IMG/VR virus record: IMGVR_UViG_3300045988_182866
Source: a virus
Reading direction: 5' to 3' (one strand)
Length of the DNA: 64,000 nucleotides
Shown here: positions 1 through 64,000 of the stretch, piece by piece
Layout of the letters: each line of letters starts with the position of its first letter
Position numbering within the stretch: position 1 is the first letter of the stretch
Made by a program: the position numbers and the translations under genes
Notes under the pieces: model-generated
Told to the model about the DNA's origin: nothing
Database searches by the model: none
The model's input: only the letters and a program-made list of their open reading frames with translations

Positions 1-234
1 TCCGATTACGAGCATGGAGATGAAGTAAAACTAAAATCGTCTAAAAAGACGAGAACGTATCATCTATGAAATGCTTAAAAGAAGGCGGTTTTACCGCCGA
101 AGCTACTCAATCTTCAGCTGAGTAGAGGTTCACAACCCTGGTAAACTGATAGAGAATAGTCATACCTATCAGGACCATGCTTTTTTATGGCTTTTTCAAT
201 AAACTTTTCAGTTGTAAACTTTACCATAAATAAA

Positions 235-273
235 AAATCGCATATATGCCATTATTTGACATATATGCGATTT
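235..273 (-). terminator. hairpin terminator downstream of rIIB-like gene (14-bp perfect stem aaatcgcatatatg / catatatgcgattt, 11-nt loop, U-run on minus strand)
   Basis: Perfect inverted repeat read directly; A-run on the plus side gives a U-tail for the minus-strand transcript; lies just 3' of the minus-strand stop at 285. Confidence 0.5.
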
Positions 274-284
274 TTGCTTAAAAA

Positions 285-1445
285 TTAAAGAGTTACAATA
301 AACCGGCTAATTGAGCCTGGAGCTGTAGACACCGAATATCCTAAACGTAGGACCAAAGCCAGCATGGTAGCTCGAGAGATCTTATTCTTTCGACCAACAC
401 TGCCGCAAAGCTGGGCAATATTAGTTCCTTGAATTATAGTGGGTCCTCCCAGAAAAACTGGAGACAGAGTACCGTCTTCCCTATTAACAAAATGATTCTG
501 AATATTTCGTTCAATAGCTTCCCGAGTCTTGGAAATGTTGGCAGGGCTGCACATTTCATCAATTATTCCCCGATCAGAAGCTTCAACATTAACCGGAGTA
601 CGATCCTTGGAACATTCCTTAACGTCAATGCCATCAACTTCTACATCAGGAGAAGTATAAGCTTCCTTAATTTCATTAAGAACTTTATATTTACTTACAC
701 GGCATTTTTGACATTCACAATCAGTAGGAACTGAAACAACATCTTGAGGATTAACTTCTACCGCAACTACGCGCTTTCCAAAACCCTTAGCATAATCATA
801 AGATCCAACATGCAATCCGGCACTACACCAGTTATTTCGATTTGCATCAACATCTGCAACTACTACTTCAATGACATCGCCGGGATTATTTCGAATTTGG
901 TAATGCCCGTTTACTTTACCTTGAAGCACTCTGGTTTCGGCATTACCATGAAGCGAATACATATCTTCTCCAACACCCTTATAGGCAATAAAGGTACCTT
1001 CGGAAGTAATAGGCAATTCCTGATAAGAAAGGAAGTCATAAAGCTCTTCTCTAGAAGTTTCGGAAGGATTAGCCATCAAGTTATCAATAAACTTAAAGTA
1101 ATGGGTAAAATCAGTACAACCAGACTTCCAAAGAGAAATAAGCTTTTTTTGAAGACATTTGGGAAGAATCTGAGTCTTATAAGAAGCAATAGTAGTAATT
1201 ACACCATTTTCATCTCGTTCAACAAATTGGAGATTATCGTAATCTTTAATTGTTTCAGAAACGGAATTAATGATATAAGAAGTGGTATTTTCCTTAAGAA
1301 GCCTGAGAAGAGTTTTTTCATCATTGGCCATTACCGCATCGACAATATCAGTATAGCGAACATCATCGGGAGTAATCTTAACTGCTCGACCATCAACAAA
1401 GAAGGTCCAGCCTGAGGCATTCATAATATATGGAATAGAATTCAT
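285..1445 (-). CDS. rIIB: rIIB-like protein (lysis-inhibition / membrane integrity protector)
   Basis: 386 aa. C-terminal half aligns by eye with T4 rIIB (FKFIDNLMANPSETSREELYDFLSYQELPITSEGTFIAYKGV vs T4 FPFLENLLENPSQKAVSRLFDFLVANDIEITEDGYFYAWKVV; CSAGLHVGSYDYAKGFGKRVVAVEVNPQDVVSVPTD vs CSRGLHVCSKSYIRHFGSSTDRVVKVKVHPRDVVSIPID). Sits immediately downstream of the rIIA-like gene on the same strand, as in T4. Confidence 0.8.
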   Translation of the reverse strand: MNSIPYIMNASGWTFFVDGRAVKITPDDVRYTDIVDAVMANDEKTLLRLLKENTTSYIINSVSETIKDYDNLQFVERDENGVITTIASYKTQILPKCLQKKLISLWKSGCTDFTHYFKFIDNLMANPSETSREELYDFLSYQELPITSEGTFIAYKGVGEDMYSLHGNAETRVLQGKVNGHYQIRNNPGDVIEVVVADVDANRNNWCSAGLHVGSYDYAKGFGKRVVAVEVNPQDVVSVPTDCECQKCRVSKYKVLNEIKEAYTSPDVEVDGIDVKECSKDRTPVNVEASDRGIIDEMCSPANISKTREAIERNIQNHFVNREDGTLSPVFLGGPTIIQGTNIAQLCGSVGRKNKISRATMLALVLRLGYSVSTAPGSISRFIVTL

Positions 1446-1456
1446 ATTTTGTTTAA

Positions 1457-3805
1457 TTAATATAGTTTATAGTTGAGTTTTTTGAGAATTCGCTTAAAGG
1501 TTAATTTAACTTTATCTTTTGTTTGAAATCCTGCACCATTTAAAACCGCTTGTATTTTTTCTTTTACAGAAGAAGTCATAATATAGGTTGAAATATTATC
1601 CAAACAAACTGATGACATAGTATAAAAGAAATTCAATATTTCTTTATCTGAAAGCTTTTTAATTTCAGCATCAAACTCTCTTTGAATATTATAACATTGA
1701 ATTGAAAGATCAAATATATCCATTATGAATCGGTTAAATCCTCCTCTATAAAGATTAATTTCATATCTTGTAGAGATAACCGGATAATCAGGAGTCGATG
1801 CAGAAATTTTTGGAGCTGTATATCCTGTTACAGATTTAAAATCAATATCATAAATCCTGCAGATATTAATGATTTGATCTGGAAGATAAACGAGTTTATG
1901 CTTTTTACAATATTCAATATAGGTTTCTTTCCATTTAATTTCTATAGCTGAAATGCACCCGAGAGAAACAAATTTATCGTAATGGTTTTTATAAAGCTTT
2001 GCTATTCGTTTAATGCCAAAATCTGTACAAAGATGAGACTGATAAAGCTGCGTCGGACTATTATAATTAACGAAATTTGTACAAAAGGCCAAATAAGAAT
2101 TAAGGTAGTTATCATTATTCATGCGCATTGAAGGATAAAATACTAACGTATTTTTGTATTCTTTCTCATCAATAATTTCACCGGTATAATAATCCCGGAG
2201 AACTACCGCTTCACCATCTGAAGACTTTATTCTTTTAGGCCTGACATATGTTGAATGCTTAACAATATCAGAATAATTAAACCAATCGATATTTTGCCTA
2301 AAGCACGGCTTGTCGTTAAAAGTAAAGGCCGTCCTTAAATTAAGGAAATTTGCTTTTTCTTCTTCATCTTTAACAAAACAAAAAATATGAGTTCTTCGAA
2401 GATCAAAGACTTCTGCTCGATAATCATTCCCCCTAAGGTGAACAAGATAATTATAAAGGGCATTAATTATTTCACCATAAGGAAGCTTGATAGGATCTTT
2501 ATCTTGAACGATAAAGATTATTTCACCGTCAAACTTCTTAATGGTCGGATTTGAATAAAGGCTTTTCGTTTTAAGATTAATATTAGTAATATTGCCTGAA
2601 CCTGCATAATAATTTTTTGCAACTGAGCAAACAGTATTCAAATAGCAATCCGGCCATTTAATAATTGAACTATTTCGATAAAATAAAGTACTTTTTGAGT
2701 TAGCTTTATTGATAATATCTGAACAAAGTAAATCACTGTCAATAAGTTTATCGACATAATCATTAATAGTCTTTTCATAATTTTTATTAATGATTTTAAA
2801 TTTACCCTTAATCCAATCATTTGTGAAATTGTTTATTTCAATCGATTCTCTGGTAGGAGAAATCGGAATTTCACCGCGTTTAAAAAATAAAAGAACGGTA
2901 CAAGCATTTTTAATGATATTATATTCATTAAAGATTTCATTAGGAATATCAATCTTGTAAATGTTATCCCCATCATAAGCATAATAATTACAGCTCTTAA
3001 AAAATGAAGAATAAAAAGTATTAGAAGACCGGTAATTCGGAATCAGCAAAACTGTATCTTTAATATAAAGAACTCGGGATTTGTCAAGAAATTCTTTATC
3101 TCGATACTTTGCAAATCTTGGGGTTTTTTCGTAAGGGACATAATTTTCCCATTTATCCTCCGGTACGTCTTCAATGTCTATTTTTTCCGGATAACTCCTA
3201 AGTTCAATGACAGGTTCATCACTATTGAAGCCAAAAGTAATATACGCATCCTTGATTAAATCAAGGAACTTGTAATAATCATCAGAATTATTAAGAGGAA
3301 TCTTTACCTCAATACCCGTATCATTCAAATCACAGGGTTCAGAATGAATCAAAGAAGCAATAGAATCATTACCATCAATGCTTGAAGAAAATGTATATTT
3401 TGTTCCTTCAAATCGAGAAATTACCAAATAAAGGCCTGTATATGCCGCAGGAGCCTTAGACCCGATTCCAAATCCTCCAATGGATGTATTTTCTTGATTC
3501 TTGGTAGATTCAAAATATTGAAAGAAAACTTGAAAAGTATCTTCTTTGCTAAGACCCCTGGCAAAATCACGAATAGAAAGTTCATTTTTTGTAAGATGAA
3601 TAGAAACAGGCCTTTTAATGCCATATTTTACATGTCCATCCAAAGCATTGCTTAACGTTTCAAAAAGTGTTGCCTTAAATTTGTCTGAATAGATCCTATC
3701 GCGCAAAATAGAAATTGCCATTCCTACGCGCTCGGCCGAGATAGACTGTTTGACCTGTTCGGCTATACCTCCGCAAATACTTTTATTCTCTTCAAAAACC
3801 TTCAT
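1457..3805 (-). CDS. rIIA: rIIA-like protein with N-terminal GHKL (Hsp90-like) ATPase fold
   Basis: 782 aa. Bergerat-fold motifs: N box ETLSNALDGH; G2 box SIGGFGIGSKAPAAYT, almost identical to T4 rIIA FIGGFGLGSKSPFSYT. Size and rIIA-rIIB gene order match T4. Confidence 0.8.
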   Translation of the reverse strand: MKVFEENKSICGGIAEQVKQSISAERVGMAISILRDRIYSDKFKATLFETLSNALDGHVKYGIKRPVSIHLTKNELSIRDFARGLSKEDTFQVFFQYFESTKNQENTSIGGFGIGSKAPAAYTGLYLVISRFEGTKYTFSSSIDGNDSIASLIHSEPCDLNDTGIEVKIPLNNSDDYYKFLDLIKDAYITFGFNSDEPVIELRSYPEKIDIEDVPEDKWENYVPYEKTPRFAKYRDKEFLDKSRVLYIKDTVLLIPNYRSSNTFYSSFFKSCNYYAYDGDNIYKIDIPNEIFNEYNIIKNACTVLLFFKRGEIPISPTRESIEINNFTNDWIKGKFKIINKNYEKTINDYVDKLIDSDLLCSDIINKANSKSTLFYRNSSIIKWPDCYLNTVCSVAKNYYAGSGNITNINLKTKSLYSNPTIKKFDGEIIFIVQDKDPIKLPYGEIINALYNYLVHLRGNDYRAEVFDLRRTHIFCFVKDEEEKANFLNLRTAFTFNDKPCFRQNIDWFNYSDIVKHSTYVRPKRIKSSDGEAVVLRDYYTGEIIDEKEYKNTLVFYPSMRMNNDNYLNSYLAFCTNFVNYNSPTQLYQSHLCTDFGIKRIAKLYKNHYDKFVSLGCISAIEIKWKETYIEYCKKHKLVYLPDQIINICRIYDIDFKSVTGYTAPKISASTPDYPVISTRYEINLYRGGFNRFIMDIFDLSIQCYNIQREFDAEIKKLSDKEILNFFYTMSSVCLDNISTYIMTSSVKEKIQAVLNGAGFQTKDKVKLTFKRILKKLNYKLY

Positions 3806-3829
3806 GCTTAAATTACAATAACAAAATTA

Positions 3830-4735
3830 CTATAATTTTTCTCTAATTTTCTGGAGGTGTTCAGATATTTCTTTTTTAATGGTTTCTGCATTAGTTTTCC
3901 ATTGGCTGTCCCAAACTTCAATTAAAGTGATTCTGGCATCTTTACAAAGTTGCCTTTTATTTTCATGATAGCCAGGTTCTTTTTCTTCATGTATTTTATG
4001 CCAGTATTCGCCATTATATTCAAGGGCAAGTTTTAATTCAGGAAGATAAATATCCAATTCTTTTCGACCAATAAATTTTCTTGTATTTTCGAGAATTTCT
4101 CCAGGATAAATTGATTTGATAAAATCGCATAACTCCTTTTCACCCTTAGATTTCTTTTCATGAAGGGCACATTTTAAACATCCCCGCCCAGTTAAGTGAT
4201 TATACGCCATTTGAGCAAATTTACCATGGACAGGACAAATAATAATCACATTTGTTTCTGCATTAATATAAATTGTTTTCGAATAATCGAATTTATGTCC
4301 ATGCACTTTTTGAGCACGGTTAATAAATTCTTTTGTGGTTAAACGCTCCAATCCTACGCAACTTTTGCATCCATGCCCCCTTAAATGATTGATGGGATAT
4401 TGCTGAAAAGGTCCATGAACAGGGCAAATAATAGGTACTTTTGCATGATTATTTTTATAGTTTACTTTAGAATAATCATATTTGTTCCCATGAACCTCTC
4501 TTGCTTTCTTTATAAACTTCTCAGTCGTTAAAGATTTTGCATCAACTGCACATTTAAAACATCCCTGACCTCGTAAATGGGCTCCGGCTCTTTGTTGGAA
4601 AGGTCCATGAACCGGGCAAATAACAGTTATAGAACTATAAGCATTTTTATAATTTACTTCAGAATAATCAAAAAAGTCTCCATGTATTTTTCTAGCCCTG
4701 TCAATAAAAATTTCAGTGGTTATTCTGTTGGGCAT
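3830..4735 (-). CDS. freestanding homing-endonuclease-like protein: 3 tandem zinc-ribbon repeats + C-terminal Vsr/DUF559-like PD-(D/E)xK nuclease domain (paralog 1 of 5)
   Basis: 301 aa. Repeats of HGxKYDYSKVNYKN...ICPVHGPFQQ...HLRGxGCxxC. C-terminus KELDIYLPELKLALEYNGEYWH matches the Vsr-type (I/F)xxDGxxWH core. Paralogous to 6412..7503, 24661..26190, 35717..36814 and 40559..41908. Confidence 0.55.
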   Translation of the reverse strand: MPNRITTEIFIDRARKIHGDFFDYSEVNYKNAYSSITVICPVHGPFQQRAGAHLRGQGCFKCAVDAKSLTTEKFIKKAREVHGNKYDYSKVNYKNNHAKVPIICPVHGPFQQYPINHLRGHGCKSCVGLERLTTKEFINRAQKVHGHKFDYSKTIYINAETNVIIICPVHGKFAQMAYNHLTGRGCLKCALHEKKSKGEKELCDFIKSIYPGEILENTRKFIGRKELDIYLPELKLALEYNGEYWHKIHEEKEPGYHENKRQLCKDARITLIEVWDSQWKTNAETIKKEISEHLQKIREKL

Positions 4736-4755
4736 AATAGTTTTTATTCAAAAAT

Positions 4756-4790
4756 AAAAAATCCTCAGATCAATTAAGACCTGAGGATTT
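4756..4790 (-). terminator. hairpin terminator 3' of the chaperonin gene (stem aaatcctcag / ctgaggattt, 12-nt loop, U-run on minus strand)
   Basis: 10-bp perfect inverted repeat followed (on the minus strand) by a T-rich run; lies between the chaperonin stop (4811) and the next gene's start (4735). Confidence 0.45.
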
Positions 4791-4810
4791 TCGGTTATCA
4801 TGATTACAAA

Positions 4811-6415
4811 TCACTTTTCAGATTGTTCATCAACCAAGAATGTTTCTGTTGTTAGAATCAAACCTGCCGATGCAGCGGCGTTTTCAATTGCGCAACGACA
4901 TACACTAAATGGATCAATAATTCCCGCTTCTAACATGTCTACTAACTTTTGCGTCTTAATATCAAACCCGATACTGCCTTTAGCTTTTGCAACCTTTTCG
5001 ATGATAACATCCGGTCGTTCAACTCCGGCATTCTCAAGAAGAGTCTTAAGAGGAATATCAAGAACCTTTCGCATTAAGTTAACACCGGCATTAAAAGATT
5101 CATCTCCTGTTTCAAACTTAATAGACTTGTTTTCTTTAATCTTAGCGAGAACAGATCCTCCTCCTGGAATAACTCCGGATCGTAAAGCCGCTTGACAGGC
5201 ACACACCGCATCGTCTACACGATCCTTAATTTCATTTAATTCAGATTCAGAATTACCTCCGATATTAAGAACACATACTCCTTGGGCAAGCTTGGCAATT
5301 CGCTTATTAAGCACATCTTCTTCCCAGGAACCAGGACTGCAATTATCTCGTTCCTCTTTAAGCAAATCAATATGTTCTTTAAGCCTTTGAGGATTTCCTC
5401 CGCCTTTTAAGAAAGTTGTATATCGTTTATCACAAACAATCTTTTCACAGGTGGCAAAATCTTCCTCTCTAATAGAATTAAAATCACGTGAAAGAAGTTC
5501 AGTAAAATATGTACCCCCTAAAGTAATTTCAAGATCTTCCATTTCTCTCTTCATGCCGTCTCCATATCCGGGACACTTAATGGCACAAATGTTAATAATG
5601 CCTTTAATCTTATTAATGACAAGAGTTTGAAGAACTTCGGATTCAATATCCGGAGCGATAATAAACAAAGGCCTTCCACGAAGTTCTTTAGTATTAAAGA
5701 CCTTTTGAAGAATAGGCATAATTTGTTGATTATTCGTCAATTTAATTCCGGATAAAAGAATTAAGGGATTTTCAAGAATACATTCTTGTTTAGTCGTATT
5801 ATTGACAAAATAAGAACTCATCCAGCCTCGAGGAACTCGTAAACCTGCAATAAACTGGGAAGAAGATTCATTACTCCTGCTGTCATTAATAGTAATGGAA
5901 CCATCCAAACCTACTTTTTCAACAGCTTCAGAAACAAGATGTGCAATTTCTTTATCCCAGTTGGTAGAAACTAAAGCAATTTGGTGAATCTGTTCTGGAG
6001 AACATTCCTGCTTAATATTTTCTTTAATATAGTTGGCAATTGTCTTTGCCGCTGAAATAACTCCGCGTTGAATTAAAATCGGATTATAACCTGTTTCAAT
6101 CAGCTTCATGCCTTCAGATGCAATAGCCCCAGTGAGGATTGCGCTGGTACTGGTCCCATCACCAGCCTGGTGCGCTGATTGCTCGGATGCTTGACGAATA
6201 ATATCTGCACCCATTTTTTCAAGTACATCAGGCGGATTTACATGACGAGCTACTGTAACGCCGTCTTTTGTAATATATGTCGCATTACCCATTCGATATA
6301 TTACATTTCTGCCGCCAGGCCCGAGCGTCGAAGAAACTGCATTAGCAAGTTTCTTTACACCATTAAGCAGTTTCTTCCTGCCTTCATTTCCCATATAAAT
6401 GTTTTGTTGAATCAT
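4811..6415 (-). CDS. groEL: GroEL-like group I chaperonin (Hsp60/Cpn60 family), phage-encoded
   Basis: 534 aa. Diagnostic GroEL motifs: GPGGRNVIY (GroEL GPKGRNVVL), AGDGTSTS (GroEL AGDGTTTA), and the C-terminal equatorial-domain pattern. No GroES-like co-chaperonin ORF is adjacent. Confidence 0.85.
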   Translation of the reverse strand: MIQQNIYMGNEGRKKLLNGVKKLANAVSSTLGPGGRNVIYRMGNATYITKDGVTVARHVNPPDVLEKMGADIIRQASEQSAHQAGDGTSTSAILTGAIASEGMKLIETGYNPILIQRGVISAAKTIANYIKENIKQECSPEQIHQIALVSTNWDKEIAHLVSEAVEKVGLDGSITINDSRSNESSSQFIAGLRVPRGWMSSYFVNNTTKQECILENPLILLSGIKLTNNQQIMPILQKVFNTKELRGRPLFIIAPDIESEVLQTLVINKIKGIINICAIKCPGYGDGMKREMEDLEITLGGTYFTELLSRDFNSIREEDFATCEKIVCDKRYTTFLKGGGNPQRLKEHIDLLKEERDNCSPGSWEEDVLNKRIAKLAQGVCVLNIGGNSESELNEIKDRVDDAVCACQAALRSGVIPGGGSVLAKIKENKSIKFETGDESFNAGVNLMRKVLDIPLKTLLENAGVERPDVIIEKVAKAKGSIGFDIKTQKLVDMLEAGIIDPFSVCRCAIENAAASAGLILTTETFLVDEQSEK

Positions 6416-7503
6416 GATTTACAATTATTATAGCATGTTTCTTTGATAAACTTTTTTAATTTTTCCTTATTCTTTCGCCACTGAGTATCTAAAATTTCTA
6501 TTAATTTTATACCTTTTTTCTCACAATCTTTTTTCTTTTGAACATGATAGCCTGGATATTTTTCTTCCTTTAACTTATGATGGTAATCACCGTTGCATTC
6601 AAAGGCTAGATTTAATTCAGGAAGATAAACATCAAGTTCTTTTTTTCCAATAATATCTCTTGGGTTTTCTTGAACCTCGCCTGGATAAATTGATTTAATA
6701 TATTGACAAAGTTCTATTTCACCTTTAGATCTTTTTGATGCCGCTAAGCATTTAGGGCAACCGCTTCCGCGTAGATGCGTATTGGGCAACTGTAAAAATG
6801 GGCCATGTTTTTTACAAGTTATAATAATTTTTGTTTTTGCATTTTTATAAGCTACCAAAGAATAATCATACTTGTCTCCATGAGTAGCTCTAGCTTTTTC
6901 TATAAATTCTTCAATAGTTCTCTTATTATTTCCGGCACAAAATGGGCAGCCGGAGCCTGAAAAATGCTTATCAGGGCGTTGTTCAAAAACTCCATGTATG
7001 GGACATATAATTTTTACTTTTGTTCTTTTATTTTTATAAATTACTAAAGAATAATCATATTTGGTTCCATGAACTTCAATAAATCTTTTTCTAATCTCTT
7101 CCTCAGTTAAAAACTGATTTTTAATTGCACATTTTTTACATCCTTTTCCTATTAAATGGCTTGATGGATCTTGCTTAAGGGTACAACCACATTTATTACA
7201 TTTTATGATTACCTCGGTTGTTGAATTTATATAATTAACTAAAGAATAATCATATCGGCCTTTCCCATGAATTTCTTCAGCTTTTTCTATAAATTCTTCT
7301 GTAGTCCTGTTAAATCCTTTACATTTAGGACAACCATGGCCCATTAAATGAATGTTGGGAATTTGCTCAAAGTAGCCATGTATGGGACAAAATATTTTAA
7401 TTAATGTTTTTGTGTTAAAATATACAACTTCAGAATAACCATACTTATTGCCATGTATTTCAATAGCTTTTTTAATAAACCCTTTAGTTGTTAATCTTTT
7501 CAC
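6412..7503 (-). CDS. freestanding homing-endonuclease-like protein: 4 zinc-ribbon repeats + Vsr/DUF559-like nuclease domain (paralog 2 of 5)
   Basis: 363 aa. Repeats IHGNKYGYSEVVYFN...CPIHGYFEQ...HLMGHGCPKC. C-terminus KELDVYLPELNLAFECNGDYHH. Overlaps the chaperonin start by 4 nt (ATGA). Confidence 0.55.
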   Translation of the reverse strand: MKRLTTKGFIKKAIEIHGNKYGYSEVVYFNTKTLIKIFCPIHGYFEQIPNIHLMGHGCPKCKGFNRTTEEFIEKAEEIHGKGRYDYSLVNYINSTTEVIIKCNKCGCTLKQDPSSHLIGKGCKKCAIKNQFLTEEEIRKRFIEVHGTKYDYSLVIYKNKRTKVKIICPIHGVFEQRPDKHFSGSGCPFCAGNNKRTIEEFIEKARATHGDKYDYSLVAYKNAKTKIIITCKKHGPFLQLPNTHLRGSGCPKCLAASKRSKGEIELCQYIKSIYPGEVQENPRDIIGKKELDVYLPELNLAFECNGDYHHKLKEEKYPGYHVQKKKDCEKKGIKLIEILDTQWRKNKEKLKKFIKETCYNNCKS

Positions 7504-7662
7504 GATTTTTAATCATTATAGCACGAATTAATAAATTTCTGCCCGCAATTTGAATCTAAATCTTCGAAAGATATGGAATTACCGCAAGGAGGATGCTTAT
7601 ATTGAACGGGAAAATATCCTTTCTGGCAGCAGCAAGAAGACAGAAGAAATATTACTAATAAT

Positions 7663-8085
7663 TTAACCCCAAGTGAATAATCCATAACCCCAGTACCGGC
7701 TTATATTAGGAAGAGGATTTGGTGTTTCTTCAAGGAAAATAGTCTGGCCGGGATGCCGCTTTTCATATACTTGCTTTACAAGGAAAATAATAAGAGATAT
7801 GAAAAAGTCAATTATAAAATGAACGTTATCTGTCTGTCCCTGTAAAATATTTTCGATGAGGTCAAATTTATTTTCTTTAAGATAATCAATTAGCTCAACC
7901 GGAAGAATATCATCTTCGCCAGCGGCAAAAATATTATCATCAAAATCAAACCCTAGTTCAGATTTAATGCCATCTAAACATTGTTCAAATTCTTCTTTAG
8001 TAAGATCAGTCTTTAACCATACTATATCTCTTTCATCATGTCCATCTCCGGACAAATCACCATATTCAAAACTAAAAATATTCAT
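7663..8085 (-). CDS. hypothetical protein (acidic N-terminus, hydrophobic segment)
   Basis: 140-aa ORF codirectional with its neighbours; no recognisable motif. Confidence 0.35.
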   Translation of the reverse strand: MNIFSFEYGDLSGDGHDERDIVWLKTDLTKEEFEQCLDGIKSELGFDFDDNIFAAGEDDILPVELIDYLKENKFDLIENILQGQTDNVHFIIDFFISLIIFLVKQVYEKRHPGQTIFLEETPNPLPNISRYWGYGLFTWG

Positions 8086-8145
8086 ATCAATATAAATGGA
8101 AATTCCGCCTAATATTAAATTAGGCAGAATTTCTTTATTTGTTAA

Positions 8146-9195
8146 TTAATTACCAGCAGGTTTAAAATCTGCAATATTCAGAACCTTAAACAAACCATCG
8201 TTTTGATTAGCTCCTCCCATAATCAACATTGAAGGAAGTTTAATATCTTTAAAAGATTCAAAAAACTTAATTCGTGCATAATTACTTCCCATTGCTGCAT
8301 TCAATTCTCGAATTGCTTCAGCTTCAAGCTTCTTACCTTGAGCTTCTGCGGTCTTCATAGCAAGAAGAGCTTCTGCTTCATTTTTCTTTTGAGCAAGCAT
8401 GGCCAAAGACTCTTGTTCTCGGCGATACCTTGCAGCATCAGATTCAGCCTTAGCCTGAAGAAGTTTACCTTGAGCTTCTGCAGCCATCTTATTGGCAATT
8501 GCCCGGCCTTCTGCATTAGCAATCTCTTCGGAACGCTTTGCAATTTCAAGCTGGGTAGCCTGGCGTTCATATTCCTGAGTAGCCTCAACCTTCTTAGTAA
8601 TACCAAGAGTCACCGATTCAGGTGGAATAGTGGAACCAATAGTTACACTTTCAACAATAAATGGAGTGCCATTAAGTTGCTTCTTAAGGTTAGTTTCTAC
8701 CATCTTGGTGATTTCCGGAATCCTAGAAGGAGCTTCTAGACCTTTAAACTTAGCAATAGCAGATCGTACTTCGGTACGGAAAGGTTGCTGAATAAATGAA
8801 GCGTAAGCATCTTGAGCAATAGCTTCCGGGCATCGAGCTGTTTCAGAGATAGCTCCATAATTTTCAACAAATTCCTTTACTTTTTCACTGTCGATACGAT
8901 AAACAAGATAAGATTCAGCCTTCATCTTAAGCTGGTCCGAACTACGAACATCATCAAAAGTTTCAGTCTGAGTATAAGGAGTTACGCAAATCTTAATAGA
9001 ATTCTGCCTCCATACCATACCTGTACTACCGGGTCCTTTAATTACTTGCTTAAATTCCTTCGAACCAAATATAGGTTCGGAATAAACATAACCTGCGTAA
9101 CCGCCATCGATTTTTTCATTTGAAAAATTAACGGCAAAAATAATAGCCGCAACAACGGCAATAATTAGAAATAGAGCTGCAAAAAAATCCTTCAT
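8146..9195 (-). CDS. SPFH/band-7 (stomatin/prohibitin/flotillin/HflK-C) family membrane protein
   Basis: 349 aa. N-terminal TM helix FFAALFLIIAVVAAIIFAV, then an SPFH-like core, then an Ala/Glu-rich coiled coil (EAEALLAMKTAEAQGKKLEAEAI) typical of HflK/HflC/YdjI-type proteins. Confidence 0.6.
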   Translation of the reverse strand: MKDFFAALFLIIAVVAAIIFAVNFSNEKIDGGYAGYVYSEPIFGSKEFKQVIKGPGSTGMVWRQNSIKICVTPYTQTETFDDVRSSDQLKMKAESYLVYRIDSEKVKEFVENYGAISETARCPEAIAQDAYASFIQQPFRTEVRSAIAKFKGLEAPSRIPEITKMVETNLKKQLNGTPFIVESVTIGSTIPPESVTLGITKKVEATQEYERQATQLEIAKRSEEIANAEGRAIANKMAAEAQGKLLQAKAESDAARYRREQESLAMLAQKKNEAEALLAMKTAEAQGKKLEAEAIRELNAAMGSNYARIKFFESFKDIKLPSMLIMGGANQNDGLFKVLNIADFKPAGN

Positions 9196-9237
9196 GTTTT
9201 ATTTTCTTTTTATTTTTTAATGTGACTAATATTAATG

Positions 9238-9687
9238 TTATACAGAAATATTATTAGTAACTGGAATTCCAACCACTGGAATCTTGGTCTTTAACTTAAT
9301 CTTATAATCCCCCACAACTAAATCCTTTGCCTTTATCTTAGAAATAGCATTGGAAACTGTAGTGATATTATATTTTTTACCTCGTTGAGACTTCACAACA
9401 TCGATAAGATTTCGTTCAACTGCCAACTGAACTTCTGAATCACTAAGTTCCTCAGGAGCTTGAATAATTACATAAGAACGATCTTGAAATTGTTCGACTT
9501 CTGTATCATCCAAAACAATCGGCATTACAAGAAATCGATTTTTAACTCGATTTTTCTTTTCGGTCAATTCTTTCTCTTGCTCAACAAGAGCCTTTGCTTC
9601 CTCCAGAATAATTTTTTGTTTATCCTGAGGTACTTTAGAAGCCGCAAGAATCATCTCAAGGTCTTCAATATCAATTTTTAGTGCCAT
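9238..9687 (-). CDS. hypothetical protein (between PspA-like and SPFH genes)
   Basis: 149-aa ORF codirectional in the PspA...SPFH gene string. Confidence 0.35.
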   Translation of the reverse strand: MALKIDIEDLEMILAASKVPQDKQKIILEEAKALVEQEKELTEKKNRVKNRFLVMPIVLDDTEVEQFQDRSYVIIQAPEELSDSEVQLAVERNLIDVVKSQRGKKYNITTVSNAISKIKAKDLVVGDYKIKLKTKIPVVGIPVTNNISV

Positions 9688-9690
9688 AGT

Positions 9691-10257
9691 TTATATTTGA
9701 TATGTGATTAAATCCGTTGTCAATTTATTAATTGTTTCAATAAATGCTACCGGGATAGCTTCTTCAATTTTTAGTAAAAGTAATTTTAAGTTCTCATTAA
9801 CTTTAGGGCCAAATAAAATATATTGAGTATCATTGTTTAAATCGACAGAATAAGCTTTAAAATTTGCTTGATTAAAACTTATAACTGTAAATCTATCAAC
9901 AATTAAATTGTTTTTTAAAAAAGTCTCTCTGACAAAATTCTCAAGATCTCTGGAATAAATTCCTCTATGATGATCTACTTCTACTTCAATTAAAAAAGAT
10001 TGATTTATATCAATAAAGTGGTCAAATGAAGCTATTCCTAAAGTATTCCACCAAGTAAAATACCTTTCATTAAGGCCATTCTTTACTTTAATGATTTTGC
10101 TTTTATTGGCAAATGGAGAGTAAATTGTAAAAGCATGTTTAAAATCTTCAATAGTCCTGTAAGCAGGATCTTCAAAGAATTCTTCTTCAAATAAATCGAC
10201 TTGGTAAGTTTTACCATTACCAAGTCGATCAATAAGTTTGAAAACTGCTTGTTTCAT
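9691..10257 (-). CDS. hypothetical protein (between PspA-like and SPFH genes)
   Basis: 188-aa ORF; start/stop abuts the PspA-like gene (10257). Confidence 0.35.
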   Translation of the reverse strand: MKQAVFKLIDRLGNGKTYQVDLFEEEFFEDPAYRTIEDFKHAFTIYSPFANKSKIIKVKNGLNERYFTWWNTLGIASFDHFIDINQSFLIEVEVDHHRGIYSRDLENFVRETFLKNNLIVDRFTVISFNQANFKAYSVDLNNDTQYILFGPKVNENLKLLLLKIEEAIPVAFIETINKLTTDLITYQI

Positions 10258-10931
10258 TAACTCTCAGCAACACGAGCCTTCAAACGGGCAAGAGCATCTT
10301 CTTTAGATACAGATTCAATAAATTCATTCATTTCATCTTTAGTATCATTAAGAGTTCCGCTTACTTCAATTGAAGCATCGGCCTTAGAATCTTTCTTTTC
10401 AAGAATCTTATCTACATCTGCCAGCATCCCGTTAAAATCATTTTTGCCTGAAATATTCGCAATATCCTTCAAAGCAGCAAGATCTTCCTTCATAGCAGCA
10501 GATGCAGCCTTCAACTTAATCTGTTCAATTCGAGAATCATAAGAATTAAGAACAACTCTTTGATTACTAATCAACTTATCATAAGTTGCAGTTGCTTCTT
10601 CAAGAGCCTTTTCAGCCATATCAAGCTGTGCCTTAGTATTTTCATATTGAAGAGAAAATTCGGCGGCAAGACTTTCCTTGCCATTCTTAAGAGCAAGAAT
10701 GGCTCGTTCATTGAGAACTTGAACCTTTTGCTTAAGACTCTTTACATTTTTAGTCATGTTGTTTACTGTAGTCTTTACAGCAACCAATCGTTCATAAATT
10801 TCTTGCTCGGCCTTGCTCTTTTCATCTTCGAGAGACGCAATAAGAGCATCAACATTCTTACTTTCAAGTGAATTTACACCAAGATTAAGCCAGCCAAACA
10901 AAACACGTCCCAAACGTCCAATAATTCTCAT
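10257..10931 (-). CDS. pspA: PspA/IM30/Vipp1-family protein (phage shock protein A-like, bacterial ESCRT-III superfamily)
   Basis: 224 aa, all coiled coil. N-terminus MRIIGRLGRVLFGWLNLGVNSLESKNVDA parallels PspA [27 protein letters not shown]; heptad-rich body parallels PspA helices. Confidence 0.6.
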   Translation of the reverse strand: MRIIGRLGRVLFGWLNLGVNSLESKNVDALIASLEDEKSKAEQEIYERLVAVKTTVNNMTKNVKSLKQKVQVLNERAILALKNGKESLAAEFSLQYENTKAQLDMAEKALEEATATYDKLISNQRVVLNSYDSRIEQIKLKAASAAMKEDLAALKDIANISGKNDFNGMLADVDKILEKKDSKADASIEVSGTLNDTKDEMNEFIESVSKEDALARLKARVAES

Positions 10932-10937
10932 ATATTT

Positions 10938-11207
10938 TTAAATTTTAATTTTTTGATTTTCGTCCAAATATTTGTATTCGTTAAGTATTACAAATTGATT
11001 TTTAATACTTTCTTTATCCCAATTAACTCCAATTTCTTTGAATTTATTAACGCTTAATTTAATTTCAGTCTGCCCGTTTCTTATTAACCAAAACTTGGCT
11101 TTTTCATCAATTGTTATTTCTCCATCAGAAGGAATTAAAGTATGGTAATAATTTTCAAGAAATGCTTTTTGATTGCGCGTCCAAAGCCATTTAGGATAAT
11201 CAAGCAT
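10938..11207 (-). CDS. hypothetical protein
   Basis: 89-aa ORF; the conserved 16-mer upstream motif lies 27 nt before its ATG. Confidence 0.35.
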   Translation of the reverse strand: MLDYPKWLWTRNQKAFLENYYHTLIPSDGEITIDEKAKFWLIRNGQTEIKLSVNKFKEIGVNWDKESIKNQFVILNEYKYLDENQKIKI

Positions 11208-11234
11208 ATTAAAATAATAAACTTTTACTATTCT

Positions 11235-11250
11235 TTTAAAGGTGATTAAT
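11235..11250 (-). promoter_or_regulatory. conserved 16-mer TTTAAAGGTGATTAAT (minus-strand ATTAATCACCTTTAAA) 27 nt upstream of a minus-strand start codon; exact second copy at 23485..23500
   Basis: Exact 16-nt duplicate found by eye. Both copies sit exactly 27 nt upstream of a minus-strand ATG (11207 and 23457). Confidence 0.35.
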
Positions 11251-11710
11251 TTCCTGCGTATTCAACTAAAAGAACAGAAATATCATGCTTTGTTCGAAAA
11301 TTATACAAAAGATTTTCAAATTCTTTTGGTTTTACTCGTCCTATACCGCATCCCAAAAAAGGCATTACAACAGTATTAAGATGATGAGTGTTCATAACTT
11401 CAAACAAATCGCAAAGAGACAAAGAAATATCTCCCAAATTTGCTATTGAACCAGGATAAAACATGGTTGGAACATTGGCAATCATTTTCCAATTATCTTC
11501 ATCGGACAAATAAAAATAATGGCCTTTACCAATATTAACCATTTTAGAATTACAAGAGTTCTGATAACTCCAGTACATTTCAGGAAATTTATCGGCAAAA
11601 GCTTTTGCAACTCCTGCTCCCATTACTCCGATACAATTGACGGCATTGCAAATTACATCCGCCTTTGTATCAAAGATATTTCCTTTTGTTTTAATAACTT
11701 TAAGAGACAT
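11246..11710 (-). CDS. macro domain protein (ADP-ribose binding / ADP-ribosyl hydrolase fold)
   Basis: 154 aa. ICNAVNCIGVMGAGVAKAF matches the macro-domain NAAN...GGGV signature. Confidence 0.6.
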   Translation of the reverse strand: MSLKVIKTKGNIFDTKADVICNAVNCIGVMGAGVAKAFADKFPEMYWSYQNSCNSKMVNIGKGHYFYLSDEDNWKMIANVPTMFYPGSIANLGDISLSLCDLFEVMNTHHLNTVVMPFLGCGIGRVKPKEFENLLYNFRTKHDISVLLVEYAGN

Positions 11711-12015
11711 TATAACTCTGGTTCATATTCAATATTACGAAGAATGAATTCTTCCAACCATTCTTGTGAAAGAACTCCAGTGTAGGATTCAAGCTTGTCA
11801 TAGTTCTCATCACAAGCAACAAAAGTAGGAACAGATCGAATTTCGAACTTTTTAACATAAGGCATTGCCGAATTATCCTGATCGACAACAAAACTCATGA
11901 ATTCGATTTCAGGATCTTTTTTATATTTTTCAACTACACGTTCCCAGGCTGGTTTCATCATACGGCATGGACCACATGTAGAAGAAGAAAAAAGTAAAAA
12001 TTTAGTCATTATCAA
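11710..12015 (-). CDS. thioredoxin
   Basis: 101 aa. CGPC active site in FSSSTCGPCRMMKP (thioredoxin WCGPCK). Confidence 0.7.
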   Translation of the reverse strand: MIMTKFLLFSSSTCGPCRMMKPAWERVVEKYKKDPEIEFMSFVVDQDNSAMPYVKKFEIRSVPTFVACDENYDKLESYTGVLSQEWLEEFILRNIEYEPEL

Positions 12016-12226
12016 AAATAATAATAGTTAGTAGAGCGATAATTCCCCCGAAAATAATTCCAAGAATAGTAGCAGCAATAGAAATCCAAGTTGGAGAAAA
12101 TAACTGAATCCAATTCCAATTAGTAAAAGGCTCATAACCAAACCAATACCAAAATAGAATCATCATCTGAAGAAATCCTCCAACAGATAAACCATTATTA
12201 ATAGCTTTATTTGTTATATTCTTCAT
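12002..12226 (-). CDS. small membrane protein (2 predicted TM helices)
   Basis: 74 aa, strongly hydrophobic (LQMMILFWYWFGY..., IAATILGIIFGGIIALLTIIIF). Confidence 0.35.
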   Translation of the reverse strand: MKNITNKAINNGLSVGGFLQMMILFWYWFGYEPFTNWNWIQLFSPTWISIAATILGIIFGGIIALLTIIIFDND

Positions 12227-12248
12227 TAAAAATATAATATGAAAATTC

Positions 12249-12584
12249 TTAGTTATCGAAAGTGCTCAACTCTGAAGTTTGAAGTTCTGCATTCCAAATT
12301 GGTTTCCAACTATATTTGTCATCATAAGGAGTCATAGGAATAATCCTGGGAGCTTCTTTATTATTAATAACTTTTTCTTTATTAATAATATCTTGAGCCT
12401 CTTTATAACATTTCTCCATAATAGATGAAATATTATCAGACTTAATAGTTGCTATCGGCTTCTTTTCCTCTTCAATAATAATATTAATAATCTTCCTAAG
12501 TTTAAAATCTGACAACTTGGAAAGATCAATTTGTTTTACCATTTTGATAAGGATTTCTCTTTGAGTTTCAGTTTCCGAGCTCAT
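12249..12584 (-). CDS. hypothetical protein
   Basis: 111-aa ORF in a codirectional early-gene string. Confidence 0.3.
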   Translation of the reverse strand: MSSETETQREILIKMVKQIDLSKLSDFKLRKIINIIIEEEKKPIATIKSDNISSIMEKCYKEAQDIINKEKVINNKEAPRIIPMTPYDDKYSWKPIWNAELQTSELSTFDN

Positions 12585-12798
12585 CTTTAAATTTGTTTAA
12601 AAGTTTTTGTTGCTGTTCTTTTGTCAAGGAATTAAAGAATTTAAGAAAAGGATTTTCTCGAATCTTCTTAAATTCTTCCCCAATAGTCTTGAATGTTTCA
12701 TCAAGCTCTTTTTTGAAATTAGAAATTTCGGCCGATTGAATCTTTTTTCGAAGATCTTCTACTGGTTTTGGATCACGTGGTTTAAATTTTAAGCTCAT
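12568..12798 (-). CDS. hypothetical protein
   Basis: 76-aa ORF, codirectional. Confidence 0.3.
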   Translation of the reverse strand: MSLKFKPRDPKPVEDLRKKIQSAEISNFKKELDETFKTIGEEFKKIRENPFLKFFNSLTKEQQQKLLNKFKDELGN

Positions 12799-13100
12799 GA
12801 ATATTTTCCGTTTCTTTTCTTAATGGTTCTTAATTCTTGAATACTAGCTAATTCTTTTTCTTCGTTAATATAATAATTAAAAATTAACTTTGCAGCTTTA
12901 TATTGTGCATCCATATCATTCCATTTATATGGAAAAATCGCAAGAATTGTATTCCCTGTAATTATTCTAAATTCAGAATTAAAATGAACTCCTCCCCAAT
13001 CATCGACATAACTATCTTCAAATCTAACTAATTCAATCGATCCCGATTTTTTGTCGTGCTTCTCTATATTTTTCATCAATTTTTTTCGAGGATTTCTCAA
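12795..13100 (-). CDS. hypothetical protein
   Basis: 101-aa ORF; overlaps its upstream neighbour's stop. Confidence 0.3.
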   Translation of the reverse strand: MRNPRKKLMKNIEKHDKKSGSIELVRFEDSYVDDWGGVHFNSEFRIITGNTILAIFPYKWNDMDAQYKAAKLIFNYYINEEKELASIQELRTIKKRNGKYS

Positions 13101-13365
13101 GAAATGCTTTTATCTTATCTTCAAAAAGACTTTCAAGACAAATTATTAATGCCACTAATAATGATATAGGCCAAAATATAGATAAGAATAATTTAAAAAA
13201 TAAAGATTCCTTTATTCCTTCATATAAAAAACAATATAAAAAACTAAATGGATGCTTTATTGCTTTTTTAAAACTAAAATTTAAATTAAAATCTATAAAA
13301 TCATAAAGATTAAATCCTAAAAAAGATAAAAAAGCAATAATGATATATCCTGCTAATATATTCAT
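13033..13365 (-). CDS. hypothetical membrane protein
   Basis: 110 aa with two long hydrophobic segments; overlaps 12795..13100 in another frame, so the true boundaries are uncertain. Confidence 0.25.
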   Translation of the reverse strand: MNILAGYIIIAFLSFLGFNLYDFIDFNLNFSFKKAIKHPFSFLYCFLYEGIKESLFFKLFLSIFWPISLLVALIICLESLFEDKIKAFLEKSSKKIDEKYREARQKIGID

Positions 13366-13697
13366 AATTCTTTAATTTCTTCGGGAAGAACTTTTTTACG
13401 AAGCAAACTTTCTTTAAACCATTTGAAGTTTTTAATAGAAAACCAGCTAAATTTTTCATCAGGCTTAAAAAATTCTTTCTTAAAAGATAGAAGATCGTTA
13501 AATATTTCCACCCTCATCTGATTATAAAATTTATCATCTGTAACTACAATAATTTGACCATTTTCCTTTTCATAAAGAGTCAAAATATCTCCTTCTGTTT
13601 GACCAAAATAAATTTCTTTGGCGTTAAACTTATATGTTATTCCATCAGATCTATTGACAATAGTCCGATCAATACAGTCTTTACAGTCTTTATCCAT
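13362..13697 (-). CDS. hypothetical protein
   Basis: 111-aa ORF. Confidence 0.3.
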   Translation of the reverse strand: MDKDCKDCIDRTIVNRSDGITYKFNAKEIYFGQTEGDILTLYEKENGQIIVVTDDKFYNQMRVEIFNDLLSFKKEFFKPDEKFSWFSIKNFKWFKESLLRKKVLPEEIKEL

Positions 13698-13714
13698 AAT
13701 TTATTAAATATTAA

Positions 13715-14857
13715 TTATTTTCTAATTGCTTTAAACTTCCCAAACCTAGGTACATTAAGATCAGGAGTTAAATCCTGATAAATGATAGTTGCCATCTTGC
13801 CTTCATAAAGTGCTCGATTTTTGAAAAATTCACGTTTAGCAGGTTCATCCCAGCCTTTACCCATACCTACTGAAAATTGAACTCCATTTTCATCTTCACA
13901 AATTATTTGTGCTGCTTGTCCGGCATGATTACCCCGTCCATCAAGAATTTGAACAATCTTATATTCGCTATCTTGAAATCGCTTATACTTTACAAGATTA
14001 GAAGAACGTCCTTCATCATAAGTCATCTCGGGATTACGAAGCATAATTCCTTCAAATCCATTTTCGATTGCATCATCTAAATAAGCTTCTACCTCTTCAA
14101 AAGAATTAACTTCAAATTGAGTAACACCCAAACTATACTTTAATGTAATATTATTAATCTGAAGGGGATAAAGATGATGACAACATTGATTAAGCTTGGT
14201 ATGCTTATTACGGTCCTTATAAGGAATCTTTGTATTTCGTTCCGCAAAATCAAAAGCATGAAATTTAATAATGCTTTTTGTTTTTGCCAGGAATTCTTCA
14301 GTAATATTCTTAGTTCTAGAAATCAAAGATGCAACTTGATTAAAATCATCTCTAAGTTCATGAGAATATAATTCTCCATCAATAATTGCATTAGGATTAG
14401 CAATGAAATAAGGTTTCAACTCCTCAAATACATGAGGGCATGAAAGAATCTCATGATGAGTCCTTGAAAACATTCCTTTAGCACAAATATAACATCTAAA
14501 GCCATCTAATTTGGCAGAAGCAAATTGAGGAAATTTAATAAATTTCTTTCTTGCTTTAAATTCTTTGGCAAGAGTTACTTCAAATTGTTTTTCAGTTGGA
14601 ATAGTATCTTGAAACCCCCTTTTCCTTTGCTTTTCAATTCGAGATTGTACTTCTAAAGCACATTGCTGTTCAGGAGTAGTAGCATTAGAACGACCTTCAT
14701 TCTTACCTTCACAATAAGTCGGTTCAGTCGTAGTAATAGCTCCCCCTACTCGACCAGAAGACATAGTATACCAATTACTGGAATCGTCATAAGATATACT
14801 CCATGTAATAGGATTGCCTTTCTTATCGAGATTAAACAATTCGAAAGATTTAATCAT
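13715..14857 (-). CDS. ATP-dependent DNA ligase
   Basis: 380 aa. Motif I KxDGxR = AKLDGFRCY; motif IV EGIMLRNP; motif V LVKYKRF. Confidence 0.85.
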   Translation of the reverse strand: MIKSFELFNLDKKGNPITWSISYDDSSNWYTMSSGRVGGAITTTEPTYCEGKNEGRSNATTPEQQCALEVQSRIEKQRKRGFQDTIPTEKQFEVTLAKEFKARKKFIKFPQFASAKLDGFRCYICAKGMFSRTHHEILSCPHVFEELKPYFIANPNAIIDGELYSHELRDDFNQVASLISRTKNITEEFLAKTKSIIKFHAFDFAERNTKIPYKDRNKHTKLNQCCHHLYPLQINNITLKYSLGVTQFEVNSFEEVEAYLDDAIENGFEGIMLRNPEMTYDEGRSSNLVKYKRFQDSEYKIVQILDGRGNHAGQAAQIICEDENGVQFSVGMGKGWDEPAKREFFKNRALYEGKMATIIYQDLTPDLNVPRFGKFKAIRK

Positions 14858-14895
14858 TATTTTTTAATAAATTATTTCTTAAAAATCGATGGTGT

Positions 14896-15219
14896 TTAAA
14901 CTATCTCCTTAAAGTCAAAAGTCTCATCATCCTCATTGATAAATGAAACAAGATGGTAAGTTTCATCAGAAAATCCGTCTGAAACTTTTACTTTAATTTC
15001 CCACCCTTCCCCGAACAATCCTCCATAAGTACCCCAGAAAATTTGAGAAGCACAAAATTTAGCAGCATCCGCCATATTTTGGATATTGTTAGCTTTAATA
15101 TCATATTTGTTAACAATCAAATAACCTTGTTTCTTAACTTTTCCGTCATCCCAAAGTTCTTTAGCAATGCAAACATAATTTGCATCCTTAAGAAGTGACA
15201 TATTAATCTTTTTACTCAT
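14896..15219 (-). CDS. hypothetical protein
   Basis: 107-aa ORF overlapping the NTase gene start by 8 nt. Confidence 0.35.
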   Translation of the reverse strand: MSKKINMSLLKDANYVCIAKELWDDGKVKKQGYLIVNKYDIKANNIQNMADAAKFCASQIFWGTYGGLFGEGWEIKVKVSDGFSDETYHLVSFINEDDETFDFKEIV

Positions 15220-16258
15220 AAAAATTTAAAATATAATTCTTAAAAAATTCCTTATCAGGTTTTTCAGGTAATTTTGACTTATTAAACAATTCTTTTAATT
15301 CTAAAGATTTTTCATTTGCCAACTTCATTAGATAATCATATTCAAAATCGCCATTTCTAATCTTTAAAAGAAATTGTCTTAAAATAGGATTACATTTAAC
15401 CGTTAATGTTCCATCTTTTAAAATCTCTCTGCAAAGACTCATAAGACGGAAAAGATGCATCATATTCTTTGTATCATAAAAGGTTTTATCAGACGTCTTT
15501 TCTACATTTGTTGCATATCTTTTTTCATTCCTTTTAGCAACCCAATCCCAGTATTCTTTATATTCTTTACAATATTTCTGATAAGCCGGAATATTAATAA
15601 TCACATAGGCTGCGGTATTTGCATTTTTTGGAACCGATGTAATATTAATGTTCATGTCTAAAATAGGTCCGGCTTTACAAGGATGATTATAAAGTACATA
15701 AACATTTTCAGCATGATTCATTTTACAAAGAGATAAATTAGTCTCTTTAATACCACAGCATTCCAACCAGTCTCGATAAGGAATAGAATGTTGATAGCAC
15801 AACACCCAGCTAAAATCTTTTAACGTTTTTCTTTCTTTAGGAAAAGGATTAGCTGACTTTTTATTAACGTTTTTGGCCTTTAAAATTTGAGATTCAGCAT
15901 AAGCTCCAAAAGTATAAAAACATTTCTTGGAAAGAACTTTTTCAATTAGTGGATCAAATCGTTTATCCCTAATTTTAACATGTTCAGGATCAGTAGTAAA
16001 CAAAACTTCAAGAGCCGAAGGAGTATTCTTTCTTAGTTGTTCAAGGAAGAATCCAATCTCGGTATAGATAGTATCATTATTATTCTCCTGGATTACCTTT
16101 TCATATTCACCAACTAATATATCTTTAACAGGATGAGCAAAAACACCTCTAATATCAACATCCGAATCTTTAGTATTCAACCCATAAGAAATACTTCCCG
16201 CAATAACGCTCAATAATACTTCTTTACCCTTCAGAGGTCCTTCTCCACTTAAACACAT
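15212..16258 (-). CDS. Pol-beta-superfamily nucleotidyltransferase-fold protein
   Basis: 348 aa. The N-terminal GS-x9-DxD motif (LSVIAGSISYGLNTKDSDVDIRGVF) is the minimal NTase signature. Substrate unknown. Confidence 0.5.
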   Translation of the reverse strand: MCLSGEGPLKGKEVLLSVIAGSISYGLNTKDSDVDIRGVFAHPVKDILVGEYEKVIQENNNDTIYTEIGFFLEQLRKNTPSALEVLFTTDPEHVKIRDKRFDPLIEKVLSKKCFYTFGAYAESQILKAKNVNKKSANPFPKERKTLKDFSWVLCYQHSIPYRDWLECCGIKETNLSLCKMNHAENVYVLYNHPCKAGPILDMNINITSVPKNANTAAYVIINIPAYQKYCKEYKEYWDWVAKRNEKRYATNVEKTSDKTFYDTKNMMHLFRLMSLCREILKDGTLTVKCNPILRQFLLKIRNGDFEYDYLMKLANEKSLELKELFNKSKLPEKPDKEFFKNYILNFYE

Positions 16259-16314
16259 GAATTCATTTTATAAATTTCCTTAAAACTTGAAGGTGTTTAA
16301 TGGTAAAAATAAAA

Positions 16315-16349
16315 GAGAGAAATGCTTGAAAAATAAAGCATTTCTCTCA
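16315..16349 (-). terminator. hairpin terminator (13-bp perfect stem gagagaaatgctt / aagcatttctctc, 9-nt loop)
   Basis: Inverted repeat read directly; T-run on the minus strand; 3' of minus-strand gene 16377..16817. Confidence 0.45.
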
Positions 16350-16376
16350 AGTTATATAGCTTTTTCTAAGCTTCTT

Positions 16377-16817
16377 TTACGCTTTAGGGACGACTTTTAC
16401 CGGACGTCCGGTCTTAATCGCCAATTGAATGCCAGAGTCAATAGCAGACTTGATAGATTCTAAAGCCATCATCAATTTTTCATTATCATGAATCTTTGCC
16501 ATATTTTCGTCATATACATTCATGATTTCAGAAACAACCTTATCTACAATTTGCTTCGAGAACAATTTAGACAAAGCTTCTGTCAGCTTGGCCTGAAGTT
16601 CATCCCGGGTAACTTGATCGTTCTTAATAATAGTTCCAATAATGTCAGAAGCCTTTTGGAAAGCCGCCAATGTTTCAGCATCCTTTCGAATAGACGAGGA
16701 CACAACACATGCTCCGGAACAAACCATCAAATCTTCTTTTCCTTGCTTATCTAAAAGCATATTTTGAGAACAGGAACACATAATTCCCCCTACCAGCAAT
16801 GATAAAATAATTTTCAT
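16377..16817 (-). CDS. putative secreted protein / lipoprotein
   Basis: 146 aa. N-terminal signal-like MKIILSLLVGGIMCSCSQ, with Cys after the hydrophobic core. Confidence 0.35.
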   Translation of the reverse strand: MKIILSLLVGGIMCSCSQNMLLDKQGKEDLMVCSGACVVSSSIRKDAETLAAFQKASDIIGTIIKNDQVTRDELQAKLTEALSKLFSKQIVDKVVSEIMNVYDENMAKIHDNEKLMMALESIKSAIDSGIQLAIKTGRPVKVVPKA

Positions 16818-16827
16818 ATAATTTTAA

Positions 16828-17664
16828 TTAATTTACTTCTTCAAGAACTTCAAATCTATTTGTGCGAATCTTTCCATCCTTGAAAGAGATATAATGAAGA
16901 TCTTTAAAAAATATTCTTACTTTGATAATTTTTTCAGAACAATATACTTTGGCATTTATATAATCCCAAACACTTAATCCAAAAGAATTATCTACATCAT
17001 CCTTGTCGCATATATCCGTATATGTGTTGCCTACTTCATATGTTATACGTGATGTCATAGTAGAAGTATTATCTTTCTTAATTCCCTTATAAGCTATAAA
17101 AGAATGTTCATCGTAATCTTCATACTTAATACCTGATGTTTTTTCCGCAAATCTTAGTGTTTCCTTCTTATTTTCTTCAGGCTCATGAGCTTTATTATAT
17201 TCTCTCCAGAGCGTTTCTGCCAAAAACTCGGGCTTGTTGTCATAAGCTTGAAGCAATTCTAAAATAGTCAACAAAGTTTCTTTATCTAAAGTTTCATCTT
17301 GAACAATAATAGCTTTGGCAATTTTTAAAGCAATGTTAAATTGTGCAATAGCCGTTAAACCACTGTTGTTAATCTTTGCAAAAAACTTATAAAGAAAAGG
17401 AACACAAAATAATTGATAGTTTACATCAGATTTATAATAAGATTTATAAAACTTTTCTATAAACTTTGTTCTAAATGCTTCATTTTCAAATCTTGGATTT
17501 ATATGATAAAGAATAATACTTTCAAATAATCCATATTTGTCAAGCAAAGAAAAAATCTGATTGTCATTTAAACAATCAGATTTTTTAGAAGCACAAAATA
17601 ATCTTGCAAAATATTCGTTAGATGTACAATCTTGAAATGTTTTATTTTCAAAAAGGAAATCCAT
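16828..17664 (-). CDS. hypothetical protein
   Basis: 278-aa ORF. Confidence 0.35.
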   Translation of the reverse strand: MDFLFENKTFQDCTSNEYFARLFCASKKSDCLNDNQIFSLLDKYGLFESIILYHINPRFENEAFRTKFIEKFYKSYYKSDVNYQLFCVPFLYKFFAKINNSGLTAIAQFNIALKIAKAIIVQDETLDKETLLTILELLQAYDNKPEFLAETLWREYNKAHEPEENKKETLRFAEKTSGIKYEDYDEHSFIAYKGIKKDNTSTMTSRITYEVGNTYTDICDKDDVDNSFGLSVWDYINAKVYCSEKIIKVRIFFKDLHYISFKDGKIRTNRFEVLEEVN

Positions 17665-17670
17665 ATATTA

Positions 17671-18357
17671 TTAACGAAGAGTAGAATCGATAATATCTTT
17701 TGTTCTTGGAGGAAGCCATCCTTCTGGCTTAATTACATCAAAAGTACTTCCGCGCTTTCCGACATTATCTTTAGTTGCACGAATCTTTTGCATGTTCCTG
17801 GCCTGAACATCATTCCACAAAGCCTGGGCAGGCATGTTCATGAGATTTAACAAGCCCGACGCAACATAAATCAGATCGGTTAAACCATCTGAAATTTCAT
17901 AAATATTACCTTCCTTGTGCGCTTTATCAATTTCTGCAAGTTCTTCATAAAGATGGCCGATCTTTACTTTCATTTCCTCTTCAGGGAGAATACCAAATTG
18001 ATCCTTTCTCCAAAGACCATATTTTTGCTGAAAAGCCATTGTATCATCAAAAATATTAGTACTCCAAGTATTCATCAAAGAATGATATTCTTGTGCGTCA
18101 AGATCTTCATCATTAATATATTCAAAATAACCAGTTAACATTACTTCCACTAAAGTAGATGGAATCCATGTACGAATAGTCATTTGCTTATTTTCTTCAA
18201 TATTTTTAATGGGATCTCCTTCCAGCATAGGAGTCTTTGCTCCATTGCCCCATAGATAAAATTGAAGGTCGCCATCTTCAGTAACAAAATTACTGCTCTT
18301 CCTGTTTACCACATATCGATTGTGGTCCTGCTCGCAATGAAAAATTAGATATTTCAT
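17671..18357 (-). CDS. MazG-like all-alpha NTP pyrophosphohydrolase domain protein (candidate dCTPase/dUTPase-type nucleotide sanitiser)
   Basis: 228 aa. C-terminal EELAEIDKAH...EISDGLTDLIYVASGLLNL fits the MazG/HisE EExxE...E..D..DLL motif. Confidence 0.5.
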   Translation of the reverse strand: MKYLIFHCEQDHNRYVVNRKSSNFVTEDGDLQFYLWGNGAKTPMLEGDPIKNIEENKQMTIRTWIPSTLVEVMLTGYFEYINDEDLDAQEYHSLMNTWSTNIFDDTMAFQQKYGLWRKDQFGILPEEEMKVKIGHLYEELAEIDKAHKEGNIYEISDGLTDLIYVASGLLNLMNMPAQALWNDVQARNMQKIRATKDNVGKRGSTFDVIKPEGWLPPRTKDIIDSTLR

Positions 18358-18363
18358 ATAAAA

Positions 18364-18870
18364 TTAAAGTGTTTTAAGATAATCATATCGAACTACCTTA
18401 TGTTGAAGGTCAGGGTGACATGACTTAAAAGTTAGATAAATGTCCTGATACTTGTCATAAATTTTTGACATAACATCAACATTAGAAATATATTCTTCTT
18501 TAACCTTCATGCAATCGACATAGTTTTTAAGGTAAATCCCCTTATCCATAGGAAGACAAAAAATAATAAGGTCAAAAGCATTTAATAGGTCATTAATAAA
18601 ATCTTTACCTCCATCCATGTCCGGACAAAAATGAATACGCGGTTCATTTCGAACTACTGATCCATAAACATATTCTGAAATAAGATGACGATCAATAATT
18701 ACATTATCATGTTCTTTTAAGAACTCAAAAGACTGCTTAATTTGATCTGCATATTCAAAGTCATCCTCATTGTAAGAATAGTGAATATATTCGCATTTTA
18801 AAGCTTCTTGCAAAACTTTTGCCAAATGTGTTTTCCCGCCTGAATCGGGACCATCCAAATAAATTTTCAT
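18364..18870 (-). CDS. P-loop deoxynucleotide (dNMP) kinase-like protein
   Basis: 168 aa. N-terminal Walker A: IYLDGPDSGGKTHLAKVL. Confidence 0.5.
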   Translation of the reverse strand: MKIYLDGPDSGGKTHLAKVLQEALKCEYIHYSYNEDDFEYADQIKQSFEFLKEHDNVIIDRHLISEYVYGSVVRNEPRIHFCPDMDGGKDFINDLLNAFDLIIFCLPMDKGIYLKNYVDCMKVKEEYISNVDVMSKIYDKYQDIYLTFKSCHPDLQHKVVRYDYLKTL

Positions 18871-18871
18871 A

Positions 18872-19138
18872 TTAATCTTGAGAGGTAAAATTATAACTTA
18901 TATTATTTTCTAATAGAATCTTAACAAATATTTTTATAATTCCATCAACTTCTTTTCGTTCTCTTGAAGAGAAAATAATAGAATTTTTAAAAATAACAAG
19001 ATGGTCTGTTTCATTATCATCTTTCTTAAAGATAATAGAATTATCATCTTCATGTTCAAGATAATATAAATTTTGATCTTCTGTTAAAAGAAAAATCTCT
19101 TTTTCATCTTGTTCAAAATTAAAGATTTGATATTTCAT
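18872..19138 (-). CDS. hypothetical protein
   Basis: 88-aa ORF between the kinase and the ThyA-family gene. Confidence 0.3.
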   Translation of the reverse strand: MKYQIFNFEQDEKEIFLLTEDQNLYYLEHEDDNSIIFKKDDNETDHLVIFKNSIIFSSRERKEVDGIIKIFVKILLENNISYNFTSQD

Positions 19139-20064
19139 ACAGCTACAGGCATATTAATAATTTTAGCTGGCTTATAATTTTCAATAGAAAACCAATCTAA
19201 TTGAAAATCTTCTAATTTTTCTACATAATCAGGGCCGGAATAAATTAAATTTGGAGGTACATTAATTGTTGAAGAAATCATTTCTCTTACTCCCTCCATT
19301 TGATTTACATAAATGTGACTATCTCCAAATAACCCATAAACAGTTCCCACTTCATGATTTGTCATTTTAGACATCATAAAAAGAAGCAAAGAATAAAGGC
19401 AAATATCAAAAGGAACTCCAACAGGCATATCACAAGATCTTTGAATCCATCGAAGATGCAAGCGCCGTTTACCATTTTCCAAAGATTCAGAATAAAACTC
19501 TCCGCCCCAATGGCAAGGGGGAAGTGCCATATCATTTAGTTCTCCCGGATTCCACATTGAAAATACTAATCGTCTATCATCAGGATTAGTTCTGAGAGTA
19601 TTAATGATATTTTGAATTTGATTAATAGTCGCCCGTTCTAAAATATCATTTTTAGAAACATTAAAATAACCGCAATCCCATTCCATTAATTGCTTGCCAT
19701 ATACAGGACCCAAATCACCTTTTTCATCAGCCCATTTATCCCAGTAATGTACATTTTCATTTTTAAGATACATTACATTATTCCTATCAGTATTAGGAAT
19801 AGGATTTTGAGCTTGAAGAATGCCAAGAATCCAGAATAATTCTACTAATGCCCCTTTAAAAAAGATTTTTCGCATTGTAATTAATGGAAAATAACCTTTG
19901 GTCAGTAATTTTCCAGAATTCCAGCTAGTATTAAAAATACTTTTAGTATCAATACCCGTTCTATTAGATTTAAGAACCCCCTTCTCAAGGATCTCCAGCA
20001 AAATCCTGCGATAACAACTCTCAGGCTTGTGTAAGAAGCCTATTTCCTTTATATCTCCACTCAT
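19135..20064 (-). CDS. thymidylate synthase (ThyA) family enzyme with Asp at the dUMP-specificity Asn position: predicted deoxycytidylate 5-methyltransferase / 5-hydroxymethyltransferase
   Basis: 309 aa. Strong ThyA similarity (WDKWADEKGDLGPVYGKQ, MALPPCHWG active-site Cys, QRSCDMPVGVPFDICLYSLL). In E. coli ThyA the last segment is [20 protein letters not shown]; Asn177 (PFN) is replaced by Asp (PFD), as in T4 gp42 dCMP hydroxymethylase and engineered N177D dCMP methylases. Confidence 0.75.
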   Translation of the reverse strand: MSGDIKEIGFLHKPESCYRRILLEILEKGVLKSNRTGIDTKSIFNTSWNSGKLLTKGYFPLITMRKIFFKGALVELFWILGILQAQNPIPNTDRNNVMYLKNENVHYWDKWADEKGDLGPVYGKQLMEWDCGYFNVSKNDILERATINQIQNIINTLRTNPDDRRLVFSMWNPGELNDMALPPCHWGGEFYSESLENGKRRLHLRWIQRSCDMPVGVPFDICLYSLLLFMMSKMTNHEVGTVYGLFGDSHIYVNQMEGVREMISSTINVPPNLIYSGPDYVEKLEDFQLDWFSIENYKPAKIINMPVAV

Positions 20065-20087
20065 TTCTTTTTATCTTATCAGTATTC

Positions 20088-20636
20088 TCAATTATCCATG
20101 GTGTTTTGCCATCTTATAAATTTCTCAATAGCGAGCCTGTAATCACCTACTGTATGAATTTCTAATTGAGCTGGAATAAATTTCCAAAGCAGATAAAGAC
20201 TGCTAATATCTGAAAAATAGGTATCATGATAAATGTCCATCAATTCTTCAATATAAAAAATAGAACGGTAGACAACTTTGGAATATTTTAAAAGCGTATC
20301 ATAAAGCATACTTCCGCCAATGCAAACCACCTCTTCTTCGGAATCTTTAAATTTATCTATAAAATCGCATATATTAATTTTAATAACATTATCAGGCAGA
20401 TTAAGAGGCAAATCCCGGGAAGTAATAATAAAATGATTTAAGCGATTTTTTAAAGGTTTAAAATTCAAACTTTCAAAAGTGTTATAACCCATCACAACAC
20501 TTTTTCCTTCGGTAACATTTTTAAAATGTTCCATATCTCTTCTAGCTATTTCTTTATATTTTTGACCTTTCCAGGGAAGAGAATTTTTATGTCCAATAGA
20601 ACCATTGGGAAGCATTGCAAAAATTGAAGAAATCAT
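20088..20636 (-). CDS. frd: dihydrofolate reductase
   Basis: 182 aa. MISSIFAMLPNGSIGHKNSLPWK...VVMGYNTFESL aligns with E. coli FolA [22 protein letters not shown]...VIMGRHTWESI. Confidence 0.85.
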   Translation of the reverse strand: MISSIFAMLPNGSIGHKNSLPWKGQKYKEIARRDMEHFKNVTEGKSVVMGYNTFESLNFKPLKNRLNHFIITSRDLPLNLPDNVIKINICDFIDKFKDSEEEVVCIGGSMLYDTLLKYSKVVYRSIFYIEELMDIYHDTYFSDISSLYLLWKFIPAQLEIHTVGDYRLAIEKFIRWQNTMDN

Positions 20637-20704
20637 TGTTTTTTAATATTTTATTACTTTTTTAGGCTCAGCTATAATCTTAAATAAACTTATATTTTAA
20701 AAAG

Positions 20705-21346
20705 ATGAATAGCTATAGTTACGATGAGGAGAAAGATAAATGGGAGGCAGAATTAGTTGCAACTAAGGACCGTATAGCTAGACGAATTTATTCAACAAAA
20801 GATTATTACTATTGTTGCTGGAAAATGGCAAGGCATGGATTATTAATTCTTGATTACCGGGGGTTAATTATAGATGTTAACCCGTATTTTTGTGAAAAAA
20901 TTGGATATTCTCGAGAAGAATTATTGGGAAAAAATATTAATGATTTTTGTGTTAAAGCTGAAGATCTTCATGCTTCTGATTCTATTAATATTTTAACTTT
21001 ACTTCAATCGATTAATCAACAAAGTACAAATCAATGCGAATTAAAAACTAAAGAAACTAAATTATTTCGTGTAAGATGGGTCGCAACCAGAATTCCAGCA
21101 TCATTATCTAGTCCATTCTCACATAGTTTAGTATGTGTATACTTTTTAAGTGAAACTAATTATTCTAAAATTATTGATGAGATTAATAAAATTAAAAAGA
21201 AAGAATCGAATATCCTTTGGAAGATACTCGATTCTCTTTGGGCAAAATGCTTAATTTTTTTAATTATTATTCTTACAGCTATTGGTGGAAGTTTACCAGA
21301 TATTGTCTCAAAGATAATATCTTTATTTGCAAATTCTCCACTTTAA
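20705..21346 (+). CDS. PAS-domain protein with C-terminal transmembrane anchor
   Basis: 213 aa. PAS-like core LILDYRGLIIDVNPYFCEKIGYSREELLGKNINDF; C-terminal hydrophobic helix CLIFLIIILTAIGGSL. Confidence 0.4.
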   Translation: MNSYSYDEEKDKWEAELVATKDRIARRIYSTKDYYYCCWKMARHGLLILDYRGLIIDVNPYFCEKIGYSREELLGKNINDFCVKAEDLHASDSINILTLLQSINQQSTNQCELKTKETKLFRVRWVATRIPASLSSPFSHSLVCVYFLSETNYSKIIDEINKIKKKESNILWKILDSLWAKCLIFLIIILTAIGGSLPDIVSKIISLFANSPL

Positions 21347-21520
21347 TAAAGTAAGCTCTTCATATAAAAATCAGAACATTCAATATCAAAATCTTTCTGA
21401 GTTTCAATATTTTCCGCTGGATAAAAAGTTGTTACAATTGTTAAACTATTCTTTTGATAAACGGAAATTGATCCGTTATCATTCAAAGAAAATTTAAATT
21501 TATCAATGGTACATTCCATA

Positions 21521-21787
21521 TTATTCGTCCTCGTTTTCTTCTTCGTCGTCTCGTTCTTCTAATTCTTCAAGCAGTTCATTAAGTCGAGATAATGAACACT
21601 CGGGAATATATTCTTCTTCATCAGGTTCCACAATAGCAGTTGTAATATTAGCTACAATACCTTGAACCATATCAGCTAAAGAATCATCTACATCTGTATC
21701 TTCAATATCGGCAATTAATTTATTACAAATTACTTCAACCTGAGTTTGATAATTTTTAAATCGTCGTTTAAATTGTTTAAGAGTCAT
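21521..21787 (-). CDS. small acidic protein
   Basis: 88 aa; C-terminus EELEERDDEEENEDE. Confidence 0.35.
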   Translation of the reverse strand: MTLKQFKRRFKNYQTQVEVICNKLIADIEDTDVDDSLADMVQGIVANITTAIVEPDEEEYIPECSLSRLNELLEELEERDDEEENEDE

Positions 21788-21873
21788 GTGTGTTACTTAT
21801 GGTTTCTAATTTTATTAGAAATTATTTTACTGAACAAAATTCAAAAATTTCTTTTTATTTTTTGAATGATAAT

Positions 21874-22593
21874 TCATTGAGAGGTATTTATATTTTTCTT
21901 ATAATGATTAAGCATCAGAATAATCTCATGCTTCATAAAATTTGTTGGAATAACTTCCCAATTTCCGGTATTCATATCTAACCAGAAAATGAGCAGTCCT
22001 TTGCATTTCTTCTTAGTCAGAATTTCATTCATAAATCCATAAATTCCTAACTGAAGAGCATATGTATTAAATTCACATTCAGATAAATGATTTAATGGAG
22101 CTTTCATCCATTTACCATAATCTGAACCAAATCTAAATTTTTTATTTGTTTTAAAATCGCCAATGATGAATGTACCATCTTCTAATTCAAATAGAAGGTC
22201 ACCAGTACCGGCAATTTTAAAATCATGATTATATAACAACTTTTCAGAATATATTTCTGAAATATTTGGAATATATTTTTCTACTTTTAATTGAAATTTT
22301 TCAATGATCTTCTTATACAAAGGATCAACTTCTCCATACTTTACATAATTTTCAAGAGCAGCATGAAAATCAGTACCTCTATCACATGCAAAATTTTTAT
22401 TATCTTCCCATTCTTTAAGAATTTCTTCTTGACTTACTCCTCTTTTCTTTGCAACCCATTTAGAAATATTTTCTGCATCAAACTTTTCCTTATATCGCCC
22501 TAATAATTTAGAAACTGAGCAATATTCTTCATTTGTTTCAATATTAATATATTGATGAGTATCTTCTAAAAATTTAATCGGGATATAGCTCAT
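21874..22593 (-). CDS. PD-(D/E)xK nuclease of the Cas4/RecB/lambda-exonuclease (YqaJ) type
   Basis: 239 aa. Motif II GTGDLLFE; motif III IGDFKT; QxxxY motif TYALQLGIYGF. Confidence 0.5.
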   Translation of the reverse strand: MSYIPIKFLEDTHQYINIETNEEYCSVSKLLGRYKEKFDAENISKWVAKKRGVSQEEILKEWEDNKNFACDRGTDFHAALENYVKYGEVDPLYKKIIEKFQLKVEKYIPNISEIYSEKLLYNHDFKIAGTGDLLFELEDGTFIIGDFKTNKKFRFGSDYGKWMKAPLNHLSECEFNTYALQLGIYGFMNEILTKKKCKGLLIFWLDMNTGNWEVIPTNFMKHEIILMLNHYKKNINTSQ

Positions 22594-23110
22594 TTAATTC
22601 TTTAATTTTCTTTTCAATCATGTAAATTAAATTTCTAATTAATCTTGAACTTTTCCAAGGAAGATTAGAATATTCAAATATATTTTTCTTTTTAATATTT
22701 TCTAAACTTATGAAGGTGTCACACATATAATCTGTCTCATCAGGAGAAAATAGATTAATAATTTCTCCTGAAAGGTAACCTATCGTTATAGTCGGATGAA
22801 AATCATCAAATGTATATTGAGATGATGTTATCAACTGTAATATTTCATTTACTGTGAGAGGATATTGAGTATTATCATCTTTTAACAAAAACATTAAAGA
22901 TAAAAATTGTATTTTACCTCTAATAAATTGTTTCCAAATTTCATATGGATTATCTGTATTAAAACATTTTTTAAGAATGGAAGTATTGATGAAAAATTTA
23001 TTATAAACATTCCATTTAGATCCACATTTTTTAGAAAAGATTTCGTTTTGAACATAGTAATCCAATATATCTTGGAACTTTTCTACTGTATTTTTAAATT
23101 TTTCGTCCAT
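22574..23110 (-). CDS. hypothetical protein
   Basis: 178-aa ORF. Confidence 0.3.
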   Translation of the reverse strand: MDEKFKNTVEKFQDILDYYVQNEIFSKKCGSKWNVYNKFFINTSILKKCFNTDNPYEIWKQFIRGKIQFLSLMFLLKDDNTQYPLTVNEILQLITSSQYTFDDFHPTITIGYLSGEIINLFSPDETDYMCDTFISLENIKKKNIFEYSNLPWKSSRLIRNLIYMIEKKIKELNELYPD

Positions 23111-23112
23111 TT

Positions 23113-23457
23113 TTAATTCAAATAAGATGGTTCTCCGCCAAATAATTGTTCTTTAATATCTTCATTTAAATCAAATACTTCAACCTCTAAACTATCATAA
23201 TCATCAAACCATCCTTTATAATAAACATTTGATTGTAGAAATATTTTATCATAAGGTATTTTATTAGATTTAATATTGCTTATATCATTTTGTGTGATAG
23301 GAACTGCAATAATAATCAAATTATCTTCAGATTTTAATCTACATTTAATGCAAATATATTCATCATGATGTCCAATATTATTTCGATTAAGATCTTCTGA
23401 TATGAATAAAAATGGACCATCATACCACATTAATATATCTATTATATTTAATATCAT
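23113..23457 (-). CDS. hypothetical protein
   Basis: 114-aa ORF; the second copy of the 16-mer motif lies 27 nt upstream of its ATG. Confidence 0.3.
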   Translation of the reverse strand: MILNIIDILMWYDGPFLFISEDLNRNNIGHHDEYICIKCRLKSEDNLIIIAVPITQNDISNIKSNKIPYDKIFLQSNVYYKGWFDDYDSLEVEVFDLNEDIKEQLFGGEPSYLN

Positions 23458-23484
23458 ATATTAATATTAATTAATGACATAAAA

Positions 23485-23500
23485 TTTAAAGGTGATTAAT
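23485..23500 (-). promoter_or_regulatory. second exact copy of 16-mer TTTAAAGGTGATTAAT, 27 nt upstream of the minus-strand ATG at 23457
   Basis: Identical sequence and identical spacing to the copy at 11235..11250; lies in a divergent intergenic region. Confidence 0.35.
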
Positions 23501-23563
23501 TATTATATTAAATTAATTTAACATTCATAAGAATGATATTGATACCTATCTGAATTTTTAAAG

Positions 23564-23851
23564 GTGTTCCGATTATCTTTAAATATTAATATGGCTGAAG
23601 ATAATAAAATTGATCCTACCCTTTGGGTAAAACTTATTGCTTGGTTAAAGGCTCGTTTAAGTGAAAGTTCTACCTGGTCTGCTTTAGTAGTTTTAGGATC
23701 CTACCTAGGATATGTTTGGGATCCTGCGCTAATTGAACAAATTTGTTTAATTGGTGTAAGTTTACTGGCAGTTATCCAAATTATTCGTAAAGATCCTGTA
23801 ACAGCGGTTAAAGAATTAACTCCTGAAGAATCTAAAAAAGAAAAAGAATAA
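23564..23851 (+). CDS. holin-like small membrane protein
   Basis: 95 aa (alternative start at 23590). 2-3 hydrophobic helices (WSALVVLGSYLGYVW, ICLIGVSLLAVIQII), charged C-terminus, immediately upstream of the endolysin. Confidence 0.4.
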   Translation: MFRLSLNINMAEDNKIDPTLWVKLIAWLKARLSESSTWSALVVLGSYLGYVWDPALIEQICLIGVSLLAVIQIIRKDPVTAVKELTPEESKKEKE

Positions 23852-23899
23852 AGAATTTTTTATTTGTATGGATAAAAAAGAAGTCTTGAGAATAAAATC

Positions 23900-24628
23900 T
23901 TGAGACTTCTTTTTTGTATGAATGTAACTATTATTAGTATGGAACAAAAAGAACGAATTAAAAGAATTCAAAAAGCTTTGAATGTCAACGCAGATGGTAT
24001 TATTGGAGATAAAACTCTTACAGCTATTGAAGGGCTGCTGAATTTAAATAAACCCATAGAGGATAACATGGGATATTCCGTAGTCATAAGTATAGGTCAT
24101 TCTACTGCAGATAAAGGCGCAGTAGCATCGGATGGTCATATTGCCGAATATGACTATAATAAAAAGCTGGCAGATATTATTAAAAAGGAACTTGAAAGTA
24201 CAAAAAGTCTTTCTGTTCATGTCGTTAATCGCTTAACTGACGGAGGAGGGAAAGGTGTTTCTGCTTCCGTTAAAGCTATAAACATGTATAAAAGTGATTG
24301 TGCTATTGAGCTTCATGCAAATGCCTATAATGGTACTGCTTCTGGCTCTGAAGTTCTTTATTGGCATACTTCAACTAAAGGCAAGAAACTTGCGACCGAC
24401 CTTCAAGAAGCTATTATTAAAGTTTTAAATCTTCCAAATAGAGGTATTAAGCCATTATCCGGTGAAGATCGAGGTGGGGGAATTCTTAAAGGAACAGTTG
24501 CGCCGACAGTAATAACTGAACCGTTTTTCATCGATAATCCTAAGGACCTTAAATTAGCTGAAGATAAAATTGAACAGTTAGGAGTAGCTATGGCTAATAC
24601 TATTATCAAATATCTTTATACAAATTAG
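23900..24628 (+). CDS. endolysin: peptidoglycan-binding domain + N-acetylmuramoyl-L-alanine amidase (Amidase_3 type)
   Basis: 242 aa. PG_binding_1-like IQKALNVNADGIIGDKTLTAIEGLL; amidase core SIGHSTADKGA...ELHANAYNG...SEVLYWH. Confidence 0.7.
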   Translation: MRLLFCMNVTIISMEQKERIKRIQKALNVNADGIIGDKTLTAIEGLLNLNKPIEDNMGYSVVISIGHSTADKGAVASDGHIAEYDYNKKLADIIKKELESTKSLSVHVVNRLTDGGGKGVSASVKAINMYKSDCAIELHANAYNGTASGSEVLYWHTSTKGKKLATDLQEAIIKVLNLPNRGIKPLSGEDRGGGILKGTVAPTVITEPFFIDNPKDLKLAEDKIEQLGVAMANTIIKYLYTN

Positions 24629-24660
24629 GATGATTTCTATCATCCTTAAATATACTCTAT

Positions 24661-26190
24661 ATGAACCTTTCTTTATTGACAGTATTATGTCATGGCAAAA
24701 ATAATAGCCAACTTAAAGAATTATTAAAAAATAATAAAATATTAAATTTTATTAATACTTTTATTAAAGATAAACCTTATTATGAAACACCCTTTAGATT
24801 TTTAAAATTGTTGAGTAAAAATGCAACATTACCTGCCTGTATTATATGTGGAAATATTATTTCTTATAGTATTTGGAATAGACGTAATAATGCTAAATTT
24901 TGTTCTAAAACTTGCAAATATTCTAAAGAAGGTAAAGAAAATACTAGAAAAAATATTGAAAAAACATTAATTGAAAAATATAAGGTTAAAAATATTTTAC
25001 AACATAAAAAGTTTAAAGAAAAACAAGAATTAACTTGTTTAGCAAAATACGGAACTAAATTTTATTCAAAAACTTCAGAATGTAAAGAAAAAGTTAAGAA
25101 GACGTCATTAGAAAAATTTGGTACAAATAATGTGATGTTCAATAAAAAGGTTTTAAAAAATATAAAAAATAATAATTTATTAAAATTTGGGGTTGAATGG
25201 CCTTTATCAGATAAAACTATTCATAAAAAAACTATGAATAGTCTTGTTAAAAAACATTTAGAAAAGCTTAAAAAGTTTAATTTAACTTTGTTAGATGAAT
25301 ATCAATCCACAAAAGAATACTATAATTTTAAATGTGCTACATGTGGTAATACATTTAAAGATCATTTAAAAAATGGTAGAATTCCTATATGCAAACATTG
25401 CTTTCCTTCTAATACTTCTATTGGGGAAAAAGAATTATCAAACTTTATTAAACAATTTTCTTCTAATATTAGCTTAAATGATAGAACATTAATAAATCCT
25501 TTAGAATTAGATATTGTTATTCCAGAAAAACATTTAGCAATAGAATTTAATGGGCTATATTGGCATTCTGAAGAACATGGTAAAAATGAAAATTATCATA
25601 TTAATAAATCATTATTATGTAAATCTAAAAACTTTAATTTAATTCATATATTTGAAGATGAATGGCTTTTTCAAAAAAATATAATAAAAGGTATTATAAA
25701 AGATTATTTTAATAGCAAAAAAATAAAAACAAATTTTATTACATTTAAAAAAATCGATAATAAATTAGCTAAAAAATTTAATGAAAAATATAATATTCTT
25801 GGACATATTACTACAAAAAATAATTTTGGACTTTTTTATAAAAATAGATTAATACATGTATTATCTGTTGGAAAACCAAGATTTAATAAAATTTACAAAT
25901 ATGAAATTTATCGATTATCCTCAACATTTAATTTTAAAATTGAAAATTATTTTAAAGTTTTAATTGATAATTTACCTTTATCAATTAAAGAATCATTAAT
26001 ATTTTATGAAAATAAACGTTTTCCTATTATTAATAAAACATTATTAGATAATTTGATATTTTTATCAAATTCTAAGCCAAGCTATTTTTTTGTCAAAAAT
26101 AAAAATAGATATTCAAAATATAATAAAATAAATAGATTTGATTATAAAATTTGGGATTGCGGATCAACACTTTATCAGGTTAAATATTAA
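24661..26190 (+). CDS. divergent member of the homing-endonuclease-like family (zinc ribbons + central Vsr-like nuclease domain + ~170-aa C-terminal extension; paralog 3 of 5)
   Basis: 509 aa. Contains ELDIVIPEKHLAIEFNGLYWH (Vsr-like core) and CxxC/HC ribbons (IPICKHCFP, CATCGNTF); weaker repeats than the other paralogs. Confidence 0.45.
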   Translation: MNLSLLTVLCHGKNNSQLKELLKNNKILNFINTFIKDKPYYETPFRFLKLLSKNATLPACIICGNIISYSIWNRRNNAKFCSKTCKYSKEGKENTRKNIEKTLIEKYKVKNILQHKKFKEKQELTCLAKYGTKFYSKTSECKEKVKKTSLEKFGTNNVMFNKKVLKNIKNNNLLKFGVEWPLSDKTIHKKTMNSLVKKHLEKLKKFNLTLLDEYQSTKEYYNFKCATCGNTFKDHLKNGRIPICKHCFPSNTSIGEKELSNFIKQFSSNISLNDRTLINPLELDIVIPEKHLAIEFNGLYWHSEEHGKNENYHINKSLLCKSKNFNLIHIFEDEWLFQKNIIKGIIKDYFNSKKIKTNFITFKKIDNKLAKKFNEKYNILGHITTKNNFGLFYKNRLIHVLSVGKPRFNKIYKYEIYRLSSTFNFKIENYFKVLIDNLPLSIKESLIFYENKRFPIINKTLLDNLIFLSNSKPSYFFVKNKNRYSKYNKINRFDYKIWDCGSTLYQVKY

Positions 26191-26303
26191 ACATAAACAT
26201 GTTTAAAAATATTCTTCGATTTATCGTCTTTATCGCTTATAAATGGATTGAAGGAACTAAACGAAAGTAAAGCACCTTTTTAAATCCAGTTAATCTTTAA
26301 ACT

Positions 26304-26341
26304 AAAATCAGTGAAGGTCAATGAAGGCTTTCACTGATTTT
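26304..26341 (+). terminator. rho-independent terminator (12-bp perfect stem aaaatcagtgaa / ttcactgatttt, 14-nt loop, T-run)
   Basis: Inverted repeat followed by tattttttt; downstream of 24661..26190. Confidence 0.5.
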
Positions 26342-26349
26342 TATTTTTT

Positions 26350-26853
26350 ATGAAATTAAAACTTTCCAGTGTTGATAGAATTGCTGCAAGTATTATAAAA
26401 CAAGAAGATATTGATGGATATAATCTTGTAAAATATATTATGTATTTTACCTACTGTTTTCTTTTAAGTTTTTATAATATTGACTGTATTCTGGTGAAGT
26501 TTAAAACATCCAAAGGATCAATTATAATTGATAGAAAACGTCCTATTGATTTAAGTGTTGAACCAATTCAACAAGGTTGTCTTGTATCTTATGTAATTAA
26601 ATGTGTTTGTAAAAACTTAAAAGGGCTAAAAGCAGATGAAATTAATAAAATGATTACTGTAATTGGAAGCCCATATCATACAGTGATCTCTCAAGGTAAG
26701 ACAAAAATTAAAAAGAAAATCATTAAAGAATATTTTAATAATTTCTATAATATACTTCCAAAATACGAAGTTATGGAAGATAGAATTACAACAACATTTA
26801 ATATTCTTAGACTTTTAGCTAATATTAAATCAAAGCCTTTTCATCATAGCTAA
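26350..26853 (+). CDS. hypothetical protein
   Basis: 167-aa ORF. Confidence 0.3.
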   Translation: MKLKLSSVDRIAASIIKQEDIDGYNLVKYIMYFTYCFLLSFYNIDCILVKFKTSKGSIIIDRKRPIDLSVEPIQQGCLVSYVIKCVCKNLKGLKADEINKMITVIGSPYHTVISQGKTKIKKKIIKEYFNNFYNILPKYEVMEDRITTTFNILRLLANIKSKPFHHS

Positions 26854-27459
26854 ATTTAATTTGGAATAATCTTCCATCCAAGGAATAATCTTTACGTTTA
26901 ATCCAAGTTTATTTTTCATTACCTTAATATCTCCAGATAATTCATAAGCTAAATCTTCACTAAAGTAAATTGTTTTAATAAGATTAGAAAGATTATATTT
27001 TGGAGGAAGTTTAATAGATTTACTTTTAGAATAAAGTCGATCCTCCATTTCATTACCTTTATGAGCACGGCCATAAGGCTGGTAATCAATAGCTGTAATC
27101 TGAGTATTTCTTAAATTAGACAATGCCTCTTTATCAAATTCAACAATAACAGAAGTATCTGGATCAAAATGATTTTGAATTAATCCAGGCCGTAAAGATC
27201 TTGCAAAACTTCTGGAATAAGGATATTCTTTATTTTTTTTATAAACTAGAGAATTCTGAAGCTTTTTAATATTTTCCTGAGAATCATCCATAACATTATC
27301 GTCAATATCTATATTCTCAAATTTATTATCTGTTAATTCCCATTCTTTATCTCGTAATAAATGAACTAGTTCTTCAATATCCATAACTCGATAAATTGAG
27401 CCTGGACTTTTAGATTCGATTAAAAATTTAGAAAATTTTAAATGTTGGGATAGCTTCAT
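26830..27459 (-). CDS. hypothetical protein
   Basis: 209-aa ORF in the minus-strand string downstream of the terminase. Confidence 0.3.
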   Translation of the reverse strand: MKLSQHLKFSKFLIESKSPGSIYRVMDIEELVHLLRDKEWELTDNKFENIDIDDNVMDDSQENIKKLQNSLVYKKNKEYPYSRSFARSLRPGLIQNHFDPDTSVIVEFDKEALSNLRNTQITAIDYQPYGRAHKGNEMEDRLYSKSKSIKLPPKYNLSNLIKTIYFSEDLAYELSGDIKVMKNKLGLNVKIIPWMEDYSKLNLAMMKRL

Positions 27460-28061
27460 ATAATCAATTTATCGTCAGGAATTTTTGTATACATTTGGGC
27501 AAAGGCAAAAGCACAAGAACATTCAATAGGTCCTGTTTGAGAATAGTCATAAGAAAATCCATTTAAGGAAGTTGGAAAGGCTTCCGAAAAGATGAATTGA
27601 ATCTTTGGCTTATTATATTCATCTAAGCCAATTGCACTAACATTTGTCCAATATGACTCTAATCTAAAATAATCTTGTTTAGAAATTAAATTATTTGGGT
27701 CAGGAATTGCGAGTTTCTCATCATGAATAAGATTTAACCAATTATAAAGAGTAATATAGTTAGTATAATCTCCATTAATCTCAAATGAAAAAGTTAATAA
27801 AGGAAATGGTTCTTTAGAATGAGAGGAAACATAAACATTTCCAGAAGCATATCGTTGTGAAATTGCTTTAATGGTAATATCAGGAATTTTAATTTTACTA
27901 AGAGCAAACTGAACTGAATTTTTATTAACAGATTCTTTGGAAATATTAAGAGTTGTCTTATTCAGACGCATTAAAGGCTGTGGCATATTAAAAAGAAATA
28001 TCCACTTATCTGCCCTTGTCTTATTAAGGGGACTTTGAATAATCGGTTGTTCAGTATTCAT
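27456..28061 (-). CDS. hypothetical protein (possible virion protein)
   Basis: 201-aa ORF translationally coupled to its neighbours. Confidence 0.3.
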   Translation of the reverse strand: MNTEQPIIQSPLNKTRADKWIFLFNMPQPLMRLNKTTLNISKESVNKNSVQFALSKIKIPDITIKAISQRYASGNVYVSSHSKEPFPLLTFSFEINGDYTNYITLYNWLNLIHDEKLAIPDPNNLISKQDYFRLESYWTNVSAIGLDEYNKPKIQFIFSEAFPTSLNGFSYDYSQTGPIECSCAFAFAQMYTKIPDDKLII

Positions 28062-29065
28062 TAAACAATGTCTACTCTGGATAAAAGATTTAAATTAGAT
28101 ACCATGAATGATGCAGGATATTTTTCAAACCGGCAAAATGCTGTTTTATTAGCACTTATTTTGGTAATAACATTCTCCGCTTTAGGAAATGTAATGCTTA
28201 TCTCAGTATTTCCAGAGTTTTTAATAGCAACCGTATAAGAAAATATATTAATATCTGGCATATTAGTAAAATTCCAATCTACAGTTTTATCAGCATTAGT
28301 TTGAATAATATAACAAGGATCAATGCCGTCTGAAGCATAATCAAAATTCATATTATCGGTATAATTAATGATTTTATTATGACTTATTTCAGAAGCACTA
28401 ATAGCATCATCAACATATTTTTTAGTTGCTGCATGATTATCATTAGTAGGTGTTACAATTGTAACAGGTTTACCTTCAATTGATGGACCGCTATCTCTTA
28501 CATAGAAACCATTTTCTACACTATCAACATTTGCATACATTGCTACTACATCAGCCTTACAAACCCAGGTATAATAATTTCCTTCATTTGAACCATACTG
28601 TACAGAACGATATGTTGGATAGATTTCCTCTTTCCAGGTCCTATCATTATTAAAAATTATGCCTCCTTGCCAAGAGGCAGATAATTCGCCGCCACTGGCA
28701 ATATTTGCAATTACTTGCTGATAAGTTACTGTATGAGGATTAGACTTATTATCAATATGTGCAGTTAAATCTGTAGATTTGGCAAATGTATCTGAAATAA
28801 GATCATCAGGAACTATACCGGAAGTAGGAATTAATAATACTTCATTAGGAGAAGTACCAGCATTATAATTTACTGCAGTTCCAAAATCTTTTTTAAAATA
28901 ATTAGAAACTGTTCCTAAAGTAACTTTATTAGCTTCTTCCCCATAAACAGAATTAACTGAATCAAATTGTAAAACATAAAATAGACTAGTGTCTGCTAAA
29001 GGATCAGTAAGCGCCGGTAACTGATCTAATGTTACTAAATTAAATTCTGAAGGTGACGAAGCCAT
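28061..29065 (-). CDS. hypothetical virion protein, possibly tail-fibre/receptor-binding-like
   Basis: 334 aa. Contains an ATKKYVDDAI-type motif recurrent in phage fibre proteins; follows the terminase gene. Confidence 0.3.
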   Translation of the reverse strand: MASSPSEFNLVTLDQLPALTDPLADTSLFYVLQFDSVNSVYGEEANKVTLGTVSNYFKKDFGTAVNYNAGTSPNEVLLIPTSGIVPDDLISDTFAKSTDLTAHIDNKSNPHTVTYQQVIANIASGGELSASWQGGIIFNNDRTWKEEIYPTYRSVQYGSNEGNYYTWVCKADVVAMYANVDSVENGFYVRDSGPSIEGKPVTIVTPTNDNHAATKKYVDDAISASEISHNKIINYTDNMNFDYASDGIDPCYIIQTNADKTVDWNFTNMPDINIFSYTVAIKNSGNTEISITFPKAENVITKISANKTAFCRFEKYPASFMVSNLNLLSRVDIV

Positions 29066-29082
29066 TGTTAAAATATTTAAAG

Positions 29083-31020
29083 TTAGAACCAGTTAGGTAA
29101 ATCTCTGACACCAAATTGGTCAAAGCTATTCGGAAGGGTAATCTGGTTTCGATATTCATCCAAACTAAGAGTTTCTCCAAAATCTAAAAGATTCATTTGC
29201 TTTTTTTGTTTAAAATCATTACTTGATGTAATAGTATTAATTTGGCCTTTACTAAATCCGGCCATTACTCCGATAAATGGAGATTCCATATCCAACTCTT
29301 TATAAAGAGTATTAGCCCAATCAGTCCTGGGATCCATTTCCCATCGTTTTTTAATAACAAGAGGAATATTATTGACGTCTTTTTTATCAACAATAAGATA
29401 ATTGTTAATTACTTTCTTATAAAGAGCAAAAAGACTCCAACATAAAGCCAAAACATGGTCATCATGGAATCCTGGTTGAGCACACCATCGAATATTATTA
29501 CTTTGATTACGAATGCAAGTAAATGTTCTTAATTCTTCAATAGTTTTTTTATCATAAATTTTGACAACTCGACGGTCATGAATATAATATTTCATATTAT
29601 GAACGCCTTCGCTTTTTGTCACTCTATTGGTAATAATACCCGGGAGAACTTTTCGCCCTGGGGTTTGCGGCCCGTATCCTGAACCGAAATTAATAAATCT
29701 CGGATAATTATTTTCATAGAACAGCTTTTCACAAACATGGGCCCCAGGGCCGTTTCGTTCAACTGACATAATAGGAGAATACCACTGTTTTGCAATTTCC
29801 AAGACTTTAGCCGCAAAAGTAGTAATATCCATTGTATTAGTTGAATATCTGGCAGCCTGCTCAATATTCAAGGGGTCAGTAATATCAAAAATTTGAATAA
29901 CTGAATAGTCTTGTCCTACGCCTTCAGAAGTATCAACTCCCATGGTATAGATTTTTTCGGAATCAGGTTTTTTCCAAATATAATAATTTCCATCTTCTAA
30001 TATGTTTAATGGTTCAATTAATTCTTTTGTGAACTTATCAAACATGTTAGGATCAAATGGAGAGCCCGAATTATTAAGAAACCTACATTCATATTCTTGA
30101 GTAAATGTATCATAGCTCATTGTGCTCAATTCAGCATCTTTCCAAGCTTCTGTTCTGCCAGGGAAATCAAACCAAAAAGCTTTCTCTAACGCAAAATCGT
30201 TTCTTCCTTCTTCCGCCTTAGATACCAATTCATGAAATTTATTACCTACGCCCTTAGGAGTAGATGCCACAATAAGCTTTGCATTTTTATTATTATTAAA
30301 ACGAGAAGCAAGAGTAGGAGTAACAGCAGCCCAGAAAGCTTCAGCATCTTTAGGAGGAATAATAGCAAACTCGTCAAGAAGAAGAACATCAATAGCTAAA
30401 CCACGAATAGCATCAGGTGAAGTAGCTGATGTTAAGATACGAGAACCATTCGCTAATGTAAAGAATGTTTTATTAAATTCAAGAACACCGCCCTTAATCC
30501 AGTTTTCCATCATTTGGAAAGCCAGACGAACACGCATAAAAATTTCGGTTGCTGTTGACTGTTTGTTAGCGACAATACATACAGTTTGGTCAGGATGAAA
30601 TACTGCAACCCATGTAGCAACGATAGTCATTAAGGTCGTATTATGGGAAAGAATACCGTTGGCATAATATAAATGATTTGAATCTTTAGCTAATTCAAAA
30701 TCATACATATTTTCCCATTCAGATGTTGCAATTACATCAACAACTTTATCTCCTCCATAATTAGTTGCAATATCTTCGCCAAGTGAATCTTTAGCAAAGA
30801 CTTGCTCATCTTTCATAGTAATTAAAATATGATTATCGGCACATTCGAGAATATTACCTGTCTTGAATTTAATAATATATTTTTGATAAGGGACAGTTTT
30901 ATTAATAGTTTTAATATCTGTCCATTCCTGATTTGAAGAAATTTGCCAATTTGAAGCATCAAGAACTTCTTCAAATTTTCTAAAAATTGTTTTAGATAAA
31001 TCTTTAAATTTTTTAAGCAT
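29083..31020 (-). CDS. large terminase subunit (gp17-like), C-terminal portion: intein C-part (blocks B, F, G) fused to the TerL C-extein (Walker B, nuclease domain)
   Basis: 645 aa. After ...NGILSHN the sequence TTLMTIVATWVAVF...ATSPDAIRGLAIDVLLLDEFA...GVDTSEGVGQDYSVIQIFDITD...FHDDHVLALCWSLFAL aligns with T4 gp17 (GKTTVVAIFLAHFV, ASSPDAVRG...[44 protein letters not shown]). The first ~127 aa carry intein blocks B (GNILECADNHILIT) and F/G (MYDFELAKDSNHLYYANGILSHN). Confidence 0.85.
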   Translation of the reverse strand: MLKKFKDLSKTIFRKFEEVLDASNWQISSNQEWTDIKTINKTVPYQKYIIKFKTGNILECADNHILITMKDEQVFAKDSLGEDIATNYGGDKVVDVIATSEWENMYDFELAKDSNHLYYANGILSHNTTLMTIVATWVAVFHPDQTVCIVANKQSTATEIFMRVRLAFQMMENWIKGGVLEFNKTFFTLANGSRILTSATSPDAIRGLAIDVLLLDEFAIIPPKDAEAFWAAVTPTLASRFNNNKNAKLIVASTPKGVGNKFHELVSKAEEGRNDFALEKAFWFDFPGRTEAWKDAELSTMSYDTFTQEYECRFLNNSGSPFDPNMFDKFTKELIEPLNILEDGNYYIWKKPDSEKIYTMGVDTSEGVGQDYSVIQIFDITDPLNIEQAARYSTNTMDITTFAAKVLEIAKQWYSPIMSVERNGPGAHVCEKLFYENNYPRFINFGSGYGPQTPGRKVLPGIITNRVTKSEGVHNMKYYIHDRRVVKIYDKKTIEELRTFTCIRNQSNNIRWCAQPGFHDDHVLALCWSLFALYKKVINNYLIVDKKDVNNIPLVIKKRWEMDPRTDWANTLYKELDMESPFIGVMAGFSKGQINTITSSNDFKQKKQMNLLDFGETLSLDEYRNQITLPNSFDQFGVRDLPNWF

Positions 31021-31159
31021 TTTTAAAGGTAATTTTGTTAATAAACTTTTTAAGCTTATTTTGAATTTTAATTAATTTAAAAAAGATTCCAACGTTAATC
31101 TTAAAGGATAAATTTAAAGGCTTATAACGCACGCAAATTGGCACACTTGGAGAAAGACA
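30640..31159 (-). mobile_element. mini-intein in the TerL P-loop (between GK and TT), encoded across two overlapping ORFs in different frames; candidate atypical split intein
   Basis: N-extein ends SRQWGK, then Cys (CLSPSVPI..., block A). The C-part ends ...ANGILSHN, then Thr-Thr. Joining the exteins gives SRQWGKTT, the gp17 Walker A. The two ORFs overlap by 8 nt (ATGCTTAA) and their frames differ. Confidence 0.7.
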
Positions 31160-31468
31160 TTTGCCCCACTGACGAGAGCTTATAAGCAGTGTCTTCTTAT
31201 TGCGCTGAATTGTTTTTAAGATTTTTTTCTGTTTTTCAAAAAGGGTAATATGTTCTTTTTGACCGCTTAACGCAGAAATAATATAAAAGTGATTTTCAGC
31301 AAAATAGATAATATCTTTCTTACACCGGGCAATCTCTTTAATCATCGCCGGAGTATAGGTATAAGTTGTAGTATTCTTAGGTAAATTAGGATTATTAAGA
31401 TAATATTCCTCATTTGCTACTACTTCTTCACCCCTAAAATCAATGATCTTTGTAGCTTTTTTAGGCAT
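31013..31468 (-). CDS. large terminase subunit (gp17-like), N-terminal portion up to the Walker A Lys, fused to a short intein N-part (48 aa)
   Basis: 151 aa. YTPAMIKEIARCKKDIIYFAENHFYII...KKTLLISSRQWGK aligns with T4 gp17 [27 protein letters not shown]...RMTVCNLSRQLGKTT; then CLSPSVPICV... follows. Confidence 0.8.
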   Translation of the reverse strand: MPKKATKIIDFRGEEVVANEEYYLNNPNLPKNTTTYTYTPAMIKEIARCKKDIIYFAENHFYIISALSGQKEHITLFEKQKKILKTIQRNKKTLLISSRQWGKCLSPSVPICVRYKPLNLSFKINVGIFFKLIKIQNKLKKFINKITFKNA

Positions 31469-31471
31469 AAC

Positions 31472-32071
31472 TTACAGAATTTTATTGATGAAAGAATCAG
31501 GATGAATCAAAGTATTAGTAACATTCATAATCAATAATTCTTTAAAAGTACTATTGATAATAGTATAAAGATATTCATCCATAGAATGAGCATTATCAAT
31601 AATAATCAAATCATAGGTTTGTCCTCTTAGAGCAAATTCTGCAGAGTTCATTGATTTAAACCTAATAAGAGAATTATTACCGAAATAAAATTCAGATTTA
31701 TTGTAATCACGAACACAACCTATAATTTCATTGTTAAGTTCATTTAATGTATCAAGAGCAATACCCAATTCATTAATCATTAAATCAGCCATTTTCCTAT
31801 TCTCAGTAATGAATAAAATTCTGGAATTTGGATTATAATAAGCCTGGGCAAGAGCAAGGGCGATACAAGTTACTGATTTATTAGACTTTCGATTATCAGA
31901 AGATAATAATAATTTTAAACGTTTTTTATTAGACCGCTTAAGAACTTCCATAGTGAATAAAGAAGATTCAAATGGAATTGCCCGTTCTTTGGAATTAATC
32001 ACAAAAATTTCATTTTCATTTAAGGCATCTTCTAAAGCTTTGATGATATTTTCATTATTAAACATATACAA
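31472..32071 (-). CDS. TerL ATPase-core paralog with degenerate Walker A and Walker B Glu->Asn (predicted catalytically inactive)
   Basis: 199 aa. ...KRLKLLLSSDNRKSNKSVTCIALALAQA... sits where TerL has SRQxGKTT; SMNSAEFALRGQTYDLIIIDNAH parallels TerL ATSPDAIRGLAIDVLLLDEFA in the downstream gene, with DN in place of DE. Confidence 0.55.
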   Translation of the reverse strand: MYMFNNENIIKALEDALNENEIFVINSKERAIPFESSLFTMEVLKRSNKKRLKLLLSSDNRKSNKSVTCIALALAQAYYNPNSRILFITENRKMADLMINELGIALDTLNELNNEIIGCVRDYNKSEFYFGNNSLIRFKSMNSAEFALRGQTYDLIIIDNAHSMDEYLYTIINSTFKELLIMNVTNTLIHPDSFINKIL

Positions 32072-32119
32072 TTAATTAAAGCCCTGGAACTGATTTAATT
32101 CCTTTAAATATTAAACATA

Positions 32120-33682
32120 ATGATGAAAAGCTCTAATATTGGAGGCATAGCTGAAGAAATTTTCGCTGAAAGTTATGGTACAGTTGGTAATTTAGTACCT
32201 GAAGAACCAATTACTAAGAAAATTCCTTGTCCTGAAAAGACTAAAAATAAAGTAAAAATTCCGCCTCGTTTCAAAGGTTCTCCTTTCGATTCTTCTGTTG
32301 AAAAGGATTACTATAAAAATGAAACAAATTGTTTTGATGAAGACGAAGAGGACTTTGAAACAGATGATCAGGAAATTCAAGATGTTATTCTTCAGCAATA
32401 TGAAGGTATTGGTCCTAGGACTAATGGAATGGCATTATCTGATATTCTCGGTTATTTCTCTGTTTCCGATGGAGTTTATCCTAAGAACGAAGTCATGCGA
32501 GTTCTTCAAGATATGATTAATAAGAATATTCTTGAAATTGATCCTATCACCAAAAAGATCTTTAAATCTTTAGAAGAAGATGAAGAGGATGAATTTATTA
32601 CTCCTGAAGAAATTACCGATGAAGAAAAAGGAAATGATTTAATTGATTCTGTTATTGACTATTTTGAACAATCTACTTCCGGTTCTGTAGGAGGTATTAA
32701 CCTTTCTCAAATCTTAAAGGACGTAACCTCTAATACCGGAGCTTCCCGAGCTGAAGTAGTTCAGGCTATCAAAGACCTGCTTCAAAGTAATATTCTTAAA
32801 AAGGGTGTTACTGAGGGTACTATCATTTTAAATTCTACTTCCAAAACAGATGAAGTAGAAGAAGATGCAGAAGGACCTATTCCAGTTATTAATCAAGAAA
32901 CCCCCGAAACACTTCGAGCTAAAGGCTGGACGGAAACAGCACCTGGTATTTTTGTTGGTCCTGACGGCGTTCAAAAATATGCTTTAACTGGAGAATCATA
33001 TAACACTAAGCTAAATAAACATATGAGTAATTTTAACGATGATAATTTCAGCAAGTTATGCGAAGAATTTGAAAAAGAATTCGATAAGGTGGATGTGAGT
33101 CTTGACGATTCTACTGAAGGTCTTGATGAATTTGCTGATGAAACTGAAGTATCTGATGAAGAAGGCGAAACTATGACCATGGAAATTCCTCGTCACCTGG
33201 TTGATGCTATTACAGAACTTGCAGCTATTTTTAGTGATTCTGAAGATGAACCTGTCGATGATCTTGCTACTGATGAAGAAGCTACAATTGACCTTATGGA
33301 TGGAGACGGCGATGAAGCCGAAGTTTCTGTTGAAGAAACTGATGAAGATGAAGAAGGTTGCGAAGATGATGAAGAATTCAACTTTGACGAAGACGAAGAA
33401 ACCATTGCTGATACGGCTGGTTCTATCTTTGATGCTTCTTTTGGACCTAATGAAGGCGGAGCTTCTGTAACCAAGGCTTCTACTACTCTTCCGGAAAAAC
33501 GCCGTAAGCCGATTGAAGGAGCTTATAAGCCCAATGCCGGCGGACAAGCTTATGATGCTTCTACCCGCAATGGCGGTGCTTCTGTGACTAAGGCTACTCC
33601 TGCTTTTGATAAGTCTGGAAAGCCAGTTGCTTCTAAGGTAAGTCAGAAAGCCAAATCTAAGAATTCTATTTTTGATTTGTAA
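32120..33682 (+). CDS. poly-acidic low-complexity protein with C-terminal GGASVTKA repeats
   Basis: 520 aa. Long D/E runs (EEDEEDEF, ETDEDEEGCEDDEEFNFDEDEE). GGASVTKAS/T occurs twice near the C-terminus, ahead of a basic tail. Confidence 0.5.
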   Translation: MMKSSNIGGIAEEIFAESYGTVGNLVPEEPITKKIPCPEKTKNKVKIPPRFKGSPFDSSVEKDYYKNETNCFDEDEEDFETDDQEIQDVILQQYEGIGPRTNGMALSDILGYFSVSDGVYPKNEVMRVLQDMINKNILEIDPITKKIFKSLEEDEEDEFITPEEITDEEKGNDLIDSVIDYFEQSTSGSVGGINLSQILKDVTSNTGASRAEVVQAIKDLLQSNILKKGVTEGTIILNSTSKTDEVEEDAEGPIPVINQETPETLRAKGWTETAPGIFVGPDGVQKYALTGESYNTKLNKHMSNFNDDNFSKLCEEFEKEFDKVDVSLDDSTEGLDEFADETEVSDEEGETMTMEIPRHLVDAITELAAIFSDSEDEPVDDLATDEEATIDLMDGDGDEAEVSVEETDEDEEGCEDDEEFNFDEDEETIADTAGSIFDASFGPNEGGASVTKASTTLPEKRRKPIEGAYKPNAGGQAYDASTRNGGASVTKATPAFDKSGKPVASKVSQKAKSKNSIFDL

Positions 33683-33696
33683 TTTAAAAATAAAAT

Positions 33697-33735
33697 TAAA
33701 AAGGGAGTAAGGATGTTTATCCTTACTCCCTTTTT
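33697..33735. terminator. bidirectional hairpin terminator (stem aaaaagggagtaagga / tccttactcccttttt)
   Basis: Perfect inverted repeat with A-run 5' and T-run 3'; lies between convergent genes 32120..33682 (+) and 33794..34402 (-). Confidence 0.55.
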
Positions 33736-33740
33736 AATAA

Positions 33741-33785
33741 TTTGATTGCATAAACATGCACTTTTTATATGTTTATGCAATCAAA
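33741..33785. repeat. 17-bp perfect inverted repeat tttgattgcataaacat / atgtttatgcaatcaaa with 11-nt spacer (second hairpin or protein-binding palindrome)
   Basis: Read directly; immediately 3' of the methyltransferase gene stop (33794). Confidence 0.45.
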
Positions 33786-33793
33786 TTATTTTA

Positions 33794-34402
33794 TTAATTA
33801 ATCCATCTAATTATTGGTTCATTTTTTATCTCCTTTTGCCACACATACATACAATAAGCAGCCGCACCACTATTTTTAAAATTATCGGTTCCTTTACCGC
33901 AACCTTGCCTGTTTACATATACATATACATATTTTGGTGGATATTTTTTAAAAAAATTATAACGTTTGGCTGATTCAAGAAAGGTGAGTTTCATAAACAT
34001 AATGACTAAACCATTATTTTTAACAGTTTTTATTGCTTTTTCTGTAATTTCAACTGCATATCTGTAAGGAGGATTTGTAAAAATACAATCAAATTGATTA
34101 TCCCATTTATTAGTTTTTAAAAAATCAATACCAGTTTCTTCCCCATATCCTCTGTCAATTAAATCAGAAGAATAAACTGAATATCCATTTTCTTTTAATA
34201 TTTTGGATATCGAACCTATACCACAGCATGGTTCTAAAATATTATTAGGAATTATTAAATTAGTATTTTTAGCTGCTTTTAAAAATAATTTTATTGATTC
34301 AGGATGAGTACAATAAAAATCATATTCTTCTACTTCAATCTCCTTTTTTCGATGATTTACTGAATAAAATCCTGAATTTCCGCCTGTCCAATCTTTAATC
34401 AT
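33794..34402 (-). CDS. orphan DNA amino-methyltransferase (N6-adenine or N4-cytosine; NPPY class)
   Basis: 202 aa. Motif I NNILEPCCGIGSISKIL (AdoMet binding); motif IV IFTNPPYR. No adjacent restriction endonuclease gene. Confidence 0.7.
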   Translation of the reverse strand: MIKDWTGGNSGFYSVNHRKKEIEVEEYDFYCTHPESIKLFLKAAKNTNLIIPNNILEPCCGIGSISKILKENGYSVYSSDLIDRGYGEETGIDFLKTNKWDNQFDCIFTNPPYRYAVEITEKAIKTVKNNGLVIMFMKLTFLESAKRYNFFKKYPPKYVYVYVNRQGCGKGTDNFKNSGAAAYCMYVWQKEIKNEPIIRWIN

Positions 34403-34424
34403 AAATGTATTTTAAATAATTTTT

Positions 34425-34907
34425 ATGAAATTATATGAAGTAAAAAAATTATCTTTAAAAGTATTAAAAGAATATGCTTCTAATGATGCTATTTTTACTT
34501 CTATTTCTGGTAAAAAAGGAATAAAAGGTTCTGGGAAAAAAGCCGATAATATTGCTTTAGGAACTACTCGGGCATATCAAGATAATACATATCTTACAAA
34601 ATATGAAAAACAATTGCCCCATTTATCTAAACTTACCCAACAATTAAAAATTGGAGAAAATTCTGGAGCGCTGGAAGTGATAGGGCCGGCATTGGAAGAA
34701 CTTCTTGTTCTGATTAAAGCTACAAAGCCGCTAACTTCTTATAAAGGCTTAGGATGGAAATTACCTCTTGGTGACAATATCTATTTGACTCAATCTGGTA
34801 AACAATACTTTATAAAGTATAATGGGCCTAAAGAAAAAGATCCTAATAAAAATGATTTAACCTCTACTGAACATCATGACAAAGCCATACTGTCCTCTCC
34901 TGCCTAA
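34425..34907 (+). CDS. hypothetical protein
   Basis: 160-aa ORF. Confidence 0.3.
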   Translation: MKLYEVKKLSLKVLKEYASNDAIFTSISGKKGIKGSGKKADNIALGTTRAYQDNTYLTKYEKQLPHLSKLTQQLKIGENSGALEVIGPALEELLVLIKATKPLTSYKGLGWKLPLGDNIYLTQSGKQYFIKYNGPKEKDPNKNDLTSTEHHDKAILSSPA

Positions 34908-35697
34908 AGATTTACCGGAAGGTTCTTTGGATGAATCATTACCTTGGATGGATGTATCTGATGCTTGTAATGATTATAATAATTTAGAAAATTTAGGCGG
35001 CCAGCAAGTAGTTGTTGATTCTGCCTGGAAGGATCTTATTAATTCTGCGGGAATGCCGATTTATTATTTTGTTTATAAATTTAATATAAAGCGTTCTGAT
35101 AAAATTTGGGGTGAAGATATTCTTGCAGAATATGAAGAACCGTTTCAAATTAAAGCATATGTAGAAGTAAAAGATGTTCCTAAAATTTTAGGACCAATGG
35201 GCGGCTTCTTCGCTGATGATACGATTACGGCTTATATTCATATTAAAACCTTTAATCGAAAGACTAAAGGAATGAAAGTTTTTGAAGATTTAAAACTTAG
35301 ATATGAGCCTAAACCCTCTGATTTGATTCAAATTATTGAATTCGGATGTGACAGGCCTGGAGGAAGAGGGGCTAAACTATTTGAGGTTACAAATAAAGAA
35401 GACGAGTTAATCTCTCAAAATTTGAATATGGGATTTGCCCATTATGTCTGGAAAATAACTGCGAAAAGATTTCAGTATAGTTATCAGGATGGCGCAATTA
35501 CTCCTTTCGGAGAAGAAAAGAATTGTCAAGTTTACGATAATCGCGTAGCGGGAATAATTGATACTCCAGAAGAAGTCAGAGATATGAATGCTCCTTCTGA
35601 TAAGTCTTATGAATGGAATATTGATAAAAAATCCAAAGAAGAAATCTTTAATCAGAATGTAAATGACCAAACGGACATTTATGGTGGATATTATTAA
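34876..35697 (+). CDS. hypothetical protein
   Basis: 273-aa ORF. Confidence 0.35.
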   Translation: MTKPYCPLLPKDLPEGSLDESLPWMDVSDACNDYNNLENLGGQQVVVDSAWKDLINSAGMPIYYFVYKFNIKRSDKIWGEDILAEYEEPFQIKAYVEVKDVPKILGPMGGFFADDTITAYIHIKTFNRKTKGMKVFEDLKLRYEPKPSDLIQIIEFGCDRPGGRGAKLFEVTNKEDELISQNLNMGFAHYVWKITAKRFQYSYQDGAITPFGEEKNCQVYDNRVAGIIDTPEEVRDMNAPSDKSYEWNIDKKSKEEIFNQNVNDQTDIYGGYY

Positions 35698-35701
35698 AAT
35701 T

Positions 35702-35737
35702 AAAAAAGCTGAATCATTAATTTGATTCAGCTTTTTT
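35702..35737. terminator. conserved hairpin family, copy A (aaaaaagctgaatca-ttaatt-tgattcagctttttt)
   Basis: Perfect stem flanked by A-run and T-run; lies between convergent genes and overlaps the last codons of 35717..36814. Confidence 0.5.
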
Positions 35738-36814
35738 AATCGCTTCTTGAATTAAAAGTTTTATTTGATCTTTATTTTTCTTCCATTTACTTTCCCAAAT
35801 TTCTATCAATGTAATTCCCCTTTCAATACATTGATTTCTTTTATTTTCATGATAACCCAGATTTCGATCTTCGTGTAATTTATGCCAGTAATCTCCATTA
35901 TATTCAAAGGCTAATTTTAATTCAGGGAGATAAATATCAAGCTCTAATTGATTATCAAGTTGATTTCTAGAATTTTTTATAATTTTTCTTGAATATATCG
36001 AATTAATATATTCAAAAAGTTCTTTTTCACCTTTAGATCTTTTCGAAGCTTTTACACATTTAATACAGCCACTTCCATTTAAATGAATATATGCTCTTTG
36101 TCGAAAGACACCATGCCTTGGACAAATAATATTCACATAATCACGAGCACTTTTATATTCAACTCTTGAATAATCATATTTGTCTCCATGAACTTCTTGA
36201 GCTCTTTTAATAAATTCTTCAGTTGTTAAAAATTGCTTTTCTCTTTTACATTCTGGACATTCATTGCCTTGTAAATGTGACCCTGCATGTTGTCGAAATA
36301 ATCCATGCTTAGGACATATTATTGTTATATGATTTTTTACGCCATTATAAATCACTTTAGAATAATCATAATAATTTCCATGCACTTTTTTAGCTTTTTC
36401 AATAAACTCTTCTCTTGATAAAAGATCTTTTATTTTAGCACAATAAGGACATCCACTTCCATTTAAATGGCTGCCAGCCATTTGTTCAAATTTATGCCCG
36501 CATTTATTACAAATAATCCAAATTTTTGATTTACAATTTACGTATATCGATATTGAATAATTATACTTATCACCATGAACTTTTCTTGCTTTTTCTATAA
36601 ATTTTTCTGTTGTTAACTGTGCCGTGGGAATACATTTAGGACATCCACATCCTCTTAAATGTTCTGATGCTTTTTGCCAAAAATATCCATTCTCAGGACA
36701 ACCAATTTCTATTTTTGCAAGACTACTTTTATATTCAACTCTTGAATAATCATATTTGTCACCATGTATTTCTTTAGCCCTTTGTATAAATTCTTCAGTT
36801 GTTAGCTTTTTCAT
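35717..36814 (-). CDS. freestanding homing-endonuclease-like protein: 5 zinc-ribbon repeats + Vsr/DUF559-like nuclease domain (paralog 4 of 5)
   Basis: 365 aa. Repeats IHGDKYDYSRVEYKS...CPxHGxFxQ...HLxGxGCPxC. C-terminus QLELDIYLPELKLAFEYNGDYWH. Confidence 0.55.
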   Translation of the reverse strand: MKKLTTEEFIQRAKEIHGDKYDYSRVEYKSSLAKIEIGCPENGYFWQKASEHLRGCGCPKCIPTAQLTTEKFIEKARKVHGDKYNYSISIYVNCKSKIWIICNKCGHKFEQMAGSHLNGSGCPYCAKIKDLLSREEFIEKAKKVHGNYYDYSKVIYNGVKNHITIICPKHGLFRQHAGSHLQGNECPECKREKQFLTTEEFIKRAQEVHGDKYDYSRVEYKSARDYVNIICPRHGVFRQRAYIHLNGSGCIKCVKASKRSKGEKELFEYINSIYSRKIIKNSRNQLDNQLELDIYLPELKLAFEYNGDYWHKLHEDRNLGYHENKRNQCIERGITLIEIWESKWKKNKDQIKLLIQEAIKKAESN

Positions 36815-36921
36815 AACTAAACTTTAATTTTATATAATAATTCTCAATTTTATTTGGTACTAAATTAATAGTAAGTGTATTAATGATTTTTATACAATCT
36901 ATACGCTAATAAATAATTACT

Positions 36922-37410
36922 ATGAAAAAGTTTAAAGTAAAAGAACTTAGATTTTCTAATTTACTCGTTGAAGATATAAATGTTCCCAAAAATCTTATTG
37001 TTCGAATTAAGAATATTCCTAGATCTAAAAAGGCTTTACTTGAAGAAGTTGCTAAGAAAATTAGCGAAAAATATGGAAAAGATGTTAAACACTTTATTCT
37101 TGAAGATTTAGAAATAGAAGGGCCAAAGAATTTTGCTAAAAATCCTACTATTACAAAGCGTCTTCAAAAACGTCGAAAAGTTTTGAAAAACTATATTGAT
37201 GAAATAGGTGAAGAAGATAGTCAATTAAGTTATGAAGTTACAAAAGCTATTATAAATGTTTTTGGTGAAAAATTTTTAGACAAATATAGTGTTAATATTC
37301 GCGATCAAATTGAAAAATTTAGTAAAAAAATTGCGGGTCTTAAAACACTTGCTGATAGGCCAAAAGATGATCCTTATAAAAAGCGGTTGGATAACTGGAG
37401 GATTGGTTAA
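36922..37410 (+). CDS. hypothetical basic protein
   Basis: 162-aa ORF. Confidence 0.35.
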   Translation: MKKFKVKELRFSNLLVEDINVPKNLIVRIKNIPRSKKALLEEVAKKISEKYGKDVKHFILEDLEIEGPKNFAKNPTITKRLQKRRKVLKNYIDEIGEEDSQLSYEVTKAIINVFGEKFLDKYSVNIRDQIEKFSKKIAGLKTLADRPKDDPYKKRLDNWRIG

Positions 37411-37420
37411 CCTTTAAAAG

Positions 37421-37455
37421 AAAAAGCTAAGTCATTGATCTGACTTAGCTTTTTC
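37421..37455. terminator. conserved hairpin family, copy B (aaaaagctaagtca-ttgatc-tgacttagcttttt)
   Basis: Same architecture and near-identical stem to copies A and C; between convergent 36922..37410 (+) and the tail sheath gene (-). Confidence 0.5.
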
Positions 37456-37555
37456 TTTAAATTCTTCTAATGTTAATTTTCTCATATAAATTTTAAGGGT
37501 TTCCATAGAAAATATGGAAACCCTTAAAATTATTCGGTGTTAATTTAGTGCAGTA

Positions 37556-40402
37556 TTAAGCGCTAAATTCTGTTGAAATCACGCCAGATCTAGAAGCGGT
37601 CAAGTCAATGAGAATGCGTTCTGCACTACGCGTTGGAGCTGCATATGTTGAGATACGCATTACACCGGCATCGATCTCAGTTTCCGTATTATTCCTTTCA
37701 TCGCAAACAAGAACATAAGAATAGATTGCTCGTTGTTCTTGTAGTGCATCAAATGCTGGAGTTAACACATTTGTTACATTCAAACGGGTGTACAAGGTAT
37801 TACCTTCAAACAGCCATTGCTTGGCTGTATCACGCAACAGTTTAAGAATGTAAAGCATTGTTCTTCGGGCAGAAATTTGATCTAACGCTGAGTCGCGCTT
37901 TATCATAGTTCTAATTCCGTACAACATTGTTCCAGAAGAAGGAGATACGATAATCGGATTAAGAGAAATACGATATAAATCATCTCGTTGCTTTTGCTGA
38001 GTAGAGAAGGAAATATCAAGCACAGAACTTAATACACCATTATTCATGCCAGCGGCAGCTTGCCATGGACCATATAAGGCATCCGTAGCAGCAATCTTTT
38101 GAGCGACAAATCCAGAAGCAGGAGCCCAGAATTGAGTACTGTTTACAGGATCTTGTACCTTTAAGAAATACGGATAAACAGCCATATAAGAGGAAGCTAA
38201 TCCATCATATAAATGCCTGTTAGGCCAGTAGATTGAAGTCGAGAAAGAATGCTTAACATTATCCAGAGCAGTATAAGCTGCATTGACTAAGGGCATTCCA
38301 AATTGTTTTTCAATCTTGTTATCCTTGCCTTCGACGGAAATTTGACGAATTGTATCACCAATGAAGAATACATCGCCTCGTCCGCCTTCTTGCTGAGCAG
38401 AAGCTAATTTTAAGAAAGCCGATTGAATAGCTCGATGATTAGCGATCACTTGTTCAGCCGCGGAAGATAAGGTAGACTTACCAGTACGCATATCCGTTAC
38501 ACCTTGAATAACTTTGGTATCATCGAATAATGCAGCTTCTGGATCATATCCATTCGGATATTGCTCCTTAACTTTATCTTGTTCAGTTGTTTGGCCATCT
38601 CCACGATCGGTATCAGCCTTAATTGCAGCCTGGAGCTTTTCTTTATAGCTTCGATAAGCTGCATCCATAGCTCCAACATAGATAGTTCCCATGCCGCCTT
38701 CTAACAAAAGGTCAACGTCATAGAGTTCTTCATTTTCAACTAATTCAAGAGCAGCCTCGATTTTCTTGGGAAGATTACCAATGATTTTAGAAGCATTATT
38801 GGAACGGGCATATAAACCTAACGGATACATGGAATCACCCATTTCAAAGGTCGGATAATCAGTTGGAATACTTTGAAGAACAGCCTTTGAAATACCGGCC
38901 GGAGAAGCCATGATGTCTTCGATGGAACCCGCCATTTCATCATCAGTCAATGCAATGTCAAGCAATTGCTGGGCATAAATACGAACCTTAATCTTCGGAG
39001 AACCGTCAACATATAGTCCGCGAGAATTTAACGCTCCTGAGAAGTTCGGATTAACAAACATGCGAACTAAAGTATCATTAGCCGTTGTATTCTCAATAAA
39101 GAAGTTAACTGCAGATGTAGTATACTTGGAAGTAGTCTGTCGTCCATATTCTAAGGAAGCATTATATCCTTGAGTAATCAGGGCAGAAAGTTTAAGAGCA
39201 TCTCCAGAATTAGTAGCCTGGCGAACCTTAAAGACGCCTACATTTAATGTATCATTCCATTGAGCTCCGGAAATATCAAAATCAGTGATGGATTCTTCCA
39301 TAACCTGAGAGATACATCCTTTCAACGGAGAAGAAAGCTTAAAGTCAAGGCGTTCATTAGGAACAGTCGTATACTGAAGACCCGTAAGACCTTCTTCAAT
39401 AGAAGCAGGAAGCTGAGTTACAGTCTTAAGCTTGCGCACGGCCGCATAAGAAGTACCAGGATCAGAGAAAGCATTATCGGATAACGCAAGATAAAAACCT
39501 TCAAAAAGATCATTTGTTACCGTCTTGCCAAAGTTAAGAGCTAAGAAAGCAAACTGCCCCAAATCGGCAAGCTGAGTAGAAATAGTTTGAGGAATTGCAT
39601 CGGACCAGTTAAATTCTCCAGAACCATCCAAAGCTTGTCCATTTAAAAATCGATAATACTGTTCAATAGAAATATTAAACTGAACAGGTTCACCGATTAA
39701 AAATGTAGCGGAATCTTCATATTCACCTTTGATACCGGCGGAACCATCTGAATAATTCGTAATAGGCTTAAAGGAATTATTAGCAGATTGAACATAATAA
39801 GTTGCAAAGACAGCATTCTGAGTTGGAACATCTGTTACCTCAGTATATTCAGATCCATTCTTAGTATAGATCGTAACCTTATTGGTGAAATTAGTTAACG
39901 GAGTTCCGGCCTGGTCCATATAATATTGAACCTGCACTTTAGCAGCAATATCAGGAGAAACAGGAGTATAAGAAGTAGAACGGGTTACCTTGGTATAAAG
40001 CTGAACAGATGTATCAATACGTTGTTCAGGGGTAGCTTCATTATAAACTTCTTCAGAATCAATAGCATATCCAAGAGCCGGATAAGCAAGAATAGAAACG
40101 GAAGCAGATTTAGTATCTCCTAAGTCTACACCATAAGGAAGTCGGGAAACACTTACATAAGCAGCAGAATTTAATGCTGCGTCTACTGTTGCATAAGAAT
40201 AGCGCTCAGAACTTGTAACAGGTTCTCCGAATATTTCAACATATTCACTGATTGTCGAAACAGAAGTAACTTCAGAAGTAGGTCCTTGTTGGCTGAAAAT
40301 TGGTATAAAGACCGACGTTCCGGCAGACTGCGCCGCTCGTGTCGATTGGTCGCGTTCCAAAATTTCGACGCCCGGGCTGATAATTGTGGGTGTAATTGCC
40401 AT
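37556..40402 (-). CDS. tail sheath protein (gp18-like), unusually large
   Basis: 948 aa. N-terminus MAITPTIISPGVEILERDQS matches the sheath N-terminal signature (T4 gp18 LLSPGIELKETT). Conserved C-terminal sheath region (...RISTYAAPTRSAERILIDLTASRSGVISTEF). Confidence 0.75.
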   Translation of the reverse strand: MAITPTIISPGVEILERDQSTRAAQSAGTSVFIPIFSQQGPTSEVTSVSTISEYVEIFGEPVTSSERYSYATVDAALNSAAYVSVSRLPYGVDLGDTKSASVSILAYPALGYAIDSEEVYNEATPEQRIDTSVQLYTKVTRSTSYTPVSPDIAAKVQVQYYMDQAGTPLTNFTNKVTIYTKNGSEYTEVTDVPTQNAVFATYYVQSANNSFKPITNYSDGSAGIKGEYEDSATFLIGEPVQFNISIEQYYRFLNGQALDGSGEFNWSDAIPQTISTQLADLGQFAFLALNFGKTVTNDLFEGFYLALSDNAFSDPGTSYAAVRKLKTVTQLPASIEEGLTGLQYTTVPNERLDFKLSSPLKGCISQVMEESITDFDISGAQWNDTLNVGVFKVRQATNSGDALKLSALITQGYNASLEYGRQTTSKYTTSAVNFFIENTTANDTLVRMFVNPNFSGALNSRGLYVDGSPKIKVRIYAQQLLDIALTDDEMAGSIEDIMASPAGISKAVLQSIPTDYPTFEMGDSMYPLGLYARSNNASKIIGNLPKKIEAALELVENEELYDVDLLLEGGMGTIYVGAMDAAYRSYKEKLQAAIKADTDRGDGQTTEQDKVKEQYPNGYDPEAALFDDTKVIQGVTDMRTGKSTLSSAAEQVIANHRAIQSAFLKLASAQQEGGRGDVFFIGDTIRQISVEGKDNKIEKQFGMPLVNAAYTALDNVKHSFSTSIYWPNRHLYDGLASSYMAVYPYFLKVQDPVNSTQFWAPASGFVAQKIAATDALYGPWQAAAGMNNGVLSSVLDISFSTQQKQRDDLYRISLNPIIVSPSSGTMLYGIRTMIKRDSALDQISARRTMLYILKLLRDTAKQWLFEGNTLYTRLNVTNVLTPAFDALQEQRAIYSYVLVCDERNNTETEIDAGVMRISTYAAPTRSAERILIDLTASRSGVISTEFSA

Positions 40403-40558
40403 AATATATTTTTAAGTTAAATTATTAAATCTTAGAAAGTTTAACAAAAGATATTTACATTTATAACGGCTAGTTCAGGTTCTATTTTACTTCTTGGATA
40501 AATAAACACTCTTCAATTTAGCACCAAAATAAAATCAGGATAAAATAATATCCAATTT

Positions 40559-41908
40559 ATGGCAATTAAACGACTTACGACAGAAATTTTTATAGAAAGG
40601 GCCAAAGCAAAACACGGTATAGACAGGTATGATTACTCGGCAACCAATTATACCCATTGTAATAATAAAATTATAATCAAGTGTTTAATACATAATTTAA
40701 TATTTGAAACCTACCCCCATAATCATTTAAGAGGGAATGGAGGTTGCCCTCTATGTGCTAAAGAAGGACGATCTTTATCATGGCAATCTTTTTTAGAAAA
40801 AAGCATCGAAGCTCACGGGCAAAATCGATATGATTATTCATATGCTAAAAAAGAGTATAAAGGAACCAAATCAAAAATTACAATAATATGTAAAAAATGT
40901 GGACATAGATTTGTTCAATTACCTTCTAATCATATAAAAGGCCATGGTTGTATAAATTGTGTAAATTTAGCTAAATCATTTGATAAAAATTTCTTTATTA
41001 AAGAGGCAGAAAAGAAACATGGTATTGGGAGATATGATTACTCAAAAATAAAATATAAAAATTCATATACTCCCATTTATATTATTTGTAATAAATGTAA
41101 TAAAAAATTTTATCAGCAGCCACGAATACATTTAAAAGGAATTGGATGTTCTCATTGTTATTATAAAAGTAAAACATTAACTAAGGAAGAATTTATTAAA
41201 AGCGCTGAAGAAATACATGAAAAAGGAAAATATGATTATTCTAATGTAGAATATATACAGTCTAACATTAAGATTAAAATTAAATGTAATAAATGTAATA
41301 ATATTTTTTGGCAATATCCCCATGAACATTTAAAAGCCAAAGGATGCCGAATTTGTGCAATTAAAGATATTACTGATACAAAAGAAACATTTATTAAAAA
41401 GGCAAAGAAAGTTCATAAGGATTTTTATGATTATTCAAGTATAAAATATATAAATTCTCAAACTTTAATTTATATTAATTGTCCAAAACATGGTTTTTTC
41501 GCACAACGGCCAAATGCTCATCTAAGAGGTCATGGATGTCCGAATTGTGCACTCGCTGCACAAAGATCTCGAGGAGAAATAGAACTTGGAGAATTTATTA
41601 AATCAATTTATTCCAATAAAATTTTAAAAAATTCTAAAACACAACTTGGAAATAAAATGGAATTGGATATATATCTTCCTGAATTAAAACTCGCCATTGA
41701 GTATAATGGCGATTATTGGCATAATTTGAAAGAGGCCAAACATCCTGGCTGCCATGAAGATAAAAGAAACCGATGTAAAGAAAGAGGAATTAAACTTATT
41801 GAAGTTTTAGATACGGAATGGCAAAAGAATAAAGATCAAATTAAAGAATCTCTTAAAAAACAAATTGGAGAACTTATCAAAATTAGCACCAAAATAAAAT
41901 CAGGATAA
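40559..41908 (+). CDS. freestanding homing-endonuclease-like protein: 6 zinc-ribbon repeats + Vsr/DUF559-like nuclease domain (paralog 5 of 5)
   Basis: 449 aa. Repeats HGxxRYDYS...C..H...F...P..HL.G.GC..C. C-terminus KMELDIYLPELKLAIEYNGDYWH. Confidence 0.55.
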   Translation: MAIKRLTTEIFIERAKAKHGIDRYDYSATNYTHCNNKIIIKCLIHNLIFETYPHNHLRGNGGCPLCAKEGRSLSWQSFLEKSIEAHGQNRYDYSYAKKEYKGTKSKITIICKKCGHRFVQLPSNHIKGHGCINCVNLAKSFDKNFFIKEAEKKHGIGRYDYSKIKYKNSYTPIYIICNKCNKKFYQQPRIHLKGIGCSHCYYKSKTLTKEEFIKSAEEIHEKGKYDYSNVEYIQSNIKIKIKCNKCNNIFWQYPHEHLKAKGCRICAIKDITDTKETFIKKAKKVHKDFYDYSSIKYINSQTLIYINCPKHGFFAQRPNAHLRGHGCPNCALAAQRSRGEIELGEFIKSIYSNKILKNSKTQLGNKMELDIYLPELKLAIEYNGDYWHNLKEAKHPGCHEDKRNRCKERGIKLIEVLDTEWQKNKDQIKESLKKQIGELIKISTKIKSG

Positions 41909-41956
41909 AATGAATATATTTTAAAAAGTTAAAAACATACTTAACTAAGTGCGCAA

Positions 41957-41970
41957 TATATATATATATT
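41957..41970. repeat. (TA)7 dinucleotide microsatellite just upstream of the 41977 start codon
   Basis: Sequence aatatatatatatatt read directly. Confidence 0.4.
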
Positions 41971-41976
41971 AATACT

Positions 41977-43440
41977 ATGAGTAATATTACTGAAGAACAA
42001 AAAGCTGAATTCCTGAAATATTATCCCGACCATGAAGATAAGCTAGAAGAAATTATCGAATACAATTGTTTATCTTCCTGCGAAGATGATCGTATATTTT
42101 GTTTTTATGATGTTAAATTTGATCCGAATAAGTCAACACTAGAAAAGGTTGATTATTTGAATCCAATGGGAATATATAGCAATTTAGTCTGTTATATTGA
42201 ACGAGGAGATATGAGGAGATCTGATAACTCTATCATCTCTTCTATTGAAGAATTAGTAAAAACTATTAAAGAATTTCCTTATGTTATTTTTGATGCAAAT
42301 ACTGCAGTTATTAAAATTCAAGGAGTTATAGAAAATAGTGAAGATCCTGACCTTAGCGGAATTAAAATTAACATTTATAAATTTGATAAAAAGAAAAATA
42401 AATTTATTAATGAACAAGCTGGATTTCATTCTTACCATCATGAATTAAATGATTTTATTGAATTCATTTATCAATTTGTAAATGATGCAATAAAAGAATA
42501 TGTTAGAGTTAGAGGTAAAGACGGTAATAATTATTTCATGCTTCATCCTAATGTCTATAAGAATAATGAAGAAAAACCTGAAAGCAATAATTCAAAATCT
42601 CTTAAATCTATTATAGACGAATGGAAACAGAAGGTTGATAAAGATCTCGTTATGATTGGAGGCGATCTAAGATTTAAGGATGAAATTAAAAATAAAATTG
42701 AGGAAGATAAATTATACCTTGAACGTCTTATTGCAGAAGCTGACCAGCAAAGGGAAGTAATAGAGGAAAATCCTGACAATGATATTGAAGAAAAAATAAA
42801 TCAAGCTATTATTAATGCTCGTAAGGAGCCTCCTGTTGATCTACCGGAAGAACTTCAAGAAGAGCTTATTGAAAGCATGAAAGATTATAACGATTATTTT
42901 CATAATCCAAATAATAAGCTTCGAGGAGAATATTTTGATGATTTAATCGAACAGCTTAATAATTCTAAAAAGAACTGCTGTTTAATGAAACTTAATAAAG
43001 ATACTGCTACTTGGCTTACCGTTACTGATTTCTTTGAAGAACAAGAAGATACGCTTTTAAGCAAGCTTCTTGAATTTGATCCGGTCATTGAAAAACATGA
43101 TGAAAATTATACGTTAATCAAATTTAAACGAGAAGTATTTGACCAGAATAAAGAAAAGATTGAGAAGATTCAACATCAGTATTTTGCCAGGGCTAATTCT
43201 TTTACTGATTTTGATTTTGACCTTGATTTTAAAATAGTTAGTTTAACCAAAGATGAACATAACTTTATCGTTAGTAATTTAAAGAAACATGCAATTATTT
43301 CCTCAAATGCAGAACCTGAATTTAAAGGATTTTTCAGGAATATTGTTCAGTATGCTCCTGAATTAGAAAATGAAGATATTGAATATATCTTTGAGATAAC
43401 TGATAAATGTTTGCCAACATCTGTTAAAAATAGACTTTAA
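41977..43440 (+). CDS. hypothetical acidic protein
   Basis: 487-aa ORF; no motif recognised. Confidence 0.4.
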   Translation: MSNITEEQKAEFLKYYPDHEDKLEEIIEYNCLSSCEDDRIFCFYDVKFDPNKSTLEKVDYLNPMGIYSNLVCYIERGDMRRSDNSIISSIEELVKTIKEFPYVIFDANTAVIKIQGVIENSEDPDLSGIKINIYKFDKKKNKFINEQAGFHSYHHELNDFIEFIYQFVNDAIKEYVRVRGKDGNNYFMLHPNVYKNNEEKPESNNSKSLKSIIDEWKQKVDKDLVMIGGDLRFKDEIKNKIEEDKLYLERLIAEADQQREVIEENPDNDIEEKINQAIINARKEPPVDLPEELQEELIESMKDYNDYFHNPNNKLRGEYFDDLIEQLNNSKKNCCLMKLNKDTATWLTVTDFFEEQEDTLLSKLLEFDPVIEKHDENYTLIKFKREVFDQNKEKIEKIQHQYFARANSFTDFDFDLDFKIVSLTKDEHNFIVSNLKKHAIISSNAEPEFKGFFRNIVQYAPELENEDIEYIFEITDKCLPTSVKNRL

Positions 43441-43564
43441 AAATATGATTAGTAAGAAATTACCACCTCTTTGGAAGCAACAACTCGTCTGGTGCTTATG
43501 TAAACTATTGAATATAAATTTTCGAATTTATCCAAATCGGCCCAAAGATGAAAAAGTTGATTAA

Positions 43565-43600
43565 TAAAAAAGCTGAGTCATTAATTTGACTCAGCTTTTT
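43565..43600. terminator. conserved hairpin family, copy C (aaaaaagctgagtca-ttaatt-tgactcagcttttt)
   Basis: Perfect 10-11-bp stem, loop identical to copy A; between convergent 41977..43440 (+) and the tail tube gene (-). Confidence 0.5.
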
Positions 43601-43627
43601 CTTTTGTTAGTTATGTAATAAAAACTA

Positions 43628-44194
43628 TTATTGAGCTACAGCAACATTAGATATTCCGTCACTTGTATCATAGTACACATAGGCAAAAGTAACGTCGCAA
43701 GTTACTAGCGCACCGCTCCCATCCTCATAGTTAAATGTGATTGGATTAACATTTCTTATGGAAGCATGACGCAAATTATATGTTACTAAAGGATTAAGTT
43801 TTGAGTCAATTGTACTTATCGACACGTATTGATCTGCGCTTGGAAATCTATAATCACCGGTAGATGTTGTATCATTGAAAGTGATTCGAGAAGCCCGTTC
43901 TAATTTCTGGCGCGCTGTTCCTTCGGCATCCATAAAAAATTTAATCGTATATTCAGAGCTGCCGGTATATTTTACCGAGCCTGGATAATGTACTTCAAGC
44001 CCCATGTATTGTTGCGTTTGATTTACAATTTGACGGGCTGGAAGTTGAGTCGCAGTACAATAAATTATTTCATCACTAGTCAAAGCCAAAGCATCAGTAT
44101 TAACGGCTACAAGACGAAAATTAAAGTCTCGTAAGAACTGGCGTTTTTGAGCTTGGGAAATGAAATCACGAATTCCTGGGATATTTCCGTTCAT
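43628..44194 (-). CDS. tail tube protein (gp19-like)
   Basis: 188 aa. Aligns along its length with T4 gp19 (DFNFRLVAV / PNLFQVEI; IYCTATQLPARQIV / FQCKATALPAGIVE; AEGTARQKLERAS / EAHDARQKFVDWQ; ITFNYEDGSGALVTCDVTFAYVYYD / QLDWDSNNEIQTFEVTLALDYWE). Confidence 0.8.
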   Translation of the reverse strand: MNGNIPGIRDFISQAQKRQFLRDFNFRLVAVNTDALALTSDEIIYCTATQLPARQIVNQTQQYMGLEVHYPGSVKYTGSSEYTIKFFMDAEGTARQKLERASRITFNDTTSTGDYRFPSADQYVSISTIDSKLNPLVTYNLRHASIRNVNPITFNYEDGSGALVTCDVTFAYVYYDTSDGISNVAVAQ

Positions 44195-44230
44195 ATATCT
44201 CTATTTAGATCAACTAAATATTAAAACATA

Positions 44231-45205
44231 ATGGCTAAGAAGATAGGTCCAATTCCAAGTTTTCTCAATAAGATCTCTAATAATTGGGGTCTATCTTTTA
44301 TTTTTACTAAAATATGGGGAATTACTTTTCATCCGTCCAGAGGATTAAATTCTTTGGCTAGTTCCATTCAAAATGTTCTTACCAAATATGATGATATAAA
44401 TGATTTTCTTTCTTTTATCAATTCAGATGGAAACATTTATCGAAATATTTTAGGCAATAATGAGGCAATTTCAAATAGAATCGCTGAAATTGAAAGTTTT
44501 ATTTTAGCTAATAAAATTTCTATTCCGAATGAAAATGTCAGTATTTCATTCCCAGCTTCTGTTCAAATTCCTAATGCCGGAGGGTTAATTCAGGGAAGAG
44601 TAGGAGAAGGACGTCGTTCTAATTTTAACGATTTGTCTATTACATTCCTTGATACTAACCGAGAATTAGTTGAATATATTATTAAACCATGGATTATTGC
44701 CGTTGCACATCAAGGCTTAATTGAAGATCCGCAACTGGATAATTTAAAAGCAGATATTAAATGCTATTTCTTTGCAAAATCTTCTCCTAATTTTCAAGTA
44801 AAAAGAAATGGCGAACGATTAGTGCAAACTTCATTTTATCCTCAATATACCAATTCACAAAATTTGACTACTCAACCATATGTCTGGGGATCTAAGTCGA
44901 CGGAATATATGGTTTCGAAAGCCAATGAAGAACAGCCGTATCTTAGGAAAATTATTACTTTTAGAGGTTGTGTTCCGCTTTCAATTCCTGATAAATCTTA
45001 CAACTATGCAGGAGATATGGGAGCTGATGAAATGATGACTCCGATTAAATTTTCCTATGAATGGTATGAAGTTCAGGAAATGGCCGGAAAACCGTTTTCT
45101 TTAGGAGATGCTCTTGTTACTGAGGGGAAAACGACAACTTTGCCAACTATATATGATAATAGTATCGACCCCGAAACAAGTCTAAGAGGCGGAAATATAG
45201 TTTAA
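44231..45205 (+). CDS. hypothetical tail/baseplate assembly protein (by position)
   Basis: 324-aa ORF opening the plus-strand structural string. Confidence 0.3.
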   Translation: MAKKIGPIPSFLNKISNNWGLSFIFTKIWGITFHPSRGLNSLASSIQNVLTKYDDINDFLSFINSDGNIYRNILGNNEAISNRIAEIESFILANKISIPNENVSISFPASVQIPNAGGLIQGRVGEGRRSNFNDLSITFLDTNRELVEYIIKPWIIAVAHQGLIEDPQLDNLKADIKCYFFAKSSPNFQVKRNGERLVQTSFYPQYTNSQNLTTQPYVWGSKSTEYMVSKANEEQPYLRKIITFRGCVPLSIPDKSYNYAGDMGADEMMTPIKFSYEWYEVQEMAGKPFSLGDALVTEGKTTTLPTIYDNSIDPETSLRGGNIV

Positions 45206-45209
45206 CAGC

Positions 45210-46046
45210 ATGTTTAAATTTAAATGTAAGTTACCTTCCAAAAAGGTTGTTTATTGTGAAGAGATTACTAATGAAACTTATATTTCTCTTCACAAATATG
45301 TAATGAATAATGACCTTCTTGGATTTTATAAAGAATTAGATGGGCATATTGCAAAAACTGTACCTGAAATCTATTCCTTAAATTTATTAGATAAAGTTTA
45401 CATTTATTTGAGTATTCGAGCTTATTCTATTTCTGATGCTATTGAATTAAAAACAGATAATTTCTTCAATAAAGACTTATACAGTTTATTTGATACTTTA
45501 GATAATCTTCGAGAAACCTTTTTTGAACCTATTGAAACAATTATTGAAACCAAATCAGGGAATGCAAAATTTAAAATTAATTGTCCATTTCTATTTGAAG
45601 AAATAGATGATGAATTACTTCCTGATATTTTATCGGGAGTTAAAAATATTAATTTAAATTCACAAGAATTTTGTTTAAAAACTTCTAAAGATTTATTAGC
45701 TCTAAACTATCTTATTACTCCTGAAAATTATAATAAATTAAATGATTTAATTCTTCAGAAATACAATATTAATATTATTTTTGCTAAGGGTAAAATAGAA
45801 CTTCCTTTACTAAGCCATCTGACATATAGATTTATTGCTGAAAGCCTTTTCTTTAATGATTTAGACGGACTTTATACTCTTTCTTACTCTCTTTTAAGGC
45901 ATCTTAATTTATCTCTCTCGGATTTTAATAAAATGTCTCCCATTGAATCAACTATTTTTATGTCTAAGCTCATCAAAGAGAAAGAAGAAGAGAGAGAAGC
46001 TGAAGAAAAAAATAACTCAAATAATAAGAATGAGTTTATCTTTTAG
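45210..46046 (+). CDS. hypothetical tail/baseplate protein (by position)
   Basis: 278-aa ORF. Confidence 0.3.
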   Translation: MFKFKCKLPSKKVVYCEEITNETYISLHKYVMNNDLLGFYKELDGHIAKTVPEIYSLNLLDKVYIYLSIRAYSISDAIELKTDNFFNKDLYSLFDTLDNLRETFFEPIETIIETKSGNAKFKINCPFLFEEIDDELLPDILSGVKNINLNSQEFCLKTSKDLLALNYLITPENYNKLNDLILQKYNINIIFAKGKIELPLLSHLTYRFIAESLFFNDLDGLYTLSYSLLRHLNLSLSDFNKMSPIESTIFMSKLIKEKEEEREAEEKNNSNNKNEFIF

Positions 46047-46063
46047 CTGATTAATTAAATCAT

Positions 46064-46861
46064 ATGGCACAACATTTATCCACTTTATTCAGTTCTCTTG
46101 AAAATATTAAAAAGACTACTGAATTAGATGAAAAGTATAAAATTTCTGAACTTACTCTTGCTCAACAACGGGAATTAATTGTTTCCGTTTTTGACCCCTT
46201 TGAAACTCCGGCGAAACTTGGAATTGCCTTTAATAATATTATTAATTCCTGTGTTGAAACAACTGACGGAACTAATAAAGATATTACTATTGTTGAAAAA
46301 CCGATGCTTCTTCGTGCACTTCGGGATTTAACAATCGGAGATAAGTTTACCAAAAAGGTTATCGATGATGAAGGAAATGAAAAAACTGAAAATTATCAGT
46401 TCAATACTCTTAATCCTAAAGCTTTTCATAAAATTAAAAAAGAAAAAGAGATTCGTTTAGATGGAGTTATCAAAATTACTCTTTGTGCTCCGACTCTTTC
46501 CCGCGATACTGAAGTTAATAAAACTATTATTCAGAAAATCAACAATTATCGAAGAAATATTGAAAGCAGACGTCATCAGCCTGACCCGGGAGAGATTGCG
46601 GCTCAATATCTTATTTGTGAATTAACAAAGTATATTAAGTCTATTCAAATCAATGAAGAAATTTTTAACTTTACTGATTTAATTGTTGATGAACAAATTA
46701 AAGTAATCAATAGCCTTCCTCAGGAACATATTAATAAAATTACTGATTTTATTGAAGAAGTTAAAAAGGGTGAAGAATTAGCTTTTACTGCTACTAATTT
46801 AGAGACCGGAAAACAAGAGAAAATCAGTATTGAACATAATATTTTCTCGAAGGAGCTCTAA
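46064..46861 (+). CDS. hypothetical tail/baseplate protein (by position)
   Basis: 265-aa ORF. Confidence 0.3.
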   Translation: MAQHLSTLFSSLENIKKTTELDEKYKISELTLAQQRELIVSVFDPFETPAKLGIAFNNIINSCVETTDGTNKDITIVEKPMLLRALRDLTIGDKFTKKVIDDEGNEKTENYQFNTLNPKAFHKIKKEKEIRLDGVIKITLCAPTLSRDTEVNKTIIQKINNYRRNIESRRHQPDPGEIAAQYLICELTKYIKSIQINEEIFNFTDLIVDEQIKVINSLPQEHINKITDFIEEVKKGEELAFTATNLETGKQEKISIEHNIFSKEL

Positions 46862-46880
46862 GGTTTTCACCTTTAAATAA

Positions 46881-49109
46881 TTGCTAATACAGGCAATTAT
46901 CATGGCAGAAGCTCTTGAAATAAAACTTCCACAGTCTTTCTTTGATGCTCTTGAAGAAATTAAAGAAAGTTCTGAAGAAAGAAATGACAATAGAAGTGAT
47001 TCAGACTTTTATGCCAAAAATATTTTAAATGGTGGAAATATTCAAAAAGTTGCTCCAACTTTTACAAGTCAATTAGCTAAAGGTTATGAAGATATTGGTG
47101 CCGCTATTTTTAAAGGCGGTACTAAAATCTTTTTTGAATATTGGGATAAGATTAAAAAACAGGAGGAATATAAAAAAGTAGATAAATCTCCTGCAAAACA
47201 AATCAATCCCATCATCAATGTTAATCTTCCAAAGGAAAAAGTTCCTAAATTACCTCCGACTGGGTCATTGTCTGATCTTGCTCTTTTAGCCCTTTTATTA
47301 TTGGGATTAGCTGGAAGAACTGGTCCTCTTGGACAAATTGTTGAGTCTATTGCTTATCTCCCTGAAGCTTTAAGGGGATTAGTAGGAGCTAAATGGGTTA
47401 AAAGTATTATTGAAAAAATTAAAGAGCCTCTTAAAGCTTTTAAAAATGGCTTAAAAGCTATTCCTAAATTTTTTGAAAGTTTTGGTAAGTTAGGAAACTT
47501 TATTGGTAAAACTATTAGTAGGCTGGGTAAAATCACTGGAAATATTTTTTCATTATTGGGAAAAACCGGAATAGGTATTATTACTAAAACAGTTGGGCCC
47601 TTCTTAAAAAAGCTTCCTTTAATCGGAACAGTAATGTCATTATATCAGGCTTATCTTCGATATAATGAAGGAAACTATAGCCAGGCAATTATGGAATTAT
47701 TTGCCGGGATTTTACCATTCTTCGGACCGGTTGGTGCCGGGGTAGCAATAGGTATTAATGTACTTCAAATGCTTTGGGATGGTAATGTTGGGGGAAGCGG
47801 AGTTGCAAAAGCCGCATTAAAGGGTGGAGCAACACTTGCTCGGAATTTTATATCGATGTTTCCGAAAACCCTTGTCAAGCTATTAAAGCCAGTAAGTACC
47901 GCACTTAGAAGAATTCCAATTTTTGGTGGCTTAATAGGTCTTGGATTTGCTATTAATGATTTTAAAAATGGCAATAATTTATCCGGAGCATTAAATTTAG
48001 TCTCAGGTATTGCAACATTTCTTGACTTATTAATTCCTGGTTTGGGAACAGGTATTGCTATTGGAATAGATGCAATAAATTATTGGGTTAATAATACTGA
48101 AAGTGGTAAAAATTTTACCAATAATACTTCTGATTGGTTGGGAAAAGCCTGGACTTGGATGAAAGATCTTTCCAAATATATCTGGGATGGTATTTTAGCT
48201 GGCTATAAATGGCTCGAAGATATTTTAGGAAAAGCCTGGCAAGGTATTAAATCTTTCTTTAATGATATTATTAATTGGTATAAAGACGCATTTAAAATTA
48301 TCGGTAAGAAATTAGATGATACCTGGAATTTTATTTTAGGTTCCGTTAAAAAATCTATTTCTAATACTATTGATACTGTTAAAAGCGGATTTGATAGAAT
48401 AACTGAAACTTTTAATACTGTTAAAGGTTTTGTTAATGATAAAATTATTAAGCCGTTTAAATCTTTAGTAAATCATGTTCTTATTCCTGTTCTTAAACTT
48501 AAGGATAAGATTATGGGAACTAGTACAGCTGAAGAATATCAAAAAAGCTTAAATCAATTTTCTGCTGAAATTAAGTCTGTCTCTGATTTAGATACTCAAC
48601 AATTAAGAGCTTTGCAAATTGCTCGAGCCGAAGCTTTTAAAAAGTTTGGTACCGATTCGTTAAACGATTCTTCCAAGAAATATAAAGAAGCAATGGAGTA
48701 TATTAAAGCCAGACAGGCTGAGCTTAATAATACTTCTGCTGATAGTCTTAGTAAGATTCAATCTGATTTAGAAAAAAGTTCTACCACTACTGTTATTGAT
48801 AAACGCTTGGAAAAAGCTAATGTTAATACAAAGATTGAATTAGAAAATACCAAAACAACTTTAGATGCTCAAAAGATTTCTCTTCAAGAAGCTTTAAAGA
48901 AAAACAACCTGCAAACTAATAACATTGCTACTGACCAAGCTACATATATGAATAAACTTCTTTCGGGAATTGACCGTTTAATTGATACGGTCAAGGATAA
49001 ACCTGTTGCTTTTGCTAATCTTAATATGCCTCAGGTAAATGTTAATAATATAGGTAATGGAGGTTCTTATCAAGGAGCTTCCGATCCTAGATATGGATAT
49101 AGGTATTAA
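46881..49109 (+). CDS. tape-measure-like protein (Gly-rich hydrophobic segments + long C-terminal coiled coil)
   Basis: 742 aa (probable start at the ATG encoding MAEALEIK, nt 46902). Segments LALLALLLLGLAGRTGPLG, FFGPVGAGVAIGINV and GLIGLGFAINDF; alpha-helical C-terminal half. Confidence 0.4.
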   Translation: MLIQAIIMAEALEIKLPQSFFDALEEIKESSEERNDNRSDSDFYAKNILNGGNIQKVAPTFTSQLAKGYEDIGAAIFKGGTKIFFEYWDKIKKQEEYKKVDKSPAKQINPIINVNLPKEKVPKLPPTGSLSDLALLALLLLGLAGRTGPLGQIVESIAYLPEALRGLVGAKWVKSIIEKIKEPLKAFKNGLKAIPKFFESFGKLGNFIGKTISRLGKITGNIFSLLGKTGIGIITKTVGPFLKKLPLIGTVMSLYQAYLRYNEGNYSQAIMELFAGILPFFGPVGAGVAIGINVLQMLWDGNVGGSGVAKAALKGGATLARNFISMFPKTLVKLLKPVSTALRRIPIFGGLIGLGFAINDFKNGNNLSGALNLVSGIATFLDLLIPGLGTGIAIGIDAINYWVNNTESGKNFTNNTSDWLGKAWTWMKDLSKYIWDGILAGYKWLEDILGKAWQGIKSFFNDIINWYKDAFKIIGKKLDDTWNFILGSVKKSISNTIDTVKSGFDRITETFNTVKGFVNDKIIKPFKSLVNHVLIPVLKLKDKIMGTSTAEEYQKSLNQFSAEIKSVSDLDTQQLRALQIARAEAFKKFGTDSLNDSSKKYKEAMEYIKARQAELNNTSADSLSKIQSDLEKSSTTTVIDKRLEKANVNTKIELENTKTTLDAQKISLQEALKKNNLQTNNIATDQATYMNKLLSGIDRLIDTVKDKPVAFANLNMPQVNVNNIGNGGSYQGASDPRYGYRY

Positions 49110-49111
49110 TT

Positions 49112-50344
49112 ATGGCCCTTACACCTCAAGAAGAAGCTGGAATTCGTAAAAGAGCTGCCATTGCAGTAGCCGAGGCAGAAGCAGCAAAAGAAAAAGCAGC
49201 TAAGTCAAAAACTCAGGCTGCTGCAAATACTATCCCAAAAACATCTAATGGGGTACAAGAAAAAAATTCAGCTCGGTATTCTCAAATGGAGAATACTTAT
49301 AATGAACTTCTTTCAAATGTTACTTCTGATGTTAAAAATGATATTAAGAATGGAGATATTGTTAATATTTTAAAGGATTATGACTGGATTGTCAATAAGG
49401 CAAAAACAGAAGATCTTTTACCGTGTGCCTATGTTAGAGAATTTCGCCAAAATGTCTCTACATTTGCAATGTCCATGAAATGGCTGCTAAACAATGTTTC
49501 AACAGGATTTATTGATACTTTTGCTAAAGTTGTCGGGCAATTTAGCGAAGCTGGAGGAGAAGCTTTAAAAAAAATAGGAAATAGTTTAGGAGATGCTGTA
49601 TCAAATGCAACTTCCAGTACAAATATCTATAATACTATTGTTACAGGAAATAATCATCTGAGTCCATATGAAAATATGTATTCGTATGATACTACTAATT
49701 GTTTAAAATATGTATTTCCATATTTTGATAATGATTATATCAGTCTTTCTAATTCATTTTCTGATTCTCCTCAAACTAGATCATGGTTTCAGACATCTTT
49801 AGCAAATAACCTTGATGTTATTGCTGGTATTTCTGGTAATCTGCAAGGAGCTTCTAATGTCGGTGATATGATCGGTAATATGCTCAATAAAGATAATAGC
49901 TTTACTTGGTCAAATGACGGAATTTATCTTGAAAAACCAAAATATTTCCAATATGAAAGCTCTCAGGATGCAGTAGCTATTAATTTTATTCTTTATAATA
50001 CGGTTAATCATGGAGGTTTAGAAGATACTGCTTGGAAGAAAAATTATCGATTTATCAAGAATATTGCTCTTAAAAATCTTCCATACAGGTTAGATGCTTT
50101 CAAATATAAAACTCCAGCTCTCTATGAAGTGTCAGTTCCGGGAACAAAATATTTCCCAGTCTCTTTTGTCTCTAAATTAGAAGTTAAAAATTTAGGTACA
50201 AGAAGATTTCTCCAATATAAAACTAATCAAAAAGTATTAGTTCCGGACGCCTGGCAAATAACTATTGTTTTTCAATCATTATTGTATAAATCAGCTAACC
50301 TTTATGCAACAGCATTAGAAAAAGGTCCAACTATCATAAAGTAA
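49112..50344 (+). CDS. hypothetical baseplate/tail protein (by position)
   Basis: 410-aa ORF; stop/start coupled to the tape-measure-like gene. Confidence 0.3.
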   Translation: MALTPQEEAGIRKRAAIAVAEAEAAKEKAAKSKTQAAANTIPKTSNGVQEKNSARYSQMENTYNELLSNVTSDVKNDIKNGDIVNILKDYDWIVNKAKTEDLLPCAYVREFRQNVSTFAMSMKWLLNNVSTGFIDTFAKVVGQFSEAGGEALKKIGNSLGDAVSNATSSTNIYNTIVTGNNHLSPYENMYSYDTTNCLKYVFPYFDNDYISLSNSFSDSPQTRSWFQTSLANNLDVIAGISGNLQGASNVGDMIGNMLNKDNSFTWSNDGIYLEKPKYFQYESSQDAVAINFILYNTVNHGGLEDTAWKKNYRFIKNIALKNLPYRLDAFKYKTPALYEVSVPGTKYFPVSFVSKLEVKNLGTRRFLQYKTNQKVLVPDAWQITIVFQSLLYKSANLYATALEKGPTIIK

Positions 50345-50347
50345 ACC

Positions 50348-50659
50348 ATGTTATATTCTTCAATTTTTAATACATATTATACTCAGGATAATGTACCTTT
50401 TTATAATATTCTGAAGAAAATTCAGTTGCCAGAAGATAAGACAAGTGAATTATATACAACATATATTGTTCCTTACAGCATGCCCTGGACAACATTAAGT
50501 TATCTAATCTATGGCGATTTAACTTATTATTGGTTAATTTTATTGGCAAATACTAATAAAAAGTTAAATCCAATGTATGCCAGTGTAAGCGATAAGATTT
50601 TTATTGTTAAACCCGAATATCTGTCAATGGTTGTTGAAGCTATTGAAAATGAACCATGA
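50348..50659 (+). CDS. gp53-like baseplate wedge protein with LysM-like fold
   Basis: 103 aa. YIVPYSMPWTTLSYLIYGDLTYYWLILLANTNKKLNPMY parallels T4 gp53 YYIKGSPRPEELANAIYGNPQLYWVLLMCNDNYDPYY. Confidence 0.5.
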   Translation: MLYSSIFNTYYTQDNVPFYNILKKIQLPEDKTSELYTTYIVPYSMPWTTLSYLIYGDLTYYWLILLANTNKKLNPMYASVSDKIFIVKPEYLSMVVEAIENEP

Positions 50660-52254
50660 GAATTATTAAGTCAAATCCTAATATTATAGAAAATATTGAA
50701 ATTCAGACCATTAACGGGGCTGATTACAGGATTGGTTTATTCTTTGAGTCGAAAGATGATAAAAATGCTTTTATGGTAATTCCATGGGGGATTATTAATA
50801 GTTTTACCTATGCAGATGATATTCGTAATGTCGGATTAACTGGAGAAATTATTCTTGATAACATTTCTAATGTTTTTGATCCAATTCTTAATAATACTAA
50901 TAAATTTTATTTGGGATTTTATTCTTATAATACCTATACAAATTATGAAGAAAATGTTTATTTTAGCATTTTCTCTTCATCAATGATTGGCAATAAAACA
51001 TCTTCTACTTCTTCTATCTATTCTTTAAAAATTGAAGAAGCTTTTATGGTAGAAGGAGCTAATAGAAATCTTAGTACTTTAAGTTTGGCTAATGGAGGGT
51101 CAAATCTTACGACAACTCCCGCTCCTATTAGAACTACTGATAATCTTCAAATTACTACGCCGGTTCCTAAAGCTGAAATAACATCTACCACTCTTGAAGA
51201 TTTAATTGAATTTGCTTATGACTTTTTGTTATTAGATTTAAAAATTGCAGAAAGCGGAGAATCTACAAATAGTTTATATACGGTTGCATCTAAATCAACT
51301 CCCAGAATTATTGATGTAGATAAACATTCATTTGAATATTTTAAATCTAATTGTCCTTCTGGACAAATTGGAGAAGCGATTTATAAAAATATTGATGATA
51401 CTACATCTGTTACAATACTGCTTAATACTATTAACAAGAACGTTTACTTTCCAAAAGCTATTGAGCATGATGGAGGAAAAACTACCAAAGTAGACCTGTT
51501 AATTGGAGATGTCGGTACAGCTCGTTCTGAAAATTTATCTTTTATTAAAACAAATAATAAAAACATTTATAAAAATGATGTTTTGTTTGGAGAACGAAAA
51601 ATAACTATTCGTAATATTAAAGATACTTTTACCGCCTGTTTTCAGGATAATCAAATTTATGAAGCAATAATTAACCAGACAGATAGGACCGTTCCAAATG
51701 ATATTGCAAAACCTGCTTTCTATAGTCCGTCATTTATCTATAATGTTCAGACATTTCCGGTCACTACCATTTTGATTAATAATGAATGGTGTGATTGTGT
51801 AGTGGCTCCAATTAACCAACCTGATACGTTTTCAACTACCCTTTATAAGTTTAATGATCTGGTTGAAACATTTGAGAAGGAATATCTCCATCAAAAAACA
51901 AAATCTAATATTTCTATTTCAACTGCCGAAAGTCGGGGAATTACTAGAAAAGTACCTCCCTTTAATGATAATAATGTAAATTTTGCAGTATCAGCAAGAC
52001 TCATTAGAACAATGTTTACAATGAATAAGTCTATTCAATTATCATTACCGGGCAATTCATATCGAAAGGCAAATGAAATCATTTATGTCGATAAAAATTT
52101 AGTTTCAGCAAATAATGATAAAAATGGTACGCAAACAATTTTTTCTAATTTAATTGAGAGTAACTATTATTTTGTTACTCGAGTTGTTCATACCTTTAAA
52201 GGCCAACAATATAGTAATGAACTATTTCTAAGCTCTTTCTGTAATCCTCTATAA
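50656..52254 (+). CDS. hypothetical baseplate protein (hub candidate by synteny after the gp53-like gene)
   Basis: 532-aa ORF overlapping the upstream stop by 4 nt. Confidence 0.3.
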   Translation: MRIIKSNPNIIENIEIQTINGADYRIGLFFESKDDKNAFMVIPWGIINSFTYADDIRNVGLTGEIILDNISNVFDPILNNTNKFYLGFYSYNTYTNYEENVYFSIFSSSMIGNKTSSTSSIYSLKIEEAFMVEGANRNLSTLSLANGGSNLTTTPAPIRTTDNLQITTPVPKAEITSTTLEDLIEFAYDFLLLDLKIAESGESTNSLYTVASKSTPRIIDVDKHSFEYFKSNCPSGQIGEAIYKNIDDTTSVTILLNTINKNVYFPKAIEHDGGKTTKVDLLIGDVGTARSENLSFIKTNNKNIYKNDVLFGERKITIRNIKDTFTACFQDNQIYEAIINQTDRTVPNDIAKPAFYSPSFIYNVQTFPVTTILINNEWCDCVVAPINQPDTFSTTLYKFNDLVETFEKEYLHQKTKSNISISTAESRGITRKVPPFNDNNVNFAVSARLIRTMFTMNKSIQLSLPGNSYRKANEIIYVDKNLVSANNDKNGTQTIFSNLIESNYYFVTRVVHTFKGQQYSNELFLSSFCNPL

Positions 52255-52260
52255 AGCAAC

Positions 52261-53931
52261 ATGTTCATTTATAAGCTAAATTCAATCGAAAAATTATTAA
52301 CCGTAGCTAAAAATCGGGAATATGTACAAAATAATCCTGAACTTTGTAAGCTGCTTGAAAATCCTTTAATTAAGGATGATACTGAATTAGCTATTCATTA
52401 TAATGAATATAAGTTGAATTATCCTAATTCAGCTAAAAAGTTTGTAGATTATTTTTATATGCACGGGCCTGAACTTGATGTTGGGTCCTTGGATGAATGG
52501 CGTACCATTATTCAAAATGATCCTGAACTTTTAGAGGAAGCAAATAAGAATGATTGTCGAATTGACGAGATTTGGGCTGAAAAACAAGCAGATAAAGAAA
52601 AGAATTATTCTTGGTCAACATTAGCAGATTTATATGACTGCTTATCTAAGCCATGTCAATATACTAATATGATTTCTCCTTCTATTGGTACAATTGGAGA
52701 TAATCAGCCAAAATATAATCTTAAAAATACAAGTGGTTCTGATGAAGCAACTACTTTATTAGGTATTCCGGCATATATGATTAATAAAATGCCCCGGTAT
52801 TTGCTTCAAGGTATTACCCAGTTAACTGACATGATTTCTTTGCAGTCTTCTGATATTTTTAATAAGATATTAGGCAGTAAAAAAGCTGTTAAAGAGGACC
52901 CATATATTCTTAAAGATGTTGAAACTATTGGAGGAGACGTACTTGGTACTATTGCTTCAAGGATGGGTGATTGCTTCCGTCTTTATGAATATAAAAGACG
53001 TTATAACCCATATGATTATGAACAAAATATGACCAGATCTGACCGATTTGGTACAGTAGTTTATGATGAGAATGGTAATCCCCATGTAAAAACACCAAAT
53101 GGCAATAGTATGGAAAGTAAAACTGCCATTTTCTCGGATAATAGTCGTCTTAATCCAAATGTGAGCATAAACGATATTCGATTAAAAAATATTGGAGAAG
53201 TATCTCAGGATAATACTCTTCCAATAAAAATTACTGCTTATAATCCTATCTTTCTTCCGGACGGGCGTTATTATATTGATGCTAATACTTCTAATTATGA
53301 TAATGTTGGAATAGTCAGTGGAACTAATGAATCTGGAGTACGTCTTTTGCCGAATAGTGCATCTGGTATTGAACAATTGTCTAAAGAAAATAAAATACTT
53401 CACGTCGGGTGTGCAACGCGTCCTAGAGATGTGATAAAATATTATCAGGCTTTTCTTATTAAAAATTATCCAAATCTTTCTCTTCCAAAGAACTTCTCAA
53501 CATTAGTATCAAGAGCAATCAAATATTCTGATTTAAATGTTGTTCTTTTCTTCCCTAATGGACAACGTGTACTTCCAGTTTTTGATACTGGTGGTGGCCA
53601 ACCTGAATCTCCTTGGATTGATATAACTGCCCAATATTTCTTTACTAAAGAAGGATGGGGGTTAGCTACACTCTATGATTCTTCCGGTAAAGCTATAACA
53701 AGCGATGCCAATAATCCGATGCCAGAATTATTGGCATCTTCTGAACTTTCTAAAGCTAAGATTCAGCCTTATAAAATTAAGGCAATGAAGATTAACGGTG
53801 CTCCTAATAATAATGGGATAATTAACGGAAAATATTTCTTTTCTGAAAGTTTCTGCCAAACTAATGGATTAGATCCTCAAGTATATGCTCAAGTTGATCA
53901 GGGAGCTCGCTTGGCTGGACTTCAAACTTAA
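52261..53931 (+). CDS. hypothetical structural protein
   Basis: 556-aa ORF. Confidence 0.3.
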   Translation: MFIYKLNSIEKLLTVAKNREYVQNNPELCKLLENPLIKDDTELAIHYNEYKLNYPNSAKKFVDYFYMHGPELDVGSLDEWRTIIQNDPELLEEANKNDCRIDEIWAEKQADKEKNYSWSTLADLYDCLSKPCQYTNMISPSIGTIGDNQPKYNLKNTSGSDEATTLLGIPAYMINKMPRYLLQGITQLTDMISLQSSDIFNKILGSKKAVKEDPYILKDVETIGGDVLGTIASRMGDCFRLYEYKRRYNPYDYEQNMTRSDRFGTVVYDENGNPHVKTPNGNSMESKTAIFSDNSRLNPNVSINDIRLKNIGEVSQDNTLPIKITAYNPIFLPDGRYYIDANTSNYDNVGIVSGTNESGVRLLPNSASGIEQLSKENKILHVGCATRPRDVIKYYQAFLIKNYPNLSLPKNFSTLVSRAIKYSDLNVVLFFPNGQRVLPVFDTGGGQPESPWIDITAQYFFTKEGWGLATLYDSSGKAITSDANNPMPELLASSELSKAKIQPYKIKAMKINGAPNNNGIINGKYFFSESFCQTNGLDPQVYAQVDQGARLAGLQT

Positions 53932-53967
53932 TATAGTCATCTATTATCAAATTAAAAAGAGGAAAAT

Positions 53968-54465
53968 TTATTCATCTTCCTCTTTTTCTTCATTTTCAGG
54001 AGTTACTGTCCTTATTTCAGGAATAATATCATCGTCCAATAACTTCATAACTTCTTCTCGTGTCATTGGGGGACGAGTCATAGACATATTAATCTGTTGA
54101 AGCTTAGCCGCCTGTTTAAATTCTTCAAGTTCTTTTGCTTGTTTTAATTTTTCATTATTAAGAAAGATCTTTGTTAAATTTTCTACTGCTTTAGTCTTAG
54201 AACCAATCATTTCTGCAACAGATGTAATTAATTCTGCATCGGGAGTAGATCTAATTTGCTGCAGTAAAACATTAATAATATCTTGAGTAGTAGATACAGT
54301 TTCTACACCACTTTTAATAATGTAATCTTCCAATTGTTCCCTATCTAAATGTTCAATTTCTTGATTTTCAATTTTAGCTGGAACTAAACTAGGTTGAGCT
54401 GATTCTTTGGATAATTCATCCAGAATCATTTGTAAAGAATCATCAGCATAATCTTGATTTAACAT
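53968..54465 (-). CDS. hypothetical protein with acidic C-terminal tail
   Basis: 165 aa; ends ...TPENEEKEEDE; divergent from the clamp-loader gene. Confidence 0.35.
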   Translation of the reverse strand: MLNQDYADDSLQMILDELSKESAQPSLVPAKIENQEIEHLDREQLEDYIIKSGVETVSTTQDIINVLLQQIRSTPDAELITSVAEMIGSKTKAVENLTKIFLNNEKLKQAKELEEFKQAAKLQQINMSMTRPPMTREEVMKLLDDDIIPEIRTVTPENEEKEEDE

Positions 54466-54540
54466 TATTGATAGTTAATAGTGCACCTTTTAAAATTAAG
54501 AAATTAATTACAAATCTATTAAAAGAATATATTATAAATT

Positions 54541-55500
54541 ATGGAGGATATAGATTATACTGATGATATTTTTGACAATCTTTGGATTAAAAAATATGCG
54601 CCAAAAAGTATTAGTGAAATGGTTCTTTCTGAAGAAAATAGAACCAAGGTAGAGGGATATATTAGAGATAATGATATTCCTTCATTATTATTTTGCGGTA
54701 AACCTGGTCAAGGTAAGACTACTTTAGCCACTCTTCTTTGTAAAGAAATTGATGCAACTACATTAATGATTAATGCCAGTTTTGATAATGGTATTGATGT
54801 AATTCGCGGACGAATTAATAATTTTGTCCAAACAATGTCACCAACTGGCTCATTAAAGGTTGTTATTCTCGATGAAGCTGATCGTTTGTCTCCTTCTTCC
54901 CAAGATGCCCTTAGGGGAATGATTGAAGATAATGCGGAACATACTCGTTTTATTTTAACTGCAAACGAACAGGCGAGAATTTCTGATGCTTTGCAATCTC
55001 GTTGTATTTCTTTGAATATTACTCCTCCGAAAGCAGGATTTGCACAATATGTGATGGGAATCCTTAAAAAAGAACGAGTAGTCGTCCCTAAAGAACATTT
55101 TTCTGGATTAAAAACTGTTTTAGAGCAGTATTATCCAGATCTTCGTAAAACAATTGGTATTATTCAATCTAATATTACCAATAATACTCTTATCATTGAA
55201 AACAAACTTATCAATAATGAATTCATTAAAAGCATTTATGAAAAGTTTGATGAAATGAATCCTATCGATCTTCGTGAAGTATGGATAAAATCTGAAAATG
55301 AATTTCAAGGAGATTATGTTTATCTTCTTAAAAGCTTCCATGAATTTATCTATAAAAAAGATGATATTAGTCCGAATGAACGAGCTAATATCATCTTAGA
55401 GATTGCGAACGGTCTGCGAGATAGTGTGTTTGTAATAGATCAGGAGATTAACTTTTATGCAACCATTCTCAGAATTTTAAAGCAACTTGGAAAGTTTTAA
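54541..55500 (+). CDS. clamp loader large subunit (gp44-like / RFC small-subunit-like AAA+ ATPase)
   Basis: 319 aa. WIKKYAPKSISEMV; Walker A LLFCGKPGQGKTTLA; Walker B VVILDEADRL; SRC-like LQSRC. Confidence 0.8.
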   Translation: MEDIDYTDDIFDNLWIKKYAPKSISEMVLSEENRTKVEGYIRDNDIPSLLFCGKPGQGKTTLATLLCKEIDATTLMINASFDNGIDVIRGRINNFVQTMSPTGSLKVVILDEADRLSPSSQDALRGMIEDNAEHTRFILTANEQARISDALQSRCISLNITPPKAGFAQYVMGILKKERVVVPKEHFSGLKTVLEQYYPDLRKTIGIIQSNITNNTLIIENKLINNEFIKSIYEKFDEMNPIDLREVWIKSENEFQGDYVYLLKSFHEFIYKKDDISPNERANIILEIANGLRDSVFVIDQEINFYATILRILKQLGKF

Positions 55501-56120
55501 GCTTTAGCTTTTGTATCTACTTTGCCTCTAAGCTCCATCTTAGATTTGATAGCCTTTTTAGGATCAATCTCAGTTGGAGCTTTTTCATTTCCTAATTTAT
55601 TATCTTTGACAGGCATTTTATGAACAGGCTGCTTAGTAGGAACTGCCTTTACATCTTCGCCTTCTTCATCTTCAGTATCTACTACTTCATGAACGTCAGG
55701 TTCATTAGAATAGGTAAATTTACGATTTGCTGGAATAGTATCAGGAAGATTAATACCGTCATTATTAATTCGTTCAATTTCCTTAATCATTGGGCCTGGG
55801 AGAGTAAGAACAGTCAAATAACGGCCTCCCCCTCCGTCTAAGCCAATATCAAAAGACATCGGAATAGCTTCTGGAGATCCTTGTATAAATGGAGTTTGAT
55901 TAATAGAAACAATTTTAACTATAGCATCTCCATTTCTTTGTTGATTAATAATATCCTGAAGAATTTCCTTTTCAGTTACAGGAAGATTCTTAAAAATTTC
56001 ACTTTTTTCAATCGAATCTAAGAATCTGATTTGATCACCAACTAAGAAGCTACCTAAGCGGTAACGAGTCATTAACGATTCAAATAGAACATCTAGTTTA
56101 GAGTCTTTAAGCATAAGCAT
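55497..56120 (-). CDS. hypothetical protein
   Basis: 207-aa ORF with an acidic patch and basic C-terminus, between the clamp-loader and gp25-like genes. Confidence 0.3.
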   Translation of the reverse strand: MLMLKDSKLDVLFESLMTRYRLGSFLVGDQIRFLDSIEKSEIFKNLPVTEKEILQDIINQQRNGDAIVKIVSINQTPFIQGSPEAIPMSFDIGLDGGGGRYLTVLTLPGPMIKEIERINNDGINLPDTIPANRKFTYSNEPDVHEVVDTEDEEGEDVKAVPTKQPVHKMPVKDNKLGNEKAPTEIDPKKAIKSKMELRGKVDTKAKA

Positions 56121-56147
56121 ATTTAATGTCCATTAAATAAATGAGAC

Positions 56148-56678
56148 GTGGCCAATATTAAGTTATCAAACTTAGCCAAGACTTTTGAAGATAAAACGGC
56201 AAAAAATCCTTCAGACCTTTCTAACTTTGAAAAGTCTGTTAATACATTATACAAGGATATAAAGTTTGACCTTACTGATATTAATAACTCCGGCATTTTT
56301 ACCGATAATTCTATCAATAGCAATCTTTCAGCTAAAGATATTGAAGTATGTATCAATGAAAATGCAATTTATAATTCTTTAAAAAACTGGTTCAGGACAA
56401 GTGAATGTTCTCGTCTTTTAAATCCTGATTTAAAATTTGATTTACGTTCCTATTTGTTTGAAGGAATTAATGAATATACTGCATACTTTCTCGGCCTTGA
56501 ATTAATGCAAAAATTGCCTTATTTTGAGCCGAGAATTAATGTTGAAGACTGCCAAATTCAATTAGACTATCTAAATGATGCTTATATTATTAATATGACC
56601 TTAACTATTCCATCTTTAAATAACAAAACTATTAACTTAAAAGAAATTTTAAATTCTTCTGGATATACTACTCTTTAG
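56148..56678 (+). CDS. gp25-like baseplate wedge protein (GPW/gp25 family)
   Basis: 176 aa. IYNSLKNWFRTSECSRLLNPDLKFDLRSYLFEGIN parallels T4 gp25 IKNSLLGIITTRKGSRPFDPEFGCDLSDQLFENMT; GLELMQKLPYFEPRINVEDCQI parallels ERNIESAVRNYEPRIDKLAVNV. Confidence 0.7.
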   Translation: MANIKLSNLAKTFEDKTAKNPSDLSNFEKSVNTLYKDIKFDLTDINNSGIFTDNSINSNLSAKDIEVCINENAIYNSLKNWFRTSECSRLLNPDLKFDLRSYLFEGINEYTAYFLGLELMQKLPYFEPRINVEDCQIQLDYLNDAYIINMTLTIPSLNNKTINLKEILNSSGYTTL

Positions 56679-56682
56679 TTCC

Positions 56683-58482
56683 ATGGCTATTACTTCTAAT
56701 ACAACCCCTAGTGACCAAAATTTCGCTTTATTTGAAGGTAGTTCAATTAAACAATTTATAATTGAACAACTCAATAAAGGAGGAATTTTTATTGACCAGC
56801 AATATCTTGGATCTAATTTAAATGCCTTTATTGATATTATTGCAGTTATGCTTCAACAGCTGCAATTCCATTTTAATACCTCTGCCACTGAAAATACTTT
56901 TGCTACGGCGAGCTTATATGAAAATATGAATAAGCTTGTAAGTTTGTTTAATTATAAGCCTAATGGTAAACAGACTTCTATTCTTCCTATTTCCATTTTA
57001 GCTTCTTTAAGCTCTAATAATAAAATTGGAACTTTTCTTATTCCCCGATATTCATTTATCAATTATAATAAATCTTTTATTTTAAGGAATGATTTAGTTT
57101 TTTCTTCTTTATTAAACGAAGAAACAGAAATTAATGATATTCTTTATCAAGGTTCATTAACAGAATCTGATATTTTCTTAACCTCCGGAGAAGAATTTCA
57201 AGTCATTACCTTAATAGATAATAATATCAAAACTGATAACGGTCGATTTATTACTGATAATTTCTTTGATGTTTATGTTAAGGAGCCTAATGGCAAATGG
57301 GTTCAATATGAAGAAGTAAAATCTTTATTCGAATCTAAGGGTAATGATAAAGTTTTTGAGCGGAGACTTAATGAAAATTATAATTATGAATTTAAATTTG
57401 GTAATAATATCAATGGCTATAAACCTGTAGAAAATTCTGAAATTATTATTTTTTATGTAATTTCAGATGGTTCTTCTGCTGAAGTTGGTGACTGGCTTAT
57501 TAATAATACTGAATTATTTTTGTATAACTCTACAAAATTTCAGGAAATTATTATGGACACAACAACTGGTATTTTTGATATATTACCAGCCTATATCACT
57601 CCAAATGATTTAAAGTATATTAAAGTTTCTAATACTGGTTATTCAACTCCGGTTTCTGCAGTTGAATCTGTTGACATTATTAGAAATAATGTCCCTAAAA
57701 TCTTTGCTTCTCAGAATCGTTTATTAAACGAACAAGACTATATCACTTATATCAACAAAATGTTTAATAATTTTGTTAAAGATTGTTATGTCTTTTCTAA
57801 TTCTGAGTATACTGGTTCCTATTTGAAATATTTTTATAATATTGGTTTGGATGCACCAAATGATGATCCTCGTGTTGCCCTTAACCAAGTAACCTTTCAA
57901 TCTTCCTGTGGATTTAACAACGTTTACGTGGCTCTCCTCCCTCTTATTAATACTATTATTAATGATAAAATACCGAATTATGTGAATACTAATCTTAAAC
58001 AATATATTGTTGAAGGATTAAATTCTTATAAAGATATTGCACATAATATTGCACCGATTGACCCAATTTATAAAGCCGTTTCTTTTGGGATTATCCGGGC
58101 AGATAATAATAGTTTACCAGAACATTTTGAAGATGTCCAATTAGTATTAGTAAGAGACAAATATAGTAACTTTAATAGTGATTATATTACTTCTCAAGCA
58201 ACTAGTGTCTTTAATAACTTTTTCAATAATGTTAAGCTGGGAGCAACTATCGATATTTCATTGCTTTCTGCCCAACTTGCCCAAATCCCAGGCGTAATTG
58301 ATATTAAAATGCAGGATGGGACTAATGAAACCGATAAATTAACATTTATTGTCTGGAATCCTCTTTATGAAGAAAATGATTTTACAATAACCCAGCAAAA
58401 TATTCTTCTTTCTCCATTTATGTTCCCTTATTTTTATGATTTAAGGAACATTAACTCTAAAATGATTGTCATAAATGAGTAA
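56683..58482 (+). CDS. baseplate wedge protein, gp6/J-like (by size and position after the gp25-like gene)
   Basis: 599-aa ORF directly following the gp25-like gene, as gp6 follows gp25-family genes in T4-like and P2-like baseplate modules. Confidence 0.4.
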   Translation: MAITSNTTPSDQNFALFEGSSIKQFIIEQLNKGGIFIDQQYLGSNLNAFIDIIAVMLQQLQFHFNTSATENTFATASLYENMNKLVSLFNYKPNGKQTSILPISILASLSSNNKIGTFLIPRYSFINYNKSFILRNDLVFSSLLNEETEINDILYQGSLTESDIFLTSGEEFQVITLIDNNIKTDNGRFITDNFFDVYVKEPNGKWVQYEEVKSLFESKGNDKVFERRLNENYNYEFKFGNNINGYKPVENSEIIIFYVISDGSSAEVGDWLINNTELFLYNSTKFQEIIMDTTTGIFDILPAYITPNDLKYIKVSNTGYSTPVSAVESVDIIRNNVPKIFASQNRLLNEQDYITYINKMFNNFVKDCYVFSNSEYTGSYLKYFYNIGLDAPNDDPRVALNQVTFQSSCGFNNVYVALLPLINTIINDKIPNYVNTNLKQYIVEGLNSYKDIAHNIAPIDPIYKAVSFGIIRADNNSLPEHFEDVQLVLVRDKYSNFNSDYITSQATSVFNNFFNNVKLGATIDISLLSAQLAQIPGVIDIKMQDGTNETDKLTFIVWNPLYEENDFTITQQNILLSPFMFPYFYDLRNINSKMIVINE

Positions 58483-60853
58483 TACTTTTAAAGGTAGGAT
58501 TACAATTACTAATGATTTAACAAATCAAGAATATAACCCTGTTTCTGATGTAATTTTTACAGTTTCAGGGTCTACAGTTACTTTATCTTTTAATGATAAT
58601 CAAATTGTAGAGACTTCTGACTTAGATGAATCTGGTAATCCTATCTCTTACCAGATTTTTAAAAAATTTGACCGAGAAATTTTATGGGATTTTGGAGATG
58701 GGACTAAAATTAAAGGATTAACAGCTACCCATACCTATAAAAATCCTGGCTCCTATAGTGTAACTTGTACATGTTTTGATGCTGATGAAAATCCTTACAA
58801 AAACAGTTATCCCAAAGCTGAGCAAACAATCAAAGTCGTGGATATTCTCCCGACTATTATCTCTTATACTTCTGCATACCTTAAAAAAGTTGAAGCTGGA
58901 CTTTTAAAAAATGTATATGCCGGACAACAAATAGAAGTTGCTGAAGTTATTGCCACTTTAGACAAAAGTATTACAAATAAAGTACCAATTAAATGTCATG
59001 CTGTTAAAGCTGGAGCAACCAATATTTTTGATCTTCCGCCTAATAATCCTTATCAGCATTTACTCCCTTATAATACTTTCTTAGATGAAGATAATGAACC
59101 GACATTATCTATTATCCCAGAATATAAAGATGTCTATGTAGTTTTTGATTATTCAAATGATTCTGGATTGATTCTTAATTTGTATATTATTAATCCAGAA
59201 ATGACTGCTTTAACTGAAGTTGAACCTTTAATAGTAGATTCATCCATCAAATATATCTGTAATACTTTAATGGTTCCTTCATTAGATTCTATTTCTACTT
59301 TAAATTATTACCATATTGGTCAAAGCGGAAAAACTTCTATTAAATTTCAAGATGATTTACCTTCTTCCCAGGATGAATTAACTTTTGTGCTTGATACTGA
59401 TTATTTTCCTGATGATAATGTCCTTTTAGGAAAAAATACTATCAATCTTGTTTCGATTGGAACCAGTTTGGAAATTAAACAAAATAATCCTGATAAACTC
59501 AATATATTCATTTCTACAAACGGCTTAACAACTGCGGATAATTCAGATGAGCATCCTATTATAGATATTTCTTTAGAAAATAATACATTTAGTTTTTGTA
59601 GGGCAAAATATCTAGGTATAGATTCACCATTTGTAATACGTTTAATAGCAGATAATTATGGATATTACTTTATTAAAGATATTGCCATTAAAGAAATAAT
59701 TGGTAATTGTGAAAATGCCTCTGTTGAGTTTTATACCGGATTAGAATCTGTATTGGGTACTCCCTATATGTCTATGGGTTCTTGCTTCGGCACTCTAAGG
59801 CCATTGGTGGAAACGGATGAACTTACTTCCACATTTAATTTATCTGTATCATGGGAAGGAACATCTCTTCAAAAATCAGATTTAAGCGTAGATAATTTAA
59901 CTTTTATTGATCTCAAAAGCTTTTCTAATAAGGATTCAAAATATTATTTGGATCCTAAGCAGGATTATACTGAATATTCAGCCAAAGAAATCTGGAATAT
60001 CTATAAAACTCATCCTGTTTTTGAAAATCTTCCATTTTTAGACCAATATATGCTTGGTATTTTTGAATCAGATAACTTTTTGGAAAAAGTTATTAATAAA
60101 GGTAATAATTTTGTTAATGATTTTGGGAATATCAATACTTGCTCTATTATTAGCCTTATTTCTATCTGCGAAAGTCTAAATCTTACTTTAGACTTGTATA
60201 ATAATGAAAATTTCTCTCAGCCTGAAAGTATTAATCAGCTTTTAAAAATTCTTTCCATTAACCATTCCAGATTAATTGGTACCAAGTTTAAAGTTAAAGA
60301 TGAATTTGAGACACTTGATAAGCTTCCGGGTAAAAATCGAGGTCCTCAATATGATTTAACTGAAAAAATCTATATTAAAACTGTAAATGGCAAGCGAATT
60401 TGGCCAATAATTGTTTGTTATGATAGATTTGCTAAGCAATATTTTCTTCTTAATACTGCTCTTTTAGAAAAAGTGAGAAAATCTCCTATTAAAACCGATG
60501 AACAAGGAGAGTATTTTCAATTAATTGAGTATTTTAAGACCTGGGGATGGAATTTGTTATTAGGAGATTTCGAAAAAGAGCTTTTTAATATCATTTCCCC
60601 CAATAAAAACCTTTATCAAATGCTTAATCTTTTAGCTTCTAAACCAATTGAAGATAAAGCTCGAGAACAATTAAACAAATTTTATTACTTCTATCAGTAT
60701 ATTGATACTAATGAGACAGATATTCACAATTCTTATCTGAAACCAGAGACTATTTCTGATAATATTAAAGATTATAATACCTGGTATAAAGCTGATGGTT
60801 CTATTGACCGATTACTTTATAAAACCTTGATTGAGAATCTTGGACTCAATTAG
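58475..60853 (+). CDS. baseplate/fibre-associated structural protein with PKD domain
   Basis: 792 aa. PKD signature ILWDFGDGTKIKGLTATHTYKNPGSYSVTCTCFD. Confidence 0.4.
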   Translation: MSNTFKGRITITNDLTNQEYNPVSDVIFTVSGSTVTLSFNDNQIVETSDLDESGNPISYQIFKKFDREILWDFGDGTKIKGLTATHTYKNPGSYSVTCTCFDADENPYKNSYPKAEQTIKVVDILPTIISYTSAYLKKVEAGLLKNVYAGQQIEVAEVIATLDKSITNKVPIKCHAVKAGATNIFDLPPNNPYQHLLPYNTFLDEDNEPTLSIIPEYKDVYVVFDYSNDSGLILNLYIINPEMTALTEVEPLIVDSSIKYICNTLMVPSLDSISTLNYYHIGQSGKTSIKFQDDLPSSQDELTFVLDTDYFPDDNVLLGKNTINLVSIGTSLEIKQNNPDKLNIFISTNGLTTADNSDEHPIIDISLENNTFSFCRAKYLGIDSPFVIRLIADNYGYYFIKDIAIKEIIGNCENASVEFYTGLESVLGTPYMSMGSCFGTLRPLVETDELTSTFNLSVSWEGTSLQKSDLSVDNLTFIDLKSFSNKDSKYYLDPKQDYTEYSAKEIWNIYKTHPVFENLPFLDQYMLGIFESDNFLEKVINKGNNFVNDFGNINTCSIISLISICESLNLTLDLYNNENFSQPESINQLLKILSINHSRLIGTKFKVKDEFETLDKLPGKNRGPQYDLTEKIYIKTVNGKRIWPIIVCYDRFAKQYFLLNTALLEKVRKSPIKTDEQGEYFQLIEYFKTWGWNLLLGDFEKELFNIISPNKNLYQMLNLLASKPIEDKAREQLNKFYYFYQYIDTNETDIHNSYLKPETISDNIKDYNTWYKADGSIDRLLYKTLIENLGLN

Positions 60854-63698
60854 TCCTTTAAATATCTCCAAGGTAATGATAAACTTTGAAATTAATTCAA
60901 TTATTAATTCTAATAGTGTTCCGTCTGAAGTTAAGGACACTATTAAACCTTATACATTTATTGAATTTATTTCAAAAACTTCTTTTGAAAATGATAAAGA
61001 AGTCTTTTTGACTTATTATAAAGAATATCTTACTGAATGGGCCAAAGTTAAAAATGATGACCATCAAATTATTGAGACTAAAGAATTAATTCAGTCTCAG
61101 ATTATTGATTTACTTAAAATTATTACTGTTTCTTATGCTACCTTTGAAGAACAGGTCTTTTTATCTAATCTAAATTGGAATTTTAATTCATTAGAAGATC
61201 CTAATGAGAAATTAAAGGCCAAAAATGCGATTTACTCAGCATTACCTATCTTTGTTTCCAGAATTAAAGATATTGCCGCTTTTTATAGAAATAAACGTAC
61301 CGAAGCAACTTTTGTAATTGAACGAAATAAGATTAAAGGTACTCAACTTTCTGTAGAAAAGATTATTTTTGATAAAATTTTAAGTTTTCTTTTTAATGAA
61401 AATCCTGAACAAGTAAATTATGTTCAAAATTATTTGAATGTCTCTATCGATAACTTTGTAGACATTTATTCTGATTATTTTGATATTGACCGGGCTTCAT
61501 CGCTTTCTTGTGACTATAACGATATTGATTCTTCTCTTTATTTTGAGTTAGAAAATATATTAAGAGACATGATCTTTGATGGAAATGTCTATCTTCGGGA
61601 AATTCCATTAATTGCCCAGCTTAGTCTCGACTTATCTCAGGATTGTGTTGGAGATAAACTTACGTTAAAGAATGAATTGCTGGAAAGCAGTAAAGTTTCT
61701 CTAATATCCAATGATGAAAAAATTAATATTAGAAAGAAACTTTATAAAAAGTACATTGGCGTTGATTTTTATTACTTGATTAAGGATTCCGAAGGTAATA
61801 TTACTACTGATGTATTCATTAAAGCTGATAATCCTTCAAACAATCTTCTAAACCAGCAAACTGTTGATACTCCATTTACTGAATCCAAACAATTAGAACT
61901 TCTCAAAAATATCGGTTTATTCTTTAAACCGGATAAAACAAGTTTACTTAGAGTTAATACAACTAACTTTGATTATTCTATTGATGAAAGTAAAGTGGAG
62001 CCTAATAAGGTTTACATTTTTCCTGATCCAAAAATTTATGGTAATGTAGCATTTAATCGACAAAAAGATTATCCTTATATTATTGAATATTCTTTAACTG
62101 AATATTCTAAAAACTTTAACTTTGGCTGGGCTGCTAACGATCCATTGGTTGTCAGTGATGCTCAGGCAATGTTTGCCTACTATTCTAAAGAACAAGATGT
62201 TGACAAGCTCAATAAAAATAATATTGTTTCTTTAAATTTCTATGAACTTTTTAATAAAGGATTTATAAGTTCCTTTAAATCTGACTTATATGGCAATAAA
62301 TTTGCTATTTTTAAAGAAAAAAATGGTAAATTTGCCCGAGATTGGAATTTTACTCCATTTATTCCTCAGCCCGAAGTAGAAGAAAAGTTTTTATTAGTCG
62401 ATGGAGGCGTTTTAGGAGTTGATGATGTAGGAGTTTCTACTGAAGTTTCGGCAGATAAAATTACATGGACTCCTGAAAATCATTATTATTCTTACTTTAT
62501 TGAAGGAGGTATAAGCACTCTTCTTCCAGCTTATTTCCGTGCTTATATTCCTAATGGTACAACAATTGGCAATGGTGATTTGACTCTTGCTATTGAAGAT
62601 ATTTTAAATGAACCATTTAGTGCTGTAATAGACGGCAAGTTTATTACAACTGACTATAACGAAATTATCGATAACAATCAGTTTACTTTACCTAAAATTT
62701 ATTATCAGAATGAAGAATATAAGACAGAGCCTCTTCCTGATTATCTAAAACCTGATTATGAAAAAAATAAGGAAAAGACTTATTTTGAAATTCTTGAAGA
62801 AAAAGGTACAATCTTAATTTCTATTACTGGATTAGGACAAATTACTGATATATATTCAGCATTTCCCTGGTGGCAAACTTCTGCCGATAATGAAATTTAT
62901 AATTTCTTTATTGAGAATGCTATTGATATTGATGTTATTGAGAATATATTCATCATTAAAGCTAAAAATCCAGCGACAGGAGCGGTTCATTTATTATTTG
63001 AAGGCATTAAATTTAATCCTCTGACTAATAAATTTGAGCAGCTCTTTACCAATAAACAAGCAATTTTCTTTAATAATGAAAATTCTTTGATTAAAGCTTC
63101 TTATTTTGATGCCTTTAATTACAAGAGTTTTGAACTTATTAATCCTGCTTTCTTTTCTGGAAATGCAAATATTTGTGATAAAGGTTCTGATATTTTCTAT
63201 ATTGAGAAGCTTCATAAATGTTATTTTGCAGTAATGAATGTTTCCATTAGTGAAAAATATGTCGATGGAACAAAAATTGAATTTCCTGTTTATTATCCGG
63301 ACATTTATGAAATTGATTTAATTAATTTTACCGTTAAAAAATATTATTTTCATACTGAAGAGCAAAAAGCTGAATCTTTCCAAATTCCTTCTTCTCTCTT
63401 TAAAAATGGATCAGTAATGATTCAAAAGGCTGGAAATCCATGCTTAACTTATTCATTCGATACAAATACATTTATGCTTTCTTATGTCTTATATGATGTG
63501 AATATGTGCCCTTATGTTTATAAACATTTCTTCCAATTAAGCGTATCTGGAGTTGAATTATTTGGAGAAATAGATCCAGATTCTTTAGACTCGACCGTTT
63601 ATAGTCCGGCATTTACCGGACAGGAATCTGTCATTACGCCAGGAGATAAAACAACGACTCTTTATCTGAATTTTAATACCAACTTTATTGTATCTTAA
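60831..63698 (+). CDS. large hypothetical structural protein (baseplate/tail fibre region)
   Basis: 955-aa ORF; overlaps upstream gene by 23 nt. Confidence 0.3.
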   Translation: MRILDSISPLNISKVMINFEINSIINSNSVPSEVKDTIKPYTFIEFISKTSFENDKEVFLTYYKEYLTEWAKVKNDDHQIIETKELIQSQIIDLLKIITVSYATFEEQVFLSNLNWNFNSLEDPNEKLKAKNAIYSALPIFVSRIKDIAAFYRNKRTEATFVIERNKIKGTQLSVEKIIFDKILSFLFNENPEQVNYVQNYLNVSIDNFVDIYSDYFDIDRASSLSCDYNDIDSSLYFELENILRDMIFDGNVYLREIPLIAQLSLDLSQDCVGDKLTLKNELLESSKVSLISNDEKINIRKKLYKKYIGVDFYYLIKDSEGNITTDVFIKADNPSNNLLNQQTVDTPFTESKQLELLKNIGLFFKPDKTSLLRVNTTNFDYSIDESKVEPNKVYIFPDPKIYGNVAFNRQKDYPYIIEYSLTEYSKNFNFGWAANDPLVVSDAQAMFAYYSKEQDVDKLNKNNIVSLNFYELFNKGFISSFKSDLYGNKFAIFKEKNGKFARDWNFTPFIPQPEVEEKFLLVDGGVLGVDDVGVSTEVSADKITWTPENHYYSYFIEGGISTLLPAYFRAYIPNGTTIGNGDLTLAIEDILNEPFSAVIDGKFITTDYNEIIDNNQFTLPKIYYQNEEYKTEPLPDYLKPDYEKNKEKTYFEILEEKGTILISITGLGQITDIYSAFPWWQTSADNEIYNFFIENAIDIDVIENIFIIKAKNPATGAVHLLFEGIKFNPLTNKFEQLFTNKQAIFFNNENSLIKASYFDAFNYKSFELINPAFFSGNANICDKGSDIFYIEKLHKCYFAVMNVSISEKYVDGTKIEFPVYYPDIYEIDLINFTVKKYYFHTEEQKAESFQIPSSLFKNGSVMIQKAGNPCLTYSFDTNTFMLSYVLYDVNMCPYVYKHFFQLSVSGVELFGEIDPDSLDSTVYSPAFTGQESVITPGDKTTTLYLNFNTNFIVS

Positions 63699-64000
63699 TG
63701 GATTCAAATGCTAAAGAAATTAGACCAGCAATCGAACTAGACAATCTTTTAGTCTGGGATGAGGCATCTTTGCCTGAATATCCTTCCGGAGAAAATATTT
63801 TAGTAGAAAATAATTCAGAAGTATTTCTTAATTTTTATTATACAAATTTTCATGCAATGCCTCCACTTTTTAGCCAGGGAGGAACAGTTACTAATAAAAT
63901 TACTAAAATTATTGTTGATTGGGGCGATGGTCAATCAAATGAATATAATTACCAGATCGACACCTTGAATATTAATTGGCTTAGAGATATTAGTACCTGG
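63698..64000 (+). CDS. partial structural protein (5' end only), PKD-like start
   Basis: ATG overlaps the upstream stop (TAATG); runs off the window; contains VDWGDGQSNEYNYQID (PKD-like WxxGDG). Confidence 0.3.
   Translation, partial: MDSNAKEIRPAIELDNLLVWDEASLPEYPSGENILVENNSEVFLNFYYTNFHAMPPLFSQGGTVTNKITKIIVDWGDGQSNEYNYQIDTLNINWLRDISTW

Follow-up and report, generated by a model that had tools for sequence, protein, structure and literature searches.

The open reading frame (ORF) at positions 19135-20064 (minus strand) of the analysed DNA probably encodes a folate-dependent deoxycytidylate C5-methyltransferase (5-methyl-dCMP synthase), and the phage that carries it probably builds its DNA with 5-methylcytosine (5mC). 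The window, by which we mean the whole stretch of 64,000 nt that was analysed, belongs to a genome of about 200 kb, of which about 136 kb lie outside it. Its source is a large uncultured tailed phage with a contractile tail and a GC content of 31%. As judged from its proteins, the phage appears to represent a group without cultured member and without close cultured relatives (39% identity for ThyA and 33% for the large terminase at best). The terminase match is found in Escherichia, Shigella and Salmonella phages of about 150-160 kb; the label 'T4-like phage' in the original prediction was therefore too strong, the phage being only distantly T4-type.

The ORF starts with ATG and encodes 309 amino acids. 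Pfam model PF00303 (Thymidylat_synt) covers residues 18-309 with an E-value of 1.2e-75 (254.6 bits against a cut-off of 24.3), showing that a ThyA homologue is present as originally proposed, and at full length; the peptides quoted at the time (WDKWADEKGDLGPVYGKQ, LPPCH and QRSCDMPVGVPFDICLY) are all found in the translation. An AlphaFold2 model (pLDDT 94.3) has E. coli ThyA as its top Foldseek match (TM 0.95 on target), and canonical thymidylate synthases make up its best structural matches. Identity to E. coli ThyA is about 36%, and the best phage ThyA match (39%) is canonical. Pfam, PHROG and TIGR03284 (an NCBIfam equivalog, passed with 188 against a cut-off of 108) all label the ORF thymidylate synthase, whereas for six out of seven ThyA-type NCBIfam models (the PRK01827/PRK13821 equivalogs) the score stays under the curated cut-off (e.g. 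223.7 against 327). Automatic annotation thus yields a thymidylate synthase, which is corrected by checking residues 143, 169 and 177 (E. coli numbering).

To assign columns, the protein was aligned by HMMER to three thymidylate synthases of solved structure, among them E. coli 2TSC, and was placed in two independent MAFFT alignments. With HMMER, QRSCDMPVGVPFDI aligns to the E. coli ThyA segment around Asn177 without gaps, and both MAFFT alignments agree. Because no gaps intervene, Asp220 (codon GAT at 19405-19407, minus strand) falls in the Asn177 column, exactly as had been predicted. A single G-to-A change in this codon would give AAT, an Asn codon. Asn177, which reads uracil O4 and N3-H in canonical thymidylate synthases, is the established determinant for dUMP (PMC8670742, PMC13326640).

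Over 24 catalytic, nucleotide-binding and folate-binding positions, the only differences with E. coli ThyA are N177D and the conservative I264V. Retained are R21, E58, W80, W83, Y94, R126, R127, L143, C146, H147, Q165-D169, G173, H207, Y209 and V262-A263; the aligned columns thus hold all of the phosphate-binding residues (Arg21, Arg166, Arg126' and Arg127') together with the catalytic Cys146. The C-terminus is full-length and ends with PVAV. The folate site is intact, in agreement with the conservation claimed for it earlier. Outside these positions the enzyme shows clade-specific insertions and second-shell changes (I79Y, A144P, V170M, F171P and L172V).

According to a published product code, Asp177 specifies dCMP, Leu143 methyl transfer and Asp169 folate dependence (PMC13326640). 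At positions 143/169/177 we find L/D/D in the window enzyme, against L/D/N in E. coli ThyA, N/D/D in the Xp12 5mdCMP synthase, D/D/D in the T4 gp42 hydroxymethylase (which has no C-terminal lid) and E/N/D in the RB69 gp48 5-hydroxy-dCMP synthase; the control enzymes reproduce the published code in our alignment. The combination of Asp177, Leu143 and Asp169 consequently predicts a 5-methyl-dCMP synthase (PMC13326640, PMC8670742, bioRxiv 10.1101/2024.12.05.627091), the residue pattern of such enzymes being Asp177, Asp169 and a non-acidic 143. The part of the code that separates methyl from hydroxymethyl through Leu143 is a published correlation rather than a proven determinant, and the validated Xp12 enzyme has Asn at this position.

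The substitution recurs in relatives from metagenomic clusters: Asp is found in 41 out of 41 Asp-form members of the phage clade (alignment A1), at about 45-96% identity. Since it is conserved in relatives down to about 45%, Asp is neither an error nor a one-off. Enzymes of the Asn form and of the Asp form are closely related and belong to a single clade, in which the Asn-form is nested among the Asp-form; P0066 and P0067 (both Asp) are sister to P0068 (Asn). A representative search at 50% clustering added little, as the whole subclade collapsed to one cluster (P0006).

A PRA-PH gene is located at most two genes downstream in all seven Asp-form loci examined (the window, L002, L004, L012, L009, L013 and L014), against none in L010 and L015, which carry an Asn-form enzyme only; in L011 it follows a gp42-like dCMP hydroxymethylase. 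The pairing of a dihydrofolate reductase (DHFR) gene with the Asp-form enzyme is repeated in L002, L004 and L012, while three Asp-form loci of a sister subclade have no DHFR gene within 6-7 kb.

In the window the gene is part of a tightly packed unit on the minus strand, with the order DHFR, ThyA(Asp), orf88, kinase and MazG and with gaps of 0 to 23 nt. The first gene (20088-20636) encodes the DHFR (PF00186 DHFR_1, E 9.8e-24; NCBIfam DHFR models at about 1e-12), with 23 nt separating its stop codon from the start of ThyA. The DHFR gene is thus adjacent and on the same strand as originally stated, but it lies upstream in the direction of transcription, not downstream. An ORF of 88 amino acids (orf88, 18872-19138) follows, its ATGA overlap indicating translational coupling to ThyA; it has no match in Pfam or PHROG, is identical in L002, and L004 and L009 carry a small ORF in the same slot. 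Next is a P-loop dNMP kinase of the thymidylate-kinase type (18364-18870; phrog_761 'thymidylate kinase', E 5e-12) with weak matches to PF02223, TIGR00041 and the SPbeta YorR structure 2AXP; its translation contains a Walker A motif (GPDSGGKT) and a DRH motif.

The gene at 17671-18357 encodes a MazG/PRA-PH-type NTP pyrophosphohydrolase (PF01503, E 2.7e-8; phrog_671 'nucleotide pyrophosphohydrolase', E 1e-20), with the MazG-like DR2231 as nearest solved relative and the acidic motif EELAE...EISD in its translation. Its core shares 41% identity (E 1e-19) with the pyrophosphohydrolase that neighbours the dCMP methylase of Xp12. After a gap of 6 nt the packed unit continues with two ORFs of 278 and 146 amino acids without assigned function (16377-17664, minus strand), which are conserved in L002 and L004 and have no confident family matches in Pfam or PHROG. 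A terminator-like hairpin (16315-16348, minus strand; a 13-bp stem followed by a T run, found as a pattern match in a consensus scan) probably ends the operon. A promoter scan gave 41 hits where 28 were expected, and is uninformative given that the DNA has only 31% GC.

DHFR and a MazG-type pyrophosphohydrolase, both associated with 5mdCMP synthases, are therefore combined with ThyA(Asp) in one operon, and we regard this operon as a toolkit for replacing cytosine with 5mC before replication. From the residues and the operon we infer dCMP as substrate and 5-methyl-dCMP as product. Cys184 (E. coli Cys146) would attack C6 of dCMP, with Asp220 recognising cytosine, in place of uracil, by its N3/N4 face, and C5 would receive the methylene group of 5,10-methylene-tetrahydrofolate. 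Since the active site, as in ThyA, is closed and excludes water (Leu143, Trp80, Trp83 and the C-terminal lid), a hydride from the folate would then reduce the exocyclic methylene, giving 5-methyl-dCMP and dihydrofolate, which the co-transcribed DHFR would turn back into tetrahydrofolate. The MazG-type protein may act as a dCTPase, converting dCTP into dCMP and in this way both feeding the methylase and keeping plain cytosine out of the DNA. The kinase, in turn, would phosphorylate 5-methyl-dCMP to the diphosphate, on the way to the triphosphate. The phage polymerase would finally produce a genome, and hence virion DNA, in which cytosine is largely or wholly 5mC, blunting restriction. Overall, residues 177, 143 and 169, the intact folate site, the DHFR gene in the operon and the MazG-type homologue of the Xp12 cluster all agree with the dCMP methylase and the 5mC that had been predicted.

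The argument that a DHFR favours a reductive methylase, also part of that prediction, is made in the literature as well: hydroxymethylases release tetrahydrofolate and need no DHFR (PMC5175136). Against the 5mC reading, a canonical thyA or thyX elsewhere in the genome could account for the DHFR gene, since the window covers 64 kb of about 200 kb. The co-transcribed DHFR speaks against a dCMP hydroxymethylase functioning like T4 gp42, in which the methylene would be hydrated to yield 5-hydroxymethyl-dCMP and tetrahydrofolate, possibly followed by glycosylation. We consider this reading unlikely. Asp177 is indeed common to both enzymes, and the MazG-type gene also accompanies the gp42-like enzyme in L011. 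However, the window enzyme has Leu at position 143 instead of Asp or Glu, has the 27-residue C-terminal lid that is missing from the open active site of gp42, and is ThyA-like at His147, Gln165 and Cys168, where gp42 has Thr, Met and Asn. A small Glyco_transf_25-like ORF lies about 3 kb away in L002 (98-99% identical), which might point to glycosylation, but this ORF is absent from the window. Among about 50 window ORFs compared with Pfam and PHROG we found no glycosyltransferase, TET/JBP-type oxygenase, carbamoyltransferase or C5 DNA methyltransferase; the sole modification-type hit is a weak Eco57I-like adenine methylase match.

It might also be argued that specificity is relaxed, with both dUMP and dCMP being methylated by an enzyme that serves the phage both as sole thymidylate synthase and as source of 5mC. 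All but residue 177 is canonical ThyA, and the Asn-form and Asp-form enzymes are, as described, closely related. In addition, tblastn searches (E < 0.1) of the window yielded, apart from the gene itself, no second ThyA, gp42-like enzyme, gp56-like dCTPase or dCMP deaminase; the originally suggested check for a second thyA or thyX thus returned none within the 64 kb. Still, we hold such dual use to be improbable: the engineered change N177D/N229D, as cited in PMC8670742, turns a thymidylate synthase into a dCMP methylase and does not broaden its specificity, and dTMP can be supplied by the host and the rest of the genome. Moreover, 5-methyl-dC nucleotides could be turned into thymidine nucleotides by the deaminase that relatives carry, a route proposed for Xp12 (bioRxiv 10.1101/2024.12.05.627091).

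With regard to this deaminase, neither tblastn nor the Pfam scan of the ORFs revealed a dCMP/5mdCTP deaminase in the 64 kb window, so the adjacent deaminase of Xp12-type 5mdCMP synthases is not seen within it. This counts against the 5mC reading, as Xp12-type clusters do contain the gene and L004 (a 68% identical relative) has one about 9 kb away. Deaminase homologues are also found on the contig of relative P0012, though none could be assigned to the window's own lineage.

Far less probable is an ordinary thymidylate synthase in which Asp is tolerated or erroneous, even though the Pfam, PHROG and TIGR03284 calls say as much and DHFR is adjacent as in T4 frd-td. The conservation of Asp throughout the 41 clade members, the MazG-type gene that accompanies the Asp form and not the Asn-only loci, the role of Asn177 in dUMP recognition and the six equivalog models that remain under their cut-off all argue against it. 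A flavin-dependent 5-hydroxy-dCMP synthase of the RB69 gp48 type shares Asp177, and the gp48 family likewise arose from ThyA homologues (PMC13326640), but this reading is hardly tenable: it fails because Asp169 is kept, the diagnostic D169N being absent from the window enzyme while the gp48 control has Asn in the same alignment. Position 143 is furthermore Leu instead of Glu, Trp80, Gly173 and Tyr209 (altered in gp48) are kept, and the neighbourhood yielded no sugar-nucleotide or arabinosyltransferase genes. A CMP (ribo) hydroxymethylase of the MilA type was rejected because Leu143, the ThyA C-terminus, His207 and Tyr209 are kept.

The predicted dCMP methylase is best compared with that of the Xp12 group (Xp12, AXL1, PaMx74, Bosa and DLP4). 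Xp12 DNA contains 5mC in place of all its cytosine, and formation of 5mdC by the Xp12 enzyme has been shown in vivo (bioRxiv 10.1101/2024.12.05.627091). As in the window, the enzymes of this group are of the ThyA family with Asp177, Asp169 and a non-acidic 143, and are clustered with DHFR and a MazG-type pyrophosphohydrolase. Gene order differs (pyrophosphohydrolase-TS-deaminase-DHFR in Xp12 and AXL1), the window having a kinase where Xp12 has its adjacent dCMP deaminase. The two methylases are only 21% identical, against about 36% for the window enzyme and E. coli ThyA, which does not fit orthology; because of this low identity the function is transferred by residue logic. The window enzyme follows canonical ThyA at five positions where that of Xp12 deviates (N143, P147, L165, S168 and F83), and likewise at the C-terminus, which is different in Xp12. 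The phages differ largely as well, Xp12 being a siphovirus of 60 kb with 67% GC.

The original prediction called 5mC formation through a ThyA paralogue unusual. This does not hold, because phages of the Xp12 group use the same route and Asp177 is a published marker of cytosine-modified metaviromes: Asp177 ThyA homologues are associated with C-modified metagenomic contigs (PMC8670742), and five metagenomic Asp177 enzymes were shown to make 5mdCMP, or 5mdC in vivo (bioRxiv 10.1101/2024.12.05.627091). The mechanism and the marker have thus already been published, and no new question is opened. Compared by published description, the MetaGPA homologues combine Asp177 with co-occurring PRA-PH genes on phage contigs, just as the window does, but His147 was reported to be replaced in most modified contigs (PMC8670742, bioRxiv 10.1101/2024.12.05.627091) and is kept in the window enzyme. 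The published set was chosen for an adjacent deaminase, which the window lacks.

With T4 (gp42, the gp56 dCTPase and the gp1 dNMP kinase) the window shares the combination of a predicted dCTP-destroying pyrophosphatase, an Asp177 dCMP-modifying ThyA homologue and a phage dNMP kinase, although tblastn detects no BLAST-level similarity to gp42 or gp56. A further parallel is the engineered Asn-to-Asp thymidylate synthase, which, as cited in PMC8670742, likewise has a canonical scaffold with this single change. With 23 of the 24 functional positions kept (one as the conservative I264V), the window enzyme is in effect its natural counterpart; unlike the engineered enzyme, it is conserved under selection, resides in a dedicated operon and has acquired the clade-specific insertions and second-shell changes.

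From these comparisons the window enzyme looks like an independent Asn-to-Asp switch, separate from the Xp12 lineage. Extending this, we tentatively propose a scenario that is possible, if somewhat short of probable: a single Asn-to-Asp switch in a phage ThyA, independent of Xp12 and flipped more than once within the clade, would together with the DHFR-methylase-kinase-pyrophosphohydrolase operon bring about full replacement of cytosine by 5mC in a contractile-tailed group of about 200 kb without cultured member. Within this scenario, the enzyme may at the same time be the sole way in which the phage obtains thymidine nucleotides.

If confirmed, a large uncultured contractile-tailed lineage (about 200 kb, low GC) joins the phages that put 5mC into their DNA before replication. 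The enzyme would then be a natural, near-minimal Asn177-to-Asp specificity switch and a clean model of how one residue retargets a thymidylate synthase; it might also serve as a source of enzyme for producing 5-methyl-dC nucleotides. C-sensitive restriction enzymes may cut the phage DNA poorly or not at all, and its behaviour in bisulfite, enzymatic-conversion or nanopore analyses may be different. Contigs of the lineage recur in public metagenome assemblies.

The open reading frame at 19135-20064 (minus strand) encodes a protein of 309 aa that matches the Pfam Thymidylat_synt profile end to end (E 1.2e-75) and contains the two peptides quoted in the original description, that of the folate loop and LPPCH of the active site. 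In HMMER comparisons with solved thymidylate synthases, QRSCDMPVGVPFDI aligned ungapped to the E. coli peptide around residue 177. Two MAFFT alignments (E. coli ThyA numbering, used throughout) concur that the window residue is Asp, which confirms the predicted Asn-to-Asp replacement in the Asn177 column. Its codon (GAT, 19405-19407) differs from the Asn codon AAT by a single transition. At 24 nucleotide-binding, folate-binding or catalytic positions the enzyme equals E. coli ThyA save for 177, plus a conservative Ile-to-Val exchange at C-terminal residue 264. Canonical thymidylate synthases are also the best structural matches of its AlphaFold2 model (pLDDT 94.3; TM 0.95 to E. coli ThyA).

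Position 177 of viral ThyA homologues distinguishes dUMP (Asn) from dCMP (Asp) as substrate, position 143 methyl (bulky hydrophobic) from hydroxymethyl (Asp/Glu) transfer, the Leu143 rule being a correlation, and Asn at 169 marks flavin-dependent 5-hydroxy-dCMP synthases (PMC13326640, sections 24 and 28). Our own alignment reproduces this three-position code for the control enzymes: residues 143/169/177 are L/D/N in E. coli ThyA (dTMP), N/D/D in the TS of the 5mC phage Xp12 (5-methyl-dCMP), D/D/D in T4 gp42 (5-hydroxymethyl-dCMP) and E/N/D in RB69 gp48 (5-hydroxy-dCMP). The window enzyme has L/D/D, which predicts a 5-methyl-dCMP synthase. Like E. coli ThyA it retains the 27-residue C-terminal lid (ending in PVAV), whereas gp42 and gp48 lack the lid and the Xp12 enzyme has a different C-terminus. 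In ThyA these last 27 residues shut over the folate, and the T4 hydroxymethylase is without them; hydroxymethylases need no DHFR because tetrahydrofolate is released (both points from the structural paper on MilA, PMC5175136). The enzyme likely methylates dCMP, which would lead to 5mC in the phage DNA.

ThyA(Asp) is the second gene of a tightly packed minus-strand unit. The first encodes DHFR (20088-20636; PF00186, E 9.8e-24) and, being on the same strand, lies 23 nt upstream of ThyA(Asp) and not immediately downstream as originally described. On the 3' side follow an 88-aa ORF (ATGA overlap with ThyA(Asp)), a thymidylate-kinase-type P-loop kinase (18364-18870; phrog_761, E 5e-12), a MazG/PRA-PH NTP pyrophosphohydrolase (17671-18357; PF01503; phrog_671, E 1e-20) and two final ORFs of unassigned function, up to a terminator-like hairpin at 16348-16315. 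By analogy, these enzymes would form the set that a phage needs for replacing C ahead of replication. They parallel gp56, gp42 and gp1 of T4 and, more directly, the 5mC phages Xp12 and AXL1, in which pyrophosphohydrolase, TS, dCMP deaminase and DHFR lie side by side; the catalytic core of the pyrophosphohydrolase is 41% identical to that of Xp12 (E 1e-19). No dCMP/5mdCTP deaminase was found within the 64-kb window; in a 68%-identical relative (L004) a deaminase lies ~9 kb from the modification module. The proposed check for a second thyA, run within the 64-kb window only, found none. Divergent from the operon, a 213-aa protein (20705-21346, plus strand) combines a PAS domain (PF13426, E 2e-8) with a hydrophobic C-terminal segment, an arrangement also kept in L002, L004 and L012 that places a sensor-type domain beside a phage nucleotide-modification operon.

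Among related metagenomic loci, the pyrophosphohydrolase gene lies at most two genes downstream in all four Asp-form loci of the window's subclade (window, L002, L004, L012) and all three of the sister subclade (L009, L013, L014), against neither of the two loci with only an Asn form (L010, L015). DHFR is adjacent in 4/4 of the first group and in 0/3 of the second (within 6-7 kb), so that the DHFR link holds for the window's own subclade but fails for its sister; no adjacent DHFR was seen with the Asn forms. Locus L011 has a T4-style arrangement: a clade enzyme of the Asn form, a separate gp42-like dCMP hydroxymethylase (DEVC...RSNDVVFGFTYD) and the pyrophosphohydrolase, in tandem at 7001-9704 of a Logan SRR21576147 contig; the gp42-like protein has Asp143 and Asp177 and no C-terminal lid. 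The pyrophosphohydrolase thus tracks the dCMP-specific enzyme, in agreement with the published MetaGPA association (PMC8670742), and sister phages appear to combine a shared type of accessory pyrophosphohydrolase with cytosine modifications that differ between them. A hydroxymethyl-plus-sugar route in the window's phage keeps a small probability because the close relative L002 carries a small Glyco_transf_25-like ORF, in place of which the window has another ORF. This segment (window 22582-23110, L002 6780-7484) is the sole large difference between the window and the otherwise 98-99.8% identical 199.8-kb contig, with a 178-aa ORF of unassigned function in the window and a 149-aa Glyco_transf_25-like plus a 48-aa ORF in L002.

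Returning to the predicted dCMP methylase, a search of 5.8 billion proteins revealed a phage-specific ThyA clade whose hallmarks are an insertion that follows helix 3 and the motif MALPPCH...QRS(C/A)DMPIG(I/V)P(Y/F). Of 74 aligned sequences 53 belong to this clade, with Asp at position 177 in 41 and Asn in 12; the window's own subclade (P0002-P0024, 93% down to 52% identity) has Asp throughout. Asp177 is kept under selection and is no error. In a neighbour-joining tree Asn forms are nested among Asp forms, and P0068 (Asn) is sister to P0066 and P0067 (Asp), which is suggestive of more than one switch at 177, the distance tree carrying no support values. The window and Xp12 ThyA homologues are only 21% identical and the latter has diverged at 83, 143, 147, 165 and 168; the window lineage thus seems to have recruited a canonical ThyA independently.

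The reasoning of the original prediction is sound and its dCMP-methylase conclusion probably right, but the biology is not unusual as supposed. Ever since Xp12, dCMP methylases of the ThyA family have been known in nature. The presence of Asp177 has been published as a marker of phage contigs with modified C (PMC8670742), and five metagenomic Asp177 enzymes as well as the Xp12 enzyme make 5mdC in vivo (bioRxiv 10.1101/2024.12.05.627091). Mildly new are the natural near-minimal N177D ThyA lineage unrelated to the Xp12 enzyme, its own DHFR-kinase-pyrophosphohydrolase operon, and the occurrence of a predicted dCMP methylase in a phage group of roughly 200 kb without cultured member.

The window is 98-99.8% identical in nucleotides to part of metagenomic contig ENA ERZ27292438 k141_88654 (199,788 bp). 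Its gene products include a tail sheath, a T4-type large terminase, neck-protein-like and gp25-like proteins, a clamp loader, an ATP-dependent ligase and a Cpn60/GroEL-family chaperonin (4811-6415, minus strand; PF00118, E 1.7e-59). The best cultured match of the terminase, in Escherichia/Shigella/Salmonella phages of ~150-160 kb, reaches 33% identity only, so 'T4-like' is valid loosely, for a distant T4-type contractile-tailed phage, and not as close kinship.

An unusual accessory gene cluster (8146-9195, 10257-10931, 11246-11710, 13715-16258), also kept in L002, includes an SPFH/Band 7 protein, a PspA/IM30-like protein, a Macro-domain protein and an RlaP-type nucleotidyltransferase adjoining the ATP-dependent ligase. 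The 88-nt tRNA-Asp(GTC) called by ARAGORN at 11453-11540 (minus strand), within the Macro-domain ORF (11246-11710), is probably a false positive. Four paralogous ORFs dispersed among core genes (3830-4735, 6412-7503, 35717-36814, 40559-41908) have DUF4379 treble-clef zinc-finger and/or DUF723 domains, one with a weak restriction-endonuclease-like match at its C-terminus, and look like homing-endonuclease-type mobile genes. A 202-aa ORF (33794-34402, minus strand) weakly matches Eco57I-type (N6-adenine) DNA methyltransferases (E 3e-5, just under the Pfam cut-off) and may indicate that a second DNA modification is introduced after replication. Finally, the regions upstream of the ThyA and DHFR starts (20065-20087 and 20637-20665, minus strand) are A/T-rich and lack a purine run resembling a Shine-Dalgarno sequence; this and the low GC content of the AT-rich phage DNA (~31%) may hint at a host not relying on Shine-Dalgarno initiation, such as a member of the Bacteroidota.

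Follow-up and report, generated by a model that had tools for sequence, protein, structure and literature searches.

How can a phage make a packaging ATPase from a gene that is broken in two, when the break lies inside an intein and the intein lies in the ATP-binding loop of the enzyme? The question is raised by a stretch of viral DNA of 64,000 nucleotides (IMG/VR record IMGVR_UViG_3300045988_182866), here called the window, in which the gene of the large terminase (TerL) is written as two overlapping open reading frames. Inteins split at an unusual position, with a short N-terminal part (IntN) and a long C-terminal one (IntC), are valued for protein semisynthesis and labelling, and to our knowledge few natural ones have been characterised, namely AceL-TerL, GOS-TerL, VidaL and PolB16. 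We consider it very probable that the window holds such an element: a natural, atypically (S2) split mini-intein in the Walker A P-loop of TerL, which has lost its endonuclease gene and is predicted to splice. It is a new example of an arrangement that was already known.

A large terminase gene in two reading frames

The features of the locus are collected in Table 1. The first-pass annotation had described TerL as two frame-shifted ORFs overlapping by 8 nt, the first running through SRQWGK into an intein and stopping 48 codons later, the second opening with about 127 residues of intein that carry blocks B and F/G, and the two together rebuilding Walker A; ORF listing and direct translation bear this out. 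ORF2 lies in the +1 frame relative to ORF1, both frames being free of stops over the roughly 18 codons that precede the ORF2 ATG, and the joined exteins give SRQWGKTT, a complete Walker A. The ligated protein is predicted to have 621 residues (103+518) and a mass of 71.5 kDa, and not the approximately 770 residues given previously.

Table 1. Features of the split terL locus (positions in the window)
Feature	Positions	Strand	Remarks
ORF1, TerL N-fragment (N-extein, IntN, TAA stop)	31013..31468	-	151 aa; ORF listing and direct translation
N-extein	31160..31468	-	103 aa, ends LLISSRQWGK; tblastn to T4-type TerL N-termini
First half of Walker A, SRQWGK	31160..31177	-	end of N-extein
Cys1 (TGT)	31157..31159	-	directly after SRQWGK
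IntN	31016..31159	-	48 aa, CLSPSVPICVRYKPLNLSFKINVGIFFKLIKIQNKLKKFINKITFKNA; beta1-beta2 hairpin and long basic helix alpha1
Stop/start overlap, 8 nt, ATGCTTAA	31013..31020	-	ORF2 ATG overlaps ORF1 TAA
ORF2, TerL C-fragment (IntC, C-extein, stop)	29083..31020	-	645 aa
IntC	30640..31020	-	127 aa, MLKKFKDLSK...YYANGILSHN; conserved LSxxIxRKF head
Block B, LECADNHI	30826..30849	-	within IntC
Blocks F/G, MYDFEL...YYANGILSHN	30640..30708	-	IntC end
Terminal Asn of IntC (AAT)	30640..30642	-	translation
Thr+1 (ACG)	30637..30639	-	first C-extein residue
TT completing Walker A	30634..30639	-	C-extein start
C-extein	29086..30639	-	518 aa, begins TTLMTIVATW; Walker B LLLDEF and nuclease domain

Profile matches agree with this partition. 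ORF1 matches phrog_5989 and phrog_36964, both terminase large subunit families, while ORF2 matches phrog_2 (E 3e-39) and, in Pfam, Terminase_6N, Terminase_6C and Intein_splicing, the last weakly, as the single-sequence match (E 0.0099) falls under the curated cutoff. ORF2 is preceded by no recognisable Shine-Dalgarno sequence. Coupling of its translation to that of ORF1 is plausible.

The gene stands in the usual late-operon position, adjoining a tail tube gene, and in relatives it adjoins the tail tube and sheath genes. No second TerL was found in the 64 kb of the window, nor did a regular-expression and HMM scan of the window reveal any further intein. The whole genome measures at least 126-200 kb, and the longest recorded contig with an ORF1 variant has 202,537 bases. 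By blastn the locus has no match among GenBank phages, so that the window does not belong to a deposited phage. Immediately upstream lies a 199-aa ORF that resembles the TerL ATPase, with weak profile matches only, degenerate Walker motifs and no nuclease domain; it was considered as a TerL paralogue and rejected, its BLASTP match to the spliced TerL not being significant (E 0.24).

An intein with all its catalytic residues

The motifs CADNH, MYD and SHN/T are all present, and so are Cys1, the block B His, the block F Asp, the His-Asn pair and Thr/Ser+1, all of them conserved: position 1 is a Cys in every relative that keeps the intein, and H64, D107, H126 and N127 of IntC are invariant in 18 family members (alignment A5). 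In sequence searches of the PDB the fused intein retrieves VidaL, gp41-1 and CatC, with E values from 4e-4 for VidaL to 8.5e-3 for CatC, and the IntC family profile retrieves the same three (VidaL 6e-13, gp41-1 1e-12, CatC 3e-9).

An AF2 model was computed from alignment A4, made of the full ORF1 plus IntC rows. Its input was a forced single-chain fusion, and the mean pLDDT of 79.5 obtained for the fused precursor thus describes a fold, association in trans being beyond the reach of the model. Most of the intein core has block means above 90; this holds for the IntN hairpin and most of its helix (strands 110-115 and 120-125, helix 126-147) as well as for the blocks of IntC between residues 171 and 260, the last two blocks reaching 81-87. 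Confidence falls over residues 141-170 and is lowest, at 55, in the junction block. Foldseek places the model near VidaL (E 9e-8, target TM 0.79), gp41-1 (target TM 0.80-0.82) and CatC (25% identity), and the listed top PDB matches are all inteins or intein-like (BIL) HINT domains. The fused IntN and IntC are therefore predicted to adopt the HINT horseshoe fold. According to the model and to the alignment of homologues, the break separates helix alpha1 from block B, and block A is the only one left in IntN.

The two parts are of opposite charge, IntN being basic (pI 10.4, net charge +10) and IntC acidic (pI 5.1, net charge -5). The same polarity is seen in the relatives L004, L011 and L008, the four lineages together spanning +4 to +10 for IntN and -2 to -12 for IntC; it is the reverse of that of the DnaE split intein (PMC2677866). 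IntN is atypically hydrophobic and basic when compared with the equivalent part of contiguous relatives. With 48 residues in the window, and 39 in L004 and L011, it also lies above the published range for natural inteins of the atypical split type, 15-37 aa (PMC13014065), the extra residues lengthening alpha1 and its tail; that range is descriptive and not mechanistic.

Is this gene alive? When L014, a relative of 85% identity, is taken for comparison, IntN has a dN/dS of 0.071 and the N-extein one of 0.065, values that point to strong purifying selection on both. One may nevertheless conceive that the split TerL is inactive or does not splice, as a decaying gene or as a non-covalent complex, while a terminase encoded elsewhere packages the DNA. 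The unusual length and hydrophobicity of IntN would suit such a view, as would the examination of a 64-kb part of the genome and the ATPase-like ORF directly upstream. Yet that ORF has the defects described above, no other TerL occurs in the window, selection acts on N-extein and IntN, and the catalytic intein residues, Walker A and B and the nuclease domain are all intact in a gene that keeps its habitual place by the tail tube gene. Moreover, a P-loop NTPase severed between GK and TT has to be religated before it can bind ATP. We thus regard a TerL that does not splice as improbable.

The same break, produced by different means

Eight ORF1 homologues are found in the database, and none of them reaches 152 aa. 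Complete N-fragments, 140-151 aa long (53-99% identity) and ending in an IntN of 37-48 aa, account for seven, whereas the eighth (P0004, 98 aa) stops before the intein. Closest to the window are L001-L003, three independent IMG/VR contigs from two sample datasets, which differ from it by 3, 7 and 14 SNPs over 2386 nt and by no indel, and which keep the junction and the ORF arrangement. Among relatives at 53-85% identity the N-fragment ends at the same place, but the means differ. In L011-13 the sequence TAA TAA is followed by 9 nt and then by the ATG, in the same frame. In L004/5 the halves are separated by an ORF of 371 aa, which encodes a C2H2 zinc finger together with DUF559/MTES_1575 (Vsr-like) domains; the 3' end of this endonuclease gene overlaps the IntC ATG by 11 nt. 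L014 has TAA TAA and then a decayed endonuclease remnant, L008 has two endonuclease-like copies in the 3.9 kb between its halves, and in L015 the N-fragment is encoded by the other strand. The split thus appears, from this comparison of sequences, to be ancestral to the clade. On the other side of the break, about 83% of the best 150 database relatives of IntC are IntC-first proteins; among the 146 new proteins read from these 150, all 122 that are IntC-first start with a Met at a conserved position ahead of the RKF motif.

In L004 the endonuclease gene has KFIKNVF as its last residues before the stop, and the phase of its overlap with the IntC ATG is the same. The last ten or so codons of ORF1 in the window (KFINKITFKNA) were considered as a relic of such a 3' end, a proposal that was dropped as alignments of this AT-rich DNA are too weak.

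This variety bears upon two further ways of reading the overlap. Programmed +1 ribosomal frameshifting, or bypass of the stop codon, at ATGCTTAA would give a contiguous precursor that splices in cis. The overlap does lie in an A/T-rich, slippery-looking stretch, CCTTTAAAAATGCTTAAAAAA, and the fused product is predicted to be a normal HINT domain. However, the canonical X XXY YYZ heptamer is absent from the ORF1 frame, the relation between the frames is not constant (a +1 shift and 8 nt of overlap in the window, tandem stops in the same frame in L011-13), the halves are 1.1-3.9 kb apart or on opposite strands in L004, L008 and L015, and the IntC-first proteins all have their Met at the conserved position; we give recoding a faint chance at best. 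That a sequencing or assembly error, for example in the A6 run at 31079..31084 that the first-pass annotation had rightly located, broke an ordinary contiguous cis mini-intein of about 175 aa is scarcely credible: contiguous inteins of 155-174 aa do exist at exactly this TerL site, of a size similar to the 175 aa of the two parts, and one indel could rejoin frames that are both open above the ATG, but L001-L003 accumulate different SNPs in the same frames, the ORF1 clusters P0001 and P0002 count 119 and 9 member sequences, the run (T6 in the coding direction) encodes a conserved GIFFKL beyond which residues remain conserved in the ORF1 frame of L014, IntN has its low dN/dS in its own frame, and no single indel could produce the tandem stops, the 1.1-kb endonuclease gene, the 3.9-kb insert and the strand inversion of the relatives, so that the comparative evidence decides for a split. 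The preference expressed at the outset for a naturally split intein over a frameshift or an error of assembly is in this way upheld by the ORF1 homologues, by the junctions of the relatives and by contigs that differ in SNPs only.

Comparison with contiguous and with characterised split inteins

Contiguous P-loop mini-inteins are here represented by P0049, P0058, P0085, P0096, P0042, P0151 and P0146, by the intein-containing TerL family phrog_36964, and by the TerL genes of 308 GenBank phage records, e.g. Det7, Kuja and PhiW-14. They share with the window the insertion point (GK/C...HN/T or S) and homologous blocks A, B, F and G, and their total length is close to its 175 aa. They differ in that they are made as one ORF and splice in cis, where the window has two ORFs, and in that their hairpin is hydrophilic (KKTGE type), against RYKPLNL in the window's clade. 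The IntN tail and the IntC head of the window map to the variable linker that follows alpha1 in the contiguous forms. Contiguous inteins thus occupy the same site in other phages, yet the split has been retained in the window's clade.

The closest known parallels are AceL-TerL, GOS-TerL and the consensus Cat-TerL (PDB 6dsl), reportedly the subject of work by Dassa in 2009, Thiel in 2014, Bachmann and Mootz in 2015 and Stevens in 2018. As in the window, the host protein is a phage large terminase encoded by two ORFs; the short IntN has no block but A, together with alpha1, and blocks B, F and G are all in the long IntC. CatC (6dsl_B) is a distant homologue of the window's IntC, as the E values and structural identity given above indicate; its N-terminus aligns near the start of the family's IntC. 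The lengths of IntN/IntC are 48/127 in the window and 25/104, 37/115 and 30/104 in AceL-TerL, GOS-TerL and Cat-TerL, respectively; unlike that group, the window has overlapping ORFs with no endonuclease gene between the halves. GOS-TerL, too, was found at a fractured gene accompanied by a gene for a homing endonuclease. The locus had been assigned to the AceL-TerL/GOS-TerL type. This stands as far as the break is concerned, since both AceL-TerL and GOS-TerL are reported to be split after alpha1, at the S2 site (PMC13014065), as the window is. It probably does not extend to the insertion site: the nucleophiles are Cys1/Thr+1 in the window, Cys1/Cys+1 in AceL and Ser1/Cys+1 in GOS, and the difference at the +1 residue suggests that the site in the window (Walker A, GK/TT) is another one. 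In the relative P0030, an IntC of the family precedes CVFIDEMAF, which resembles Walker B and provides a C-extein with Cys+1.

The best PDB match to the window's intein, by sequence and by structure, is VidaL (PDB 6vgv), with which it shares an Ala at the 'T' position of block B and a block G of the form YY.(N/D)GI(L/V)SH(N/A). VidaL is however split earlier, after beta2 (S1), with an IntN of 16 aa (PMC13014065), whereas the break of the window is at S2.

Fractured genes and a cultured counterpart

The fractured-genes model, which includes loss of the endonuclease gene, was put forward by Dassa et al., 2009 (PMC2677866), who also found overlaps of 6-69 bp between the 3' end of the endonuclease gene and the start of IntC. 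As in these fractured genes, the N- and C-terminal parts of the window's terL remain in their original order and locus, each with its part of a split intein. The full arrangement of the model is seen in L004, with its Vsr-like endonuclease gene overlapping the start of IntC, while the window matches the state of gp41-7, which is devoid of an endonuclease gene (step III of the model). A gene between the halves, typical of fractured genes, is absent from the window, present in L004/5 and in L008, and reduced to a remnant in L014. The window also differs from the fractured genes of Dassa and coworkers in having neither an intergenic region nor a hairpin, and in its atypical S2 break, since gp41, NrdJ and IMPDH are broken at the canonical site of endonuclease insertion.

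The first-pass annotation had stressed that such a split was found here in a complete phage gene context. Such a context is not unique to the window: the cultured T4-like Vibrio phage vB_VmeM-32 (KU160494), whose genome is complete, has the same S2-type split at the same site. Its N-fragment ends in ...LSRQLGK/C with an IntN of 32 aa, and its C-fragment opens with an IntC that ends in ...ASHN/TT. Its halves are annotated about 79 kb apart and on opposite strands (a possible misassembly), whereas those of the window overlap, and its C-fragment contains a second intein, at Walker B. Neither the annotation nor the paper describing the phage recognised the split intein.

A proposed route to a functional terminase

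Starting from the two-ORF anatomy, its conservation, the selection on IntN, the homology and the predicted fold, we infer the following course of events, in which the association of the halves, the splicing chemistry and the order of the evolutionary steps are read from sequence. A single late operon would give two polypeptides, N-extein(103)-IntN(48) and IntC(127)-C-extein(518), whose translation may be coupled. The basic IntN (beta1, beta2 and alpha1) would dock on the acidic, nearly complete IntC, and complete the HINT fold. Class-1 trans-splicing would then proceed by an N-S acyl shift at Cys1 and transesterification to Thr+1, followed by cyclisation of the terminal Asn and an O-N shift, and would release the 71.5-kDa TerL of 621 aa with an intact SRQWGKTT P-loop. 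The tryptic peptide TTLMTIVATWVAVFHPDQTVCIVANK could exist only once ligated to ...QWGK. As for the origin of the split, it is most likely that a free-standing gene of a Vsr-like homing endonuclease entered a contiguous P-loop intein, and that it was later deleted in the lineage of the window, which would correspond to step III of Dassa et al., 2009.

Consequences

The locus is in itself a candidate split intein unlike the characterised ones, by its Cys1/Thr+1 pair and by its insertion directly in the Walker A loop.

We may also ask whether the split is of use to the phage. That it is adaptive, with trans-splicing serving as a post-translational gate, and not a frozen accident left by an invading endonuclease gene, seems to us rather unlikely. 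The S2 split has nevertheless persisted while the endonuclease gene was repeatedly gained, degraded and lost, and in the window it has been compacted into two genes with overlapping stop and start, under strong purifying selection, which would fit such gating. If it were true, the packaging ATPase would form only once both halves had accumulated. On a related reading, natural atypical split inteins, called 'rare' in the engineering literature, would be common in nature, as IntC-first (S2-split) proteins make up the large majority of the 150 best-scoring clusters of this P-loop intein family.

With its relatives, the window makes up an unusually complete series at one site, from contiguous inteins to inteins split by a Vsr-like endonuclease gene, then with this gene decayed, then with the gene lost and the halves overlapping, and finally with the halves separated or inverted; this series agrees with the evolutionary model of 2009. 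A practical point concerns annotation, where such a terL will be called as a small hypothetical protein and a truncated terminase as long as its split intein goes unrecognised, as is apparently the case in vB_VmeM-32.

Anatomy of the split terL gene

The gene for the terminase large subunit (TerL) is made of two overlapping reading frames. ORF1 translates into a 103-aa N-extein ending in LLISSRQWGK, followed by a 48-aa IntN which starts at Cys1 (CLSPSVPICVRYKPLNLSFKINVGIFFKLIKIQNKLKKFINKITFKNA) and runs to the stop codon, while ORF2 begins with a 127-aa IntC (block B, LECADNHI; blocks F/G, MYDFELAKDSNHLYYANGILSHN), followed by Thr+1 and the 518-aa C-extein. When the exteins are joined in silico, the Walker A motif SRQWGKTT is regained. 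Pfam identifies Terminase_6N and Terminase_6C in ORF2, together with a weak Intein_splicing match at the C-terminus of IntC, and PHROGs assigns ORF1 and ORF2 alike to the terminase large subunit; the phrog_36964 profile matches ORF1 over its positions 22-101 and ORF2 over 359-718, a gap suggesting that members of this TerL family have an insertion here. Translation and motif positions agree with the two-ORF anatomy, intein blocks and 8-nt overlap of the first-pass annotation, but the ligated TerL, expected there at ~770 aa, comes to a computed 621 aa (71.5 kDa). The pair belongs to a tightly packed late operon, with 3 nt separating ORF1 from the upstream gene and overlaps of 1 and 4 nt between same-strand genes 3' of terL.

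Coordinates of the features discussed (window positions unless a locus is named)
Feature	Position	Strand	Basis or remark
ORF1, TerL N-fragment, 151 aa, TAA stop	31013..31468	-	ORF listing and translation
ORF2, TerL C-fragment, 645 aa	29083..31020	-	ORF listing and translation
Overlap of ORF2 ATG with ORF1 TAA, ATGCTTAA	31013..31020	-	ORF2 frame is +1
Next gene downstream of terL	28061..29065		on the terL strand; begins 17 nt past terL end
199-aa ORF directly upstream of TerL N-fragment	31472..32071	-	weak TerL-ATPase and ResIII profile matches
Very acidic (D/E-rich) ORF, 520 aa	32120..33682	+	divergent from terminase operon
Free-standing homing-endonuclease-like gene, 509 aa	24661..26190	+	phrog_3339, E 1e-65; Pfam DUF7487
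tRNA-Asp (GTC)	11453..11540	-	sole tRNA found within the 64-kb window
L014, endonuclease gene remnant	1163..1431		
L015, TerL N-fragment	3477..3761	-	
L015, two further TerL pieces	4788..10208	+	
vB_VmeM-32 terL halves	L016 1102..3216 and L017 1611..2288		same P-loop split site as window

Identity of the intein and position of the break

Fused IntN and IntC match VidaL, gp41-1 and CatC among PDB sequences (E 4e-4 to 8.5e-3), and a profile built from 18 IntC homologues brings these matches to 6e-13, 1e-12 and 3e-9, respectively. With ORF1 and IntC modelled as one chain by AlphaFold2 (mean pLDDT 79.5), IntN is predicted as a hairpin (110-125) and a long helix (126-147). Block means of pLDDT are 94-96 in IntN through residue 140 and 76 at 141-150; values are low across 141-170, with 55 right at the junction (151-160), and IntC stands at 92-98 from 171 through 260, then at 87 and 81. 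The top Foldseek matches listed for this model in the PDB are all inteins or intein-like (BIL) HINT domains, the best of those listed being VidaL (E 9e-8, target TM 0.79) and gp41-1 (target TM 0.80-0.82), while CatC has 25% identity to the model. Alignments show that all catalytic residues are in place and conserved, namely Cys1, the block B His, the block F Asp, the His-Asn pair and Thr/Ser+1. The computed charge is +10 for IntN (pI 10.4) and -5 for IntC (pI 5.1), a polarity which recurs in three other lineages and is opposite to that reported for the DnaE split intein; it would be consistent with electrostatically assisted association of the halves.

Searched with the IntC profile, 1.84 billion cluster representatives yielded 3437 proteins at E<=1e-3, 345 of them at E<=1e-30. 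Of the best 150 matches, 146 are new proteins, and in these the layout was tallied: 122 have Met, then IntC at once (+1 residue Thr in 86, Ser in 34, Cys in 1), and 21 have an internal IntC-like part, with G[KR][CS] at most 75 aa upstream in 16. The seven internal cases examined are all contiguous inteins, 155-174 aa long, inserted in TerL at the identical point, GK↓C...HN↓T/S. Natural atypical split inteins are described as rare in the review literature (PMC11766414); the profile search suggests that they form the majority within the best-scoring part of the P-loop family.

An alignment of these contiguous inteins with the split forms puts the end of the window's IntN and the start of its IntC in the variable linker that separates helix alpha1 from the conserved LSxxVxRKF motif. 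As natural atypical split sites lie after beta2 (S1: VidaL, PolB16) or after alpha1 (S2: AceL TerL, GOS TerL) (PMC13014065, 2026), the window's intein is S2-split like AceL-TerL and GOS-TerL, the very architecture proposed at first pass. Natural atypical IntN lengths are 15-37 aa (PMC13014065); IntN is somewhat longer here, at 48 aa in the window and 39 aa in the relatives L004 and L011.

A natural split

Programmed frameshifting is not a conserved mechanism, because frame relations vary among relatives. A frameshift error inside a contiguous intein is conceivable if the window alone is considered: both frames are open for ~18 codons upstream of the ORF2 ATG, and a single indel could fuse them. 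Comparative data nevertheless rule it out. Three near-identical IMG/VR contigs from two sample datasets differ from the window by substitution at 3, 7 and 14 positions of the 2386-nt locus, with no indel and an identical junction; two near-identical ORF1 clusters have 119 and 9 members; and seven of the eight ORF1 homologues in the database (53-99% identity) have 140-151 aa with a C-terminal IntN of 37-48 aa, the eighth (P0004, 98 aa) stopping short of the intein. The terL loci of these relatives share one break point yet arrive at it in ways incompatible with each other, and the T6 run flagged as a possible indel site codes for a conserved GIFFKL motif. The dN/dS ratio of the window against L014 is 0.071 in IntN and 0.065 in the N-extein, IntN being therefore selected coding sequence in the ORF1 frame. 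The preference of the first-pass annotation for a natural split over frameshift or assembly error is upheld by the indel-free sister contigs, the short homologues, the varied junctions and dN/dS. The window's TerL P-loop holds an intein that is genuinely and naturally split, in the atypical (S2) manner.

ATP binding needs a continuous P-loop. The stop/start overlap should favour coupled, about equimolar synthesis of ORF1 and ORF2; IntN would complete the HINT fold of IntC, and class-1 trans-splicing would join K103 to T+1, the P-loop being restored by this ligation.

Origin of the split

Dassa et al. report a new Vsr-like endonuclease family at half of the loci, 15 loci with a 6-69 bp overlap between the 3' end of the endonuclease gene and the start of the IntC behind it, and one terminase locus with an unusual break point leaving a 122-residue C-part; in their model, the endonuclease gene is later lost as step III (locus gp41-7), and the halves disperse in step IV (PMC2677866). 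Locus comparison shows every one of these fractured-gene states at one site within the window's clade. L004 has the full fractured gene: there and in L005 (60% identity) the halves flank a 371-aa endonuclease-like ORF that encodes a C2H2 zinc finger plus a Vsr-like nuclease domain (DUF559/MTES_1575), with an 11-nt overlap between the 3' end of that ORF and the IntC ATG. In L014 (85%) the endonuclease gene is decaying, TAA TAA being followed by a collapsed remnant of the L004 type, with zinc finger and nuclease motif in different frames and two in-frame TGA codons. The first TGA falls precisely on the Trp conserved in the nuclease motif DGDYWH; either the gene is decaying into a pseudogene or that phage decodes TGA as Trp. 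The endonuclease gene is lost in the window and in L011; in L011-13 (59%) the junction reads TAA TAA, nine bases and ATG, with both ORFs in one frame. The halves are dispersed in L008 (53%), 3.9 kb apart around two endonuclease-like copies and three other ORFs, and in L015, where the N-fragment is on the opposite strand. Since the clade holds every state at one site, the window represents the endonuclease-free, compacted one; DNA comparison of the last ORF1 codons with the endonuclease gene 3' end did not establish a relic.

In L015, a distant relative, TerL comes in at least three pieces. Each plus-strand piece begins with a family IntC, and DUF7487 ORFs precede and separate these pieces; under table 11 the IntC regions contain in-frame TAG codons, which the database protein reads through, suggesting a TAG-recoded phage.

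Comparison with known systems

AceL-TerL and GOS-TerL, distant homologues, share the predicted mode of working of the window's intein. They have Cys as +1 nucleophile, whereas the window has Thr; their insertion site probably differs from its Walker A GK↓TT; their IntN/IntC lengths are 25/104 (AceL) and 37/115 (GOS) against 48/127; and, unlike them, the window has no endonuclease gene between the halves. In P0030, a database relative, a family IntC precedes CVFIDEMAF, a Walker-B-like C-extein with Cys+1.

The complete phage context, pointed out in the first-pass annotation, is not unique: 308 GenBank phage records have homologous inteins in terL, and the cultured, T4-like Vibrio phage vB_VmeM-32 (KU160494) has terL split at the window's P-loop site. 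Its N-fragment (LSRQLGK↓C plus a 32-aa IntN) and separate IntC-first C-fragment lie ~79 kb apart on opposite strands as deposited, with misassembly at the split site possible; one half is labelled 'hypothetical protein similar to terminase' and the other 'putative terminase large subunit'. A second intein is found at Walker B (MIYVDE↓CVSGDT), and inteins are unmentioned in the paper describing this phage. The window's split intein adds one more case to an already known type.

Other arrangements occur in the family. Many TerL C-fragments with the P-loop IntC at the start (P0013, P0016, P0017, P0019, P0020, P0022 and P0023) have only ~240-260 aa and close with another short IntN, which directly follows ...RGxSxN↓C a little ahead of Walker B, so that TerL there would be in three pieces with two atypically split inteins. 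P0024/P0025, P0036, P0038 and P0040 carry an IntC of the window's family, IntC-first (split), in P-loops of other ATPases, with AAA-family Pfam matches for P0024 (PF00004, PF07724) and P0036 (PF00004); P-loops in general, not TerL alone, are therefore targeted by the family.

Neighbouring genes

The acidic ORF has no match in Pfam or PHROG. The position just upstream of TerL is the usual place of the small terminase gene. The 199-aa ORF scores 6e-6 with Pfam ResIII, 0.014 with TerL_ATPase and 9e-4 with phrog_7579, and pairwise BLASTP against spliced TerL gave no significant match; its Walker-like motifs look degenerate (SDNRKSNKS; LIIIDNAH), and it is kept in L014 (91% identity) and in L004 (36%, motif there SNKRQSGHTT). 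The homing-endonuclease-like gene is ~3 kb away from terL and runs the other way, and the C-terminal part of its product is 34% identical over 68 aa to the Vsr-like nuclease domain of the terL-splitting endonuclease of L004.

Follow-up and report, generated by a model that had tools for sequence, protein, structure and literature searches.

The DNA analysed here (the window, a stretch of 64,000 nt from IMG/VR record IMGVR_UViG_3300045988_182866) belongs to an uncultivated T4-superfamily myovirus with a genome of about 190-201 kb and 31% G+C; a human gut metagenome is the stated source of at least one related contig. The phage has genes for the sheath, the tail tube, an Hc2 neck protein and the hub and wedge of a T4-type baseplate, as well as a clamp loader of DNA polymerase (PHROG 168). 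Its large terminase subunit (TerL) shares 33% identity with those of Ackermannviridae and T4-like phages. A small gene (Table 1) lies directly upstream of TerL on the same strand, at the position taken in T4 by gene 16. This placement, which had been pointed out from the sequence in an earlier note, is conserved in all the related loci.

Table 1. Coordinates of the small gene, its motifs and its neighbours in the window
Feature	Position	Strand	Details
TerL C-fragment	29083..31020	-	645 aa; 127-aa C-intein fragment (30640..31020, ending SHN), then C-extein
TerL N-fragment	31013..31468	-	151 aa; 103-aa N-extein ending SRQWGK, then 48-aa N-intein fragment (31016..31159)
Spacer from small-gene stop to TerL N-fragment start	31469..31471	-	3 nt (TAA GTT ATG), from the sequence
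Small gene, CDS of a TerL-ATPase-like putative pseudo-enzyme	31472..32065	-	197 aa; ATG start; stop codon counted in
Alternative TTG start of the same ORF	32071	-	199 aa; stop at 31474-31472
Walker B remnant DLIIIDNAH	31586..31612	-	residues 152-160; from family alignment and hhalign
FGNNSLIRF (TerL: F..NGSRI)	31658..31684	-	segment most conserved relative to TerL; strand before the S..A.RG loop
Degenerate Walker A / P-loop SSDNRKSNKS	31874..31903	-	residues 55-64; from hhalign columns and family alignment
Short divergent intergenic region between small gene and acidic gene	32066..32119	.	presumed promoter site of the terminase operon
Acidic 520-aa gene	32120..33682	+	divergent from the small gene

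The earlier note had described a 199-aa protein. The ORF can indeed be read at that length from a TTG, but the gene callers choose the ATG at 32065 and all relatives start there, which gives 197 aa. At the other end of the gene, the stop codon is followed by GTT and then by the ATG of the TerL N-fragment (TAAGTTATG). This 3-nt spacer implies that the two genes would be co-transcribed and makes their translational coupling probable. A promoter/terminator scan found no terminator-like site between the small gene and TerL (counts equal those of shuffles) and no recognisable promoter in 32066..32119, where promoter-like matches do not exceed those in shuffled sequence. The distance to the TerL start is 2-5 nt in 23 related contigs and 2-36 nt over all loci, and in every locus the small gene sits between TerL and a divergent, very acidic gene of about 520-546 aa.

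What had been taken for a single downstream terminase gene is TerL, but it consists of two ORFs. TerL is interrupted in its P-loop by an atypical split intein, with the first junction reading ...SRQWGK followed by CLSP... and the second ...GILSHN followed by TTLMT.... The two halves overlap by 8 nt (ATGCTTAA), and the C-extein (TTLMT...) carries the remaining ATPase and the nuclease domain. Joined, the exteins make a TerL of 621 aa, compared with 622 aa for the unsplit TerL of the related locus L007. Three states of TerL occur among the window and the related loci: it is in one piece and free of an intein in L007/L008, in two pieces with a free-standing endonuclease gene between them in L009 and L014, and in two pieces without that gene in the window, L001, L015 and L016.

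The earlier note had drawn a parallel between the small protein and the ATPase core of TerL from hand alignments, and this parallel is reproduced at the level of profiles. Aligning the family alignment (A1) with TerL ATPase domains that include the phage's own TerL (A2), hhalign gives a probability of 99.0% (E 9e-18); the 133 aligned columns begin ahead of Walker A and end past Walker B. BLASTP of the small ORF against the phage's own TerL gives no significant match, so the similarity exists at the profile level only. In Pfam, the small ORF matches TerL_ATPase (E 0.014) and ResIII (E 6e-6), reaches 15.5 bits against a cut-off of 23.7 for PF03354, thus staying under the Pfam gathering score for TerL, and has no match to PF03237. 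PHROG 7579 (TerL) is matched at E 9e-4.

An exhaustive HMMER search (phmmer) of 1.84 billion representative proteins returned four family members (P0001, P0006, P0008 and P0010, which are 98%, 38%, 35% and 30% identical to the window protein, respectively), followed by two fragments (P0005 and P0007). Outside the family, it returned only full-length TerLs (P0009, P0011 and P0012; E 1e-5 to 6e-4). With tblastn against 50,697 phage genomes, matches were found only at E of about 0.6; 52 of the 54 records with matches are Vibrio phages, and of the 30 matches listed nearly all fall on genes with a TerL annotation. Only the close family was found in word-indexed protein searches, whether these used the sequence alone or the profile. 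Scanning IMG/VR with the family alignment gave no new members, only near-identical copies and ordinary T4-like TerLs (L020-L024), a metagenome scan with alignment A3 gave only copies 91-99% identical, and phmmer against PDB sequences gave no match.

The similarity extends over most of the small protein. In the family HMM, the N-terminal 40 residues align to the part of TerL that precedes the adenine-binding motif (vfvinskeraiPfesslftkEvl versus YVKIINVDKGLVPFKLYKFQKEMV), so that residues about 16-170 of the small protein correspond to residues about 40-190 of TerL. The hhalign and family HMM alignments also cover the TerL-specific motifs RQxGK, NGS.I and S..A.RG, and within the FGNNSLIRF segment N130, S132, I134 and F136 are invariant in A1. 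Parts of TerL missing from the small protein are the first ~40-55 residues, subdomain II and the RNase H-like nuclease domain: the protein ends about 20 residues past the motif III strand, and Pfam finds no Terminase_6C in it.

The predicted structure agrees with the alignments. The AF2 model, of moderate confidence (pLDDT 70.5, pTM 0.74), alternates strand and helix throughout and places the P-loop between strand 51-56 and helix 63-77. When PDB was searched with this fold, the 19 best matches were all TerL ATPase domains (P74-26, T4, HK97, D6E, phi28, T7), with TM scores of 0.50-0.57 in 16 and 0.41 in three Phi-28 gp11 chains; SF2 remodellers rank below them with weaker E-values. Matches in BFVD are likewise mostly TerLs and include small TerL-like proteins of jumbo phages. 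Fold and motif order are those of the T4-type TerL ATPase domain (gp17 N-subdomain I; Terminase_6N / TerL_ATPase; PDB 2o0h, 3cpe, 4znk), from which the window protein differs in having no catalytic Glu, a degenerate P-loop with an insertion, and no nuclease. Judged by profile alignment and by the model, the small ORF thus encodes a true homologue of TerL ATPase subdomain I of the T4 type.

Homology to TerL does not by itself place the protein in packaging. T4 vs.8 is also a stand-alone TerL-ATPase-like protein, with no assigned function (Evans et al. 2026, PMC13601566). Like the window protein, it is small (219 aa) and homologous to the TerL ATPase domain; unlike it, vs.8 has intact Walker A and B motifs (GRQSGKS, IIDE) and is encoded among early/middle genes, far from gp17. 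We tried vs.8 as an orthologue and rejected it, as its score against the family profile is only 8 bits. Since vs.8 lies outside the packaging module, we count it against a packaging role for the window protein.

The window protein could, in the same way, act in DNA metabolism, as vs.8 or as a fragment of a ResIII/SF2 helicase might, with its adjacency to TerL being incidental. The location of vs.8 among early genes fits such a role, as does the Pfam match to ResIII, which at 26.7 bits exceeds the gathering score of 22.5; moreover, the related P0010/P0013 proteins are encoded not beside TerL but near UvrD-helicase genes. Within the core family, however, each of the three subclades has the gene beside TerL, on the same strand, without exception. 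Beyond the family all sequence matches are TerLs, TerL domains stand above SF2 helicases in the fold search, the motifs specific to TerL are aligned, and helicase domain 2 is absent. We consider a role outside packaging unlikely. Identity as a ResIII/SF2 helicase was examined separately and rejected: motifs I and II are degenerate, the second RecA-like domain is missing and TerLs outrank SF2 proteins.

Next, we compared the catalytic motifs across the family. The earlier note had called the P-loop degenerate, which stands, but the degeneration is narrower than it suggested: RKSNKS aligns to RQWGKT of TerL, which leaves the Lys and Ser in place and changes only the Gly (to Asn), and a 3-residue insertion precedes the motif. 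The resulting N-K-S, found in the window protein and most close relatives, departs from the G-K-[ST] of Walker A. In Walker B, the Mg-binding Asp is kept here and the catalytic Glu is Asn (IIIDN), exactly as had been claimed. The P-loop and Walker B read NKS and DN in the window clade, GKS and DN in P0004, GKT and NK in P0006, GHT and DN in P0008, and GGT and DN in P0010/P0013; the arginine of 'RG' ahead of Walker B is unconserved in the family.

The catalytic Glu is thus missing from all family members (DN or NK), and, as it is never present, these motifs point to loss of hydrolysis as a family trait. They also suggest that nucleotide binding is a property not conserved across the family, even if, with the P-loop Lys and Ser retained, this phage's protein may still bind a nucleotide.

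Such binding could be the function itself: the protein would then be a nucleotide-dependent regulator, either a non-hydrolysing switch held in the ATP-bound state or a slow ATPase with a substitute catalytic residue. ASCE ATPases whose Walker B Glu is exchanged for Gln or Asn are classically trapped in ATP-bound states, and the Glu to Asn change seen here fits this pattern. Also in keeping with nucleotide binding are the residues kept in this phage (Lys and Ser of the P-loop, Asp of Walker B) and the canonical GKS of P0004 and GKT of P0006. Against it, the P-loop Lys is His in P0008 and Gly in P0010/P0013, the Walker B Asp is Asn in P0006, and the P-loop Gly is Asn in most sequences of the window clade. 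On balance, a nucleotide-dependent regulator seems improbable.

Degenerate motifs next to an intein-split TerL, in whose relatives a homing endonuclease lies between the halves, could also mark a functionless, decaying remnant of a partial TerL duplication made by intein or homing-endonuclease activity. The earlier note had raised this origin. One comparison in its favour is the near-identical pair of the window and L016, with 7.5 non-synonymous against 1.5 synonymous differences, which are tiny counts. In all pairs with enough substitutions, by contrast, dN/dS is 0.08-0.26 (Nei-Gojobori). Each of the 23 close contigs has the ORF intact at 197 aa, with no stop or frameshift, and 12 distinct protein variants occur among them. 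Orthologues in L007/L008 and L009-L011 are only 35-38% identical, and they keep both length and position.

The small gene also accompanies all three TerL states, including the unsplit, intein-free one of L007/L008, where neither its length nor its place differs; its presence thus does not depend on the intein. Furthermore, the family HMM scores 34-52 bits on TerLs, with 52 for a distant T4-like TerL and 34-42 for the neighbouring TerL, which indicates that the small gene is not a recent copy of its neighbour, and Pfam finds no intein or HEG motif in the ORF. The idea of a homing remnant fails on these grounds, and we regard it as hardly credible. The small gene is live and under purifying selection; it is no decaying remnant.

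While selected, the small protein diverges far faster than TerL (35-38% identity compared to 65-76% for TerL). Specificity and regulatory subunits such as small terminases (TerS) typically evolve fast, and we count this rate in favour of an accessory subunit.

Fast evolution is also frequent in genes of phage-host conflict, and the small protein outpaces its neighbours by far. As a TerL look-alike, it could interfere with the sensing of the TerL ATPase domain by the bacterial sensors Avs1-3 and Upx or shield TerL from it, or it could poison the terminase of competitors. The TerL ATPase domain alone activates Avs2 and Upx, EcAvs2 recognises the stand-alone vs.8 of T4, and recognition by Avs2 involves ATP bound in the active site of the terminase (PMC13601566). 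In the window protein this site is degraded. Nevertheless, a look-alike would trigger the sensors just as readily as block them, dN/dS stays well under 1, and being tightly coupled to TerL within a late structural operon suits a stoichiometric assembly partner better. We know of no precedent for a TerL decoy, which also speaks against this role. Together, these points make a role in conflict quite unlikely, more so than either of the two functional alternatives above.

We then considered whether the small gene stands in for a small terminase. The T4-like order, with gp16 directly upstream of gp17, is seen in L020 and in Sinorhizobium phage phiM12. T4 gp16 is 164 aa long. The window gene resembles it in its slot directly upstream of TerL, in size and in evolving faster than TerL; it differs in showing no sequence similarity to gp16-type TerS and none of their helical oligomerisation core and HTH. 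That no TerS-like gene fills the slot, as had been noted, holds in every search: neither Pfam nor PHROGs has a TerS family that matches the small ORF at an E of 1 or less, and its predicted fold is alpha/beta and RecA-like rather than the HTH and helical oligomerisation core of TerS. With a pI of 5.8 the protein is mildly acidic, and it lacks both an HTH and a coiled coil, which does not favour a classical role in DNA recognition.

The same holds for the rest of the window. Among about 40 small ORFs of the window, PHROG scans identify no TerS, and an HMM made from gp16 of phiM12 and the gp16-like L020 gene has no match among all ORFs of at least 50 aa in the window and 8 related loci. TerS proteins are notoriously hard to detect. 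With 64 kb covered here, a TerS may lie elsewhere in the ~190-201 kb genome. The 'unusual small terminase' of Sam46 was considered as a parallel and set aside, as it concerns an FtsK-gamma fusion and is not relevant.

Truncated or tandem copies of TerL have been described in other phages, so the arrangement, which the earlier note did not recognise, is not without precedent. In Pectobacterium phage vB_PcaM_CBB, CBB_274 is a protein with an incomplete gp17 domain encoded directly upstream of the TerL CBB_275, a feature common to Rak2-like phages, phiM12 and phiN3 (Buttimer et al. 2017, PMC5259590). In the Xanthomonas jumbo phages XaC1 and XbC2, two TerL homologues stand in tandem and a TerS is absent (PMC11273794). 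Like the window phage, the Rak2-like and Xanthomonas phages are T4-superfamily myoviruses; for them a gp16 is unreported.

CBB_274 is, like the window protein, a homologue of the TerL N-terminal domain without a nuclease, encoded upstream of TerL on the same strand; its gene overlaps the start of CBB_275 by 14 nt. Read from its sequence, its P-loop is SIRGAGLST (K to L) and its Walker B LIIYDS (E to S), so that here, too, catalytic residues have gone. In contrast to the window protein, CBB_274 has 235 aa and reaches the end of the ATPase domain, and the two show no BLAST-level similarity. The phages differ as well: CBB has a genome of >350 kb and an enterobacterial host, whereas the window phage is AT-rich, smaller (about 190-201 kb) and from the gut. 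With the family HMM, CBB_274 scores 31.7 bits, less than the 42.5 bits of CBB's own TerL, which does not support shared descent of the two as 'dead copies' and makes independent origin likely. Similarly degenerate motifs are found in gene 344 of the Sinorhizobium jumbo phage Phosso (281 aa), with GRSMGIT (K to I) and FADNAS (E to N); this gene stands alone and was annotated 'terminase small subunit' by its depositors.

Similar in architecture is gp17.2 of phiM12 (AB690_gp090), another T4-superfamily myovirus of about 195 kb, where a truncated copy of 196 aa likewise lies directly upstream of gp17 and ends just past motif III. The gene order is gp13-gp14-gp15-gp16-gp17.2-gp17, with gp17.2 overlapping the start of gp17. 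Unlike the window protein, gp17.2 has intact Walker A (TGKTT) and Walker B (IDE) motifs. In pairwise phmmer comparisons it scores 107 bits with its own TerL versus 6.3 bits with the window protein, and the A1 HMM gives it 24.9 bits versus 39.7 for phiM12 TerL; by these scores gp17.2 is a recent duplicate of phiM12's own TerL. Given the intact motifs and recent duplication, it may differ in function from the window protein. A genuine gp16 lies just upstream of gp17.2, making it an extra component and not a TerS replacement. The presence of both in phiM12 indicates that truncated TerL copies need not replace TerS.

A single lineage of dead TerL copies across these phages was also considered and finds no support, the cross-scores being mixed; repeated independent origin appears to be the simpler reading of the sequences. 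The window protein is unrelated in sequence to the truncated TerL copies described earlier, and belongs to a kind already reported and functionally uncharacterised.

Taken together, we propose that the small gene encodes a non-catalytic partner of the packaging terminase, a stand-alone derivative of TerL subdomain I of ~197 residues that is made together with TerL. We put the probability of this explanation at roughly one half. The ORF product is a derivative of N-subdomain I that comprises the region before the adenine motif, the P-loop, Walker B and the motif III strand. It would not hydrolyse ATP and would be produced with TerL from a single late transcript. Through its TerL-like surfaces it would associate with the terminase, the candidates being the face that grips DNA and the interface between subunits of the ATPase ring, singly or together. 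As a partner, it might regulate the assembly, ATPase or nuclease activity of TerL, or help to engage DNA.

The small protein could possibly also have taken over the gp16-type small-terminase role in this clade. A gp16-type TerS would then have been lost, and a pseudo-ATPase derived from TerL would recruit and regulate TerL at packaging initiation and possibly recognise DNA. This alternative, already raised in the earlier note, agrees with the data. We offer this version tentatively, as a possibility less probable than that of a non-catalytic partner in general; the coexistence of gp16 and a truncated copy in phiM12 is the chief reason for caution, followed by the coverage of about a third of the genome.

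TerS is regarded as an almost universal companion of TerL that is difficult to find, and for many large phages the annotation states 'no small terminase found'. Truncated copies next to TerL have until now been no more than oddities of genome papers. With selection on the small gene, the conserved loss of its catalytic Glu and the same loss in CBB_274 and Phosso gene 344, they look like a selected, non-catalytic packaging component. They are also relevant to immune sensing, as Avs2 and Upx recognise exactly the TerL ATPase domain.

If such a copy regulates TerL or takes the place of TerS, a textbook motor would gain a pseudo-enzyme subunit, and some of the 'missing' TerS would be accounted for. 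If it replaces TerS, it would constitute a new structural class of small terminase, derived from a duplicated core of the motor ATPase. In that case, the dead copies in Rak2-like, Atu_ph07-like and Xanthomonas jumbo phages would suggest that this solution arose repeatedly. The loss of catalysis, recurrent and selected, in copies that adjoin TerL provides a lead on the 'missing' small terminases.

A second genomic context for a catalytically dead TerL-ATPase-like protein is provided by the locus of P0010 and P0013, two proteins matched in searches with the family of the small gene (the pseudo-enzyme gene directly upstream of TerL, the large terminase). These proteins (found in L012, L013 and L025-L028) form a 222-aa branch that is more TerL-like, with the motifs SRQSGGT and IIDN. 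Their genes do not adjoin TerL; the neighbours encode a UvrD-type helicase, a WDGH-domain protein and a DUF7666 protein. Dead TerL copies are also found in phage CBB (CBB_274) and Sinorhizobium phage Phosso (gene 344); neither protein retains the P-loop Lys or the Walker B Glu. The consulted passages of the CBB paper (PMC5259590) make no mention of these losses in CBB_274.

Two further matches, P0005 and P0007, are short predicted proteins on short metagenome contigs, and carry the last ~56 residues of the small-gene family joined to unrelated N-termini. The family part starts at YDLIIVDNAH, and in both proteins the junction lies exactly at the DLIIVD motif. JGI, the source of one of them, labels its N-terminus a type I restriction endonuclease; the other N-terminus looks like a response-regulator receiver domain. 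Both are probably assembly chimeras formed at a shared k-mer, or possibly real recombinants.

Features of the window and of the compared loci
Feature	Sequence	Coordinates	Strand	Remark
TerL locus	window	29083..31468	-	
TerL locus	L009	3740..7226		
TerL locus	L014	3619..7302		
Acidic 520-aa protein gene	window	32120..33682	+	divergently transcribed
Tail-tube paralogue	window	27456..28061	-	matches PHROG 45
Tail-tube paralogue	window	43628..44194	-	matches PHROG 45
Mobile-looking gene	window	33794..34402	-	
Mobile-looking gene	window	35717..36814	-	
Mobile-looking gene	window	40559..41908	+	
CBB_274	L029 (phage CBB)	32177..32884		'truncated large terminase'
Gene 344	L030 (phage Phosso)	2884..3729		annotated 'terminase small subunit'

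Among the neighbouring genes in the window, one encodes a very acidic protein (pI 4.1, 122 Asp+Glu) with a basic tail and two repeats resembling winged-helix domains (weak Pfam matches to TnsA_C and DnaD_N). Its synteny is kept in all relatives, at a length of 519-546 aa. Two tail-tube paralogues lie ~16 kb apart, one of them directly downstream of the terminase genes. An 88-nt tRNA-Asp called by ARAGORN at 11453..11540 (-), within a phosphatase-like ORF (11246..11710), is probably a false positive. The three mobile-looking genes comprise one DNA methyltransferase (PHROG 799), which the window, L004 and L016 carry and L001-L003 lack, and two multi-repeat DUF723/HNH endonuclease genes, whose count and location vary from contig to contig.

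TerL itself is interrupted in its P-loop by an atypical split intein (SRQWGK|C...SHN|T). The N-fragment of the intein is short (48 aa), its C-fragment has 127 aa, and there is an 8-nt overlap between the two ORFs (ATGCTTAA). This layout is similar to that of the short-N split inteins AceL-TerL and GOS-TerL (PMC11766414). Between the TerL halves of the relatives L009 and L014 lies a free-standing endonuclease gene (371-377 aa, DUF559/MTES_1575), an organisation described as a 'fractured gene' by Dassa et al. 2009 (PMC2677866). TerL is unsplit and free of the intein in L007 and L008.

Between the window and L014, the synonymous divergence of the small gene at 31472..32065 reaches 0.84, compared to only 0.18 for the adjacent TerL C-fragment and 0.34 for the TerL N-extein. 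This inequality indicates that the terminase locus is mosaic: one possibility is homogenisation of TerL via recombination or homing-associated co-conversion, another an exchange of the small gene.
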